Position numbers and translations under genes: made by a program
Notes under the pieces: model-generated
Databases searched by the model: none
What the model was told of the DNA's origin: nothing
What the model saw: only the letters and a program-made list of their open reading frames with translations
DNA from: Marsupella aquatica
Lineage: Eukaryota; Plantae; Marchantiophyta
Assembly: GCA_973895155.1 (NCBI GenBank)
Contig: OZ316897.1
Coordinates: 21,985,455 to 22,049,454, forward strand
Direction of reading: 5' to 3'
DNA: 64,000 nucleotides
Shown here: positions 1-64,000 of the stretch, piece after piece
How positions within the stretch are numbered: position 1 is the first letter of the stretch
Layout: each line of letters opens with the position of its first letter

Positions 1-279
1 GTGGATCGAACGCTTCGCTCTGGCGAGGTTCAACTATGATTAGGGTTTAGTTTTAGGGGTTAAGGTTTTGGATTTAGGGTTCCGTAGCTGATTCTTTGAC
101 CTGTACACTCGGCCGTCAATTTAAAGAAGGCTCACTTTTGCGATAATTTTATCGGTCATTTGCATTGCGGGTCTCTTTGTCCTTGTGTGATGAGATGTCA
201 TGTCCACATGTGCTGTGAGATTGGCGACGATAATTTTATCGCTCTTTGCATTGGAATTTGTTTATTTGCAGACTTTGCC

Positions 280-3200
280 ATGGCTACTAGTGGAAAGAGT
301 GGATCTGCTGAGGTAGAAAGTCTCATGACAAGCCTCACCAATGCAATTTGGATGAGTGAAGACATTTGTGAAGAGGTCAAGTGTATCAAGAAGTCATGGT
401 ACTTCCGTGACGCCAGATTACAGTCCACGGGTTTTGAAGTTTGTGCTACCCCAATCCTTTGGGTCCAGTTGCAAAAATCGACGAAGGTTAATGTTTCGTA
501 TGGCCCTGTTATTGCTGTTGCCGTCGTCGAGTTCATGGATGGCCACGGGGAGGGAAAAGTGTTGATAGAGGGCCTTAGTTTCTTGACAATGTGTGGGCGC
601 AAGGGTTTCACATCTCTCATTGTTACTCTCGATAACTTTGATGAGAAATCGATGGACAGTTATCCAGAAGATCCCCTTGTTGCCGAAGTTCGGGCAGCAA
701 GAGAGATGAATGTTATGGGTTCGGCTTGGATCGGCCAGTATGTGCAAGATTGTCATGCCATCATGCTTCCAAGGGTGAACGCAGAGTACAAGAGACTTAT
801 GGGTGAAGAGTTCAAACCTGTCCGCAAAATTGTTTTCAAGAAACAAGGTTCAAGTGGCAGCGGTGGTTCTAATGCCGATAAAATGTCGGGGCGGAAAGAA
901 CCATTGCAATCCTCTACACATATTGACGTGGACGAACCTACAACTTCTGGTCGGGTTTCGGGAAGTGGAAGAGGGAAAGGGAGAGGTAGCGGCAGGGGAG
1001 ATGCCGCGGGAACCTCTGACGGTGGGAAGAAGAGCCAAGAAACTGGCGGTAGTGGGAGAGGCCGAGGCAACCGTCAAGGACCATCCGTTAAACCAAGCGA
1101 AAGTAAAGGATCCGAGGGATTTGGGCCATCTGGTTCTGGACTTAGCACAAAGAGGAAGAGGACTGGCTGGACTGAGACGGTGGCTGCAGAAGTAGATAGA
1201 GCTTCGTCAATTCCATCAGTTCCAGTCACGGTTCCTGCGGCGCCATTGGTAAGTACTACGTCGTTGTACTATTTAACAAATACGAAATCCGATAAAAATC
1301 TCGTTGTTTATTTCCTGAATTGCGGATTGTGGAGTTATGTTGAACAAATGCGAACTCCGATAAAAATCTTGCAATTTCTTTCCTTAATTGAATTTGCAAC
1401 GCTTTTGTAGGCTGATCAGGAGGAGGAGATGGCTCTTTCGATGTATGAGACGGACGCGATCAAGGCAGAGCTCAGTCTTCTGATGCAACGAAGGGTGCAA
1501 AGGACAATTGTGCTTCTGCATGTCGACAATCTCATATTTGATGAGGAGGGGATTTGTTAACTTTGATTAGACCAGTGGATAGATTGCATGTGGAAAATAT
1601 CAAGATACTTCTCATGAAAAACCCCACCAACTTCAGTGCCCCATTCGTGCTGTGTGTGGATCCGAAGGATTGTCCCACAACCGCAGATTGGGACATCCTG
1701 AAGTCAAGGGTATGGAAGTATAGAATTATTGGAGGGAATCATGGTGCTCGGGCAAAGTCGGAGTTGTTTAAAATGTACGGGAAGCAAATATATGGTGAGC
1801 TGGAAGCTTGGGTTTACGCTGGGCTTACGAGATCCGAGGTCCGAAAGTTAGGCTTCCAGCATAACTATGACCAGGAGTATCGGAAGAACATGACTAAAAT
1901 TTACCAAGTTAGCGCTTGTCACAATATTTTCCTTGAAATGGGTGTGGGCTCGACTAAAGATGTCCGCGAAGCATGTTGTCAAGAATGCATGATGGAGTAC
2001 ACGCCAGGAGTTTGTGACTCCATGGCCAAACATGATCCGGCTTTCCAAATTGCTTTCCGAACAGGTGAAATTTGGGATCTTCAGGAGTAGATTTTCCAGA
2101 TGTGGGAGAAAGGTATTGTCTTAGGACAACCCAAAAAAATTGTGGCAACGACGAACGCAAAGGGAAAGGTAAAACCTTTGACGGTAAGGGAGATTAAAAT
2201 GAATAAACTTGCTGGTGACCTCAACTTAATTTCATTTCGAGGTCTCCAAGGACTGTCAAATAAGGAGCATGTCAAGCGTCTCTTGAATAGGGTTATCGGG
2301 AAGGTGATCACTTTGGATCAAATGCACAAGGAAGGTGAGAAGTTGAAAAAGCTTGCCAAGGTGAAGAAACTATTTTTGCAGATATCTGGTCAGCCAGATT
2401 GGGCAACATGCAGAGAAATGTTTCCTAACAAAACAGATGTCTCGGTCCTTGGCATATGGGCGGAGAAATTGAGTGACGCGGTAAGCATTCCTCTCATAGC
2501 ATGCTCTATCGTGAGATTTTTATCGGCTTTAGCATTCCTTTGTTGGTTTCTAAGCGATTGCATCTATCAGCTAGCGTGCTCCATCGTGAGATTTTTATCG
2601 GCTTTAGCATTCCTTTGTTGGTTTCTAAGCAATTCCATCTATCGGCTAGCGTGCTCCATCGCGAGATTTTTATCGGCTTTAGCATTCATCTCACGCTATT
2701 CTAACTGTAGATGTGTCTGACATTTTTACAGCTGAAGATTAATTTAAAAAGGAAAAGCAAAGTGGTTCCGGTTGTCACTTATAATTCTGCAGGGGAGGTT
2801 ATTATTCCCTCAACTGAAATCCCTTATGTGTTTAAGAATTTTGTGCTTGCTGCAATCAATAAGTACAATTGGCTGAGGTCCTTAGGCGAGGGCATAGCAG
2901 AAGCGTTTGAACAAACATGGAAAAATGCAGACGGGGATTCTTTTCCCTACTATCTCCATGTTGGTGATGTTCAAATTTTGGATTCTTTTGTTCAGCCAAG
3001 GGCTTACACCCTTGCGGTTGCAAATATTCCGTACGGTTTTAATGCTCCTGGTTCGGAGTTTGATGAAGTGGCCTTCACAGAAAAGGACATTTTAGACATG
3101 TTGACAAGTTTCTCAAAGATGACGACCGCTAAGCAGTGGAGGTTTGTTGTGATCCATTCACTACAACAAACGCATATGGTGATGTCTGCACTGGAGAGTG

Positions 3201-3843
3201 TATGCAACTGTGGGGTCGATGCTGGAATCTGGGAGAAGACTAACATTCATGAGCGTCCCGCTGGAGCTCGATTGGCGTGGGGTTTTGAGAACTGGTCGAT
3301 AGGTTTCTATAGCAAGGAAGGCATTCGGAACATGGACATGTACAATTTCCAACCGGATGAGTCTCGCGTCAATATCATCAAGGTTCCATGTGTAATCAAG
3401 AAGTCTGTTGATCCGTTGGGATTTGTTGTGAACCCGTATCATAAGCCTGTTGGTTTGGGGCTTGGTTTGTTTCCCATTTCTCTGAGAAAAAGGATTGGGT
3501 TATTGATCTTTGTTGTGGAACCGGATTGACATTAGCTGCTACGCTCCTCAATTCTTGCCAGGGTTGTGCTATTGATAAGAGTTCTACGCAGATTGATTTT
3601 GTGAAATCCTGGATCATGATTCTGGAGTCAAACTGGAATTTATATGAAGAATCCCAGATTGAAGGGCACGGCGTTGAAGGTCATGAGATTCAACCACCAA
3701 TTGCATGCCAATTGGGTGTTCTCGGGACATCGACTTACGTAGTTGAGGTCGTGAAGGAGACCAAAGAGGAACAAGAAGAAACTGAGGAAGAGCCTCCCAG
3801 AACACCAAATGAGGATGATCTCAACGACATGTTATTAGATTAG
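280..3843 (+). pseudogene. ParB/Srx-like domain + beta-class amino (N6A/N4C) DNA methyltransferase fusion, copy 1; spliced, disrupted
   Basis: ATG 280 after a tttgcag acceptor; GT-AG introns 1249-1410 and 2481-2731. ParB-like motif PFVLCVDP...YRIIGGNHGARA; MTase motif IV ANIPYG, then NPYHKP, then motif I DWVIDLCCGTG (read across a frameshift near 3455). Frameshift near 1550 and in-frame TAG at 2088. Confidence 0.8.
2497..2690. repeat. 75-bp tandem repeat (about 2.6 copies) in intron 2 of MTase gene 1
   Basis: Unit contains GAGATTTTTATCGG at 2513, 2588 and 2663. Confidence 0.9.
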
Positions 3844-4174
3844 TTGCGTGTGCTCGTTAGGATAATGTCAATCACCAATGGAGTTGTCGATAAATTTATC
3901 GGATTCTGTATTCCATGAGGAAGAACCTTTGTCACCTTTATTAATGCGATAAATTTATCGGACTTTGCATATATCGGACTGTCGCGGTGTTCTAGCTGGG
4001 GGAATGGAGTTGTCGATAATCTTATTGGACTTAGCATTGTATTCTCTAACTGGTTTGTCATTGCAATTATTTCAAAAAAAAAGATATCATTATAGCTGCG
4101 GAGTACATAGTCCCAGAACGATAACCACTGTACATATTCATGGGAATGATAACCATTATAACTTAAACCTGCAA

Positions 4175-7100
4175 CTAGCTTCGACTATCAACGATTACAG
4201 TCTCCATTGCATTTTGAATGATTCGTCTTGTTTGTATAGGGAGAGTACTATTTGCCAATAATGCAAAGTTATACGCATAAACGGCAGTTTCTGCTAGGGA
4301 CAATTCATCCTCCAGTACTTTGCTAGACGAAGCCTCTTTCTTCGGATAATATCTGCCTTCAATTGCAGACTCTTCCTCCAAATCCATTGCATACCAAGTG
4401 ATTTTAATCCGCTCCGGGATGTCGTTAATTCTTGTGAGAATCTCAGTCACTTTTGCCATCCAGAATGGTCTTCCCTTGGGATTTAGTATTCACCTCTAGA
4501 TCCTTGAAGTCTCCAATTTTCGTGACTTTTCTTCGACTTCCGGAATACATGACTATCCTCACACCCGCTACTTTATCAACCAAGCTAGGTTCCATTGCTG
4601 CTTGTGTAGGATTACTCGGAAGTTCTCTCTGTACGTTTACCTTGGGCCAACTCCAATCAAAACTCCATTGTGCAGGTTTCAGGTGGTGCTGAATCACTTC
4701 TTTTTGTTTGTAAAAAAAATTACCCCACCATAGACGATCTGCGTCGTCAAAGTAATTGAATCCATCTTCAATTGCTCTTCGATATTTTTGAAGAGTTGAT
4801 AAATAACTTTGAGCCGCCTGCTCATCTTGTTTCTCAGCATCATTCTCTTGCTCTTCATTGTCTCCTGTCGCTCCCGTGGCCGACTTCAATGCCATTTGTG
4901 GTGCGACCCACATTCCAGATGATGGAATGTACCGAACAAAATCCACCGTCTCCCCCCAATCGGTTGTCGTTGAAAGATGTTTGGCATGGAATACGGACCG
5001 AGCACTTCCATCTTCAAGTACTCTAGTAATCCGAAATTGTTTTTGAGCACTTATGTCGTGGAGAGTACGTAGAACTTGACCATCCATATCCTTGTCATTT
5101 GCTTGATCCTTGTCTGACACAAATTTCTTGAAATCGGCAACCTCGTCGATGAAAAATATCTTTGCCGTAGGATTGTAGGATTCCTCTATGATTGCTGAAA
5201 GAGTGTCCAACCGGAAAGCTTTCCGCTTGTTCAATTTTGAAGAAAACTTGCTAAACATTTGATCAATTTGATCATGGGTGTGCCCCACCAATAGGAAACC
5301 AACCTTTATTTTCTGGAAAACACCTATCTCCACCAACATATTCAAATATGCCATAAGATATTTATTCTTGTTTTCCTGAGCTGTGTTATCAAGCTGGAGG
5401 TAAAGCACTGGAGGGAGCAGACCTTCCCAGGTATTCAGAATATGCTGGATAACATGGATGGTCAGGTTGCTATCATTGTGAATATTTGGATAGTTCAAAA
5501 AAACATTTGAACTTAATTGTTTGTTGAAGATCAAACAACCCACTACGTGTACGGGGATGAAATACTTTTCATCCATATTCTTCGGACACCGAATGAAATG
5601 AGGTAACTCTGTCTTCTTTTGATCCATTCCATCAATACAGATGCCCAAATATTTCTCCGGACTCTTGTAACATTTGCTCCGGTGCTTTGCTAACTTCTCC
5701 CTCTCGACTGCTTGTGCCTTCCGATGCTCGTTTAGCAATGTTGAGAATTTTCCTACAATAATAAAAATGTTTAGGACAAAACATGATAACCGCAATGTTG
5801 AACCCTGACAGCGATAAATTTATCGGGTTCAGTATTCAAACACGAGACCGTAATGATAAACCCTGACAACGATAAATTTATCGGGTTCAGTATTCAAACA
5901 CAAGACCGTAATGAAAAACTGTGACAGCGATAAATTTATCAGGTTCAGTATTCAAATTGTTCAAACGATATATTCACTCACATGGCCAAAGAAGAAGCAC
6001 ATGAATACTCAACCCGATAAAATTATCGGGAGTAACACACAGGTTTAGAAACTTACTCTTTTCTGCTTCGAGTGTTGCCTTGTCACGGAGTGCTTTGAAT
6101 TCAGTACACGGGGCGCAGGTGGAGAAACGGCTCCTTTTGGGGATGCGCACGCGAGGAAACTCCTTGTCCCAAATGCGAACAAACCACGAATATGTCATGC
6201 CTTGTTCTTGGCGCATTAGAGTTTCGGACTGGAAGGCATCAAAAACTTATGTTTTTGTCCAATTGTCAGGTAAATGAAAGATATCCTTGTTGGGGAGACT
6301 CTCGACATTTGTGGAAAAAAAATCATCCAGCCATTGGATGAGACCAAGATGTGCGGGTGATCTCGACAACTGTACCGATCTATATCCGAGAAAACATGTT
6401 CTGCGAGATTTTTTAGAGACGATTATTTCCTAGTGAAAATAATTTCTTAAAACCACTCCGACAAAAGGATCTACCGCTAACTGAGTAACCACTTGCACCA
6501 ACATGCCCACCCTTCACACATCCTCTTAGAAGGACGTTCTTCTCTGGGTAGGATAGCCCATAGTAATAAGTGCGTTGTTTCGTCACGGCTAGCAGACCCA
6601 AATTCCTCAGACAGTAATTATCACAACACAAATACTTATGAATTTCTCTCATTTTGTTTCTATTCAATTTGTCATTTATCACATTGTCTTTCCTAGTAAT
6701 TCGGTCCCTATCTTTTTTACTAGGCTCATTTGACTTCTCTACAGCCTGAAATTTGTTCATAACATTGGCATTTTCGGGTCCTTCAGGTGCCTCGTGAATA
6801 GATGCATCACTCTCTGCTGAGCTACCATCCTCTATAGATCTCCTTGACGCATTTAGAGGGGCACTGAATAGACGACTATAACTATTCTCTTCGACAGCTC
6901 CTTCTAAACATTCAGACACAACTTGTGCTATTATATCGGATTCTCTATCTCCTTCCTCATCTTCGTCCTCCGATGCACTCGACTCATCTGAAAACACAAT
7001 TGAACGCCACTAAGACCTCTCCTCGATACTTGGAGCCTGGAACCAATGACAGTCCGCCCTTGAAAACTTGGAGATTCTGGATTCGCACGTGCAGTCCCAA

Positions 7101-7734
7101 TGACTCCGCGAGCTGCTGGAAAATTGAGCACTTGTTCACCACGATTCCCACGGACCATTCAAGAAAGGACCGAGTCTGGACTTCGCAGTCCGATTCCCTC
7201 GCTTGCTCGCACATCCAGTCCAGGCAATGCAAAGACCGATCGCCGTATGGGTCTTTGTATTTCTGTGTCCCGATCCTCACCCGGAGACTGAAAGATCCGT
7301 CGTTGAACTTGTGTTGAATGTGGCGACTTGAATGCCGACTGCGATACGCGTATCGGTTGCCGGATACCCTCTCCATAACCCGGGATGGATGGCCTGAAGC
7401 GACATCTCGGACCTAAACCTGGGATTGAAAGTTTCTCATTTCTTGGCGATGGAACGCTCAAGAGACGACACTTCTCAAGTTTACTAGGCGACACATAGTA
7501 AGCACTGGGCTCAGGACCAGAACTTGCATCAGAATCTGAGTCAGAGATTTCGGGCACTATTTGCTGTGAGAGAGGTAGAGCTTTAAGTATGCGACTTGGC
7601 AAACAGCGAGCGACAAGATTAAGAGAGGATTCAACTGAACTGGAAGGTGAATCTATGTCTGATTGAGACATGGCTATCCGAGACACTGTGGGGCTTTGCA
7701 TTCCTCCCGCAATCAGGGAAAACGAAAGGCTCAA
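4175..7734 (-). pseudogene. DUF7869/Sola1-like DDE transposase, copy 1; spliced, frameshifted
   Basis: Motifs CIDGMDQKKT-LP, LYLQLDNTAQENKN and FLLVGHTHDQIDQMFS; upstream Cys motifs CCDNYCL, CRSGFKKLF and FSTCAPC; intron 5753-6056 (GTAAGT...TAG) restores AEKRKFSTLL; several frameshifts. Confidence 0.8.
5800..5956. repeat. 58-bp tandem repeat (3 copies) in the transposase-1 intron
   Basis: CGATAAATTTATC(G/A) at 5812, 5870 and 5928. Confidence 0.9.
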
Positions 7735-7815
7735 TGGACAAAATGTTGCTCCAAGAACACAACTCCCAAAACTCTACTCTCGATAATGACGCCAAAAACT
7801 TATCGGCGGTGGCCC

Positions 7816-7822
7816 TTTTATA
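7816..7822 (-). promoter_or_regulatory. Putative TATA box of transposase 1
   Basis: TATAAAAGGG on the minus strand about 100 bp upstream of the ORF start; same motif at the equivalent position in element 2 (33665-33671). Confidence 0.5.
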
Positions 7823-7957
7823 GTGTCTGTTGAGGGGTTGGCCCACGTGTCCACTTTTGATTGGCTGTCACCCTAAACGACAAAATAGCAGAAAAAGGGT
7901 ATATTTCTTGGATTTCCAATTTCATTCTCACACGTGCATCGTGGCAAAATTATATAG

Positions 7958-8166
7958 TTTTGAAATTGAAGCGATAAATTTATCTGATGTTGGTATTGCA
8001 AAAGTGGTTCCTTCATATGGAAGTTGCAATTTGAAATTGAAGCGATAAATTTATCTGATGTTGGTATTGCAAAAGTGGTTCCTTCATATGGAAGTTGCAA
8101 TTTTGAAATTGAAGCGATAAATTTATCTGATGTTGGTATTGCGAAGAGTTTTCTTCATATGGATAG
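7958..8166. repeat. 71-72-bp tandem repeat (about 3 copies) interrupted by the LTR element
   Basis: GAAATTGAAGCGATAAATTTATCTGATG with cores at 7972, 8043 and 8115; a degenerate continuation resumes at 15025. Confidence 0.9.
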
Positions 8167-10036
8167 TGTAGTTTGCTATAGAGAATCAAAAGAACTCTTT
8201 TACGTCTCTAAACTCGGTATTCGTTCCCGTTAAGAACAAGATTGGGTTGGTTTGATGAAATAAACTAAAAATAAAGCCTTAAGCTCTTGTGTCACACATA
8301 GTAATCAATCTTGACTACTTTAATCAGGTACTTTGAAGATCGCTCCACAGCGGTGAGTAGTTTTTGATGATAACTCAACATCAGATAACCTTCAATTAAG
8401 CAAAAGATTGCAATTAACAAAACACAAGGAAAAATCTCTCAGAGTATGCTTAAGGGAGTCTGGAATAGACCAAGGTTACTCCTTAGACATAAGTAATAAT
8501 GGAATGACTTTAAGGGAATCCAAATCCACACGGCTTTTCAGATCTAAACTGCATACTAGAGTATCCTTTTAAAATGCTGGCAACATGTCTTGACCTTTCT
8601 TCCTAAGTGATACTTAGTCAAGATCTAAAAGGATAAATACTTCAGCATTTAGATGGTACTAAGCAACATGAAGGTGGAAACATCATTTCCAATGCAACTT
8701 AAACTCAATGAGTTAACTCTAAGAACTTGTGAGATTACAATGTGTCACCAAAGCGGAATCTGACATTATAATTCACGAGATTCATAACTGAGGTTTTACT
8801 TCAAGTATTTGGGTTCCAAAATACAAGAAGGAGGTAAGTCTCTCCAAATGTTAAACCTGATCTCGAACTCATAGATTCATGATCAACTAGTTTAACACAA
8901 GGGAGAGGCAAAACTGCAAAACTTAACCATCTCTCTACACTAGGGGAAGAGGTATAAATAGTGATGAACTACAGAATAAGAGGTCACAGGGTCGAAGAGA
9001 CATGCCTCTTCATAACCCTCAAAAAGTCAAAACGACGATTCAATAAGTGGAAAGCCGGAAAAAATGGCTAAGTATGAACTCTTAAACTCTTAAAAACTTA
9101 AACTCTTAAAAACGTAAAAACTTAAACTCTTAAAAACGTAAAAACTTAAACTCTTAAACTCTTAATTTCGGTATACTAAAAATTGAGTAGATTCAACTAT
9201 TTTTAACTTTCTACTCCTGGTTCGGAAAACTCTGAAATTTTTCCAGCAGGGTTTCCTAGGTACAGACTACAGCCTAAAGAAGTATGACAGCTTCTAAAGC
9301 TCTAGAACACATTTCTAAAAATCAGATAAGATGCACTACTCTAAAAACTAACTAAGAACACTTAGAGACTTCTTCAAGCTTGCTGTCGGATGTCCTCGGG
9401 TTCGAGTAACTCCACAAGGGTAACAATTCGGTTCTGGGTAACCTCTATCAGCTTAGCTTGGCGTGGGGATCCTCTAGAGTAGGGTAGGCACCTTAGTTGT
9501 CTCTCAGGATACATCAAAGGCATTCGCTTCATCAAATAACAGGAATCTATACGAAGAGCTTCTCTGTATATCCCTAGTACATCATAGTTGTTGCAGGTGG
9601 CAGCATATACTTGGGGATAGTGATGCAGAAACTCATCACTATTCATCATCCTAGAATAGAAGGGTCGAAGTCTCCATTTGACATCTCTGAAATACCGGTT
9701 GAAGCTGGGCAGAGTTTGAGAGGTAAGGTGGAAGAGAAGTCAGTAATGAGCGCCTATGTCTTGCATTCCTTCCCTTTCAAGGTGAGCTCTTCATCCGTTG
9801 TGGAGTCCCGTTGAACTAGTTGTAAGATGTCACGATCACAGAGTCGCCAAATCTTAAGGTGTAACTCGTAAAGAAGTGAACTAGTAAACTCGTAAACTGA
9901 GTTTACTCGTAACTTAGGAACTTAGTAACTTTGAATGCTGTTTTAGTTACAGTTAGCAATAATTGCAGTCTAAACACCGTAAAAAATTTAAAAATTTTCA
10001 GTTTCTTCATGCTTTTGGAATTACCCACTACTTACA
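8167..10036 (-). repeat. 3' LTR (1870 bp)
   Basis: Direct repeat of 13150-15019; purine tract TGAGGAGAGGGCTA immediately upstream on the minus strand (10037-10050). Confidence 0.95.
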
Positions 10037-10125
10037 TAGCCCTCTCCTCAAGCGGCGCCGTGCCCTCACAAGCCTTTCTGAAGTCTTCCACCAGAACTAA
10101 ATCGCCTTTGAAATGCACATTGGTT

Positions 10126-10920
10126 TCAATTGTGTATTAAGTTTGATACTTGACTGGACAATTTGTCAAGCAACTTGTATACTTGCTTAACTTTTGGTGA
10201 AATTGTGGAAATATCTGGTACTTGCTTCTTTTTCTTGGTTTTTGCTTTTTCAAATTCAGAGCTAGAGCTGGTTTCATCATTTGAAGAACTAGGTGTTGTC
10301 CTTTTAGTGTTCTCTTCACTGCTGTTGTCACTCCCCTCGTCTGACATGGATTCTGATTCAGAATTGAGTTTCTTTTTCTTTTTCTTCTTAATATATTTCT
10401 TGAGCTCTTTTTTCAATCTTTTCTTTCCAGACACTTCTGAATCAACATATTTCTGTGCTGCAGCTAAAGCTTCTCCATATGTGGTTCCACCTTCTCTTCT
10501 CACATATCTTGCAATTCTAGATGGCAGTCCATTTATGAACCAATCTCTGACTGTTGATTTTGATGTAGCCGGGTTGTATTTGTCAACTAACTCTTCCAGC
10601 TTATCTGCATATTTCCGAACAGATCCATACTTGTTCATTTTTAAATAAGAAATTTTTGTGAAGGCTCTTGCTGCTGCCCCATCTTCTTTGTATTTCTCTA
10701 AAAATGCAGCTTTTGTCTTTGTCCAGTCATTTTTATCTAAAAATCGATGATGCCACTTTTGTGCTCCTTTCTTCATAAGTCCTCCAAAAATGCTTGCCTT
10801 CTCAGCGTCTTGGCTATGTCCATTTGAAATTGCAGTAGCTTCAAACTCCTTTAAGTAGGTCTCTGCATCCTCTTTAGATGTCCCTTTGAAGGTGTCATAG
10901 CGAATATTATTCCGGGCCAT
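10126..10920 (-). CDS. gag: Retrotransposon Gag (capsid-like) protein
   Basis: F-x-G...EDAETYLKEFE...W...FLEKY...SVRKY...WFINGLP pattern typical of Ty3/Gypsy gag; Lys/Ser-rich tail. Confidence 0.8.
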   Translation of the reverse strand: MARNNIRYDTFKGTSKEDAETYLKEFEATAISNGHSQDAEKASIFGGLMKKGAQKWHHRFLDKNDWTKTKAAFLEKYKEDGAAARAFTKISYLKMNKYGSVRKYADKLEELVDKYNPATSKSTVRDWFINGLPSRIARYVRREGGTTYGEALAAAQKYVDSEVSGKKRLKKELKKYIKKKKKKKLNSESESMSDEGSDNSSEENTKRTTPSSSNDETSSSSEFEKAKTKKKKQVPDISTISPKVKQVYKLLDKLSSQVSNLIHN

Positions 10921-13122
10921 CTTGATCAAATGAGTAGGAAGAAATAAACTAGGCTGTGAAGGAGTGGCATTGAGATTCAATCAGGTGGAGGAATCTTTTA
11001 GGTGCAGATGAGGCTCCTTGTTTCTTCTTCCAAATTGGTTGACTATTCTCACTCAGATATCCCTTATCTTGACTACCTGTGTCTTTTTTATAATTTGAAT
11101 AGAGACCGCCTTAAGCTCTCCCATAATTTTTGTTTAACTCTCATCAGTCCAAATGAGGGAGAATTGGGGTGAGCTCTAAGTGTGGTGCTAGTGTCACGGA
11201 AAACACTAACATTGTCTCTCATTTCTTGATCTGGTGTAGCATCTCTGATCAATCTTCCTGCAAGTCTAACTGGAAGTGCAAAAGCATTCCAATCGGATGG
11301 TGTTAGTTTATTCGTGGTAGCCATGGTCAAGGTTCACAGGATTGTTGACTCAAGGTAGCTCTCTCCTCATGAATTCAGGAAAATGGGACTTTGCAATTTG
11401 CTGAAGATTTGAATAGTCATATTGGTTAACTCTTTGGAGCTCTGAAGGGTCGTCATCTCGTAGCTTTCTTTGTCAGAGACTGAAGGAATGCGCTCTGCAC
11501 ATTTGTATCAGTCTGAAGATTTGAATAGTTGCTGATTTTTCTTCGCGTCGTGACTTCCAATTTCGCTTCCCTTTGTCAGTCATTCCTCATTCTGAAAGAC
11601 ATTTCTTTTGGAGGAGAGTTGGTGCGGGTGCATTCTTGGAGATCCTTGGTTTACAAGAGGCAGCTTCAATGGTCGCACCGTTCCGTCATTTCTCAAATCC
11701 ACGCCCTTTCAAGTTTGCTCGATCCATGGCTTGTATGCCCCTTTGTTGACACTTCTCTGCATATGGTGTCCGCAAGCGTTGTGTCGTTTCATCGAGTTCT
11801 CGGCGAGGTGCGTCTCTTCCGTGTGTCCCGTCAACTTGTAACCCTTCAACTAGTAAACACTTAACTTGTAAACTCGTAAAGTCATAATCGTCACGACGCT
11901 TACCCGTAACTCGTAAGGGTTAACCCGCAATGCCTTATCCCCTCGTATCTCGGCGAGTCCTTAGTAGCAAAGTACCCTTTCCACTTCAGATTTCTCACTG
12001 CTTTAGCTAACCTACTTTATCTGTGCCTCCGATTTTGTCTTTGCATCAATGTACTAGCTAAGTCTTGTATAGAAATCACTATATATTCCTCTCTTGTAAT
12101 TCTTCCATTTAGCCTTAATATAACCAAATGTAGATTTACTCGTTCCCACCAAGTAATAGATAGCCAATTATGAACTCCATACTACATCTCACACTTAACA
12201 CCAAAGTTTGCGCATATCTATTGTGCAAGATGGCATAAGATATTCTAAAAAAAAAAAAAATCTCCAACTATTTATCTATGGCTTTTGCCGCCTAATTTTC
12301 CTAACAGTCTATCAAATTGGTTGCACTTTTATCTAAGTCGACTTCTCATAATGTAAGAAGTTCATACTCTTCCTATACTATAGATTTAATTGACCAAAGT
12401 GAACTGTCTCTTAATTTCCTATCTTTCTTCTCTACAATTATGGTAAGTTAAAGTCTACCAGCTCTCTTGATTTAATTAAATCAGACTTAATCCCTCCTCT
12501 AAAAGTAGCTTCTTCCTACCACAACTTAGGAAGTCATGCTATAATTAAAGTCCTCCTAACAATCATATGGAGACTTTACTCAATCTCCTTTCTTAATTCC
12601 AAAGCATTGCTTTTTAAGCACTTTTAAGCCTCTTCTTCTTAGCCTTCATTTTTCTCCTTCCTCTCATAACAAGGAGAACTCCTTCTCGAATTACCTCTGC
12701 AAATGCAGCTGGTGCATCTGTGAAAGTGTAAGGTCGAGCTTCCAAAACTTGAATTGACCATTCTTCATATGTATCCATAAGGAATATTTCTTTCTGTAAT
12801 TTCTCAATCAATTCAATTCTGAAATTTGACATCCACTGCCTGCATATCATATTACCCCTTCTCCAAGAGATAAACAATGAAGTCTTGAGAAAGATGTCCT
12901 TTCTATAAGAGGAATGGCCTTCCCTCCTATATCCATTCATCTTTCTCCCTTGGTTATAATAGAGTTAAAATCAGAGTAGAGATAACTTCCTCCTAAATGG
13001 AATTGGCCTAACTCCACTTACAATGGTTACTCTCTTTCTCCCTGGCCTGAAAATCTCTCTTAAAATCCAAGGCTTCTAATTTGGTCATTCACTGCCTAAT
13101 GTCAAACCATTCCTGAATCTGT

Positions 13123-13140
13123 TCCCCGGCAGCGGCGCCA
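13123..13140 (-). other. Primer-binding site, tRNA-Asp-like (Athila type)
   Basis: Minus strand TGGCGCCGCTGCCGGGGA, 9 nt inside the 5' LTR. Confidence 0.8.
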
Positions 13141-13149
13141 AAAATCTCA

Positions 13150-15019
13150 TGTAGTTTGCTATAGAGAATCAAAAGAACTCTTTTACGTCTCTAAACTCGG
13201 TATTCGTTCCCGTTAAGAACAAGATTGGGTTGGTTTGATGAAATAAACTAAAAATAAAGCCTTAAGCTCTTGTGTCACACATAGTAATCAATCTTGACTA
13301 CTTTAATCAGGTACTTTGAAGATCGCTCCACAGCGGTGAGTAGTTTTTGATGATAACTCAACATCAGATAACCTTCAATTAAGCAAAAGATTGCAATTAA
13401 CAAAACACAAGGAAAAATCTCTCAGAGTATGCTTAAGGGAGTCTGGAATAGACCAAGGTTACTCCTTAGACATAAGTAATAATGGAATGACTTTAAGGGA
13501 ATCCAAATCCACACGGCTTTTCAGATCTAAACTGCATACTAGAGTATCCTTTTAAAATGCTGGCAACATGTCTTGACCTTTCTTCCTAAGTGATACTTAG
13601 TCAAGATCTAAAAGGATAAATACTTCAGCATTTAGATGGTACTAAGCAACATGAAGGTGGAAACATCATTTCCAATGCAACTTAAACTCAATGAGTTAAC
13701 TCTAAGAACTTGTGAGATTACAATGTGTCACCAAAGCGGAATCTGACATTATAATTCACGAGATTCATAACTGAGGTTTTACTTCAAGTATTTGGGTTCC
13801 AAAATACAAGAAGGAGGTAAGTCTCTCCAAATGTTAAACCTGATCTCGAACTCATAGATTCATGATCAACTAGTTTAACACAAGGGAGAGGCAAAACTGC
13901 AAAACTTAACCATCTCTCTACACTAGGGGAAGAGGTATAAATAGTGATGAACTACAGAATAAGAGGTCACAGGGTCGAAGAGACATGCCTCTTCATAACC
14001 CTCAAAAAGTCAAAACGACGATTCAATAAGTGGAAAGCCGGAAAAAATGGCTAAGTATGAACTCTTAAACTCTTAAAAACTTAAACTCTTAATAACGTAA
14101 AAACTTAAACTCTTAAAAACGTAAAAACTTAAACTCTTAAACTCTTAATTTCGGTATACTAAAAATTGAGTAGATTCAACTATTTTTAACTTTCTACTCC
14201 TGGTTCGGAAAACTCTGAAATTTTTCCAGCAGGGTTTCCTAGGTACAGACTACAGCCTAAAGAAGTATGACAGCTTCTAAAGCTCTAGAACACATTTCTA
14301 AAAATCAGATAAGATGCACTACTCTAAAAACTAACTAAGAACACTTAGAGACTTCTTCAAGCTTGCTGTCGGATGTCCTCGGGTTCGAGTAACTCCACAA
14401 GGGTAACAATTCGGTTCTGGGTAACCTCTATCAGCTTAGCTTGGCGTGGGGATCCTCTAGAGTAGGGTAGGCACCTTAGTTGTCTCTCAGGATACATCAA
14501 AGGCATTCGCTTCATCAAATAACAGGAATCTATACGAAGAGCTTCTCTGTATATCCCTAGTACATCATAGTTGTTGCAGGTGGCAGCATATACTTGGGGA
14601 TAGTGATGCAGAAACTCATCACTATTCATCATCCTAGAATAGAAGGGTCGAAGTCTCCATTTGACATCTCTGAAATACCGGTTGAAGCTGGGCAGAGTTT
14701 GAGAGGTAAGGTGGAAGAGAAGTCAGTAATGAGCGCCTATGTCTTGCATTCCTTCCCTTTCAAGGTGAGCTCTTCATCCGTTGTGGAGTCCCGTTGAACT
14801 AGTTGTAAGATGTCACGATCACAGAGTCGCCAAATCTTAAGGTGTAACTCGTAAAGAAGTGAACTAGTAAACTCGTAAACTGAGTTTACTCGTAACTTAG
14901 GAACTTAGTAACTTTGAATGCTGTTTTAGTTACAGTTAGCAATAATTGCAGTCTAAACACCGTAAAAAATTTAAAAATTTTCAGTTTCTTCATGCTTTTG
15001 GAATTACCCACTACTTACA
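13150..15019 (-). repeat. 5' LTR (1870 bp)
   Basis: TG...CA ends; near-identical to 8167-10036 (one substitution noticed near 14093). Confidence 0.95.
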
Positions 15020-15593
15020 GATAGGAATTTTGAAATTTAACCGATGAACCGAAGGATCTTAGTATTGTCGACTAGTATTTTTGTCGCCCGTAGTTTTCGC
15101 GATAATTTTATCGGACTGCGCATTGCTGTTGAAAGAATGGCATGTTGACTATGGTCACTTGCGGAGGTAACTGGTCAATTGCGGAGGTAACTGCAAGGTA
15201 AGTTTGACGAACCGTGCAGTAATTCTTATCGACTGTGATGTAAAATATTTTTGGTAAATATCCAAAAACTGAGAAAACTGAGAAAACTGAGATTGGGTCG
15301 GAGCTTTCGTGGCTCAAATCCGGAGTCCGATACAGTTATCGCACTTGGCTCAAAACATGGATATGGATTTATAGATAAGACCTTTCATATATCTTCAGAG
15401 AGCGTGAATATGAGGTTGAGGAGAAACTTGAATGTTTGTTAGCATGAATTTCATTGGTTTTGATCATTATTAAATTTGCTGTTTCAATCCGAACTCCGAT
15501 ACGAACTACATTATTTCCCCAAAAATGTGTTTTTGATGAAAAAAACTGCCGATTTTGCGAGATTTGGCGGAAAATGAAAATACACTTCTTGTT

Positions 15594-17297
15594 TAGAGGA
15601 AATAGTTCTCGTTCGGTCTGAAATCGTGTTTGTTGTGTCGTTCTAGAACATCTTCAGAGATGGTGTTGAGGAAGCTCGTTGGTGTGTATCGAACATTAGC
15701 CAGCAACAAAGGTTTGTAGTCACCACCAGAGCGTTGGATTAGAAGATGAATAGACCCTTTCCCAGGGGAAGTAACCGAGCCATTCCCAGTATTGATTGGT
15801 AGGGAATCATCAATGTAGTCAGCAAAGAGACTTCGGTTGTTGCAGAAATGATGACTAGCACCCAATCAGCAATCCATAGATTGGCAGAGGACTTGTTCTG
15901 CATATGATTGGTCGCATCATGACCAAATTGAGCATAATAGCTTGAAAAAATGTCACAGTCAATCTCCTCGGTGGATGTCGAGGCTACTTGCGCCTGTACA
16001 TGATTGAGATGTCGAGCAGGAGTACTACTTTGATCTTGTATTCTCTACAAGACTGCAGGATTTGGCTGCCAATGGTCAGGACGTAAATTGATGTGCGCGT
16101 AGAAGCAGCAGTCTGCACCATGACTAGGAAGTTGACAAGTGGTGCACACATCTGGTCTGCCTGGCTTGAGACGCTTGTTCCTAGGAGGAGTCACAGTAGG
16201 AACTCGATTGGTGAGGACTTGAAGCGCAGCACGTTCACGTCTCCTACCGGATTCATCAACCACTTTGTTAATGAGAGCACTGAGAGTGGGAAGATTCTTA
16301 GGATCATGTCTCATCTGGTCACGTTTATTTGCCGTCCAGTGCTCAAAGTGAGTGTCAAGAATGGTGACGAAGTGAAGAACTTGAATCTTTTCTTGAGTGA
16401 CAATCCCGACAGCAGTGAATTTATCAATAGCAGCACAAAATGTGGCACAAAACTCTTCAATCTCTTCGCCTTCATATTTGCAGTGGACAAAATTAGCCCA
16501 GATATCCTGCAAATGAATCAATCCGTCAGCCTCATACGTAGCAATTAGCTTTTCCCAGCAATCCTTGGCTAAGGAAATGTCAGCAAGTGTTTGTTGAATG
16601 TGAGGTCTGCATGATGAAAGATTAATATTGCGAGCTTGTGCAGCTCGGGAGTGAAAAACTTCTGAACGCTCAGCAAATTGATAGTCCTTTTCAGTAGGAT
16701 CTCTAGTCGGTTCAGTCGCAGTCCCATCGACAAACTTCCAGACACTGGAGGCCTTGAGTGTGGAAGTACACAGTAGCTTCCATGCAGGAAAATTGAGACT
16801 ACCCTCTAGCTTAGGTATGAGATGGTTGTTGTAGCCTACGGAGGTACTCATCGAGAAGTTGGAAAAATATGTCAACAATGAAGCGAGAATACGAGTCAAT
16901 GTATCGATGCAAGTAAAGCAAATGTACGTGAGAACACTATGGTAGAGCGTGATGAGTGAAATGTTTTCAGCCCATAACCTGTGACTAAAGCATACGCGCT
17001 CAAACATAGGAAAAATACAAATGCACAATGCAGTGAATAGAATGAGAGGAGACCCTCAAGTAGAGGCGCTCCATCTGAGAAAAAACAAAAAGGCAGTAGC
17101 AGCCCAAGCGATCAGCACAAACAGGTGGCGCGGCTGCCAGTACACAAAGGGCTGGCCGCGTCCCGCTTGTCACAGTCAAGACGTTAGGCGCTGGCAGGTA
17201 GATTTAATTCAAATCCTTAAACTAGATCATCGCTGTTTGATGCTGATTGAATTTAAATCTGACTAGTCTGAGTCTGAGGCTAATATTCTATCTAACA
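15594..17297 (-). mobile_element. Ty1/Copia remnant (LTR, PBS, gag, protease), truncated by element 1
   Basis: Gag IPKLEGSLNFPAWK...VWKFVDG; zinc knuckle CTTCQLPSHGADCC; protease WIAD/GASHHFCN (frameshifted); CA followed by PBS GGTTATGGGC at 16970-16979; probable LTR 16980-17297. Confidence 0.8.
16045..16851 (-). CDS. gag: Copia Gag (UBN2/DUF4219-like) with zinc knuckle
   Basis: ORF translation from MSTSVGYNN; motifs as listed for the Copia remnant. Confidence 0.75.
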   Translation of the reverse strand: MSTSVGYNNHLIPKLEGSLNFPAWKLLCTSTLKASSVWKFVDGTATEPTRDPTEKDYQFAERSEVFHSRAAQARNINLSSCRPHIQQTLADISLAKDCWEKLIATYEADGLIHLQDIWANFVHCKYEGEEIEEFCATFCAAIDKFTAVGIVTQEKIQVLHFVTILDTHFEHWTANKRDQMRHDPKNLPTLSALINKVVDESGRRRERAALQVLTNRVPTVTPPRNKRLKPGRPDVCTTCQLPSHGADCCFYAHINLRPDHWQPNPAVL

Positions 17298-18934
17298 TGT
17301 AAAGCTAGTCCTAATATTAAGATCTTACTGTCACTAGTCTGAATGTCGGGAATTAGTATGAGTCATTCACAGTGAGAAGAGGGGAGGGAAAGGAGAGAGG
17401 AAAAGAGGGAAAGGGGATATAGGGAGAATAATAAGAAAAGGGAAGAAAAGGAAAAAGAAAAAACCAGATTCTCCCCACTAATTCCCGGTAAAGTTGTAGC
17501 CACCGTGGCTCTTTAGGAAGACATCGCTTTCACAATAAGACTAACCAAAATGAGAACATTTTTGCACTAACAATCACCCATTCAACCAAAACAACTTGTA
17601 CACAAGTTGCACAACAAGACATGACCCAAACATGATTGCACAGGCACACGTCAACAATAATGACAGCCTCCATGCATGACAGCCTATCTGAAACAATATT
17701 TGAGTTCCATATCTGAAACAATATTTGAGTTCCATGACTGCAACATGGCCCCCATGACGACCAGGCCACCAACAACAACACAGTTGCAATGAATAAGCGT
17801 GCCAGCTCTCTACAATAGTTTTGTGCCTCACTGACTTTACTTGCCTTGAAGATTTTCATGCTTTGAAAACATGCATACTTTTGCATCAAGATGAGCAACT
17901 TCAATATATATATCTCATGTCACAACATTTCATTTCATAGTTCTACCCCGAGTTTTGATCACCTGTACTTTTTTGCCTCATCTCAACTCAAGGGCATTAG
18001 ACTAGTGTAGTATAATTGACATACATTTTATACTTGTAGGAATACAAACTAGCTCCAATCCAGATATTAAGTGTACAAGGACTGCTTGCAAGAAGTTATC
18101 TGTCATTGAGACACAAAAAAACTATACCCAAGGCGTTGAGCAAGCAGGATCAACAACACTATTGTAATCTACCCCAAAGTTTGTTATTAGAATCGTTGGT
18201 CTTCAATCAAAGATTCAAAGGAGGACAGTAAGAACAGTATGCTGAAAGAGTTAAGTGGGTAGCTGTCGTCCAGTGTCTTTAATCATGTTTTCCTGGTGGT
18301 TGATCTGGGTTACCCCCTGCGAGAAATGGTCACCAGGAGAATGCTATCTCATATATGGATCGAGAGAATGACCAATGGGCTCTTGCCTAGCATGGAAGCC
18401 CGCGTGCACTATGTGCTGTTAGCTGACTTTTTCTCTCTATATATCTGGGACAGAGTCGAGATCTAAAGATGATGAGCCACGTCGGGAGATAGTACAGTTT
18501 ACATCAGAAAGTAGTGTGAAGGTGGGTGGACGTCAGTGAAGTTGCAAAGTTCATCATGTTAGTGTAAGCTGGGCGGAGGCAAACGAAGGTTTAGGAGAAG
18601 ATCTTCCATGTGAACATGTATTACAGTGGTCGTCACAGGGTGCTACACTGATATAGGTCAATGTCGAAGCATCTTGTTTAAGGGAAGAGACCTTGCGTCG
18701 GCTCTGCCAATCCATTGGGTCCACATGGCAACAAGTTTCTGGAGACTAGCTTCTGGGCATGTTGATTAGTGATTACCTTGTTCACATTGCGCCATGACGT
18801 TGAAGCGTGTCACTAGAGTAGCAGACCGGAGACAAATGAATGAAAAAGAGGTGTATATAACTACGTTAGACTTGCTAATGAACGTGGCTCGAGGCTTGCA
18901 CTTGAAAGTATGTCAAGTGAAGTCTGGGATTTTG

Positions 18935-19018
18935 GGATGCGCACTGGAAATGTTGATGAGGATGCGCGTTGGAAATGTCGATGAGGATGTGCGCTGGAAA
19001 TGTCGATGAGGATGCGCG
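18935..19018. repeat. Short tandem repeat of about 27 bp (3 copies)
   Basis: GCGCTGGAAATGTCGATGAGGAT repeated. Confidence 0.8.
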
Positions 19019-21849
19019 CCATAAATCAGACTTCAATTACTGAGTATATATATATTACAATTTTGATATCTACGTTGATATCTGCTCTGCAATTATAATA
19101 AAGAAACCCGCCAAAAGTAGTCAATCTTCTCTTTACAATTCAGATTTGGTGGGAACAAAGCCTGACCATTGGATTTATGTTAGGTTTAATTCTAACCTTT
19201 TATCAGCTAGAACTAAGTGTCCACCAAAAGGACCTTAGGGTAGGTAGGTGATAATAATCAGGAGGGGCAGTAATAATTATGAGGGGAAACCGAAAGGGTA
19301 CAAGTAAAGTACACCAAGACATTTTGGTACACATAAGTATATTTAATAGAGGTACTCAATCATTACATGTTAAAAGCCTAATATGTATCTACATGTAGAA
19401 TTAGAAATATGAAATAATCTAATATGGGTGTATGTGATTGTGAAAAATATATTTTTTAATGGAAGTGAACTTAAGTAGTTTTTTTTCAAAAAGCTATAAA
19501 CTAATAATTTGAGGCCAATTAAAACAAAGTCATGGAAAAGTGGAAACCAATCTTGATCTTTTGTCTAAATTATTATTTCGAATCACCTCAATATCTTTTC
19601 CTCACTTTAATATCGTTTTTCGCCTAGACGTGTTTATCAACTTCATATTTTTTGTTCACATTGACAATTAACTTCTCTCCTCGACATTTTTTATCACCTC
19701 AACATCTTTTATCTCCTTGACATCTTTTGTTCACCAAGACATCTTTACGGACCCCACTAGAGGTTCCTTCCAAAATTCCTGGCACCACAGCATGCCACGT
19801 CAGCAACAACCGCAACAAACAAGAATGGTCATGTTTGCGCAACGAATAAACTCCTCTCCATCTTGTTTACGTCGCTTTTCGTGTAATTTTATGGACGCCG
19901 TGCCGTCAAAACATAATGTAAAAGTAATTAAAAGTAGTTTATCCAAATCTATTGATACAAAGGGCGAGATTAAAAACATTCACCCATATTCTCTTTACTT
20001 AAATTTATAATTGTTTTTTTATAAAAGTAAATAGTGTTCAACGTAAACAGTAACCGTATTCCTATGTAACTGCCAAAATAAAACCGTCAGAACAAAAGAA
20101 GCACATCAACATTTCGAAAGGGAGGAAGGCTTTTGATGAAAGTAATGAAAAGAGGAAAGCTCAAAAGGAGTTTCGCCTCTTGAAGTGCAAAGTAAAGAGG
20201 AATGCTGGAGAAACAAAATCAAAAAAGATCAGAAGCCGAATGAAGAAAGCAAAAATGAGAACTGATCGAGGACAGAAAAGAGGCGCAGCACATCTTAATC
20301 AGAAACAAATAGATCGAGCAGAAAGAAGGAGAAGCAAAGAGAATCGATAAGGACATTGACAAGATTGATAAGGACTGATCGACCTCAACTACTCTAGCAG
20401 ATCACTGAAGCTCAACGTAGTAGTCCACTACAATCCATCCCGCCCCCAATCCACACTGCAAGAAGCGCACCTCCACGCCACAACCTCTGTATGCGCTCTC
20501 GTTGTTGATTTTGATTGTACGCGCTCTTGTTGTTGATTTTGATTGTTGATTTTGATCGAAGCTGCCCCATCAAAGATTGTTAACAAACAAACGATCAAAT
20601 CAGGAAGAGAACGACTGCGATTTGAACCAAAAGAGGCCATGGCAAAGTGAAAGCGATACAAAAGGGCGAGATACAAAAGGAGAAGATACAAAAGGGCGAG
20701 AGAGACTAACACAACGCCCCGATGATCCAGAGAACAACAGAAAATTGAAAGAGTAAATTCCGTCTGCATACGACAATGCTTACTAGTTGCTACCCAGGCT
20801 AGATCATGATTGATTGATTGCTGCCCCAGTTGCTACGCGACTAGCAACGAATGCAGGACAGAACTCTAATCTAGCCATACACGATAGAGGACAGTAGCCA
20901 TGCACGACAGGGGAGGTAATTGCTTACGCAGGGCATGGCCTGGTGACGCATTTTAGCAGTAGATTCACCTTTGTGAAGCTTTTGGTGTAAGTTGGAGTTC
21001 CCTCTTGGCAGCGTGTTGGTGGCTCTTAACTTTACTGCGCCCTAAGATTTCCCACCATGTTTTTCCAGATAGATTTTTTTGTTCGAGTGGGCCATACACG
21101 ATCGGGGCAGAGAAGAGCTGTAAGGCAGCGACCTGAGCAGAAGAAAAAGGCAAAAGCAGATTGATCGAACAAGGTCAACTTTCTTATGAGCACCTCCTTG
21201 TCAAACACACTGAGTAATTAATTGTCATTCTCGGGCGAGAACTGTAAACATGTGGAGTCGAGTTAGGAACAGATTTGTCCTCAGCATGGAGTCAGTGCTC
21301 AATAATAGACTCTTTGCCCTTGGGGACTGTAATATCATGTGCTTTCAAGAATTGAAGTCAGCAACATACACTTTTGCAGTCATTTATAGCCAAACTTGCT
21401 GACGACGTCCACTTGGCAATTGCAATGCTGTCCCTAAACTGGCACCTCAAAATTCATGTTCAGTGTCAAGTAGTTTGGCCAAGACTTGCACCAAAGCGCC
21501 TATGATTAGGGCATTCACCATTTTTTCCTTCACGAGCAAGGAAACTAACTTATACTATACATCAAATAGCTACAATTGAAATGCCTCCATGTATTGAGAT
21601 TCTATAGCCTCGAACTTAGCGACTTCCCACAAGCCGATCTTGAAAGGAGAGCAAATGAACAATCGTCTCGATTAAGCTGGCCCAAAAAAGTCATTGTAAT
21701 GCATCACAGTCGAGTTCCTGCGAGCCGAAGGGTTTTGGTAATCGAGACTGATCTTGAAAGGAGAGCAGATGATCACAACTCAACTTCAAAATAGAAAACA
21801 CATTCAGTCCTAGTACAAGAACTCAATGGCTAAACACCCGGCGAACTAA

Positions 21850-22270
21850 AAAAGAGTAACACACGACAGCAGTTCGTTAATACAACTTGGGCTGCTGCCA
21901 AATCACAGCATAGGACAAATCCTTATTTCAAGGAGGCCAGAATCATAACAGACAGGAGCAATCTGCATGTAGAGAAATGCATATCAGCCATAGTATTGAA
22001 GGCACGTTCTTCAGACGAGATTGTCTAATAGGTGTCACCTGGACCACTGACTTTAAGGATGGTGTTCAAAACACTACAGTCAAACCTAACTAGCATCACA
22101 ACCACCAGCCTACAATGCGATGGGCTTCCTGGTTCAGCTTGGAAAGGCATATAAGAAGCATAGATTTGAAGCACTAACTAACTGATGAGTCTAATTTTTG
22201 AAGGACTCCTCATCATCATCTTGCAAAGGCTGTGCAACAGCAGCTGTGAGCTCGGCCTTGTACCTGTAAC
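21850..22270 (-). pseudogene. Possible hAT transposase C-terminal dimerisation-domain relic
   Basis: Degenerate minus-strand reading with KP...WW-like and SSEERAFNT segments; many disruptions. Confidence 0.3.
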
Positions 22271-24099
22271 AATGACCAGATAAGGTTGGTCAGGAGGGCA
22301 ACTGAAAGATCAAAGAAAGACTACTCAAACTAATTATATTCAACGCTCAAAGACGATCATATAACACGTACTGCTCTTGTGCGGCCAGATCAATGTGGAC
22401 TTTGGGGGGAGCCAGAGCTGGAGATTCGACGAAGTAAAGGTTCACATCACTGCAAGAAGATGGGAGCGAAGGTAAATCATTGGTACTAGGTTCATTTAAT
22501 TCGCAAATTGACTTGGACAGGTTAACCATCACAATTAGACGATTAGAAGCATCAAGATTCTGTCTAATTGTCAGTTCAATGGACTTATTGAATGCAAGTG
22601 CGGTTTGAAAATGACTTGTGCTATCTCTTTCGGGTGTATCCAGGTTAATCGATACTGCGAAGAGGCTTGCATAAGAGATGAATTTTGAAAGTGGAGAATT
22701 GTAGCAAACAACAGTGTCGCGAAGACAAACTATGAGGACTTAATCTTGAAGCAAAATGTCGTCTATGCCGAGCAGAAGCATGCGTGTGTTCGGCCGCTTG
22801 GCGGTGGATGTGTGCATTTAAAAAGGACATTACGATTGTGGATCCGTAAGTTGCTCGTGTTCTTTATCGTTTTGTCTGGTTTTATTATCTGTTTTCGCCT
22901 TTGGAGGCTTTTTTACAAAAAGTGCATCTAAGAATTCTATACCATGAGTCTTAAGCGTGAAAGAATGTTTGCATAGATCTACAGTGCTGCTCGGTGCGTG
23001 TATTGATTTATCTCTTTTCAGGACCTCAACTGCGTTCCCAAAGTGAACTACATGGTTCTTAGACTTTATAATGTGCAGGGTGGGTATTGAGAGATAAACC
23101 TACCCCAAGTTTTTGATATCGTTTGTCATCGTGTCCTAGGGAGCTCGTTTGCTTGTTGGAAACTCCAAAAACTTAGTGTGACTTCATGTGACCTATAATT
23201 AGAGAGACACCTTAAATAAAGTGAGTCACGCGACCTATACTTAGAGCCTATAATTAGACTGAAATTTATAGTCAGATGTATTTTATAGGCTAGGCTATCT
23301 TACTAATAATTTGCAAAGCTACTTAAGGCCTATGGTCTAGAGTTGGCAACTCCCAATAAAGACAAAACTGATAATGAGTCTTTAATAATCACACAACTTA
23401 AAAAATGAAAAAAAAGTATGGGGGAGGGTGGACAAAGAACTAGATTGGCAAAGATGAACCCAAATTAAAGCATACTTAGAATTGTTTCCGTGTTAGTGTA
23501 ACTTACTAGAGGTTTAAAGTTTGTTTGGTACTCACACAAGTCTTCTTGCAGAAAGGGCATGGTGTGTCGGCTGACTTACTTAATGGTGTTCGGGAAGTTG
23601 GACGTGAGTTTTCAAGTTACTTAGAGAAGAGAAGCTCCGGATAAGTTAAACAACGCTTCTACATACAGGTTTGCTGTCTCCTAACATCAAGTTCTTCCTG
23701 CTTTTTGTGTGGTCCCTAACATGATTATTGAACCCTAAACTCCTTACTATTTTCTAATATAATTTTGGTTATTTAATTTGGCATTTACTTTGTTGCGGTC
23801 CTTTTAAGACGGTTTAGTGTGCTTCGAATCCGGACCAACTCCAAATCATAGCCATGTTTGAATTGCTTTTTGTCATTACAATTTTGAGTTGCAACAAAGA
23901 TCCTCACTTTGTAAAGAACATGAAGTAAAAAAATTTAATATATACATATATATATATATATAAATATATCTTTATATTGACTGAGTATTAAACCTATATA
24001 ATTCATTAGATTAGATTACAAGGTTCTATAGTTGCCTGTACCAATTCACAAACTAAGGCGGTAGGTCGCTTCGCTTACGATAGCTTCCAAAAATCTTTG

Positions 24100-24360
24100 A
24101 GGCATTACCCAAATTTTCTTCCGGTTGCCAATTATTCTCGCCCTGGTCATAACCAGCCCACTTCACCAAAATACTCTAAGATTTGCCTTCCCAACTTGCG
24201 TTTGTAACGAACGTATAGAATTGCCTCCACCTCAAACTCCTCAGCGTCCTCCATTAGCATAGCGTCCAAATGCAAGACTTGATCCCGGTTGGGATCATCG
24301 TCTTGGACAAATTTCTTGATTCGGCTAACATGGTAGCTTTTGCCCACGCCCATTTACTTG
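24100..24360 (-). pseudogene. Ty3/Gypsy integrase C-terminus with chromodomain relic
   Basis: YHVSRIKKF...EEFEVEAILYVR...ILEYF(x)VxW. Confidence 0.7.
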
Positions 24361-24429
24361 TGGCTTTACTTGGGTGTCTCCAACACCACCTAAACCGTAT
24401 TATCGTGTGAATGATGCAATAGGGTTTTG

Positions 24430-25165
24430 CATACCTAGGAGAACTATACCTTGATTGGTAACTATACCTTAATGTAAGTATTGCTCTAACCAAAATACCT
24501 GGGAGAACTATGCCTTGACTTGGTACAAGTCTTGGAAGAAGTCACAAGAGGACTCCTACTTGCCGTTAACTTAAAACCTAGTTGAGGTTCTTCGTGCTCA
24601 TGTCACCACTAAGTATCTAGAGCGGAACGCTTAGAGATGTGTAACGTAAATGAGCTTTAGGGGTGATACCCAAAACTGGGAAAACTATGCCTTGACTTGG
24701 TACAAGTCTTGGAAGAAGTTGCAAGAGGACTCCTCCTTGCCGTTAACTTGGGAATACCTAGTTGAGGGTACGTCTTCGTGCTCATGTCACCACTAAGTAC
24801 CTAGAGCGGCACGCTTAGAGATATGTAACGTAAATGAGCTTTAGGGATGATACCCAAAACTGGGAGAACTATGCCTTGACTTGGTACAAGTCTTGGAAGA
24901 AGTCGTACGAGGACTCCTCCTTGCCGTTAACTTGGGAAAACCTAGTTGAGGGTCTTCGTGCTCATGTCACCACTAAGTACCTAGAGCGGCACGCTTAGAG
25001 ATGTGTAACGTAAATGAGCTTTAGGGGTGATATCCCGACGGGGCAAGAGACCAAGCGGAGATGGAGGGAAAAAGGGCATTAAGTAATGCTCTAACCAAAA
25101 TACCTAGGAGAACTATGCCTTGACTTGGTACAAGTCTTGGTAAATGAGCTATAGGGGTGATATCC
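24430..25165. repeat. Tandem repeat of about 180 bp (3 full copies plus partial copies)
   Basis: GGGAGAACTATGCCTTGACTTGGTACAAGTCTTGG at about 24501, 24679, 24862 and 25106. Confidence 0.9.
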
Positions 25166-25399
25166 AAAAGTTCATCACTTATTATCAAAACCAGTTGGTG
25201 TGTATCCCGATGGGCAAGAGACCCTACATACACAAATGAACAACTTTATAGTGATTCACATGTGGCGCCATGGGTCATCATTGTAGTAAGGATTGTTCCA
25301 CCAAAGGTGGCAAGCCGAGCGGAGATGGAGGGCAATAATAAAAGTATTGCTCTGACCAAACCCTTAGTAGTTGATGAGGTCCCTGTAGGGGATATGCCT

Positions 25400-25582
25400 G
25401 TCGGAGAGAAGGTGTTGTTGCGAGAGAAATTACGTAAGGTTATGACAATAAATCTTGACAAGCCAGTTTTTGTGAATGTCACAAGTTCTAACGGTAATCT
25501 GGGTGTTGCGTTGGTGGATACAGGCGCGGCCGCTTGCTTCATGAGTGGCATCACCTTTGAGTATATAGTGTTTATGGCATGA
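25400..25582 (+). pseudogene. Retroviral-type aspartic protease relic
   Basis: VALVDTGAAACFMS motif. Confidence 0.6.
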
Positions 25583-25793
25583 CCTTTGAGTAATGTTTAT
25601 GGCATGACTTTGAAGAGGTGTTTGGCGCTCTACTAACTTGGGTTGGAGCCAAGCAACCAACTCTTCTTGGTAACTACGAGATCGTGATAAGCAAGTCTTG
25701 TTTCTGGAATTTCATTGAGCAAATTTTGGATGGACCCTAGCTAAGAAAATTCACGAGTTCATAATCCTTTGCATAGGTCTCCCCAAAAATGTC

Positions 25794-28700
25794 ATGGCGT
25801 ACAATGTCCGAGAAGAGACATGCCGCACGAAGTCATGCAATAAACACCTGTGCCGAGTCACTGAGTCCGTTATGTCAAGGATGGGCCTCAGCCCCATTGT
25901 ATCTCCAAGAATGGAGAGCTGTCTGCCAAAAGACAATCCAAGGCATGAAGGTGTGCGGGATGTGCGGACTAGTTTGATACGGAAACACTCCGAGGATCGA
26001 CAAAACATTCACCATCGTACCAAAGGTGACATGATGCCGTATGGCATATGCAATGCATTTGTCAACCAGTACATTGAGAACCAAGATGGAACAATCAACG
26101 TGTGCATGACTTGCGTGCGAAACCCCGCCCATATCCAGATAAACTCCTTCATATCTCCGCAATATGCGATCGACATCCTACCGCGAAGCCGTGTACATGC
26201 AATTGCTCTCGCTAATCGATTGTCGACTAGGCATCATACAAAAGTACAATGGCTTCCACTCTGGCTTCTACAGAAAGGAAAGCCTCCTTGACAACCTGCT
26301 CATATCCTGGAATCTCAACACGCTAGAGTGCAATAATCGAGAGGAGATCATGCGACAGATATACAAGGTCATGGAACTCAATTTGACGACCAACCAACTT
26401 TTCAGAAGATACATTTCATTGGTCGAATTGCCAGACCCGTCACTAGGACTGTGCATCCTAAGTTCCGACGGAGTAGAGAACATCATCAAAGACAAGAGGG
26501 CAAAGGGAATCACCACAAGATCCATGAACTTTGACCCATTCGACCTCGACCTACACATCCTCCAAGATGTGCAGTACAGGATCCCGACTTCACCCAAGCG
26601 CAAGTACCAGGTCTTTCGTTCCGGCACCGTGTATGACCGCAAGAGAATGTGCTCCAAAGAGAGCGTCAACACCGACGCGGAAGGAATATCGAACGATCCA
26701 CAATTGACATTGGAAAATGCAATGTTCCCGTTCTTGTTTGTCCACTCAAGGGGTTTCCATCAAGGACAACTCAGCTTGATTGACTATATGAAATGGAGGA
26801 CACAACAGTTGTTCAGCATATTCACTTTGTACAAGCCGTACATGCTTATCATGTACCAATTGCGACAGGCCAGCCAAGTAGCAAGCATGAGCAGGATGAT
26901 AGTAATCGACAAGGAATACATGCAGATCAAGGAGAAATGCCCCCACTTTAGCGAGAAGGAAATATACAAAATGCTGATAAAAAAGACAATCATGCAGGCC
27001 ATTCTTGGGAGCTCGGCGTGGCATGGAAGACACCTCGACGACCTCAAGTGCATGGTGAGAAAATGGGGATTGCCCCACTTCTTCCTCACGCTCACTTGCG
27101 ACGAGCTTAGCGACACCCGTTGGCCTGAGATCGCCGACCTCGAGAACCTCGTGAAGAGGATGAATCCGACCTTCTCATGGAAAGATTGTCCTATCAAATG
27201 CGCCGTGCTCTTCCACGAATGAATCCAACATTTTTTCAGGGATTACATTTTGTCGAAATGCGCCATAATCAGAAATGTGATCCAAGTCATCAGGTACGAG
27301 TTGCAGGGCCGCGGATCACTCCACGCCCACACGGTGCTATGGGTCAAGGATTGCAACATCAATCGAGTCACGAACAAAATTGCCGCATTCATCCCTGGCA
27401 GATTTGACTCGACATCCGATAGATTCAAAGAGCCGAATGGACATGAAGAAAAGACCCTGTATTGCAATGTGGTGACAAAACAACTTCACTACTGCAAGGA
27501 GGGCTTGTGCTTGCAAAGGCACTCCCAAACCGGCCTCAAAAACTGCAAGTTGGGTTTCCCCCAAGAAACTCACCTTGACAAAGATGCGGCCATCGACCCC
27601 GCCACGGGGAAATGGAGGTACCATAGGCCAAGCAACCACCACCAAAATGTCATGCCATACCACCCGCTCGTGTTGTTGTTGTGGGGCGCGCACATGAACC
27701 TGTAGCGCGTCACAAACGCGGCCTGGTCATTCTATTTGCTCAAGTATGCGATCAAATGCGAGCCCCTGGGATCACTCCAGCTCAATGCGAACGATGCGCG
27801 CACTCTAGGACTCGAGGACCTGTGTGAAGTCCAACTCAAGCTCGTTAGCGGAGCCGTCCTATCTCGGAGCGTGTGCACCACGGAGGCGGCCTTGATGTGC
27901 CTCAAAATCAGCATCATCCATCGCTCGGAGACAGTGGCGTTCATGGACTCGTCACCTCCGGAACTGAGGTCCGCCATCTACCTTAAGTCCTCGGGGATAT
28001 GTTTGCATCCCACCAGACTCTACGCACAGAGGCCCGAGGACATGTTTGCAATGTCCTTCTACGACTACTTCACCAACCACGAGGTCCTCACCAATAAGAA
28101 AAGCACCACCAAACACTACGTCGGCAGGGATTTGCAAGGCAATTTTGTGTATCGGACGGATTGGCTCGTGCAATTTTTGGAGTATCATCCAGTATACAAG
28201 ATGAACGGCTTCTTCTACAACTATCTCTTGAAGGTCGTGAGATTCCGTGCAGAAGTAGAGATTCTCCTCAGGCCCATAAGCGAGACGTGGAGCTACTTGC
28301 ACGAGTGCATACACCGCAAGGTGATAACCAGCGTCGACAACGTACACAAGTTGGTGCTTGAGTATTGCGCATCGCACCTCTACTCCACCCACCACACATC
28401 CCACCTGCTATAGGAGCTGAACGAAAAGCTTCCCCACCAAATTTTCAACGACGCGGCCACATTCCAAGCAGTCCCCACCGTTGCCGTAGAGAAACCGATC
28501 GGCGCGGTGCTCAACGACAAAACTCTCCCGACCGTCAACTTGACTCCGGACCAAATCAAAGTGTTTGAGGCACTCAAGGATTTCAAGAGCGGTCTGTTCA
28601 TGATCGATGGAAATCTGGGATCCGGCAAGACTTTCTTCATCTCTTTCATGAACAAATACTTGACATATAAAGGGAGGAAGGTGAAGATGTGTGCCACCAC

Positions 28701-29429
28701 GGGCGCGGCTGCCAAAAACCTTCACGCGGACGCGGTGACAATGCATGCCTTGTTCAGCATTCCAATACACGGAGAGCTCAGGCCTCTGGACATCACCAGT
28801 TCCCAATACCGCATCTTGAGGAACAATGACGTGTTCATCATAGACGAGGCGAGCATGCTGACACCCAAACTATTGCGTTGCGTCTCCAGAAGACTACACG
28901 AGACACTCCAAGATGAGGACTGCTCATCCGACCCATTCCAAAATACGACGGTCATCCTGGTCGGAGACATGTGCCAATTGCCTCCGGTTTGCACCCACCA
29001 CACCAACGACATATGCAGGTCGTGCCACCTCTCGTCCTCACCATATTTTGAGACCATGCGGAAATTTCACCTCAGTACTGTGCTCAGACAGAGCACAGAT
29101 CGGGAGTTCATGGAGTTCCTTAACAACATCCGCACAAGCCTCCCTACCAAGAATCGATCGATGAGTGCCTGGGACGATGTTACGTGTCCAAACAAGAAGC
29201 CCATGATTTCATCTACGCCTCGACGACCGTGATATGCACACATAGAGAAACAGTCGACAACTACAACAAATGGGCATTACGGAGATATTTTCCACGCCAA
29301 GAGATCGTGCCCGTCCCAATACTCACCAATGCCCCTTCAGACGAATCCACCCGGCCTTGGATACAAGATCCCTCCTTCCACACACTGACGAACGTTGCAA
29401 TCAGATGCAAGGTGATTCTCACACACAAC
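25794..29429 (+). pseudogene. Helitron Rep/Pif1 helicase (RepHel), 5' part
   Basis: HUH motifs FFLTLT, RYELQGRGSLHAHTVLW and YLLKY; Pif1 motifs GNLGSGKT, FIIDEASML, LVGDMCQLPPV and LRQ; in-frame stops at 27220, 27703 and 28411; interrupted at KVILTHN. Confidence 0.9.
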
Positions 29430-30101
29430 TGACACGAAGCCTTAAAGGATGGGTAATAAGCCCAATGTATAAGAACTAATGATAAAAAAACCTTGAAAAT
29501 ATGGAAAAAGGCAAAAAATGCATCTAAAAACAAGCTCTTTTTTTGGCAAGAACTCAAAACTTGCAAAAAAACACAAAATAGGGCATCATTTTGACTACTC
29601 AAAATCACAAAACTGGTTGTGGGAAACATTTAATAAGCAAATACCACATATTTCAATGTTGCAATTTACTACTTGCACACATTCAATCGGCTCAATAACA
29701 CATTCACCCTTGAAATACCACCCTAAAGTTCATTGACATCCCAAATATGTAAAGTTTTTAAAAGAGGGTCAAGATTTCCAAATTATTTTGCAGTTTGTAG
29801 GATCCTAGGGTTCATTTACCAAGAAAAACCATCATTCACACAAAGGGAATGACCAGTATATCAAAAGCTTCCAAATATATATGAGATTCTAGAAGGTACC
29901 TCTTTTAGTTGATATTTTGTTTTCTGAATTTCTCAAACAAGACTGCCCACACGATGGACATTCTCAAAATGTCAAACTTCTTTCAATATCATTCATGAAT
30001 TCATGAATTCATCATTCACAACATTTATGGTTTGCCACCAACTCAAACAATAATAAATTGCAAATACTCTTGTTTGACAAAATTGCTAAGATTGGTAAAT
30101 A

Positions 30102-33100
30102 TCAATTCCTACCATTCATTTCTAGAGGAACTTCCATTGAAGTTTCTTGTTGATAATTTCTAACTATGCTACCTTCACCTTCTTGGTCTTTCTCCTCCTT
30201 GAGAAATTCTGAGAGTCGTATTTTAATACGATCTATTGTTTTCTTGTAAAGAGTATCAGACCTTGTTAGCATAAAATTATATGCAAAGACCGTAGTTGAA
30301 GACAGATCAAGGTCTTGACAAAACCAAACTGGTTTCAAGGTTCCCTTGCCTCGTCCACTTTTCTTCTTCTCGTAACTCAACACTTCTGGCAGATATTTTC
30401 CTTTCCAAGGGTCGGATCCTTTCTTTGTTGCATGCCACAGAACTGAGATAATCTTTGGGATGTGAGCCTCATCGCGAAGAACAATTTTTTCTACTTTAGC
30501 CACCCAAAATGATTCAGACTTCTCTCCGGCCACAGAAATAAATGTGTTGATTTCCAAATCCAAAAAATCACCTTCCATATTCTCCTTCTGTGCATTTATC
30601 TTTTCTTGATTTCGATATGGACCAACATAAATTTCTCTAGTTGGACCGTACACTCTCTCTTCAATTTCTTCCTCATTCAATATAGTTGTAAGAGGTTCAG
30701 CTCCGAGATCAGCTTCAACATTTGTATCCCCTTGTGCCTTGGGCCATTCAAATGGAGAGATCAAAGGTCTTTCTTCAAGCAAGAGACTGAGATCTATTGA
30801 ATTCTCTTTGTTCCTCAGAAAAAGAAGTCCACCAAACAACTTCTTCTTCCGAGAATAATATTTGAGCTGCAAATATACCTTTTTGAATTTCATTCAAACA
30901 ATCATCCATTTCGGACAGGGTCATTTTTCCTGAAGATGATACATGAGCTTGATTTCCCGCCCTTCCGTCGTCTCATTTCTTGTCTTCCTTTCTTGATAAG
31001 TGGCATCCCATCAGAGCACCCAATCACCTTTGGTGGCATGTCTTCTTTCAACAATTTAACACCTCCTTCTGGTTTCCAAACCATGTCGATGGAAAATTTC
31101 TTCCCCCATTGTGTTGGAACTTGATCATCTTCACAAGCAAAAGAAATTTTATATTGGTGATGAAAAGTAACATTTCGTATCCTTTCTCTGATCAAAGCAG
31201 GCTCTGAGAAAGCAAATTTTCCAAAATCATATGTCTCATTTAAAAGGGTAATTTCAGGTTGGGGTTGGTAAGATTCTTGAATAATCTTACATAAACTATC
31301 ATAGGTAAAGGCCTTAAATCTTCCAAGCCTTTTTGAGAACCTACTAAACATCTGATCTATTTGATCATGGGTGTGTCCAATTAAGAGGAATCCAAGTTTG
31401 ATTTTTCGAAATACCTTTTTTTGTACCAGCATGTGAAGATATGTGAAAAGTAAATTGTTTTTGTTTTCCCTACTTGTATTGTCAAGCTGAAGGTAAAAAA
31501 CTGGTGGAAGGCCCCCATACTTCTCTTGGTATTCTAGGAATACTCTTTGTAAAATAGTAATGGTAAGATTTCCATCATTATGGAGAACTGGATAATTAAG
31601 GAACACCCTAGAAAATAGTGCTCCGTGGAAAAGAAGACAACCAACCACATGCATTTGGATTAAACAGGCCTCATCAATGGATTTTGGAGGACGTGGCCAA
31701 TGGGGTAATCTAGTCTTTTTTTGATCAATTCCATCAATCACAACTCCCAAATATTTTCTGGGTTTGTGAAACATTTCTTTCGATGCTTTGCTAGTTTTTC
31801 CCGCTCTTTCGATTGTTGTTCTCGATGTTTTTGTAACATTATTTCTCCTCTCCCTGCAATGAATCCAAAAATGGTAGAGCAACGTTGTTAACTTGAAATT
31901 CATTCCTAATGTTTAGCCATTACTCAATTGATTTCCTGACAAATCTAATACAAAGACATGTTCAAAACAACAAAAATGAAAATGACTTACGTTTTTCAGT
32001 TTCAGAGACTCCTTTGTCTCGAATCGTTTTGAATTCCTCACAGTCCGCACAAGCACTAAAACGATTCACAGGAGGAATCTTCACATGCCCAAAGTCTTAT
32101 TACCATACTTTCAAAAATTGCCAATATGATATTTTGGATGACTCATCAGTGATCACATAGCTTGAATCATATATTTTCCAAACTTCTAGTTTGGAATAAT
32201 TATCAGGCAAATGTGAAACATCTTTATTTGGTAGAGTCTCCACACGAGTCTCAAAAAAAGACTTCAACCAAGAGCTCAATACCAATGTTCTCACAGATGG
32301 AGGTCGACCAGCCGGTCTAGGATAAGCAAGATTTTGATTGCCTAGCTTCTTGATCCTATTCAATCTCTCATTTCCTACACAAAACACCATCTTGAAAGCT
32401 TTCTGACACACATCTCTTTGTCCAATCATGTATGTGACATTGGACCTCCCCTATTCATTTCCGTCTTGCTTGACGAGCCACTGCAAAGATAAAGATTGAT
32501 CCTGAGATTTTTGCCTCAAAAACTTTGAGCGTGCTTCACGAATTTGTTTTGGTGAAAGACTCAGGAGACAATGACGTTGACAGCAGTACTTACGATTTGT
32601 CTTCTTGATATCCTCGTCTGTCATCTTTGTTTCACACAAGCTGAGATTTGACGGTCGTTTATTAGCTATCATAACTCTCTCTGCAGGCTCTTCATCACTC
32701 TCAGAAGAAGATTCTTCGATTGAAGAAGATATCTCCACAAGTTTATCGAGTTGGTATGCAGACAAACCCCTCCTCACCCGGCCTCGAGCGGGCCCTCGAG
32801 GACTCAATGGCTCCTCCTTCACTCTCAAAAGGAGTGAGTTTGATCGATTTCCATCTGAATCCCCAAAGAAACCACCTTCGGTTGACTCTCTTGGCCTCTT
32901 GTTTGGAATCTCCTCAAAGACCTTCTTCTTGCCCTTGTTGTATGCCAACTTAGATCCGCTTCCAACCTCAGCCAAACGATCGAAGTTCCCTAGAGATCTT
33001 CTCAAATTGATCCTCTCCTTGTTCGAATTAGTCTCAGTTCCAAGTGGCCTCCTTGTTTCCGCTCTCACTCCTTCTTGAAATCTGAAAGATGTAGGACGAG

Positions 33101-33567
33101 AATACTCACTCTCTTTCATTGGTGCATGTTGCACACCACGACTTTCCCGGAGTGCACAAAAATCCACTTTTGTGCTTTCACTGGGCATTTTTGACACATC
33201 TCCAGATCTGGCCTTCATGAATTCATGAGTCCTCTTTTTCACATCTCCACTATGTTGAGGGCCTACAGAACGCACACCCAATTTAACCCCCCTTTGAGAA
33301 GGATTCGATAATACTTGATGGCCAGGGGGACTTGTACTCTCAGATGAGTCCAAAGACTCAGAGTGCTCACTCAGACAAGGACCAAATACTTTTTGGTACA
33401 CTTAGAGCCTTTCCTTTCAACTTACTCATTGGAGTTGGGGGAAGCATCTCCAAAATAGTGGTTTTACTAGGAGCATCAGGAGAAGTAACAGGACAAGGAC
33501 AATCCGGGAAGGAAACATCATCCGAAATACCATCCGAATAATCGTCTGACTCATAACAGGCTGCCAT
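30102..33567 (-). pseudogene. DUF7869/Sola1-like DDE transposase, copy 2; spliced, frameshifted
   Basis: VIDGIDQKKT-LP, FYLQLDNTSRENKN, FLLIGHTHDQIDQMFS; CCQRHCL, CQKAFKMVF, FSACADC; intron 31854-31990 at the same position as in copy 1. Confidence 0.82.
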
Positions 33568-33664
33568 TTCAAAAATTGCACAAAACTCACAAGGGAACAC
33601 TAGAACACCAAATGAACTCAAACTGAAAAATCGAAATGAGATAGAGTCATGAATACGAAGCCCC

Positions 33665-33671
33665 TTTTATA
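33665..33671 (-). promoter_or_regulatory. Putative TATA box of transposase 2
   Basis: TATAAAAGGGG about 100 bp upstream of ATG 33567. Confidence 0.5.
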
Positions 33672-34609
33672 GATTTTGGAAATAACTCAAAAACTTAATT
33701 AGCAATAAAATAAGAAAAAGGGCCACGCCCTTCATTAGTAATTAGTGACAAGGAAAGAAATCTTTCATGAGAAAATAGTTTATTATTTATCCAAATCTCA
33801 CAGGTTTACTTATGTTTTCAGGTTTCTAATACTCATTAGAGTTCTTTGGAGACTTGGTTAATTCATTCCTGTGAAGTCTTCTCCTGAAATATTGTGAGTC
33901 TTCTCATAATTTTATTTTTTACTTAAAGCATATGTTTTCATGCCAAACTCTTAGATAGTGTATCAGTAATGCATTGGTCATTTTTACCCCATGTTTTCTT
34001 TGATGTTTTTGGAGACTATTCAATTGCAACCAAAAATGTCTTCAATGACCTCTACTTTTAGAGGTTTTCTTGGTTTTTCTTGTATTTCTTTTACCCATGG
34101 TATTGGTTATTTTGGGCCCAAATTTTGACTTCTTACTAGATTCTTTCAAAATGATACTTGATTCCCTTTCATGAATTCATGAAGGGTTACGACCTTCCTG
34201 GATTCCTGGAGTGGAGGTGGCGAAAGCTTCATGAATTCATGAACCCAAAAATTAGAAAATGCTAAGTTTGAGACAAATTGGACTGTCAGGTGCTTGGAGT
34301 GTGGGCGTGCATCTGCAAAGGGCGAACGGAAAGGAAGCTTGGTGAAGAGCTATGGTGGGCTGATGCTTGGTGCTGTGGAAAGCTCTTCCCTCAGTGATTG
34401 CTGTGGTCTGAATAGGAGTTGGGTTGAATCCCTAAACTGGAACTGAAAATCCGGGGCGGACCAACATCTGGTGCAGCTCTGTAATTTCCTGACTGTTGAG
34501 GCGCAGATCGGTCGTGGAACAGAGGATTAATCGTGGAAGGGAGTGGAAGAAATTTGGTTAGGAGGCAGCAAGATCAAAAGCTGTCGTGCAAGTTTGCGCT
34601 CGGGAAGGG

Positions 34610-35130
34610 GATTGTCGAAGGCCTGGGGAGAGGAAATTGGCAAAATTTGGGGGAGGGGGGAGAAATTCGTGAAGGCCAGGGGAGGGAGGAAAAATTGTCG
34701 AGGCGCAGCCGGGGGCGCGGGGAAGAAGCGCCGGCCTCGGGGAGGGGAAAAATTGTCAAGGCGCGGCCAGGGGCGCGGGGAAGAATCACCGGCCTCGGGG
34801 AGGGGAAAAATTGTCAAGGCGCGGCCAGGGGCGCGGGGAAGAATCACCGGCCTCGGGGAGGGGAAAAATTGTCGAGGCGCGGCCAGGGGCGCGGGGAAGA
34901 AGCGCCGGCCTCGGGGAGGCAAAATTGGCAAAGGCCTGGGAGAGGAAATAGTGTCGAGGCGCGGGGGAGGAAAAAGTGTCGAGGCCGGGGGGAAGAAAAA
35001 GTGTTGAGGCGCAGGGCTGAAGCGTCAAAGGTTGGGGGAGGGGAAAGAGTCGAAGCGCCAGGGGAGGAAGAAATTGGCAAAGGCCGGGGGAGGAGAAATT
35101 GTCGAAGGGCCAGGGGAGTCCATCGCCGAA
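34610..35130. repeat. GC-rich, G-run-rich 58-bp tandem array between the divergent genes of element 2
   Basis: AATTGTC(A/G)AGGCGCGGCCAGGGGCGCGGGGAAGAA.. at 34693, 34751, 34809 and 34867, with degenerate flanking copies. Confidence 0.9.
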
Positions 35131-35435
35131 GAGACGAGGTCCAAATTGGGGAGGACATTGCAAACGACATTAAGTGGGGAGGGGTCGATCAGCTCGGGCA
35201 TCTGCCAGGGAGATGAAGGACATAAGCTAAGCCAAAATCAGGGAAAAAAATACCAGTGACACTCTTCTAAGCGGGAACAACCGTCTAGGCTCAGGCGCTG
35301 CAAATTCAACTTCCGACTCACACTGTCAAGGTAAGAACCTTGCTTCATGAAATCATGAACCTGAATTCTGCAACTGAACTTGAAAAACAAACAAAGCTGA
35401 CTTTACATTGTTGGACTTGATTTCAGGAAGTCAGA

Positions 35436-38391
35436 ATGGTTGAACCAAAATCACAGGAGAAGGTGTTAGACGCTATTTTCGTTGAGCATCCATTGACAGA
35501 TTTTGGAAACTCTTCCTGGACAATATCATTGGGTACAGAATCGTGGAAGAAGCCTTTTTTGATGTTGTGCATCTACGAGACCTTGCCTTCTGGAGGTCTT
35601 GGTTGGGTGAATTATGGCCGGATTGATGTCTTTCGACGAGGGGCTGATGTCCTCAATATGCTTATCACAACAAAGGAGACATCTACACTGATTGCAGTTG
35701 ACAGTGAGAGATTTTGTGGAAGAGTTGCGCATTGTTACTTGCCTGATGACATTGAGATGATTATTGAGAAGGTGAAGAATCTGTCTGCAGAAGAAAGCTA
35801 CGATGAGATTGTAGAGCTCATTGCTGGTTTTGTGTTTGAACATCATGCCAGCACATTGAAGAGTGCAATTCGAAAGTCTAGGGTGCAGTAGAGAAGAGTG
35901 CCAGTGCCCGTCCACCAAAGTCCGGTCCTTCTTCTGCTCCTTCCGGATCTCGTCCGAGTTCTGTCCCAGCAAGAAAGATGGTTGTTACATCTCCAATAAC
36001 TGGTGCTGGTTCACAAATTGCAAGATCACAAGAGGGGACAACTGTGACTGGAGGATCAGCACAGGGCACTACCGGTACTCGGACTTCATCAAAGAAACGT
36101 GGACCAGAGGGTTCTCAAGGTGCAAGACCAAGTCCACCAAAATCCAAGAAGCAGACGTTGGAAAAAGTCCCCACTCATCTAGAGTAGAAGGCTCAATCTA
36201 TGTCTATGGATGCTCGGGTGGTGTACCAGGAAGGGATTTTGATGAGGTGTGGAGTTCAAGAGGAGACAATCACAATTGACATTGCACAACTTCACCCACC
36301 TGTCCGAGAGAAATCTTTGGAGTTGCCAGTGTACCAAGTAAGGCATATCCAACCCTACTTTCTTACACAGTTGACAACAAGGATGAAAGCAGCTGAAGCT
36401 AGTCCATTGGCAGCACCTTTTGTTCTCTTGGTTGATCCCAAGGAGTGCCCAACTCGAGCTGATTTTGATTTCTCAAAAAAGAATGATTACCACTATTACG
36501 TGATTGGGGGAAATCATTCTGCTTGTGCAAAGGCAGACCTAGCATTACAATTTCCCAACAACAAGTCGTACAGGAGAGTGCAATCTTGGATCTTTGCAGG
36601 TCTATCTATCCAGGAAGCAAGGAACTTAGCTTGGAGTCATAATATAGACTCTGAATTTCGTCAACAAATGAGCACCATCCAAAGAGTGAATTAGATTCAC
36701 ATGCGATTTGTAGAGAATGGATCATCATCAAATGTTGATTTCAAGGAGTGTGCCACTGAAATCAATCTAAAGGACTGGGGTGTACGTAAAGATTCTGAGG
36801 TTCTGAATGCCAATGATAATTTATTTCAGTTGGCATTTCGTAAGGATCTTGTTTGGTCTTTCATACGGCAGATCTTTGACAGATGGGAGAATTGTGAGAT
36901 AAAAGGACAGAAAGGAGATAAGACCAAGAAAAAGATGTCCAAGTCTGGAGATGCTAAAATGCTATGTGAGGATATGAAGTTGACTGAGTGGAGACACATG
37001 CAGGCATTGAAAGATCCGGAGTGACATGATCTGTCCAGTGCTACAAAGGGTTTTGGCAAAGGAATTATCTCTTCAAGAGATGGGACAGGAATTTCAACGA
37101 CACAAATTCCAAATGCAAGTTCAAAAAGCATTTCTTACCTGTCTTCACGAAGAGAGTTGGAAGAATTGCAAAACCAAGTACCCAGAACACTGCACTGATA
37201 ATGTGCTGAAGAATTTTGTTCATGTCTTCCAGACTTGGGTAAGTTTATTTGAGATTGACTGAGCATTTGTTTTACAGTTTTATTCTTAAGTATGTAGGAA
37301 TCTCATGTACCCAATTTTGTTTTCTCAGAAAGACAGCAGCTCTCGGAAAAAGAAGGGAGAGAATGAAGAAAGCAAAGAGTTGAAGTCCTTCCCCGATAAG
37401 TTCAATGCACATATTGCACAAGCACAGAACTGGTTGGCAATGAAGAAATCTTGCCAAGAGACCCAGGGAAGTGAACTTCATCCTAATGCTTTGAGCATCC
37501 ACAGTTTGGGGATGTGTACTATGATATCTTTACACACGATGCTCAGCGGTTGCATGAGGTAATCCCATCACGAGCTTACACATTGGCTTTGGCAGATATT
37601 CCTTATGGGTTTGGAATGACTGCTTGTCTTCACAAAGACAATGTTGGATGGGGTGTGGAAGAGGTGACCAAGATGGTTCAGTCCTTCAAGGTTGTCACCA
37701 AGGCAAATCTTTGGCGAATTATCATTCATCATAGTATTGACCAGTATGATGCTGTCAAGACTATCTTGAAAGCTGAGTGTAGTGGTGGTTTCCAGAATTG
37801 TATTTGGTAAGAAACATTTCAAAAGGTGAATATGTTTTTTTGGTGTTCATGATTTCATGATGTTTGATTTTGAAACAAATCCATAATGCAAGTTTTGGTT
37901 TTTGCAGGGTGAAAGACAATGTTAAGAATGCAGGAGGTGCAAGGCTTAACAACAATTTTGAGTGTTTCACCATTGGCTTTCATAGTCAGGATGGGAAACG
38001 GTCTTTGGAGCATTTCAATTTTGAGACTAATGAGTCTCGAAATAATGTGGTTGTGTGTCCAGCTGTGACCAATAAGTTGAAACACAACGGGGACAATAAG
38101 CCAAGAGTATTATTGGATTGGGAAGTTACCCACTTTAGCCAGGTTGGAGACTGGGTGCTAGATATTTGTTCAGGGTCAGGCACAGGATTGTCTTCCTCTT
38201 TGGCACAAGGAAGACATTGTGTTGCTGTAGAAATTGATGAGCGCCAGAGTAGTGTCTTGAAAGGGAGAATTCTAAACCTGGTGAACAACATTGAGGAAGA
38301 TGATGGCAAAGGCATGGTGGATTTAGATGTTGATGTTCAAGAGACCATTCTACCAATACCAGAGATAGGAGTTGGAGAGGAGGAAATCTAG
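35436..38391 (+). pseudogene. ParB/Srx-like domain + beta-class amino DNA methyltransferase fusion, copy 2; spliced, disrupted
   Basis: 5' UTR intron 35331-35426; introns 37239-37328 and 37807-37907. PFVLLVDP...YYVIGGNHSACA; ADIPYG; KPRVLLDW...GDWVLDICSGSGTG...CVAVEID. Stops at 35889, 36185 and 36692 plus frameshifts. Confidence 0.85.
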
Positions 38392-38767
38392 GACTTGACT
38401 CTTCAGGAGTTGTTGGAAGTGTTGAGGAAACAAGAGATGATTAGCTGAGGATATTTCTGTAAGACTTTTTAGGGTTGTTTTAGTTGCATAGAAGTAGACT
38501 TTACTTGCAAGTTTTGAGATGTCAATGGCCTTGGAGCCTAGACTATGATATAAATGATTGTTTTTGACAGGTCAATTCTATGAAAATCAAGTTTTGAATA
38601 TGTTTTGTCTCAAACATTGATGTAAAGTCTAGTTTAAAATGCAAAGGGTGAATGTCAAACAAATATGCTGATTTTATTGCTTGTTTTAGGACTACATTTC
38701 TAAAAATCATAATTTTTTGGAAAAAGGAATTAAGGCCTTAGACCCATCCTTTAAGGCTTCTTGTTAC

Positions 38768-39244
38768 ATCGACCTCTCCAAGCAGGCCGAGAACGGCAAC
38801 AGAGGAATCGTGGAGAAAATCACTACAGAAGCCGAAGGCAAAATGTCGATTTTTGTGAGAATGTCTTCCAACCACTGCCTCGTAAAGATCAACCGCACGG
38901 TTCACGAGAACAAGTTCATCTCGGGACAGCAAACCCATCGGAAATCCACTTTCCCTCTCATGCTCGGATACGCCATAACAGGTCACAAGAGCCAAGGTTG
39001 CACACTAGCGGGCAAGGTCATGCTAGAAATAAACAGTGCATTCACACCGGGACTGGTGTACGTTATGTTGAGTAGGGTCACAAATAGAGCATTCATGCGC
39101 ATTGTTGGAGATCTTACGTCGCCGGACTTCAAAGTGTTCCACTTACCAATTCGTCGTGTTCAACAAGCAGATGTCGACCACCAAAGGCAACAAGGCAACG
39201 AAGGCATCACAACAACAACGAGAAACAATGACAGGCGCAAATAG
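38768..39244 (+). pseudogene. Helitron Pif1 helicase, 3' part
   Basis: IDLSKQAENG, FPLMLGYAITGHKSQGCTL and GLVYVMLSRV. Confidence 0.9.
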
Positions 39245-39417
39245 CAATCCGACGAGCGCTACTCCTACAACAATTCAGGTAAACAGTGTCCACATCATAC
39301 TTCACCTTGTTGATGCAAGCGATATATAATGAAATGATGATACAAAAGTTGCAAGATTCATTAACATGGACGGGCACTATTGTTCTAACACATTGTTCAC
39401 GTCTTTCCTGTGCAGCC

Positions 39418-40040
39418 CATGACAGCCGTGGAGATGGCAAGGATGATCATGAGAGAGCTGCCGTGGGATGACTTCCGGACTGACGAGGAGGTAACGGCTA
39501 AACAAATTGCTTTCGGCAACGGTCTCGGAATCGAGACAACTGAGATGGTGAATGGGATCAAGAGGAGAGAACTGTCGAAGATGATCGAGGAGAGGAAAGT
39601 GTTCAAGGCCGACTTCTACAATCATTACGGAGATAAACCGGCGACTGGTAAGCACAAAGAGAAAACCCCCAATAAAAAATGAATTAAACCATCTCATGCA
39701 CACATTAAGCACTAACTCCGTGTTGAAAACAAATGCAGGTGTCATGAAGGAGATTCTTAGGTACATGGCAGTTCCGTTCGAGGAAGACCAGCTCACTTAC
39801 AAGGACGGGATGCGTGAGTACATCCAGGTCACAAAGGGAGCTTGTCTGGAGCAACTGACCAGATTGAGGCATGATTTCAAGATGCCACTTGATATGTTGG
39901 TAGGGCTGACACATCAGCAATCCCAGTCCCTGATCGACAGGCTGAGGAGGAGCAGCGACCAGGGGCTGCTATCTGACGTCCCTGCCCAAACAACAACAAA
40001 ACAACCCACCACATCCAAGCGGAAATTCAACGCGATGTGA
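39418..40040 (+). CDS. Uncharacterised Helitron-associated ORF(s), probably one disrupted gene
   Basis: Two consecutive ORFs (39410-39682 and 39696-40040) of similar composition to RepHel, between the helicase and the putative 3' end. Confidence 0.35.
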
Positions 40041-40433
40041 CAGTTGTTTCCATGATGTAGTACAAGTTTCATTTTTCAGAACAATGTGGTGTATCATGCA
40101 AAAACAAATGACAAGTCCCAATAAAAATACCCATTGTCGGAAACATATTTATCTATATCAATAACTATCTACTTTTTAACACATTTTTTATTTTGTATCA
40201 ATAACTATCCACTTTTCAATCTCAATCGAATAAAAACAGGTGGGAGTCCACAAACTAATTTATCTCTTTGAATGACATATTTTCTCACCTGATCGAAATC
40301 ATTTATTTCCTTGAAATTTTTGCTTACCTTGACATCTTTTCTCTCCATGGCATTTTTCATCATCTCAACATTTTTTTCTATTTCAAGATTATTTTTCTAA
40401 ACATTTTTTATCACCTCAACATCTTTAATGTAA

Positions 40434-40464
40434 AGCACAATGTAAACCACGGGCATCAGGCTAG
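40434..40464 (+). mobile_element. Putative Helitron 3' terminus (degenerate hairpin + CTAG|T)
   Basis: GCACAATG..CACGGGC..CTAG followed by T at 40465. Confidence 0.5.
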
Positions 40465-41898
40465 TATATATATATTCATGTTCTTGAAAAACGTGCACAG
40501 TTTCGAAAGTAATCTTGACCAAATTGCATATATATTGAGGTAAAATTTTGGAGTTTTAATACGTAGCTAGCTAGGCCGGCCATGATAGAGTAGGCGGTAA
40601 GGGACTGAAGAGTGTAAGCATTAGATAGGGATCGACTGTGATGGAGGTGTTCACGCCCCACACCCGGTTAATGTCCTGAGTAAAATCAGATATAGGTTGA
40701 AAAAAGCAAGGAAACATAACACCATTTAATGCATACTTTTCCCCTCTATTTTTATTCTATAGGTGGTTCTATCTTTACTGTTAGAGTCCCAGAGATCGCT
40801 CTGCTGTTGGATCCCGATAACATGACATGCAATGAAATACTCCTACTCTTCGGTAGTTAAGCTTCGCCTACTTAATTTCCGGACGGTTCGAACTCTGATT
40901 GCAGTAAGTTAAGTTGAACCATTATGGTTAATTACCATATATCTGTGCGGGTGTACGTTCGTTGATTTGTCGGGTCACTTCCGTTGCCTCGTTCCTCGGA
41001 GACTCTAGGAGATTCTAACGTTATTTTCGTTCTGTGAATGTCTCGCTTGGTCTGTTCATTAGACACATATATAGTTCAGATAGTCTAGCAATCCTGCGAT
41101 TTAATGAGTCTCTTGTACTTGGCTTCAGCTATAAAGTCTTTGTCACATTTCGATACGCAAGAGTAATGAGGATCGTGTGTTGGACTGCTGAACAGACAAA
41201 AACAATTTTTCCAAGGTGATAGAGACAAGAGAGTAACAATTCGAGAAGCAATATCCCCAATCGTCATAATGACCGAGACCATACTTATATCTCGGAGATT
41301 GAACTTATCAATCACAACACAAAACGTTGTACCCTTGTGTCCTGGGTTGGTATAAACAAAGACTCAAGGTCAGAGGGAAGAATATGGCCACCTCGGCGCC
41401 TCAGCGGACACCGACTCCGCCCCCAATATATGATGGTACAAGCGCCCCCGTGCAGGGACAACTGGCCGGGGCTTTCACCTCCTTGCCCGAAGGCACAGAA
41501 AGGAAGAAGACAAACGGTTTATCTCATTGCAAATGATTATGAATAAAGACAATCAGCTAAACACATAAAAACCAAGGAACTTTACTGAATGAAAAGATAG
41601 TCACGGAAGCATATGAATATATATGTGGCAGCCGTCATTCCCAGTCAGAATTGTTGCCAATGCAAAATGTGGAGCGCACAACTACCCTACCCTAACTCCA
41701 TCGATTTATTTTCCTATCTTAGCGAGACAGAAAGTTGTCCGCTATCACGGTTGGATCGAGTGCAAGTATCATACATTTTGCAAATTATCTAGTATATATT
41801 ATCTCTTCCGACAGTGTCTGCATCCGACATCAGATTGCTAGCTTTCCTACTGGAAATCACAGTTAGCTACTCATAACTTTCTTTTGGGCGCACCCACG

Positions 41899-42434
41899 TC
41901 ACAGCTGCTTGTAAGAAGCACCATGAGATTCGAGCCAATTTGCTTTCTCTGCATCGGGGATGTTCTGCATCTGCGAGTACATCTCAGCTGCTTCGGAGGT
42001 TGTGAGAATCCAGTTACCCTTTGTACCATCGTCCGTGTAGACTACACCAGTAGGCTTCATCTGGCTGTCAGATGTCTGGGAATCAGTGAGGAGCGATCGG
42101 CGTCGAGCTTGGTACCAGAAAGCTCCGGTGAACTGGGCCCCAACTAAGCAGAAGTTGCCTTTGCCCGAGCCGACCTGCGTGGTGCAGCCTCCATCTCTGT
42201 AAAATTTGCTGGCCTGAGAACTTCCAGATGTGCTTGTGACCAGCACAGAGCCGCCGTCTTTTGCGCTCACTGCACAGCAAATCTGGGATCCGATGCCATT
42301 GAATGAGTAGCCGCTCCCACTGCAGTGCGAGGTGCTTTCGAAGAAGATAATATCAAACTGCTCCAACGAGGCTTGAGAACTGTAACAGAAGCATTGGCAG
42401 CGTACACGACGCCCATTGCGCTGATCTTCGCCAT
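41899..42434 (-). pseudogene. Small secreted Cys-rich protein with frameshifted signal peptide
   Basis: ATG 42434 after an acceptor site. MAKISAMGVV / LPMLLLQFSSLVGA / FDIIFFESTSHC lie in three frames. Mature part has C-x-CC-x-C-x-C and an RRRSLL motif. Confidence 0.55.
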
Positions 42435-44229
42435 CGTGGAAAGGTTGAAAAGGTCCTGCAAAGTAAGTCAGACCCATCCCTCAGTTAGTCCCAGCAAAGC
42501 AATCGCATGGGCTGCAAGCGCTTGCTATATTATCAGAATGATATGCAATCAGATGTTGTGCGTATTGCGAAAAACAACGAAACAACGAAACAACGAAACA
42601 ACTTTGTCCATCAAACAAATTTGGCATCTATGAAAGCTTGGCACAAAAATCGAATCCAGGCCACTGCCTATGTTCTAACGCTGCTGAGAGTGAAAGCAAT
42701 GGCATCATTCAAACATAAAAGTTGCGCCATCGCGCGTCATCAGAGAACGTTTGTCTCACGAGGCTAAGTTACGGATATATTACTCAGCTCAGGTAAGGTA
42801 CTAGAATTGAGCCGCCACGAGTTCAGCTGCGACTTCACTTGTAAAATCGAATGGCAGCGGTGAGAATGAGAATGAGTTTACGTTGGTTTGCATGGCTTAA
42901 ATACTACTCTGGTGTAGACCTGGATTTTCTTCCAAGTCTGGACTGTGGAGCCGTGCCAAGTCCTGTGTAGCAGGGCTCATCTTCCCAACGGAGGACAATT
43001 GACTACAATTCATTTCTTTCCAGCTAGACGTGCTGCAGTTTGGGTACGGTCATTTTCTGTGGGAAAGTTCACTCTCACCGCAGAAGAGAGGTGTCATTAC
43101 GATGCGCTCAATCACAATTGAATAGAAATTACTCAGTCACAGTAGTACGAGGCATACTGTTTTAACCTACAATATAAAAAGTGTCCCCCCCCCCTCTGAG
43201 TGTTTTTGAATTTCCTTTATGTACACCTCCTCTTCAGGTTTATATTAATGTTTCAATCTTGCGTTGCCAACCCTTTGTTAAAATAGGTTACTTTTAAATT
43301 ACATATAAGGTTTATTAAATTTGCATTTCATGCACTAAGGATATTTAAACCCAAGCCTATCTCTTCGCAAGAGTGTGAGGAAGCCAAGAAATGTGAGAAG
43401 TCCTTACACTTCAAGAATGATATTGCCAGCCCCTACCCCTAGAGAGTTGTTTCCTAAGTTTATGGTTTTGAGTGACTTAAGTGTAACCAACTAACTTAGT
43501 CATCATGATTGAGAGAAACATGAAAATCCAGCCACTTTTGTGAAAAGTATTTATAATCTTCTAGAAGCTAAATACTTATGTCCTACAAAAATGACATGTT
43601 TATGTACTACAAAAACGACATGTGCGGAGTGGGACCAACACTTTGTAAGGTCAGTAGCAACGAGGAGAGGGCACAAGTCACCAAGACTGCTTGAAAGGCG
43701 CTCATAAAAAATTCACTCTTTAAAAAGAAGATTATAATCTATATGTGTAGGAACAATACAGAACAAACTACTGCATTTTCTTTTGGGGGATACTCACAAC
43801 TTTAGTTAGCTTAAAAACAAATTCATTACTTATTCATCTAGATGCAACAATATTAATTTATTTTATTACCATAATTATGAGGAAGGTTGCTTAAAGTTGG
43901 AGAGCCATATCCCTGTCAGTTGAATTGATGTTATATTTCATTCCTCCACGAGTGTGTGACACATAGGGTCCTCTAGCTATAATTATTCTGCGCACCAAAA
44001 CTTAACATATGGCTAGAATAATCTTGCGCACCAAAACTTAACATATGCTACGTACACTAGGACCTGAATGACTCCTGGGATCCGACTGACCCAGGTAGCC
44101 AGGATGGACCCAGGCCTGGAGGATTCGGTGGACGAAAAATAGATTGCCACAGGTACTTGTGTGGAGCCGCGGAGTTGATACTCATCACAGTCATATTGTG
44201 GGTACCCTGTTGATACGCATCACATTCAT

Positions 44230-47200
44230 ATTGTGAGTGGGTGCAAGTGCAAGTACAATGAGAGTAGCTGGGAACAAGATATGTGTTCGCTGAAAACCTG
44301 ATGTACCTACTGTTGAAGATCTCGACTTTGTATCGTTAATTTACTGACCAAGCGAGACACGAAGAGTCAATAAGGTTAGTCTCCAAGGAACGAATCCATG
44401 GGTCACCTATCCTCTCAATGATTATATAGACAGTAAACCCGCTGCTTGAGATGCATGACATCCTGACCAATCTGCCTACACAATGTTGAAACGTTTCCTG
44501 TGTACATGGCTTCGACTGACCGCCACAGGCCCACAGCTCGTGATAGATTATTTAGCATATATGGTCATGACTGTTAGATTGTACTCCCAGAGTCTCAGAC
44601 TTCACTCAACAAACTTTAGCGCCCAAGCCTTATTTTAACATGCTATATGCTTGATTGACCCACAGGGATACAGCCCCGGATAGAGATGAGCATTCAGATC
44701 ACCTTGCCCATGGATAAGCATATCTAGGGTAAAGTGTTTAATATATTTTGTCACAGAAAGTACATTACAAGAGATTTCGTTTAGTACTCCATGCCAAGAA
44801 AATGCATCGCCTGATCTTGTGAGACAGGGGAGGCATCAAAAATTTCTTAATGGGAAACCGGCTCATCAATTTGTTCTTGACAACAAGGCTGCTGATAAGG
44901 TGAGTCGGTCCCTACCGTAGTTCCTAATGGCCCGAATTGTTCAGCTGCTTAATTTATTCTATCACGTTTTATGTCTGCAGATCAGAGGATAACTGACAGA
45001 GGTTGGGTTCCGAAAGAGTTATTCAGTGTTGGAGGCTTACTTTGGTTGTCCTTCGGATGCCTTGCTTACATTTTCTCCATGGACTCTGTGGAACAGAAAT
45101 ATGCCCTTAGTCATTGAAGAAACGAATTGTGCTTGGGAAAACATGATAAAGATATCTGTTCCAGCTGGCGAGCTATCGTTGATGTGATTTAGAAACCATA
45201 TTTTATCCAATCAGGCGTCAACTGATGACCTTTTAATTTCCTTCCCACGATCAAGAGAAGCACTGGAAAGGGTGAAAAAGGGGCCCCATATTTCTTGAGC
45301 ACTGTGTTATTCTCTCACACAACAATGTTGCATTGAGTACTTGACAACTCGGGTGGCTTTCCTGAATGGTTAGCAACGACCAGATGGCGGGCCCAAATGT
45401 ATTGATGCAAGGTCAGGTCAACAAAGCTACATGCTTCTACTACCGTATACCTGTGCTTTTTTCCTAAAATATGATTGAAGAGTACAGGACGAAGAGGCTT
45501 ACGTAGCGCTTTGCTAGCAAACCAGACCTAGTCGCCTAGTTGGAAAATTTGATTAATGTTTGTTTCGAGACACAAAAACAAATTTTCACAAGTTGACAGA
45601 ATCATATGAGGGCTGGAGATGGTTCGTTTGTGTTCAGGTCAGTATGGAAACACTTCAGACTTCACGGGCTTAATTTGTGAAGAACAGAACGTCCAATTTG
45701 TTCAAGTTGAGCCGAACAAACGAGGGCAATCCGAAAATTATTCATAGTCAGATCAAGTGATGGGACAACACCCTTCGGAATCTAACTTTTTCAATTTGAT
45801 CAACGACCAGTCTGAATAATTAAATGATCTCAAGCCATTTCTGTATTGGTTTAATGACAGACAACTAAAACTACCGGTTTCTTCTTAAAGAGCTACATGT
45901 GACATTCCCTAATTTGAATTCTAAAATATGGGATGTGCCGAGCGACTACCGTCATAAACATTTTGGCAGTATGAAGGTCTTTGGGGATGTGCTAATCGAA
46001 CGCCTGTCAGCTGCATTGGGGCCGATTAACTCTCCTTGATTTGAGCATCTGCACGTTTCTCAAGTCCCTCTCCTCGAACTTGCTGCGAAACTATACAGAA
46101 TGGCGGGTCGACATCTCTGCGGTTCAGCAACGGTAGTCGGTATCAAGAACCAATCTCTCAGTAATTAGATCTCCCTACCACCGTAAACCAATCGCTCAGT
46201 AAGTGATGTTACTGACAGGAATTCAAAACAGCATTTGCGGAATGACGGGTGTTGTTGTGAGTAAATAGGGTCGTTCGATTGCGTCGACCATGGTTGAGAG
46301 TTGTGTGATTGAGCCACAGGAAACGATAATTGGTGGTATCGAAAATCAGCCTCTCAATATTTTAACTAGATGCAGAGGAATCTAGATATGCCCTAATGAA
46401 CAATCTTTGATTTTCAATAAAGATGTAACCAGTTATTGGCGGTACGGACAATCATTCTGTCGATATTTCTCGATGCGAAGACGAATCTATAAAATGCATT
46501 TTCCATAAAGATGATGGGTGTTTACGTACCGCGGACAAGAATTGACTGGCTTCAACATTTCTTCACCTCGCCTTGGTATACAAACCATGATACGCTGGTA
46601 CAGATTCCTGCATGGAGGGTTGGGACAGATTCAAGCAGCACTATAGATTCAAGCTGCACTATAGGCGCTGGCGAGATGGGGAGGACTTCAAGTTGCCTCC
46701 TCAAGAATCTTTGATATTCCATACAGATATACACTGCAACCGATGGTACCGAGAGACAGTCTCTCAATACATTTCTCGATGCGAAGAGTAATCTAGAAAT
46801 GCATGTTCCATAAAGATGATGGGTGTTGTTGTACCGTGGAGAAGAATTGCCTGGATTCAACATTTCTTCACCTCACCTTGGATTTACAATCCATGATACG
46901 CTGATACAGATTCATGCATGGAGTATTGTCACAGATTCAAGCTGCACTATATGTGCTGGCCAGATGGAGATGACTTCAAGGTTTGCCTCCTCAAGAATCT
47001 TTGATTTTCCATACAGATATATACTGCTACCGATGGTACCGAGAGACAGTCTCTCAATATTTTCTCGATGCGAAGAGTAATCTAGAAATGCATGTTCCAT
47101 AAAGATGATGGGTGTTGTTGTACCGTGGAGAAGAATTGCCTGGATTCAACATTTCTTCACCTCACCTTGGATTTACAATCCATGATACGCTGATACAGAT

Positions 47201-48300
47201 TCATGCATGGAGTATTGTTACAGATTCAAGCTGCACTATATGTGCTGGCCAGATCGAGATGACTTCAAGGTTTGCCTCCTCAAGAATCTTTGATTTTCCA
47301 TACAGATATATACTGCTACCGATGGTACCGAGAGACAGTCTCTCAATATTTTCTCGATGCGAAGAGTAATCTAGAAATGCATGTTCCATAAAGATGATGG
47401 GTGTTGTTGTACCGTGGAGAAGAATTGCCTGGATTCAACATTTCTTCACCTCACCTTGGGTTTACTATCCATGATACGCTGATACAGATTCATGCATGGA
47501 GTATTGGCACAGATTCAAGCTGCACTATATGTGCTGGCCAGATGAGAGGACTTCAAGTTGCCTCCTCAAGAATCTTTGATTTCCATACAAATGTACACTG
47601 CAATTGATGGTACCGAGAGACAGTCTCTCAATGTTTTGTCGATAGCGCAGAGTAATCTGGAAATGCATGTTCCATATACATGATGGGTGTTGTTGTACCG
47701 TGGAGAAGAATTGCCTTGATTCAAACATTTCTTCACCTCCCCTTGGTTTGCGAACCATATAAGATTGGTACATTTCGAGCAGCACTATGTTGGCGAGCAT
47801 GAGAGGGATTCAAAGTTGCCTCCTGAAGAGTCTTCGAATTTCCAGAAAGAGGTTGACACTAATTGGCGGTACCCGACTGTCAGTCTCTCAATATTTTCTA
47901 AACACGAAGAGGAATCTAGACATTCATCTTCTAGATAGACGATGGGCGTAGTTGTGACGAGAGGAAGAATTGCCTTGGTTCAACATTTCTTCACCTCGCT
48001 TTTGGTTTACAAATCGGTTGAGATTGGCACCAAGTCAGAAGAGTTATATTGGTGCTACCGAGAATAAATTGTTGACGAGTTCCAGTTGCGTCCAGAAATA
48101 TCTTAGGTTTCCCGTAAAGGATGTTGGGGCCATTGTGACTAGGAGGAAGAATTATCTTTGGATGACATTTCTTCACTTCGCCTTGGTTTACATATCGCAT
48201 CAGATTGGCACAGATTCAATTGAAGAGAAATTCAAAGTTGCCTAGTGAAGGATTGTTGAAGAATATTTGATTTCCATCACAATGATGGGTGTCGAAGTGA
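44230..48300 (+). pseudogene. Highly degenerate NLR-like (NB-ARC-LRR) relic
   Basis: Fragments in the expected order: P-loop-like (~44240), FRKSYSVL (~45010), HDQ (~45246), LRR-like RLTLLDLSICTFLKSLSSNL (~46024), then the 289-bp array with SL(N/S)I-SRCEE-type motifs. Confidence 0.4.
46440..48010. repeat. 289-bp tandem array (about 5 copies; central copies near-identical)
   Basis: Near-identical ORFs at 46823, 47112 and 47401, spaced 289 bp apart. Confidence 0.92.
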
Positions 48301-49869
48301 TGAAGAATAGAAGGGCAAAATTTTCAATTAATCAAAGACTTCCGGGTGGACGGTATGGCGGTAGTGCATGCATGAAGTCTGTGGATGAGGTGTGGAGCAT
48401 AGGCCTAGATGCATACTTTCGAACGCAGACGATGACCGCAGACATCAAAATGTTTGACCAGTAATGTTACTCAGGAGCGAAAGCTGCAAAACATCATCCC
48501 GGAAAGGTTTCACCTACGATCCTCTCCCTCGAATGTGCGCGTTCAATTATGAAATTCACTGGAGAACCTCTAAAGGATTAGTACGACAGTGAAGGCCAGT
48601 AGACGTCACAATGGTCAAGCAATGAGACCACTCAGGTCGAAAAATCAGACAGCAAGACAAGCAATAAGCTTCAGGGCCAGAGAAATTTTATACTCTGCAA
48701 TCGAAGTAAAGCAATGTTACACTTGTAGCTGTCTGTGCGTGCAACGTTTCATTTTGTGGCTGTTCGTGCCTGCAACGTTTCATTTTGTAGCACTTCGTCG
48801 ATCAACGTTTCAATCTACCAAAGATACAAACGACTTGCAATCTGAACCCGACTTTCTGTTGTCCATCCACTGGTCTGCTTCAGAAGCTGCAATTTGGATT
48901 TCAATGCCCTAAGCGGCCTAACGTTCTCCGGCTCTCCTTGCATTCAGCGGCATGGGACGTTCAGGGTCAGGATTTCGATCCACAAAGCCCTCCACACAAC
49001 GATTCAAGCAAAACACGTTCCACAATCCGAGTGTTTCACCCCAAACGTTACTACTATGGGAGGCCAATGCAAACAACGTGTACATCAAAGAACATTTTCC
49101 ACGTTCTGGAAACAACATCAAATTGATTCAAGAATCGACTTCTCAACTCTTACTGAAACACCTGTTCCTGATCAAGACTCAAATCATAACTGACGTAGGT
49201 GTTCACTGAATTAGTACTCAAAGTGACCATGATCCACTTTAGCCCTGCATTGATAAAGACCATGCTCTCTGGCGTTTTGCTCAAGTGCAGCTCACCAGAC
49301 TTTGGACTAATGTCATCAATTACTACAACAATTATATGATTCCCGTTGCTGTTACTTGCGTAATTGGAACACCACTTCTGCTCCTCCCCTCTTCGTCTCT
49401 GTGACAGTACTCCCCTGACCGTTGGGAGTGTGCAACACTAATATATCGTCCAGTTCTATTTCTCAACCCATGCTAATCCTCTCGTTGGTCGTCCCGTCAC
49501 TGCCCATGAGAAGATGTCGACCATGAGAGTACTATAGTTATGTCTTTGTCCATATCATGGCCTGCTCGTTCTGCCCGTTCTGCGCGCTCCGTTGCGCTTT
49601 GCAAAGTTAGTTCGTATCTTCGTCCGCAAATTTTGGGGTCACGAGCATGCTCGGTCCTTTCGACCCTTGCCAATGCCCGTCTGGTCCTAAGCTAAGGGCA
49701 TCTCAACACAATGCTTAATTGGTGCAGCGACACACGGACATAAAAGGGTGAGATGTCCTTTTATATCCGTCATTTGTCTTTGAAATTTCTATAATGAGCA
49801 TTTCCATCATGGATGTAAATGTTACCAAAGATCAACACTGCCACATCTCAATCACTCATCCTCCACTTC

Positions 49870-50466
49870 CTTAGACTGGCTCTCTGCCGCGCACATTCGT
49901 GTAATATTCCCCCAACGTAATTGCCGGTTTGAGCTTCAACCACCCTACACTGGCTCGTCCATGAAGTCGTGACAGTCTGTCCCCACATTCCAACTGTGGA
50001 GAAGGGAAGAACGTTCCACAAATTTATGTCTCATCCCCAGCTCGAAGAATGCATTGAAGCTGTGTTACCCATGCGCAACAATTGCGAAAATTATAGATGA
50101 ATGCATGCATGCCTTCGTTCCTCAAAATCTCCGAGCCTTCTGCACACCGCAGCTCCTCCTGTGACAACAGGTCATCCACCTGGGACTGCACGTAGAAACT
50201 TGGAATGAGGCGAATCACTTCCGAGTGAGCTGCTTCCTCAAGGCTGCCTAACCGGGAATCGCAACAGACAGTCCAGCGGAGGAAGGAATGGGGACCGAGG
50301 ACGAAGTGCCATCCTATCATAGCCGCACCACTCCCTGACTGCAAAAGATTGTGGTGGGGCACGTGTAGCAAGGGCGGCTGTCTTGGTAAGAGGGCCATGT
50401 TCAAACCCGTCCCGGACATAGATTGATTTTGCTGAAGCTCTGTCCCTGCTTGATGAGTAAAATCGA
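49870..50466 (-). pseudogene. Degenerate CBP60 C-terminal region including the calmodulin-binding motif
   Basis: Minus strand reads GRASVGWLKLKPA, then frameshifted LRWGI at about 49905-49960, matching the CBP60 GWLKLKAALRWG tail. Confidence 0.75.
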
Positions 50467-51849
50467 CTACTTCTGATCCAAGGGAAGGTACATGTGTGTC
50501 ATAGATGGTCCGCCTGCACTAGACGAAGAAGCACCACCAGAAGACACTGACAGTTGCAGGGACTTCGATGGCAGATCAGATTGATGATTTGATGGCAGAC
50601 CAGCGGATAAGTCGTGACCTCTAAATTGCCCACTATTTGGATCCTCTGTATGTGCTTCTATTCCCGGAAGGTTGTATGACTTTATGCCAATGAGTGCTTC
50701 GCCATCATACTCCACTACATTCTCCCAATTCTCATATGCTACCTTCACTAGCTTATCGACATAGACCTTTTCGCTGTCGGAAAGTGAGTCAACCGACATA
50801 TATTGACCATCTGCAATCAACCCCATGAGCTGAAAAATGTTGTTAAAAATGACGCCAATATTCTGTTTCTCATCTGCATAGTAAACATGGAGCTTGCCAC
50901 TGAGAACACAGGTTTTCGCATGCTCCACTGTGCCCTCCCACATCTTGTTTGACATTCCATTTCCGAGTATGGTGCGCAGCTTCTGGGGATCCATAACGAC
51001 GAGCCTGAGGAAGTCCTCAACAGTGAGGATACCCGAGTCATTCAACCTCTTATGAAAAGCACCATCCTTCCCTATCTTATCGAGGCGCCACACCTCATCG
51101 TGTAACGCCGGAGGATAATGCTTCTTATACAATTCGCCCCGATGGTCTTTAACAGAGAACGCTTCAGTTTTGGCTTCGCGGATCCGCACGCCCTCACAGT
51201 AACCCGAAGAAATTTTAACCCCTAACCGGAATTTCCTGCTTCTTATCCAACTAGAGTTGTCAGTGAATGTTAATTCGCCCAGCGTTCCAACCCCGTCTTT
51301 CAGGACCACAGAAAGATCTCCCGTTAACAGAGGTCTTTTCCCATCCCGTTCCTTCACTTCGTGGTTCTCGAACTCCTCCTGCAGCCAGTCCTCATCGTCA
51401 TCAGCAGAAAAATCGCCTTCAAGAACCACAACCTCCAGCTTCGCAGAGGCTTCAGCTCCATCCGTAACAACTTGACCGGCATTCGCGTCCAGCAGCACAA
51501 CATGAATGGCAGATCCTTGCTCCCCTTCCACTTTGCTGCCCGTGAACAGAGGCAGAGCCAGCTTGTCTCTGAACTGAAGTCGCAGACATCTCGAGTCCGA
51601 CCCCTGAATCCTCTTCGGAGAGGACCGAAACCCTACTTTTCCAGCAGCAAGCTTCGCCACTACACGCTCAACCTCCTCCCCCACAACCCTACGCAGCAGA
51701 GGTTCTAAACTCGAGGACAGCTTTTGGAGGCTATCCATCTTCACAGCTTCGACAACCACGCTTTTGAAGGCAGGAACCCGTCGCCTCTTCTCACCTGGCA
51801 TGTCCTCGTCTGCTTCCCCCTTCTCTAGAGGTCGCTTCTCCATTACCAT
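50467..51849 (-). CDS. CBP60: Calmodulin-binding protein 60 family transcription factor, intronless and C-terminally truncated
   Basis: [96 protein letters not shown]; continuous ORF with no introns. Confidence 0.93.
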
Positions 51850-52489
51850 GACTACACACAGAACTATCTCTACTTGACTCGAACTGTGCTTGCTCTTCTC
51901 GATACTCACAGCATGCAGCTGGCTTCTGATTACTACGACTACGCCGTTTCTCTCTCAACGACCGATCAATGCATCTTCCTAGAAGATCGCCTCGATGATC
52001 CCCAAACACCTCCTCCTCGTCCTCCTCCTCCTTGCGTGCGAAACAAGCGGCGAAAAGAAACCAACAAAGAGGAGGCGAAGATCAGCGCGAAGGCACGCAG
52101 AAACCAGAACTCCAGCGGAGCTAAGTGACCATATTGAGATCGGAAGCGCCTCGAAGTTGCTGGCTCGGAACACGTCGCGTGCAGAGTGCCCAATCCGCAG
52201 CACACGACCGGCGGATGTACTTTGTGAGTAGCGGTAGTAGTAGTATTTAGTAGAAACAGCAGCAGCAGCAGCAGTCCACGAGCTCAGTCCCGAACATGTC
52301 GACTCGATGCGACGACTCCAATGCCCACCACCCCAACCAAATCGCTCAAGCTCCCGAAAGAGAACCTCATCGAGAAGCTTCGCGAGAGAGAACCCTATGT
52401 TCGCGGCTCTCCTCGAACAGCCCACGCGAGTCAAAAACCAACACCATGGCAGCAGACCCACGTTTCTACAAAGCGGGTCAAACACGCAC

Positions 52490-53214
52490 GTCGTCCCCTC
52501 TGCCTCACTGCACCCTCCATAAGTGCAAACTGGGTTTGTGGTTCTCGGTTTTTATTAGCCTCGAAAAAACCAAATGAAATTCGTTCCTAGTCAGCATACA
52601 AAACAAGGGGGCCCAAAAAAGGAACACGGCTTCTTAAATCTACAGCCATGCTCCCCTATTTTTCCTGGGACCCTACATTGTCTGCCCAGTAAGCACTTCG
52701 CCCCCTCTGCCTCCCCTGTTTTCCTGGGACCCCACATTGCCTTTCCAGTAAGCACTTCGTCCCCTCTGCCTCACTGCACCCTCCATAAGTGTAAACTCGG
52801 GTTGTCGTTCTCTGTTTTTATTCCCCTCGACAAAAATAAATGAAGTTCGTTCCACTAGTCAGCGTACAAAATAGGGGGCCCAAAAAAAGACTACAAAACA
52901 GGGAGACCCAAAAAAGAGACGTGGCCTGTTAAATCTACAATTAGTTAATTGCTCCCCTAATTTTCTGCTAAATCTACACCCAATTAATTGCTCCCCTATT
53001 TTCCTGGTCCCCTTACATTGCCCAGTCCCGTATGCACTTTGTCCCCTCTGCCTCACTGCACCACCATAAGTGCAAACTTGAGTTGTTCATATTTGCCTTG
53101 AAAAAACCAAATGAAATTCATTTCACTAGTCAGCATACAAACAGGGGGGGCACAAAAACGAGACAAGACAACAGGGGGACCCAAAAAATAGACATGGCCT
53201 GTTTAATCTACAAC
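52490..53214. repeat. Complex dispersed/tandem repeat family (GTCCCCTCTGCCTCACTGCACCCTCCATAAGTGCAAACT), left part
   Basis: Copies near 52494, 52759 and 53041; family continues after 58399. Confidence 0.8.
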
Positions 53215-55739
53215 TACACTGTCCACCGCAATTAGTGTTAGTCACACTAATTGCGTAGCCCATTAAATTCAGTATCTCACTTAAAACAGTGTGACTCACA
53301 CCATATCGGGTGTCACTCTAATTAGAGGTCACAACTAGTCACACTTTTACTCTCAGTAATTGATGGGTGCAAAGCTTGCACATCGATCTTGCAGTCTTGC
53401 TAGAACGCCCATAGGTCCATGCGCAGATAGGTTTCAGCGTAATAAAATGTGACGGCACCTTTGTATTCCCAAGCAGATGAACATGCCAGTATGAGAATGA
53501 TACAAAGTGAGGATCGCAGAAGAGCCCTGGCTGGGGATATCCACTCAGGAATGAGTGTAGTCAACGTGTTGCCCGAGACAGTCTTGTAAAGCTGCATCAG
53601 TTTCAACTGCACACTGAGAATGATTGACAACACACAACAAGCCAGGGGCATGAAGCTGAGACTGAAGTGGACGCTCAATACGAAGTGAAAAGTTGTGAAC
53701 ATTTCAATAGAACAAAAATAAGTTGCGTGGATGACCATTTGAATATACACTTTACACCAAAGTGCCAGTAAGCAATCTATTGCTACTTTGATGCCTACCT
53801 AGCTGTTGAAGACCTTAGATATATTGATCGAACCCGTGATTGGATCAAAGTCTACCCAATCTATTGCTACTTTGATGCCTACCTAAGCTGTCGAAGACCT
53901 TAGATATATTGATCAAACCCGTGATTGGATTGAAGTCCAGCAGTTATAGCTCGCTGCATATTGAATCAACTTAATTACTCTAGTACATAATATATAATGT
54001 GTGTTCGCCTAGAACATCAATCCCGACATCAATACTCGGAGGGGAAAAATGAACAGTGGCACTGCTAATTGATTGTAAGGCTGGGGTCTTAAAAACCTGG
54101 AGGAAAAAAGCAACAGTGGGATTGTTGCCTGGGCTCTTCCATCCAAACGGACAGTCCATGATATCTATTCCGGTACGCTCTGCTGGTTGCTATTTAGTCG
54201 CCCTTGCTCTGCTGGGTCTTTCCCTGGCAGATACTCCCACTTTCCATCTCCCGAGATCGAACCGTCCACTCAAAGTCTGCCATCTTTGAAGCTGTCGAGT
54301 TGTATCTCCATCCAGATCAATTCGGAAATGAGACTCAGAAACTAATCTGCCAGTCATCAGGCATGCACTTAGCCAGTCCCATCCCACAACCTTCACTGTG
54401 GACTGCAGTCGAAATGGACATCTCTGGCATCTCCAATGAAGCTCCAAAACACGCTACCAAGACGAATTTGTGATAACGTGTGTAGTTTTCTCTGTGATCT
54501 GAGGTGTTCGAAGCCCTCCTTTCTCCCGAAATTTGGTCGCCAAGATATTGTATCTTGGAGTCTTTTCCCCGTCCAATACCCACACTACATTGACACCATC
54601 AAAGATCTTGAATCTTTGGAGATCAAGATCTGTAACTCTCTTCTGTTTGAATGTTGATGAACTGGCTGCCATTGATTCCAATCTGCCAATCTTGAGACCT
54701 CGTACTATAGCTTGGGGCCAGCCACCACACAGTTCTCAGTCCTGCTCAAAACCACGCGGGAAAATATATGAGAATAAATGCCATATGCAAGAGATTGCGG
54801 AGAGGAAAAGTTCTAATGAGTTCTCGTTGCGCTATGTAGCACTCACTTATTCACAGTTTAAAGAGCAACTGGTATCTGCACCGAGCAATGTAGGCAAAAT
54901 AAAACACTATTCAATCTTCAACTTGCACTTGGAGCAAAGCAAACTTGAGCGTGCACGGGAAATTGTCGAGAGAGTGTATAGGTAGGAGATGACTGAAGTT
55001 CACAATGTCTGGGGAATTCCGCTAGTGAGCACTGTACTTAAAACCTAGTCCAAGAGATATAATTATGGGCATAAAATGCCAAGGGAGTTGACGATGTAAA
55101 GTTGTCGGCTCATGCAACGTCCGGGAGAAGATTCTTTGAGAGCGCAAATTTCTTAAACGTTGCCCTTGAATTCCCACCCTCACAGCTTCATTGGGAAGGG
55201 AGGAAATGCCTTACTTCTTTCCCGTCCTATTCCAACGACTAACGACTAACGACTAACGACTAAGGACCGACCATCTGGGCAACCATTTTCTGAGGGCCTC
55301 AACGATCACAAATTTCCTATACGCGATAAATTTGACTGTTCTTATTTTGCAGCGCTTCATGATCGTTGAGGCCTAAATTTTTGAAAGTCTTAAATTTGAA
55401 AAATATGAGTGAGTCAAAAATTAGCAGCCCTTGCGCGTACATGGCAACTGCGCCCACATTCATAGCCAAGATCCTTTAATTTACTTTCTACGTGAGCAAG
55501 AAGCATTTCTAGATCATCCACATTCATATGCAGTGGTGCAGCGATTAGACCAGAATTGTGAAACTCCACATTGTAGAGTTGGAAGTGTATGTAGATTGAA
55601 ACTCCACATTTCCCTCCTGATTTCCCTTTGCTTTCTATGCGGTGATGGAAAGAAGCTCAAGGAGCACAATGTCACTTGGCAGCCCTATCCTTGCTGCATT
55701 TTCTCGTGCGTCACAAACTCATCCTGTTTCTTCTCAGAT

Positions 55740-57577
55740 AGTTGCATTAGCTGAACTTGATGCAAACAATGACACTTCGCTCCTCTCAGCAAACCGTAAA
55801 CGTAGATTACAACAAGTATCAACTAAAGCCCAGAGAGTGAAGGTGATACAATGGATGGTACACGCTGTGTTGGAGAGGGGGGGGGGGGTGACGATAATGG
55901 AGTATGTGCTGCTGCTGTGAGGCGTTTCCCTGAGATATTTAGGAGCAGCCCTCATGCCAATCTTGTAAAGGCCTGGAGGTGGTGGCGAGGGCATGAGCAC
56001 ACCTTGAATTTATTGGCTGATGATCAACTCTCCATTAGTCATACATTTCGAGGAGCTAGGAAGAGAGTAGACTGATCTGAAAGCATCGACAGGTCGAGGC
56101 AGGAAAGCAGCAGAATGGGTGCAATGGCTATATCCGTTTGTGTTGGAAGACTTTGTTTGTTTAAGAGCTGCCGGTTTGAAGTTTTTGCCCTCAATTTTAA
56201 TGCTTGTGGCCAAGAATGCACTCACAAGCAATCCTCACCCCCGATTTACCTCCCAAGCTATCTTGGATGGAAACACTACGCCCCTTATTGACCGAATCAG
56301 TCTTCGATGGATTCAGCAGACGGGAAAACTCATGGTTTCCCCAAAGAAGCAAGAATTCATAGAACGATCAGTAGCATATCACATGGGAGAGCTTGCCAAA
56401 GGCTTTAGAGATGGAACTTTTGATGAGAATCTACAAGAAAACATTGATGAGACACACTTTCAGGTCAATTTTGACAATGGGAGAACTTTGGGATTCTCGG
56501 GGGTCTCACTATATGGGGACCTTCCCATCATCTGCGACGTTTTAAGGCCTCGGACCCCCTAAAATGTAAGAAAAAAAAATATTTTTAAACCCCTATAAAG
56601 TTGGAATATTCCAAGAATATTCCAAAAATTGGATTAAAAATACCCTAATGTTCTTATAAGTCTCAAAATTGAATTTAAAAGACCCTATTGTTCTTCTACA
56701 AAAATTCTTAAGTCTTCCCTTAGAATCAATAAAATGACTCTATCCTTTGTCGCACGTGATATGCCATTTTTGTGGAAGTGAAACCCCCGAGTTGGGATTT
56801 CGAGGGGATACGGAAGTGAAGTATTGCGATGTTGTTTCAGGGGGTGTTGGCATAACCATGGTTGTGAAGATCACAGGAGGAGCAAATGCTAAGATTGCCA
56901 GGCCATTTTTGATTTTCCAAAATGAAGATGGAAATTATCCCATGAAAGGCGTTCCCAACACAGTGCCCGACGTAACATACAGGACTACCAGGAAAGGGTT
57001 TATGACAAGTAGGTGTCTTGCACAGTACTATAAAGAGCCAAGAGTAAGTTTTGTAGATCCATCGGGCCGACTAAAGATGCAGTGGATGGACAATTTCTCT
57101 GGACACAATGTGACACAAGAAGCAGAATCAGCTTTGGTAGATATCAAGACTAAGGTGCGGTATTTCCCGAGTAATTCCACACACCTTGTCCAACCTTGTG
57201 ATTCTTTCGTCATCTCAAAATTGAAAGATGCTTGGAGTAGTAGGTGGGAGGAAAAAAAGCTGGAGTTACTTCGTGATGGACAGTGGCAAGAAATAGGCAA
57301 GAGAGCTAGTGGGAAGCTGAAGAACCCGGGGAAGTTGTACTTCTTGAAGCTTGCCGCAGAATGTGTGAAGGCAGTCAACAAGCAAGTTGACAAGCACGGG
57401 ATAAAATATGCTAGAAAATCTATGATTCGCTGTGGGCTCTCTTTGAATACCAATGGGACATGGGAGATTGAGCAGCTGACCCGCGAACTTCAAGAGATCA
57501 TCAAAAAGTACCCTGACAACTTTCAAGGGACGAGAGATGGCCTGCCAGCTTTACCTGAGCCACCACCTACTACATAG
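55740..57577 (+). pseudogene. pogo-like DDD transposase, frameshifted and MITE-interrupted
   Basis: ENIDETHF, WMDNFSGH and FPSNSTHLVQPCD (36 residues between the last two Asp). Confidence 0.85.
56496..56791. mobile_element. 296-bp hAT-type MITE
   Basis: 15-bp TIR CTCGGGGGT(C/T)TCACT; 8-bp TSD TTGGGATT (56488-56495 and 56792-56799); removal restores RTLGFRGDTEVKY. Confidence 0.9.
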
Positions 57578-58398
57578 TTTTCAGAGGACAGCGATGCACA
57601 AGAGGAGAGTCAGAGCTCACAGGATGGCTAGACACCTCACTGAGGCTCTAGTTGTGCTAAAGCTTATAGCTGCTCGTCAGCACCGGAATACCATAGCTTG
57701 GGCCAGGCTGATGTAAGGAATAAGAATATGTGGCTTAGCTGATGCATGTAAACTCATCTGTTCACTGTTCAGTGTCTGAGCGATCGATGACCTCGGATCT
57801 CCACTCTACATTCTCAAGTGCTATTTGGCTACTTCCCAGAATGTATGTACTTGCCTACTTGGACGTCAGCAAAAACAATTGAGTCATCGCTTGAAGTTTA
57901 CCAGCAGATCAGATCTACATGGTGCTTAAATTTCATAGTTTAAGTATAGGAACATCACTCCATTGTTGTAGTAGTGACAACACAAGAGCTTTGTAGGAAG
58001 ACACCCCGGCCCCGCCAGTATAGACTTGTTTTTATAAATAAAGCCTGACCGGGAGCTTGACTCTGCAAGCCCTGAAATTGACTCTATTTACATGCTGTGT
58101 GATTTGACGTGTTGCTGTTGTGTGGTTTCGTGTTCACTGCAATTCTCAATTTTTGCCAACTTTCGTTTGCCTCTGAATAGTGTGACGTAACATACTGAAT
58201 TAGTGTGAATCGTGGTTTTGTGTTCACTGCAATTCTCAATTTTTGCCAACTTTTGTTTGCCCCTGAATAGTGTGACATAACATACTGAATTAGTGTGAAT
58301 CGGGATGGAAAAAAAATGTTTACGTAAATTAGTGTGAGTCACTCTAATATTGGTGTCACACTAATTAAATCCTCACACTATTTACGGTGGACAGTGTA

Positions 58399-60430
58399 GT
58401 TAATTGCTCCCCTGTTTTCCTGTTAAATCACCAAATGAAATTCATTCCACTAGTCCGCATACAAACAGGGGGGACCCAAAAAAGACACATGGCCTGTTAA
58501 ATCTGCAAAGAGTTAATTGCTCCCCTGTTTTCCTGTTCAATCTACACTGAGTTAGTTGTTACCCTATTTCGTTAAGTCTACACCGAGTTAATTGCTCTCC
58601 TATTTTCCTGGGCCCTGTACATTGCCCGTCCCGTATGCACTCTGTCCCCTCTGCCTCACTGCACCCTCCATAAGTGCAAACTTGAACTGTTCTAATTTGC
58701 CTCAAAAAAACCAAATGAAATTCATTCCAATAGTCAGCGTACAAAACAGGGGGTCTGTTAAATCTACAACAAGTTAATTGTTCCCCTATTTTGATGTTAA
58801 ATCTACACTGAGTTAATTGCTCACTTATTTTCCTGGGCCCCATACATTGCCCTATTAACTTTACATTGATCGAGTTCATTGCTCCCCTATATTTGCATGC
58901 TCCACTATTACATTGCCCGGCCCCGTATGCACTCCGTCTCCTCTGCCTCACTGCCCTCCATAAGTGCAAAATTGGGTTGCACTGCATTCTCCTCCATTTA
59001 CGAAGAGCTCAGAAGGGCGTCTCAAACCTTGAAGTTTGTGGTAAAAATGACACCCACCCATGGGACAGAAGTATGCCAGACATGTATTTTCATGTATGCC
59101 ACTTCTTTCCCGGGGATTTGTTGTTGATCTCTACAGGAGGCAGAGAGGAGAGATTTGAGATGCCCTAGTGAGATCTGCCTCATTGCACCCTCCACCGAGA
59201 GGTTGGTCACCATGGCTGAACAAAGTGGAGGGGGGTTCGTCACCATTTCTGACCAGAGCTACACTGTGACTACAAGTATATGTGTTAAGGAAACAATTGA
59301 TGAATCCAAACCATGTTTTAGACATGTTGGATATATAGCATGTTCATCCTGGAACATGCCTCTATTTTTGTCTTGTAGTGATATGTAATTCATTAGACTT
59401 ATTTTATGATAAAAGAAGTAGATACATGTAAACTATATGCCAACAAATTAATATGTGTTAATTAAGAGTAAGTGACATCAAAGATTGAGTGACACCTTTC
59501 ACATGCCAAATAAGCACATTATGACCAAGAAAGTACTAAGGTACTAAAGAGTTGGGCACATACAGTAGTACAGATTTGCACTTGCTTCTAGATAGGGACA
59601 ATCAACTCAATTAAAACCATAAATTTTGCAAAGGAAACCATGAGGGGGAACTTAATACACATGATGTGCACATTGTTCAAATTCATTTGTCTCACTCTCA
59701 TGAGAAAAAAGCTAAGTAGTGATTGAAAAGGAAAAATTTAACATTTAGGAGGGGAGCCAAATATATTCGAAATACTCTAAATTCACTAAAATTAAAAGTG
59801 TTCTAAAAGTTAATTCAAAATCAAATTAATACAAATGATTCACCTTGTTAAGGCACATTAAAATTCAAATATTGAACACAAAATATGAGTAAGACAAAAT
59901 CTAAAAGATGGATTCACCATTATAGCAGTTTCATTGATGAATCCAAACCATGTTTTAGAGATGTTGGACAGTTACTACCCATACATAAGGTGGAAGTGTT
60001 GACTTGTCCCTTTTTTAACATTCCATTCACTTCTTACCACCAAGGTTCCAATTTGCTACTCAATCAGTATGGAATGACAGTTTCTAGTGAATTTGGATCC
60101 TACGGGTAACCCATAACTCTTGATCAAATAGGCAATTATGGTTTAAGAAGACAGTTGTACTGCTTGACAGATCAAAATCATGTTTTAGACATGTTCAATA
60201 TCATTTTCTAATTATTCTCCATCTGGTCTGCCTCCCTACACCCTCCATAAGTGCTAAACTTAGGTTGTACTGTGTCTGAGTTTCATATTCTCCTCCTTTT
60301 ATGAAGAGTGCTCTACCTCACTACACCCTCCATAATTCCAAAGTTGGTTCTGCTATGAGGTCCATCGTTCTCCTCCTTTTTATGAAGAGTTCATCTGCCC
60401 TACCTTAGTGCACCCTCCACAAAGGGGATC
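58399..60430. repeat. Same complex repeat family, right part and degenerate copies
   Basis: CCTCACTGCACCCTCCATAAG-like copies near 58654, 58946, 60235, 60316 and 60405. Confidence 0.7.
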
Positions 60431-63300
60431 CGTCACCATGGCAGAACTAAGTTAACCTGCTACTAGTTGTGTCAAAACGATGGTTATGACCCTCCACCTA
60501 GGGGGCGGGCTAGGGGATAGGTCACCATGGCAGATCAATGTTACTAACTCTGAAAGCTACACAGCTAGTACTTGTGTTAAGAAGATGGTTGTGTGACTTT
60601 GAGAATTAAACCCTTTCACTGCCCACCCCTTCTCCTAAGAAGAAAGTAAGAGAAAAACAATAGGATCAAATGGGCCCTCTCTAGATAAAAACAAAGGAAT
60701 TAAAATGTCCTCTCGTCTGTTTCTGTCCCAATGTATGATATTTTCCTTTCCCCATGGTAAGTATCAATCATCATGAGACCTTACTTTACTGTGCATACAT
60801 TGTAAAGTACAGTAATATCATCTAAACATAAATTTTGGGGCTTTAGTTTTTACCCCTTCTCACAATAAGTGAACCATGTGCCACATGCTATCAGACAATA
60901 CAGAGTAGACAAGACAAAGTTTAGTAAGTAACATAAAACAGACCCCACCATGGGGCCCTTTTTGGGCATGTGTCCAAACAATTGAACAAAATTCAGCCCA
61001 TAATTGCAAAATTGGATAGTATAATTGTAAGGCTCATCATTGTCTACATTTTGACACTGCTACAATGGCCAGTCCACCTTTCAATGTTTTGCCTCACTAA
61101 TAATTTTTGTTATATCTTTTTGTTTCAATGTGCCATCACAAGGTGCAACACTTGTATGATTAGATTTTAAATTACTTGGCACCCCTCTATATGTTGTTCA
61201 TCTTGCTATACTAGAGATCTCCTTTCCCACTACATTTAGTTAACAGTGCATTCACCATCCTTAGCACGTTTTATGACATTTCTGCCAATTCTAGTGAATG
61301 TGAGAGATAATTGATGCTTTGAGATGTAAAGTTCTCCTCATAGTTTTTTTTTTTTGCTTATGTTTTTAATTGTCATTACCTAAGGCAAGGGAAAATCTTC
61401 TTTTGATTGATTCCAGTATCACCAGGGAAAATGAGACCTTATGTGCACAACTTTCCAAGACTTGTGCATTTTCCTGATCTATATGTGAAATGTTTTGGTA
61501 AGTGTTGTGGTGTACTTCTCCCACTCAATTCTATCATGTAAAATACTATACTATGTAATAGTCATTTACACATCACTACAAGACAAAAAATAATAAAGCT
61601 TGTCCCAGGATGACATGGTACATGCAAAATCAGGTTGTACTGCAAGGCCAATCATTCTTTACATTTATGAAAAGTCTCTACCTCATTTCACCCTCTACTG
61701 TATAGGAGTAAAATTGCATTGGGTAGTATGAGAGGGATGTTCTTTCTATGAAATGTAAGCTTGGATCGATGGGCACAAAGGTTTGATGTGATGGCCATGG
61801 ACACTAATTAACAAAATGAAAAAGAAACATGCATTTGGCGGTTTAGAGGAGGATTCTGAGTGGATTCCTCTGGTATTCATCCATGCAATTTACTGCTAAT
61901 GGGTCAAATTAGTTTGTGTACTCCCTACTTGTGCATGCTTTAATGCTTGTAAGGCTAATACATGTTCTCCTGTATTGGAAATTTTTAATTTTAAAAATAA
62001 TGCTAGTTTCACTTCAAAATCTATGCTAATTTACATCAAAATGGGAGAAACATAAATAATTATGAAAAAATTGTATATTGAGAAAACACAATAGTTTAGA
62101 GTGTTTGTGAAATATCAAAATAATTTTGTGAAGCAAACTTAAGAATGTTTGGCACATTTTGATGTAAACATTGATTTTGAAGTGTATGCATTATTTAAAA
62201 AAATAAACCCCAAAAGAGATTAAATTGAGTTGTATGACAGGGTAACAATTAGAATCCCAAAAGAACAACCAACAACAGAACATTGTAGTTGATAGAATAA
62301 GTAAAAATTATTCTTTTTTTGTCCCCTTCTTTCCCGCCCTCTTTGATATAATTTGACATGTTAATTTCCAATTTTTAAAGTTTTTACCATAGATCTTATG
62401 CCTAATTTATAGTTGTTGTTGGCATCACAATAAACAATTTGTGTTTGTTTGTTGCCTAGTTGTGTTTGGCAAAAATGATGCTCCAATAATACCAACAAGG
62501 TGGCCTAAAGAGTAGCACATACATCCCTAAACTCTCATACTACTGTGGCACATGAAGTTTAAATGAATGGTTCCTGCCTTTGTATTTTCTAATGTCTGTC
62601 TGTCTTGCTGGAATTTTCTACACCATTCATGCAAAACAAACCCTACAACAATGCCTGACTATTAGGCATCAATCTATTCAATCAACAAAAATAAAAAAAT
62701 TTCATTAAATTAGTGGCTAACCATATTAAACTAAAGCTTAACAAAAATGGAAAGTATTAGTAGTTTAAGCTTAATTATGCCTCAACCAAATGACAAATTT
62801 ATTTCTCTTTCCTTGGCACTTCAACGTCCTCCTTGTTTTCTTTCTTTCTTTCATCCTCTATTTTTTTGTTGGTTTGATTCCCTCAATCTCTTTCTCTGTC
62901 GTCTTTGTCATCTGATTGTTTGATGAGTGTCATCAAAAAGTTTTGGGCCAACTTTTGTCTTCAGACTGTTTAAGAAATAGGCCACCCGAGCTAGATACAA
63001 GAAAGAAAATTCTCAACCCAAATGGACTTTAGACAACAAAACTATGGCTAGGAAACTTTCATGATGAATCTTAGGATGTTGAAGTGCCACAATAGCACAA
63101 AGACAACATCGTGGAAACCAAAGAAAAAGTAATTGACCAACCTACAGTACAATATCACTACTTTAATGTAAACATTGTTGCCATTAATGATCAAAGTTAA
63201 ATGTCATTTGTCCATTTAAGAATTTAAAAAAGCAAGTCTATGGTACTCTCTAAGATTGGGAGGGAGGTCATCACTCACTCAAGCTATTGTAAATTTATAG

Positions 63301-63320
63301 CTCTCTCTCTCTCTCTCTCT
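63301..63320. repeat. (CT)10 microsatellite
   Basis: Direct read. Confidence 0.9.
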
Positions 63321-64000
63321 GATTGTAATTCATCTCTCTTCTACCCATAACCAGTGTCCTTCTTGAAGTCACCGTGCGTATTCCTCAATATGAGAGCGAT
63401 CGTCAAATGACATGAGGAGTCTGAATGTGAAGATAATTTACATGGGAATTTGCAGGGCCTGCCAGCCAGCTCTTAAACCAATGGAATTCTAATTCCAGGT
63501 AGGTCCACTTTTATTGTCCGAATGATAGAAAACAAACTAAGTTGATGACCGATACTTGAAGCCCATTTATTAGGTTACTTGAGAGGTTACTAACACGAGA
63601 TGCTTGTGGCTTATACATGTAGGTCATCCATGGGTTGGAGAACTCTCATCTGCTTCTTTGGGCATCAAGAGGAGTTAAAATTTCAGGACCTTTTTAGGTT
63701 TTGGTGATGTTCTGATTCTATGGAAGAGAGAACATTATCATATTCACTTCCATAGAATCGGAACATCACGTGCAATGAAGAATATGATAGTTTTATTGGT
63801 TTGAAGGGAAGACTTGGAAAATTTTGTGAAAGAACTTTAAAGTCTTTTAAATCCAATTTGGAGTCTTGTAAGTACACTAGGCTGCAAACATGTTGGGGGT
63901 GGGGGGGGGGGGGTTATTTTCATGGCAAAATGGTCTTGTCTTGTTTGTCTACATCAATGCTGATGTCACGTGTTTGCGTGCTAGAGAATTTGCAAGAGAC

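Follow-up and report, generated by a model that had tools for sequence, protein, structure and literature searches.

What does a plant transposon do with a gene that joins a ParB-like fold to a prokaryote-type DNA amino-methyltransferase? The window, the 64-kb stretch of DNA analysed here, raises this question twice, most clearly in element 2, a 9.34-kb terminal inverted repeat (TIR) element at 29,430–38,765 that lies inside a Helitron helicase. The interrupted and decayed Helitron supplies Rep and the N-terminal part of the helicase on the forward strand to the left (26143–29429; Helitron_like_N and PIF1, the flank matching PIF1 helicase in Pfam with E 4.8e-24) and the remainder of the helicase, on the same strand, to the right (38768–39241). 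The empty site was present in contigs of 4/4 runs, with the joint at 29427|38766 and two letters assignable to either side; across it the flanks form a single open helicase frame, which bears out the clean split proposed for this locus. In 4/4 runs the right end adjoins many different flanks (agreement 0.53–0.59), which begin behind 38765–38767. Since many other flanks join at 38765, the element ends there and AC is a 2-bp target duplication, its left copy at 29428–29429 marked by the empty-site joint and its right copy at 38766–38767 by that joint and the other insertion flanks. The TIRs are short (24–25 bp), the left at 29430–29454 (+) and the right at 38742–38765 (−), with 23/25 positions identical when 29430–29454 is set against 38742–38766; the 25-bp repeats of the preliminary description are thus retained, with the end refined to 38765.

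Given its TIRs, target duplication, empty site, several insertion sites and DDE/D-type transposase, we conclude that element 2 is a mobile cut-and-paste TIR transposon, here as a decayed copy. Its two genes stand head-to-head, with a GC-rich tandem array of a 58-bp unit between them (34679–35118, + strand); both carry several stops and frameshifts, and no intact full-length copy of the family was seen in one piece. An assembly artefact was rejected because of the empty site and the many flanks in other runs, and bacterial contamination because of spliceosomal introns, the plant gene CBP60 in the window and named plant relatives.

The first gene (30102–33567, − strand; intron 31990–31854) encodes a transposase with a DDD-like core, recognized as DUF7869 by Pfam (E 1.8e-49) and by alignment, as had been claimed, although a stop at 32451 and three or more frameshifts disrupt it. 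Residues D49, D133 and D175, together with E138, are invariant in 18 aligned sequences, and the three aspartates are probably catalytic. The proposed membership of Sola1 was not upheld: Sola elements share the DDD-like core but have a 4-bp target duplication, as against 2 bp here, the comparison being one of duplication length. Sola1 itself is reported for Physcomitrella in the available part of PMC9033089, and DUF7869 was not found mentioned in the literature searched.

The second gene, the cargo (35436–38391, + strand), has introns at 37239–37328 and 37807–37907 and a further one upstream at 35331–35426. In order, it specifies a weak PH-like N-domain, a linker, a ParB N-domain, a helical DNA-binding-like part and a β-class amino-methyltransferase. 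Its reading frame in element 2 is interrupted by two stops (36185 and 36692), by frame breaks near 35885, 37022 and 37489 and by a 21-bp gap near 38100. Single-ORF proteins with both ParB and methyltransferase parts exist (P0041, P0084, P0103, P0134 and P0023 from Chara). The N-terminal domain had no Atlas match, its PH-like fold matches being weak (Z up to 4.9).

Sequence searches of Pfam, PHROGs and PDB did not detect the ParB part, which was recognized by fold comparison only. The domain (36260–36691, + strand; box I QVR, box II GGNHS, box III HN) was found on the model of a relative at 68% identity. The model of P0006 aligns with Caulobacter ParB at Z 10.3 and rmsd 2.1 over 94 residues, all 10 best of 48,161 chains compared belong to the ParB/Srx superfamily, and the best Foldseek matches are ParB, Noc and KorB. 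The helical region that follows (36695–37238, + strand) aligns to the DNA-binding domain of ParB, KorB and Noc. The two domains together align with KorB and Noc over 196–201 residues at rmsd 4.8–5.0, KorB giving Z 8.9 and rmsd 4.8 with 201/209 residues aligned, but isolated domains of that family align to the helical region weakly (Z 4.0–5.4). The ParB/Srx-like fold proposed in the preliminary description from the YYVIGGNH motif is confirmed, and both this fold and that of a methyltransferase were recovered in models of intact relatives. Canonical ParB binds CTP through the consensus motif GxxR. Here box II reads GGNHS, GGGHS or GGNHT and lacks that arginine, so CTP-driven clamp sliding is doubtful, although the box I arginine is retained. 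Searches of viral contigs and of plasmids found no relative.

The methyltransferase domain (37487–38290, + strand) matches Pfam N6_N4_Mtase (PF01555; E 4.2e-6, above the gathering score). YYVIGGNH, DIPY (37595) and DICSGSG (38161) occur in that order, which places motif IV ahead of motif I; together with the PF01555 match and a permuted Rossmann fold, this agrees with the β-class assignment made earlier. That assignment left the product as 6mA or 4mC. Among 97 aligned relatives, the first residue of motif IV is Asp in 87 and Ser in only five; the motif reads DPPY in only nine and SPPY in one. Fold comparison ranks CcrM (Z 24.5) and M.BceJIV (23.4) ahead of N4CMT (20.9) and PvuII (20.3), and by sequence the N6A enzymes match at E 1e-20 against 1e-7 to 1e-5 for N4C enzymes. 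The Asp-first motif and the top rank of N6A enzymes by both measures favour 6mA as the putative product; 4mC, with which D-x-P-Y is compatible, is less likely, the specificity of this domain having switched repeatedly according to the available text of PMC8885841.

Is the cargo a property of the family or a chance acquisition? Element 1 (280–7700) carries the same gene pair at about 28–46% identity: a broken ParB-like and methyltransferase gene with the catalytic motif NIPY (280–3843, + strand) and a broken DUF7869 transposase (4195–7701, − strand; Pfam E 8.3e-49). These genes lie tail-to-tail, convergent rather than divergent. TIRs of element 1 were looked for in the window and not found; its left end lies beyond the window. 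Elements 1 and 2 share two introns in position and phase, that of the transposase and that after the helical domain, while one intron in each is unshared; the claim of a divergent second copy holds for the gene pair and these two introns but not for every intron. Both genes occur together at three loci (element 1, element 2 and L001), and a minus-strand ORF upstream in L001 starts MAACYE, as does the element 2 transposase. No DUF7869 match was found in the 9.5 kb of L005 or in the 0.6 kb upstream of L002. As a hint only, a Logan contig of 8,829 bp is the source of both a transposase (P0174) and a ParB exon (P0010), each of which groups with element 2.

Relatives are present in Chara, in liverworts, in one lycophyte, in one fern and in Ginkgo. 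Between element 2 and L001, four segments give dN of 0.20–0.32 with dS of 2.8 or saturated, and transposase and cargo diverge together; the comparison of the element 1 and element 2 transposases was out of frame and does not enter these values. These substitution patterns show long purifying selection on the family, and the comparisons support the view, put forward in the preliminary description, that the ParB–methyltransferase gene is a stable family cargo; a one-off capture was rejected in view of the three two-gene loci, the selection and the spread from Chara to Ginkgo. A quick tree of 55 methyltransferase domains, made without bootstrap and not including DN4MT1, puts elements 1 and 2 among land plants, in a group of weak support (83) from which Chara stands apart; no conclusion on origin or on the order of events was drawn from it.

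The same data bear on whether the cargo does anything enzymatic. It might be catalytically dead or a passenger, either a DNA-binding protein with a scaffold methylase domain or a host gene captured repeatedly. Motif IV is degenerate relative to DPPY, L005 stands without a transposase, and the N6A-methyltransferase domains borne by DIRS1 are considered inactive in the accessible portion of PMC4738411. Nevertheless, Asp, Pro, Tyr and the SAM-binding motif are conserved family-wide, dN is low where dS is saturated, and two very distant elements hold the gene with a common intron, so that we regard this explanation as highly improbable.

If the cargo is a working enzyme, where would it act? Four loci (element 1, element 2, L001 and L002) each carry their own dispersed 14–16-bp palindrome in introns and intergenic DNA, of the types TCATG-AATT/ATAT/CTAG-CATGA and CGATA-AATT-TATCG, and within each element the cores vary together. 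Element 2 has six perfect sites, the only ones in the window: TCATGA-AT-TCATGA 3′ of the transposase (29993–30006), one in the low-complexity N-terminus of the transposase (33215–33228), two in the intergenic region (34169–34242), one in the 5′ intron of the cargo gene (35345–35358) and one in its last intron (37847–37860). In L001 and L002 that same last intron holds the palindrome proper to the locus, so that it is occupied in three loci by three different cores. Allowing at most one mismatch, the element 2 pattern has eight matches in 64 kb against 0.35 expected from shuffles. L001 has five sites of its own palindrome and L002 three (0.01 expected); as the patterns were derived from the same sequences, these counts overstate significance. 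The element 1 pattern, CGATA-AWWT-TATCG, has 16 sites between 141 and 15341 (0.61 expected), none within the LTR retrotransposon at 8167–15020, but three unrelated tandem arrays (units of 75, 58 and 71 bp) contain several of them and inflate the count. A recurring palindrome was found in only four of the eight cargo loci examined and not in L003–L006, three of which are fragments of 1.1–1.4 kb. The palindromes are likely, as putative sites, to be recognized by the cargo of their own element.

They could instead be binding or enhancer sites for the transposase, the cargo being a nonspecific or host-directed methylase that marks, for example, new copies, target sites or host chromatin. Plant TIR elements commonly have subterminal binding repeats, TIRs of only 24–25 bp would make extra transposase sites useful, and the joint divergence of transposase and cargo leaves the change of motif assignable to neither. 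Against this, the sites run throughout the body, including cargo introns and the region coding for the transposase N-terminus, and are unclustered at the ends; moreover, a perfect palindrome of 14–16 bp is the type of site bound by ParB-family dimers, and the cargo matches the two-domain layout. We therefore consider a transposase site unlikely, though a serious competitor.

The palindromes and the ParB-type DNA-binding part, both of which go beyond the preliminary description, give its idea that the element marks itself a concrete mechanism. We put at about even the chance that the putative cargo protein binds the palindromes of its own element and writes 6mA there as a self mark. A dimer would engage the two-fold site through its ParB/KorB-like helical domain, by analogy with ParB on parS or KorB on its operator, and the attached enzyme would then methylate adenines in or around the site, with CATG or GAT(A) as candidate half-sites. 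The mark might keep the element expressed or mobile despite host 5mC silencing or, alternatively, license the ends of the element for transposase action; the protein might conceivably spread from the palindromes as a clamp. More tentatively, and with clearly lower confidence, the transposon may have retained a whole ParB–parS module wired to an adenine methylase, which loads on the palindromes, spreads and paints 6mA, protein and site co-evolving in such a way that a subfamily marks no copies but its own. Such a module would range from charophyte algae to gymnosperms, with a possible relation to DUF3723 of Starships.

The same architecture and self-targeting might also serve a 4mC mark, or a self-limiting KorB-like repressor at divergent promoters in place of an anti-silencer. 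N4C enzymes align well too, as the score of N4CMT shows; the region between the divergent genes holds two palindromes and the 5′ intron a third; KorB, which gives the longest two-domain alignment, is a repressor; and bdelloid 4mC is tied to silencing of transposable elements (PMC8885841, in the text available). The rarity of Ser-first motif IV and the ranking of N6A above N4C enzymes, by sequence and fold, argue against the 4mC form, and we judge this alternative slightly less probable even than a transposase site.

Self-marking by the cargo would provide non-flowering plants with a candidate writer of DNA amino-methylation whose target sites are predicted. It would mean that eukaryotic nuclei hold a two-domain protein of the ParB type, and natural variants whose palindromes differ in the core would supply ready-made site-directed methylases. 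Because the sites are predicted, long-read data that already exist for Riccia, Calypogeia, Chara, Adiantum or Ginkgo would allow a direct test. Should the full module that paints 6mA prove real, the transposon would be running an epigenetic code that tells self from non-self.

No description of a family of ParB–methylase TIR transposons was found in the literature searched. Like ParB–parS, Noc–NBS and KorB–operator, the cargo system has a ParB N-domain, followed by a helical, putatively DNA-binding domain, and dispersed 14–16-bp palindromes as candidate sites; unlike them, it lacks the box II arginine, is methylase-fused, eukaryotic and spliced, and has no ParA partner that we could see. The β-class N6A enzymes CcrM, M.BceJIV, M1.HpyAVI, M.MboIIA and M.RsrI share fold and motif order with its methyltransferase at only about 20–28% identity, the long helical middle and PH-like N-domain being extra in the cargo. 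A ParB-annotated phage methyltransferase adjoining a terminase gene aligns over the methyltransferase (probability 98.9), whereas its ParB N-part gave no alignment to the cargo family profile. Marchantia DN4MT1 and bdelloid N4CMT are likewise prokaryotic-type β-class amino-methyltransferases in eukaryotes, but are described, in the available texts, as host genes with an SPPY motif that write 4mC (bioRxiv 2021.02.12.428880; PMC8885841). DN4MT1 has TSPPY where element 2 has DIPY, N4CMT carries a chromodomain (PMC8885841), and the available DN4MT1 preprint text does not mention ParB (bioRxiv 2021.02.12.428880).

Iyer et al. (PMC4738411) list, in the portion available, transposon-associated N6A-methyltransferases (DIRS1-borne, Trichomonas Dam, and chlorophyte-type Dam with a ParB-type HTH) and a haptophyte clade 6 derived from ParB–terminase loci. 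Like the cargo, these are eukaryotic amino-methyltransferases tied to mobile elements or ParB parts, but they are assigned to unpermuted or other groups, and a land-plant clade of permuted, ParB-fused enzymes borne by a TIR element was not found in that portion. DUF3723, the best language-model look-alike of the ParB and helical exon (score 0.95, 170–177 shared features), is, in the available preprint text, a conserved accessory cargo of fungal Starships (bioRxiv 2021.12.13.472469) and so, like the cargo here, an accessory gene of mobile elements. No Pfam DUF3723 match was among the 25/29 families listed for 35 cargo-family members, and kinship is a lead only. In the VANDAL/VANC anti-silencing system of Arabidopsis Mutator-like elements, as far as the available text of PMC5735166 describes it, VANC causes loss of 5mC. 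As here, a TIR element carries a second gene together with motifs specific to the element, located in introns and other non-coding DNA, which are amplified in tandem arrays and shift together from one subfamily to another. The transposases are unrelated, the motifs here are palindromes, and DUF1985/DUF287, the domains of VANC, had no Pfam match in the sequences searched. VANC is not a methylase (PMC5735166), whereas the cargo is a predicted prokaryote-type writer with a ParB fold, and the present family may be a second, unrelated case of a VANC-style arms race, conducted with other chemistry.

Element 2, the TIR element of this window, is bounded by inverted repeats (29,430–29,454 and 38,742–38,766) that are alike at 23 of 25 positions and do not extend inward. 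Its left flank encodes a PIF1 helicase (E 4.8e-24), preceded by a Helitron Rep region. Six public runs (three organism codes, four studies) contain the stretch; analysis of the best four (two organism codes, two studies) revealed the empty site in every one, with a joint at 29427/38766 in which two letters are ambiguous. Once joined, the flanks give an open helicase frame, in agreement with the preliminary description of a TIR unit splitting a Helitron helicase. When the right end was considered alone, contigs diverged into unrelated flanks behind 38,765–38,767 in all four runs (agreement 0.53–0.59). The empty-site joint and these flanks place element 2 at 29,430–38,765 and make AC its 2-bp duplication; a duplication of 1 bp (C) is a possible alternative that fits the other flanks less well. 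Many right-end contigs match the last 63 bp only, with 7–11 differences, and therefore derive from related or non-autonomous elements, to many of which the end at 38703–38765 is common. Summed contig depth in this segment was up to about tenfold higher over the last 60 bp in 4/4 runs, the upstream part being unlike.

The transposase gene (33,567–30,102, minus strand; DUF7869, E 1.8e-49) retains the invariant aspartates in DG.D, QLD and GHTH..DQ; the only species named among its 79 relatives is Riccia sorocarpa. The cargo gene (35,436–38,391, plus strand) carries the motifs YYVIGGNH, DIPY and DICSGSG that had been read from it earlier. Both genes are broken in the window. Run contigs differ from it at several breaks: near 37,489 and 31,753 in all four runs, near 36,742 and 30,785 in three, and, in contig pieces of two runs, at a 21-bp gap near 38,100. 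Less damaged copies of element 2 therefore exist; among the matches listed for the four runs, none spans a whole element 2 gene. Comparison of element 2 with L001, a metagenome locus carrying a cargo relative, gave dN of 0.20–0.32 and dS of 2.8 or saturated. That the cargo is a dead or passenger gene is quite improbable.

Element 1, near the left end of the window, carries the same gene pair in convergent orientation (cargo 280–3843, transposase 4195–7701), with about 28–46% identity to element 2. The view that it is a second copy with shared intron positions stands for the gene pair and for two introns of the same phase; the other intron positions differ. A search for its ends found none. Within element 1 lies a young LTR retrotransposon (8,167–15,020) with nearly identical LTRs, a 5-bp flanking duplication (GATAG), gag and a short interior. 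A Copia gag fragment (16048–17055, minus strand), starting shortly past the last palindrome of element 1, may mask the right end near 15,660. Elsewhere, the window contains a 193-codon open frame without a Pfam match (41902–42480, minus strand), about four to six tandem copies of a 289-bp unit (46445–48012), a CBP60 calmodulin-binding transcription factor in a single long open frame (50470–51954, minus strand; Pfam), a further TIR-like unit with 30-bp arms, repeated subterminal motifs and a DDE_1 transposase fragment at 56738–57574 (53212–58401), and 31-bp CACTAC-like inverted arms, possibly a CACTA remnant (59365–61589).

Fifteen longer relatives of the ParB exon were found (51–75% identity), one of them from Calypogeia fissa. 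A methylase profile search yielded 244 representatives at E below 1e-10, 24 of the matches combining the methylase with ParB or helical segments in a single protein. Thirty representatives were looked up; the 13 with an organism name were from Chara braunii (3), Riccia sorocarpa (3), Adiantum nelumboides (4), Diphasiastrum, Ginkgo and Cymbomonas (1 each), with no flowering plant among them. The nearest named relatives point to a bryophyte as the probable host. Six deep-branching, intronless relatives on metagenome contigs (P0073, P0077, P0084, P0103, P0134, P0140), some with DPPY or SPPY, could reveal the family's origin through their hosts, be these algae, protists or viruses. ParB and methylase exons occur together in four of six metagenome loci (L001, L002, L005, L006). 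In L001 a head-to-head ORF begins like the element 2 transposase, and the contig stops before the core. L005, over 9.5 kb, has no match to a transposase and is bordered by retroelement-like fragments; its ParB–methylase gene (2700–5390) resembles the Ginkgo type, has more introns and is a candidate domesticated or stranded copy.

Models of intact relatives bore out the ParB and methyltransferase folds proposed initially. In P0041, folded from ParB through methylase (mean pLDDT 81.9), the best match of the methylase is CcrM (Z 24.5, rmsd 2.6, 225 aligned), followed by M.BceJIV (23.4) and M.MboIIA (21.9), with N4CMT (20.9) and PvuII (20.3) below; sequence search gives the same order. Of 97 aligned relatives, 87 have Asp at the first position of motif IV (DIPY 27, DAPY 9, DPPY 9, DVPY 8) and five have Ser. 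A 4mC mark, or self-repression, is an unlikely role for the cargo. P0006 (a first long exon; 68% identity to the window's ParB part, pLDDT 79.7) matches ParB, Noc and KorB, its best ten of 48,161 chains all belonging to the ParB/Srx superfamily. KorB aligns across both its domains (201/209 residues, Z 8.9, rmsd 4.8), and isolated DNA-binding domains (KorB, ParB, SopB) match weakly (Z 4.0–5.4). The N-terminal 150 residues of the cargo are weakly PH-like. The box I arginine is retained, and box II reads GGNHS or GGGHS, lacking the arginine of GxxR, the CTP-binding motif of ParB; by fold the cargo is ParB-like, by this motif it is not. For the ParB and helical exon (relative P0011, window 36275–37259), the ESM Atlas gives DUF3723 proteins as the best look-alikes (0.95); these are a conserved, as yet unexplained cargo of fungal Starships. 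DUF3723 may be a ParB-like protein; our literature search found no paper pairing the two.

An unbiased word count picked out a single strongly enriched palindrome at four loci, a different one at each: TCATG-AATT-CATGA in element 2, CGATA-AATT-TATCG in element 1 (16 sites), TCATG-ATAT-CATGA in L001 (5 sites) and TCATG-CTAG-CATGA in L002 (3 sites). No recurring palindrome was found in L003–L006. Enrichment of the 10-mers (log10 p −16 to −40) is beyond any multiple-testing correction; the patterns were defined on the sequences scored, and shuffle counts therefore overstate significance. All six perfect element 2 sites in the 64 kb lie within element 2, and all 16 element 1 sites lie in element 1, on either side of the LTR insert and none within it; in three unrelated tandem units this motif is multiplied. 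The last methylase intron contains the palindrome in element 2, L001 and L002, with a different core in each. In element 2 and L001, palindromes also occur within the unstructured N-terminal part of the transposase. That the palindromes of the family are transposase sites is rather unlikely. A ParB-type protein of two domains, together with a dispersed palindrome whose sequence changes in concert within each element, suggests self recognition: the cargo would recognise its own element's palindromes, and the fused enzyme would then mark that element, most likely with 6mA. We regard this self-marking as about evenly poised between true and false.

Our literature search, with most subscription journals outside its coverage, found no description of a ParB–methylase transposon system and no paper mentioning DUF7869. 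Passages of one survey (PMC4738411) list other transposon-linked and ParB-linked methylases, none of this description; its supplement may bear on novelty. Methylase-bearing transposons and transposons with self-specific epigenetic modifiers are already known, each separately. The cargo is a beta-class amino-methyltransferase, as are DN4MT1 (bioRxiv 2021.02.12.428880) and N4CMT (PMC8885841), but these are of the SPPY type, from which it differs; in the part of PMC8885841 consulted, N4CMT is stated to be without eukaryotic homologs. The motif anatomy resembles that of VANDAL/VANC, as far as the passages of PMC5735166 describe it, although the cargo is not a VANC. A mechanism linking ParB, palindrome and methylase would, if true, be of a new kind.

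Follow-up and report, generated by a model that had tools for sequence, protein, structure and literature searches.

The window analysed here, a stretch of 64,000 nucleotides from the liverwort Marsupella aquatica, holds two DNA transposons that carry the same two genes, and each of them is studded with copies of a short palindrome. This raises the question of which protein reads the palindromes, and whether their sequence changes with a protein that the element itself encodes. The features of element 2, on which most of the evidence bears, are as follows.

29430..38765: element 2, a cut-and-paste DNA transposon of 9.3 kb with terminal inverted repeats (empty-site joint 29427>38766 and translations)
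29432..29454, + strand: left terminal inverted repeat of 23 nt, with 96% complementarity to its right counterpart (inverted-repeat pair)
38742..38764, - strand: right terminal inverted repeat
29428..29429, second copy 38766-38767, + strand: duplicated AC flanking the element, a 2-bp target duplication (1-bp if the element ends at 38766)
30102..33567, - strand: DUF7869 transposase gene (PF25273, E 1.8e-49, and alignment; introns putative)
34623..34970, + strand: 58-bp G-rich tandem repeat upstream of the cargo gene, without the palindrome (repeat scan)
35436..38391, + strand: cargo gene (Pfam, translation and structure models)
26143..29429, resuming at 38766-39244, + strand: host Helitron with Rep and PIF1 helicase (PF14214, PF05970)

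Two transposons and their palindromes

Element 2 interrupts the PIF1 helicase gene of the Helitron. Element 2 is a genuine insertion that duplicated 2 bp (or 1 bp), since four of four runs yield contigs in which 29427 directly adjoins 38766, two letters fitting either side; the best-matching of these runs may be the source sample. The copy in the window contains in-frame stops and frameshifts, and its two genes are divergent, lying head-to-head. In alignments, the transposase retains the motifs IDGxDQ, LQLDN, NKN and GHTHDQIDQ as well as three conserved aspartates (D60, D144 and D186), and it may resemble the DDD transposases of Sola elements. A 4-bp target site duplication is described for the Sola superfamily (PMC10741241), whereas two letters are duplicated at the one insertion examined here. 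Named homologues of the cargo protein come from Calypogeia, Riccia, Chara, Adiantum and Ginkgo, a range that points to a non-flowering land plant as host, and in Riccia the homologues of transposase and cargo carry adjacent locus tags (R1sor_010795 and R1sor_010796). The palindromes of element 2 lie at the following positions, where L001 and L002 are related loci from metagenomes.

29992..30015: perfect TTCATGAATTCATGAA palindrome with an overlapping 2-mismatch copy at 30000, 3' of the transposase stop (motif scan)
33214..33229: 1-mismatch site in the transposase coding sequence, aligning with a site of L001 (motif scan, reading frame and alignment)
34168..34183: perfect site between the two divergent genes (motif scan)
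34228..34243: perfect site between the two divergent genes (motif scan)
35344..35359: 1-mismatch site in the putative 5' UTR intron of the cargo gene (motif scan and splice signals)
37846..37861: 2-mismatch site in the methyltransferase intron; L001 and L002 have a site in the same intron (motif scan)

The first-pass annotation had named six of these palindromes, three of them perfect and three nearly so, and their positions prove right. The site at 33214 is within the transposase frame. A GT donor near 35331 and an AG acceptor at 35426 would enclose the site at 35344 in an intron ahead of the ATG at 35436, and the intron that contains the site at 37846 has exon borders matching those of two relatives in alignment. 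The overlapping site at 30000 is a seventh, absent from the earlier list. Allowing two mismatches, TTCATGAATTCATGAA occurs seven times within element 2 (9.3 kb) and neither in element 1 proper nor in 39 kb of other window DNA; one match (11366, two mismatches) falls in an LTR retroelement nested in element 1. The central 14 bases of the motif find one 2-mismatch match in element 1, which is the level expected by chance. Simulating element 2 with an order-3 Markov model 200 times produced no palindrome of 14 or 16 bases that occurred more than once, while four and three occurrences, respectively, were observed. The features of element 1 are as follows.

1..15650: element 1, with the same two genes; its left end is outside the window and its right end approximate
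280-3843, + strand: cargo gene, tail-to-tail with the transposase gene
about 4175-7680, - strand: transposase gene, tail-to-tail with the cargo gene
141..15341: element-1 palindrome CGATAAATTTATCG, 13 sites within two mismatches (motif scan)
8167..15019, - strand: nested LTR retroelement with 1870-bp LTRs that are 99.9% identical and a 5-bp duplication; empty site in three of four runs

The CGATAAATTTATCG sites start at 141, 228, 3888, 3947, 5812, 5870, 5928, 6015, 7972, 8043, 8115, 15100 and 15328, and degenerate copies are present in introns of the cargo gene. Within two mismatches, the window scan finds no CGATAAATTTATCG outside element 1. The retroelement that splits element 1 contains no element-1 site, and two sites lie beyond its insertion. 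The earlier claim that neither element carries the motif of the other holds within one mismatch. With respect to base composition, the observed/expected ratio of CpG is 0.45 in element 2 versus 0.84 in the host Helitron, 0.83 in element 1 and 0.86 in its relative L004 (range 0.73-0.86 for element 1, L001, L002 and L004). As an indirect measure, this depletion of CpG in element 2 would argue against simple protection from 5mC.

Very improbably, the palindromes could be sites of host transcription factors or have arisen neutrally through slippage and local duplication. The element-2 motif is a doubled 8-base unit, tripled at 29992, and some sites of element 1 and of the relatives L004 and L012 sit in tandem repeats; a minisatellite in locus L026 further illustrates how tandem arrays inflate the dyad statistic, and the dyad of that locus was rejected as an artefact. 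In addition, TTCnnGAA in the element-2 motif resembles part of a heat-shock element. The canonical heat-shock element was itself rejected, the second unit being out of phase and L002 being without it. Such an origin is at odds with the dispersal of the element-2 sites across 7.9 kb and their absence from 39 kb of other DNA. Their flanks are no more alike than random sequence (mean 15.3 of 50 versus 14.7, with one of 20 pairs above the 99th percentile), and local duplication therefore fails to account for the sites. Moreover, positions are held in relatives that are 64-69% identical, the sites change together within each element, and L012 has one palindrome in two unrelated repeat units.

The cargo protein and its predicted fold

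The cargo protein consists of an unassigned N-terminal domain, a ParB/Srx-fold domain, a helical domain resembling the DNA-binding domain of ParB and an amino-methyltransferase with the motifs in beta order. In an AlphaFold model of 36188-37021 (mean pLDDT 78), all nine Foldseek matches at E<=0.001 are Noc and ParB, the best being Noc at 6.5e-5. The ParB/Srx-fold domain superposes on ParB over 95 residues with a Z of 8.5 and an rmsd of 2.4, and other ParB/Srx-fold proteins score equally. The next domain, modelled alone from L001 (pLDDT 85), places ParB/Noc chains at ranks 1-5, weakly (E 0.84-1.7), and its superposition on ParB/Noc DNA-binding domains (Z 4.1-6.1, rmsd 4.0-6.1, about 100 residues) is not significant alone. 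At the level of sequence, the ParB domain has no match in Pfam or PHROGs, and comparison of the cargo protein with profiles of solved structures returns only methyltransferases (best E 0.007). Together, the models support a ParB/Noc fold for the N-terminal part of the cargo protein.

ParB and Noc bind CTP through the motif GERR(x)RA. At this place the cargo protein has GGNH[SG]xxA, and since the arginines of GERR are replaced, a CTP clamp is doubtful. The pocket is nevertheless conserved, with R52, G108, H110, A114 and N152 retained in 71 of 79 to 101 of 103 rows. Self-association is predicted from a two-copy model of the ParB region of L002, which scores 0.41 versus 0.03 for the best of three controls. 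Its runs agree in at least 79% of contacts with a pLDDT of at least 68, and the score passes the mark for dimers, possibly through likeness to solved ParB dimers. Among microbial proteins, 21 of 30 solved pairs and none of 23 single chains passed that mark; among eukaryotic ones, 17 of 29 pairs and none of 30 chains did.

The methyltransferase of element 2 has motif IV (DIPY) before motif I (DICSGSG), both intact, and its match to PF01555 (N6_N4 methyltransferase) scores 27.3 bits against a cut-off of 26.7. The motif pair DIPY, NIPY or DVPY with DxxxGxG is intact in elements 1 and 2, L002 and L004, and L001 has motif IV on a contig that ends before motif I. The relatives of this domain are beta-class methyltransferases of phages. 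Having D or N instead of S in motif IV, the enzyme probably has N6-adenine as its putative target. Repeated switches of specificity have been described for the methyltransferase domain (PMC8885841).

The first-pass annotation had likewise compared the palindromes and proteins of the two elements with the ParB/parS incompatibility groups of plasmids. The ParB/Noc fold agrees with this comparison. The analogy to incompatibility is loose because none of the 35 ORFs of the window has a family match to ParA, and the element carries two genes. VANDAL/VANC and KorB/VirB-type regulators, discussed below, are closer analogies than partition.

Relatives and the covariation of site with protein

It had been proposed that further members of the family should have enriched palindromes of their own. 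One metagenome scan yielded ten loci (L001-L010), three of which (L001, L002 and L004) contain an enriched dyad that was found without a prior motif. L001 is 69% identical to element 2 and has five copies of TCATGAWWTCATGA, and L002 is 64% identical to it and has three copies of TCATGCTAGCATGA. L004, whose identity is 50% with element 1 and 32% with element 2, has twenty copies of CGAT-CMAAAC-ATCG, with an asymmetric spacer. No enriched dyad is found in the other seven loci, L003 and L005-L010, six of which are short: in L003 (9.5 kb) a gene remnant of 2.7 kb lies amid other retroelements, while L005-L010 comprise 1.1-2.6 kb each and are mostly coding.

In a tree built without L008-L010 and without homologues covering fewer than 190 profile columns, element 1, L004 and L007 form one clade (100/96) and element 2, L001 and L002 another (85/94). 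The arms of the palindromes are kept within these groups, TCAT in L001 and L002 as in element 2 and CGAT in L004 as in element 1. Thus, the comparison supports an arm sequence that follows the tree of the cargo protein, as judged from five plant elements in which kin share labels by descent. The stronger form of the claim, in which each subfamily has its own site, is only partly upheld. The family-specific motif differs between related elements and the cross matrix of motifs is diagonal, except for element 2 and L001, which have two sites within one mismatch each way. The sites are therefore not strictly private, because these two elements share TCATGAWWTCATGA. A candidate reading segment, assigned to the recognition helix by eye, precedes a conserved FQLAF and reads RKDSEVLNA in element 2 and L001, which have the same site consensus, and RKDTDVLNA in L002, in which the centre of the site is changed. 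Element 2, L001 and L002 also all have a palindrome site in the methyltransferase intron.

Because both proteins are co-inherited, the tree cannot tell whether the transposase or the cargo protein reads the site. A transposase that binds the palindromes, for synapsis or for transcriptional self-activation, would be equally co-inherited with them, and sites do lie within the transposase gene in element 1, element 2 and L012. Furthermore, sequence-specific activation of cognate copies by a transposase is described in a preprint (10.64898/2026.08.24.746577). We nevertheless consider this role unlikely, as the element-2 sites are internal, the outermost ones lying 563 bp inside the left end and about 900 bp inside the right, and the twenty sites of L004 lie around its cargo gene and within the introns of that gene. 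L011, which has a DUF7869 transposase and no detected cargo, has no dyad either, but it is a single 4.8-kb contig.

More distant relatives bear on which part of the cargo protein is the reader. A scan of prokaryote genomes with the transposase gave two loci, and one of them, L012, is a contig that is rich in introns and looks eukaryotic, though filed under a bacterial assembly; its transposase lies head-to-head with a ParB-like gene. L012, which has a long branch and an unsure place in a tree, carries TTGAAATTTCAA 22 times in a transposase intron and eight times in a cargo intron; its fuller site and parS agree in 10 of 16 positions. In L028 that cargo intron contains a CATT-armed variant, in 11 copies. 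These two distant eukaryotic relatives thus carry a third type of palindrome, and the arrays are kept in the same cargo-gene intron in L012/L023 and L028 while the methyltransferase motifs look decayed (in L012 and L028 motif IV is unrecognisable and motif I degraded). L027 and L029 contain arrays of the L012 core with no detected homologue of cargo or transposase, and L024 has ParB fragments with no array or enriched dyad. For the tandem arrays of L012 and L027-L029 the dyad p-values are inflated. Beyond these loci, profile scans with the cargo confirmed none of 53 candidates from viral contigs and none of 29 from prokaryote genomes, and the transposase scan of viral contigs confirmed none of 381.

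The palindrome could instead be the bipartite recognition site of the methyltransferase, read by its own target-recognition region, with the ParB part serving only to dimerise or tether. The frame AT-N6-AT, which has an adenine on either strand, is common to the five plant motifs. Elements 1 and 2, L002 and L004 also retain intact motifs of the catalytic type, and the relatives of the enzyme are beta-class phage methyltransferases. Against this, L012 and L028 keep their arrays despite decayed motifs and have arms that are not AT-N6-AT, so that a universal AT-N6-AT rule was dropped. In addition, 14 specified bases are long for the target of a methyltransferase. Reading by the methyltransferase is accordingly improbable in our estimation, and the persistence of the arrays in L012 and L028 while the methyltransferase motifs look decayed favours the ParB part. 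That the ParB part is the reader of the putative sites is a view we hold with good confidence.

A proposed self-recognition system and its counterparts

Based on the current evidence, it seems rather likely that the palindromes are cognate sites of the element's own ParB-fold protein, which would load on them as a dimer and likely bring the methyltransferase to regulate or mark the lineage. According to this proposal, the predicted dimer would read two half-sites and load at several internal points along its own element, where the fused amino-methyltransferase, probably specific for N6-adenine, would act on copies of the same lineage. A change in the DNA-reading helix would then be followed by all sites of the element, which may lead to lineage-specific control as in VANDAL/VANC. 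The ParB fold and the self-dimerisation of the cargo protein are predicted from models; binding, spreading, methylation and an effect on expression or transposition are steps that we only infer. Methylation-based self-marking is a possible output, although we hold it with less than even confidence. Still more tentative is the wider scenario, in which a bacterial reader of the ParB/parS type would have been captured by eukaryotic cut-and-paste transposons, have spread among Chara, bryophytes, ferns, Ginkgo and a distant eukaryote, and have become a reprogrammable self-address by which own copies would be methyl-marked.

Several known systems share parts of this arrangement. The bacterial pairs ParB-parS and Noc-NBS share the predicted fold, the putative domain order and 16-base palindromes, and the dyads described here are likewise even-centred and 14-16 bases long, like the 16-base parS and NBS consensus; the specificity of ParB/Noc has been switched by changes at few bases, including a central one (PMC7383237). 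The cargo protein differs from them in having no detected ParA, replaced GERR arginines, a fused methyltransferase and a eukaryotic transposon as its carrier. KorB and VirB also use a ParB fold for gene regulation or anti-silencing from dispersed sites, not for partition (8qa8/8qa9; PMC10653881), but they are CTP-dependent proteins of bacterial plasmids without a methyltransferase domain (PMC10653881). Among transposons, the Ectocarpus element Sola1-1_Ec32 is, by description, also a DNA transposon with a divergently oriented gene for a ParB-like protein plus an N4C/N6A methyltransferase, and its accessory protein has been proposed to bind and modify the sequence of its own element (PMC12477816). 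It has a 4-bp duplication and a 282-bp terminal inverted repeat, compared with 2 (or 1) bp and about 23 bp in element 2, and the main text of that report names no site, the string 'palindrom' being absent from it (PMC12477816). The Plavaka element PAG3 of the red alga Bostrychia has a ParB-like accessory protein whose gene adjoins inverted repeats in tandem arrays, the proposed sites of the protein, but its ParB is fused to a 2OG oxygenase, its methylase is on a separate gene and its transposase is of the EnSpm type. The text of that preprint appears to give no site sequence or covariation, and its Supplemental Fig. 13 may show the repeats (10.1101/2025.02.11.637652).

VANDAL elements are of the Mutator type. 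In Arabidopsis, VANDAL families similarly pair an accessory protein with a short non-coding motif of their own, the two co-evolving, and binding of VANC has been demonstrated (PMC5735166). The VANC protein is unrelated to the cargo protein, its motifs are 8-9 bases long, non-palindromic and spread by tandem repeats, and it removes 5mC (PMC5735166). The class of ParB-like cargo and the idea of self-binding are therefore already published, in algal transposons. A site code that tracks lineage and is conserved in position appears to be unreported: a literature search returned no paper on these land-plant elements or sites and no hits for DUF7869, and Repbase, the 2011 Iyer chapter, the Ectocarpus FASTA files and the Bostrychia supplements may hold part of it.

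In conclusion, the elements offer seven candidate pairs of protein and site, which diverge to graded extents and come with conserved positions of the sites and a candidate segment for specificity. If the proposal is true, they would constitute a second lineage-specific system of self-regulation after VANDAL/VANC and a natural set of orthogonal DNA-binding modules. The cargo protein might then also contribute 6mA or 4mC to the DNA of non-flowering plants, and in the wider, more tentative scenario recognition of self would operate in plant chromatin at the level of the transposon.

Other features of the window

Besides the two DUF7869 elements, the window contains the following features:

8167-15019: young LTR retroelement with LTRs of 1870 bp
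26143-40465: Helitron, encoding Rep and PIF1
50024-51954, minus strand: gene for a CBP60-type calmodulin-binding protein
56738-57577: DDE_1 (pogo/Tc1-like) ORF, within 56644-63881

A gag-like ORF is present in the LTR retroelement, which lacks any pol ORF of 100 aa or longer, and both of its LTRs contain an 8-bp periodic repeat. Near the 3' end of the Helitron is an AT-rich repeat with an 18-bp period (40275-40445), of which a similar copy is found at 19589-19746. The region 56644-63881 also includes a pair of 139-nt inverted repeats spaced 6960 nt apart. Tandem arrays with units of about 289 and 180 bp, together with a dispersed repeat family of 260-290 bp that is present on both sides of the DDE element, are found at 46389-48211, 24487-25140 and 52486-60436.

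Gene order and the N-terminal domain

While the two elements carry the same genes, their arrangement is opposite, being tail-to-tail in element 1 (1-15650) and head-to-head in element 2 (29430-38765). The latter is common to element 2, its metagenomic relative L001 and the distant eukaryotic relative L012. In both cargo proteins, a domain at the N-terminus, about 150-200 residues long (280-900 and 35436-35890), precedes the ParB domain; it has no Pfam match and differs from one clade to the other.

Palindromes in related loci

In L002, a metagenomic relative of element 2, two sites are located inside perfect 32-base palindromes (307-380), and such extended, hairpin-type sites were seen in this locus only. 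The DUF7869/ParB element L012/L023 (G001:C12, about 578000-589000) possesses palindrome arrays. Its 733-kb contig, which looks eukaryotic and has many introns, is probably host DNA binned into the 16-Mb assembly to which it belongs, one filed as bacterial. The L012 core also forms a near-identical pair of 28-bp arrays of TTGAAATTTCAAGACTGG at two further loci, L027 (8989-9581) and L029 (2669-3233). No cargo or transposase homologue was detected with these arrays, which are possibly non-autonomous partners.
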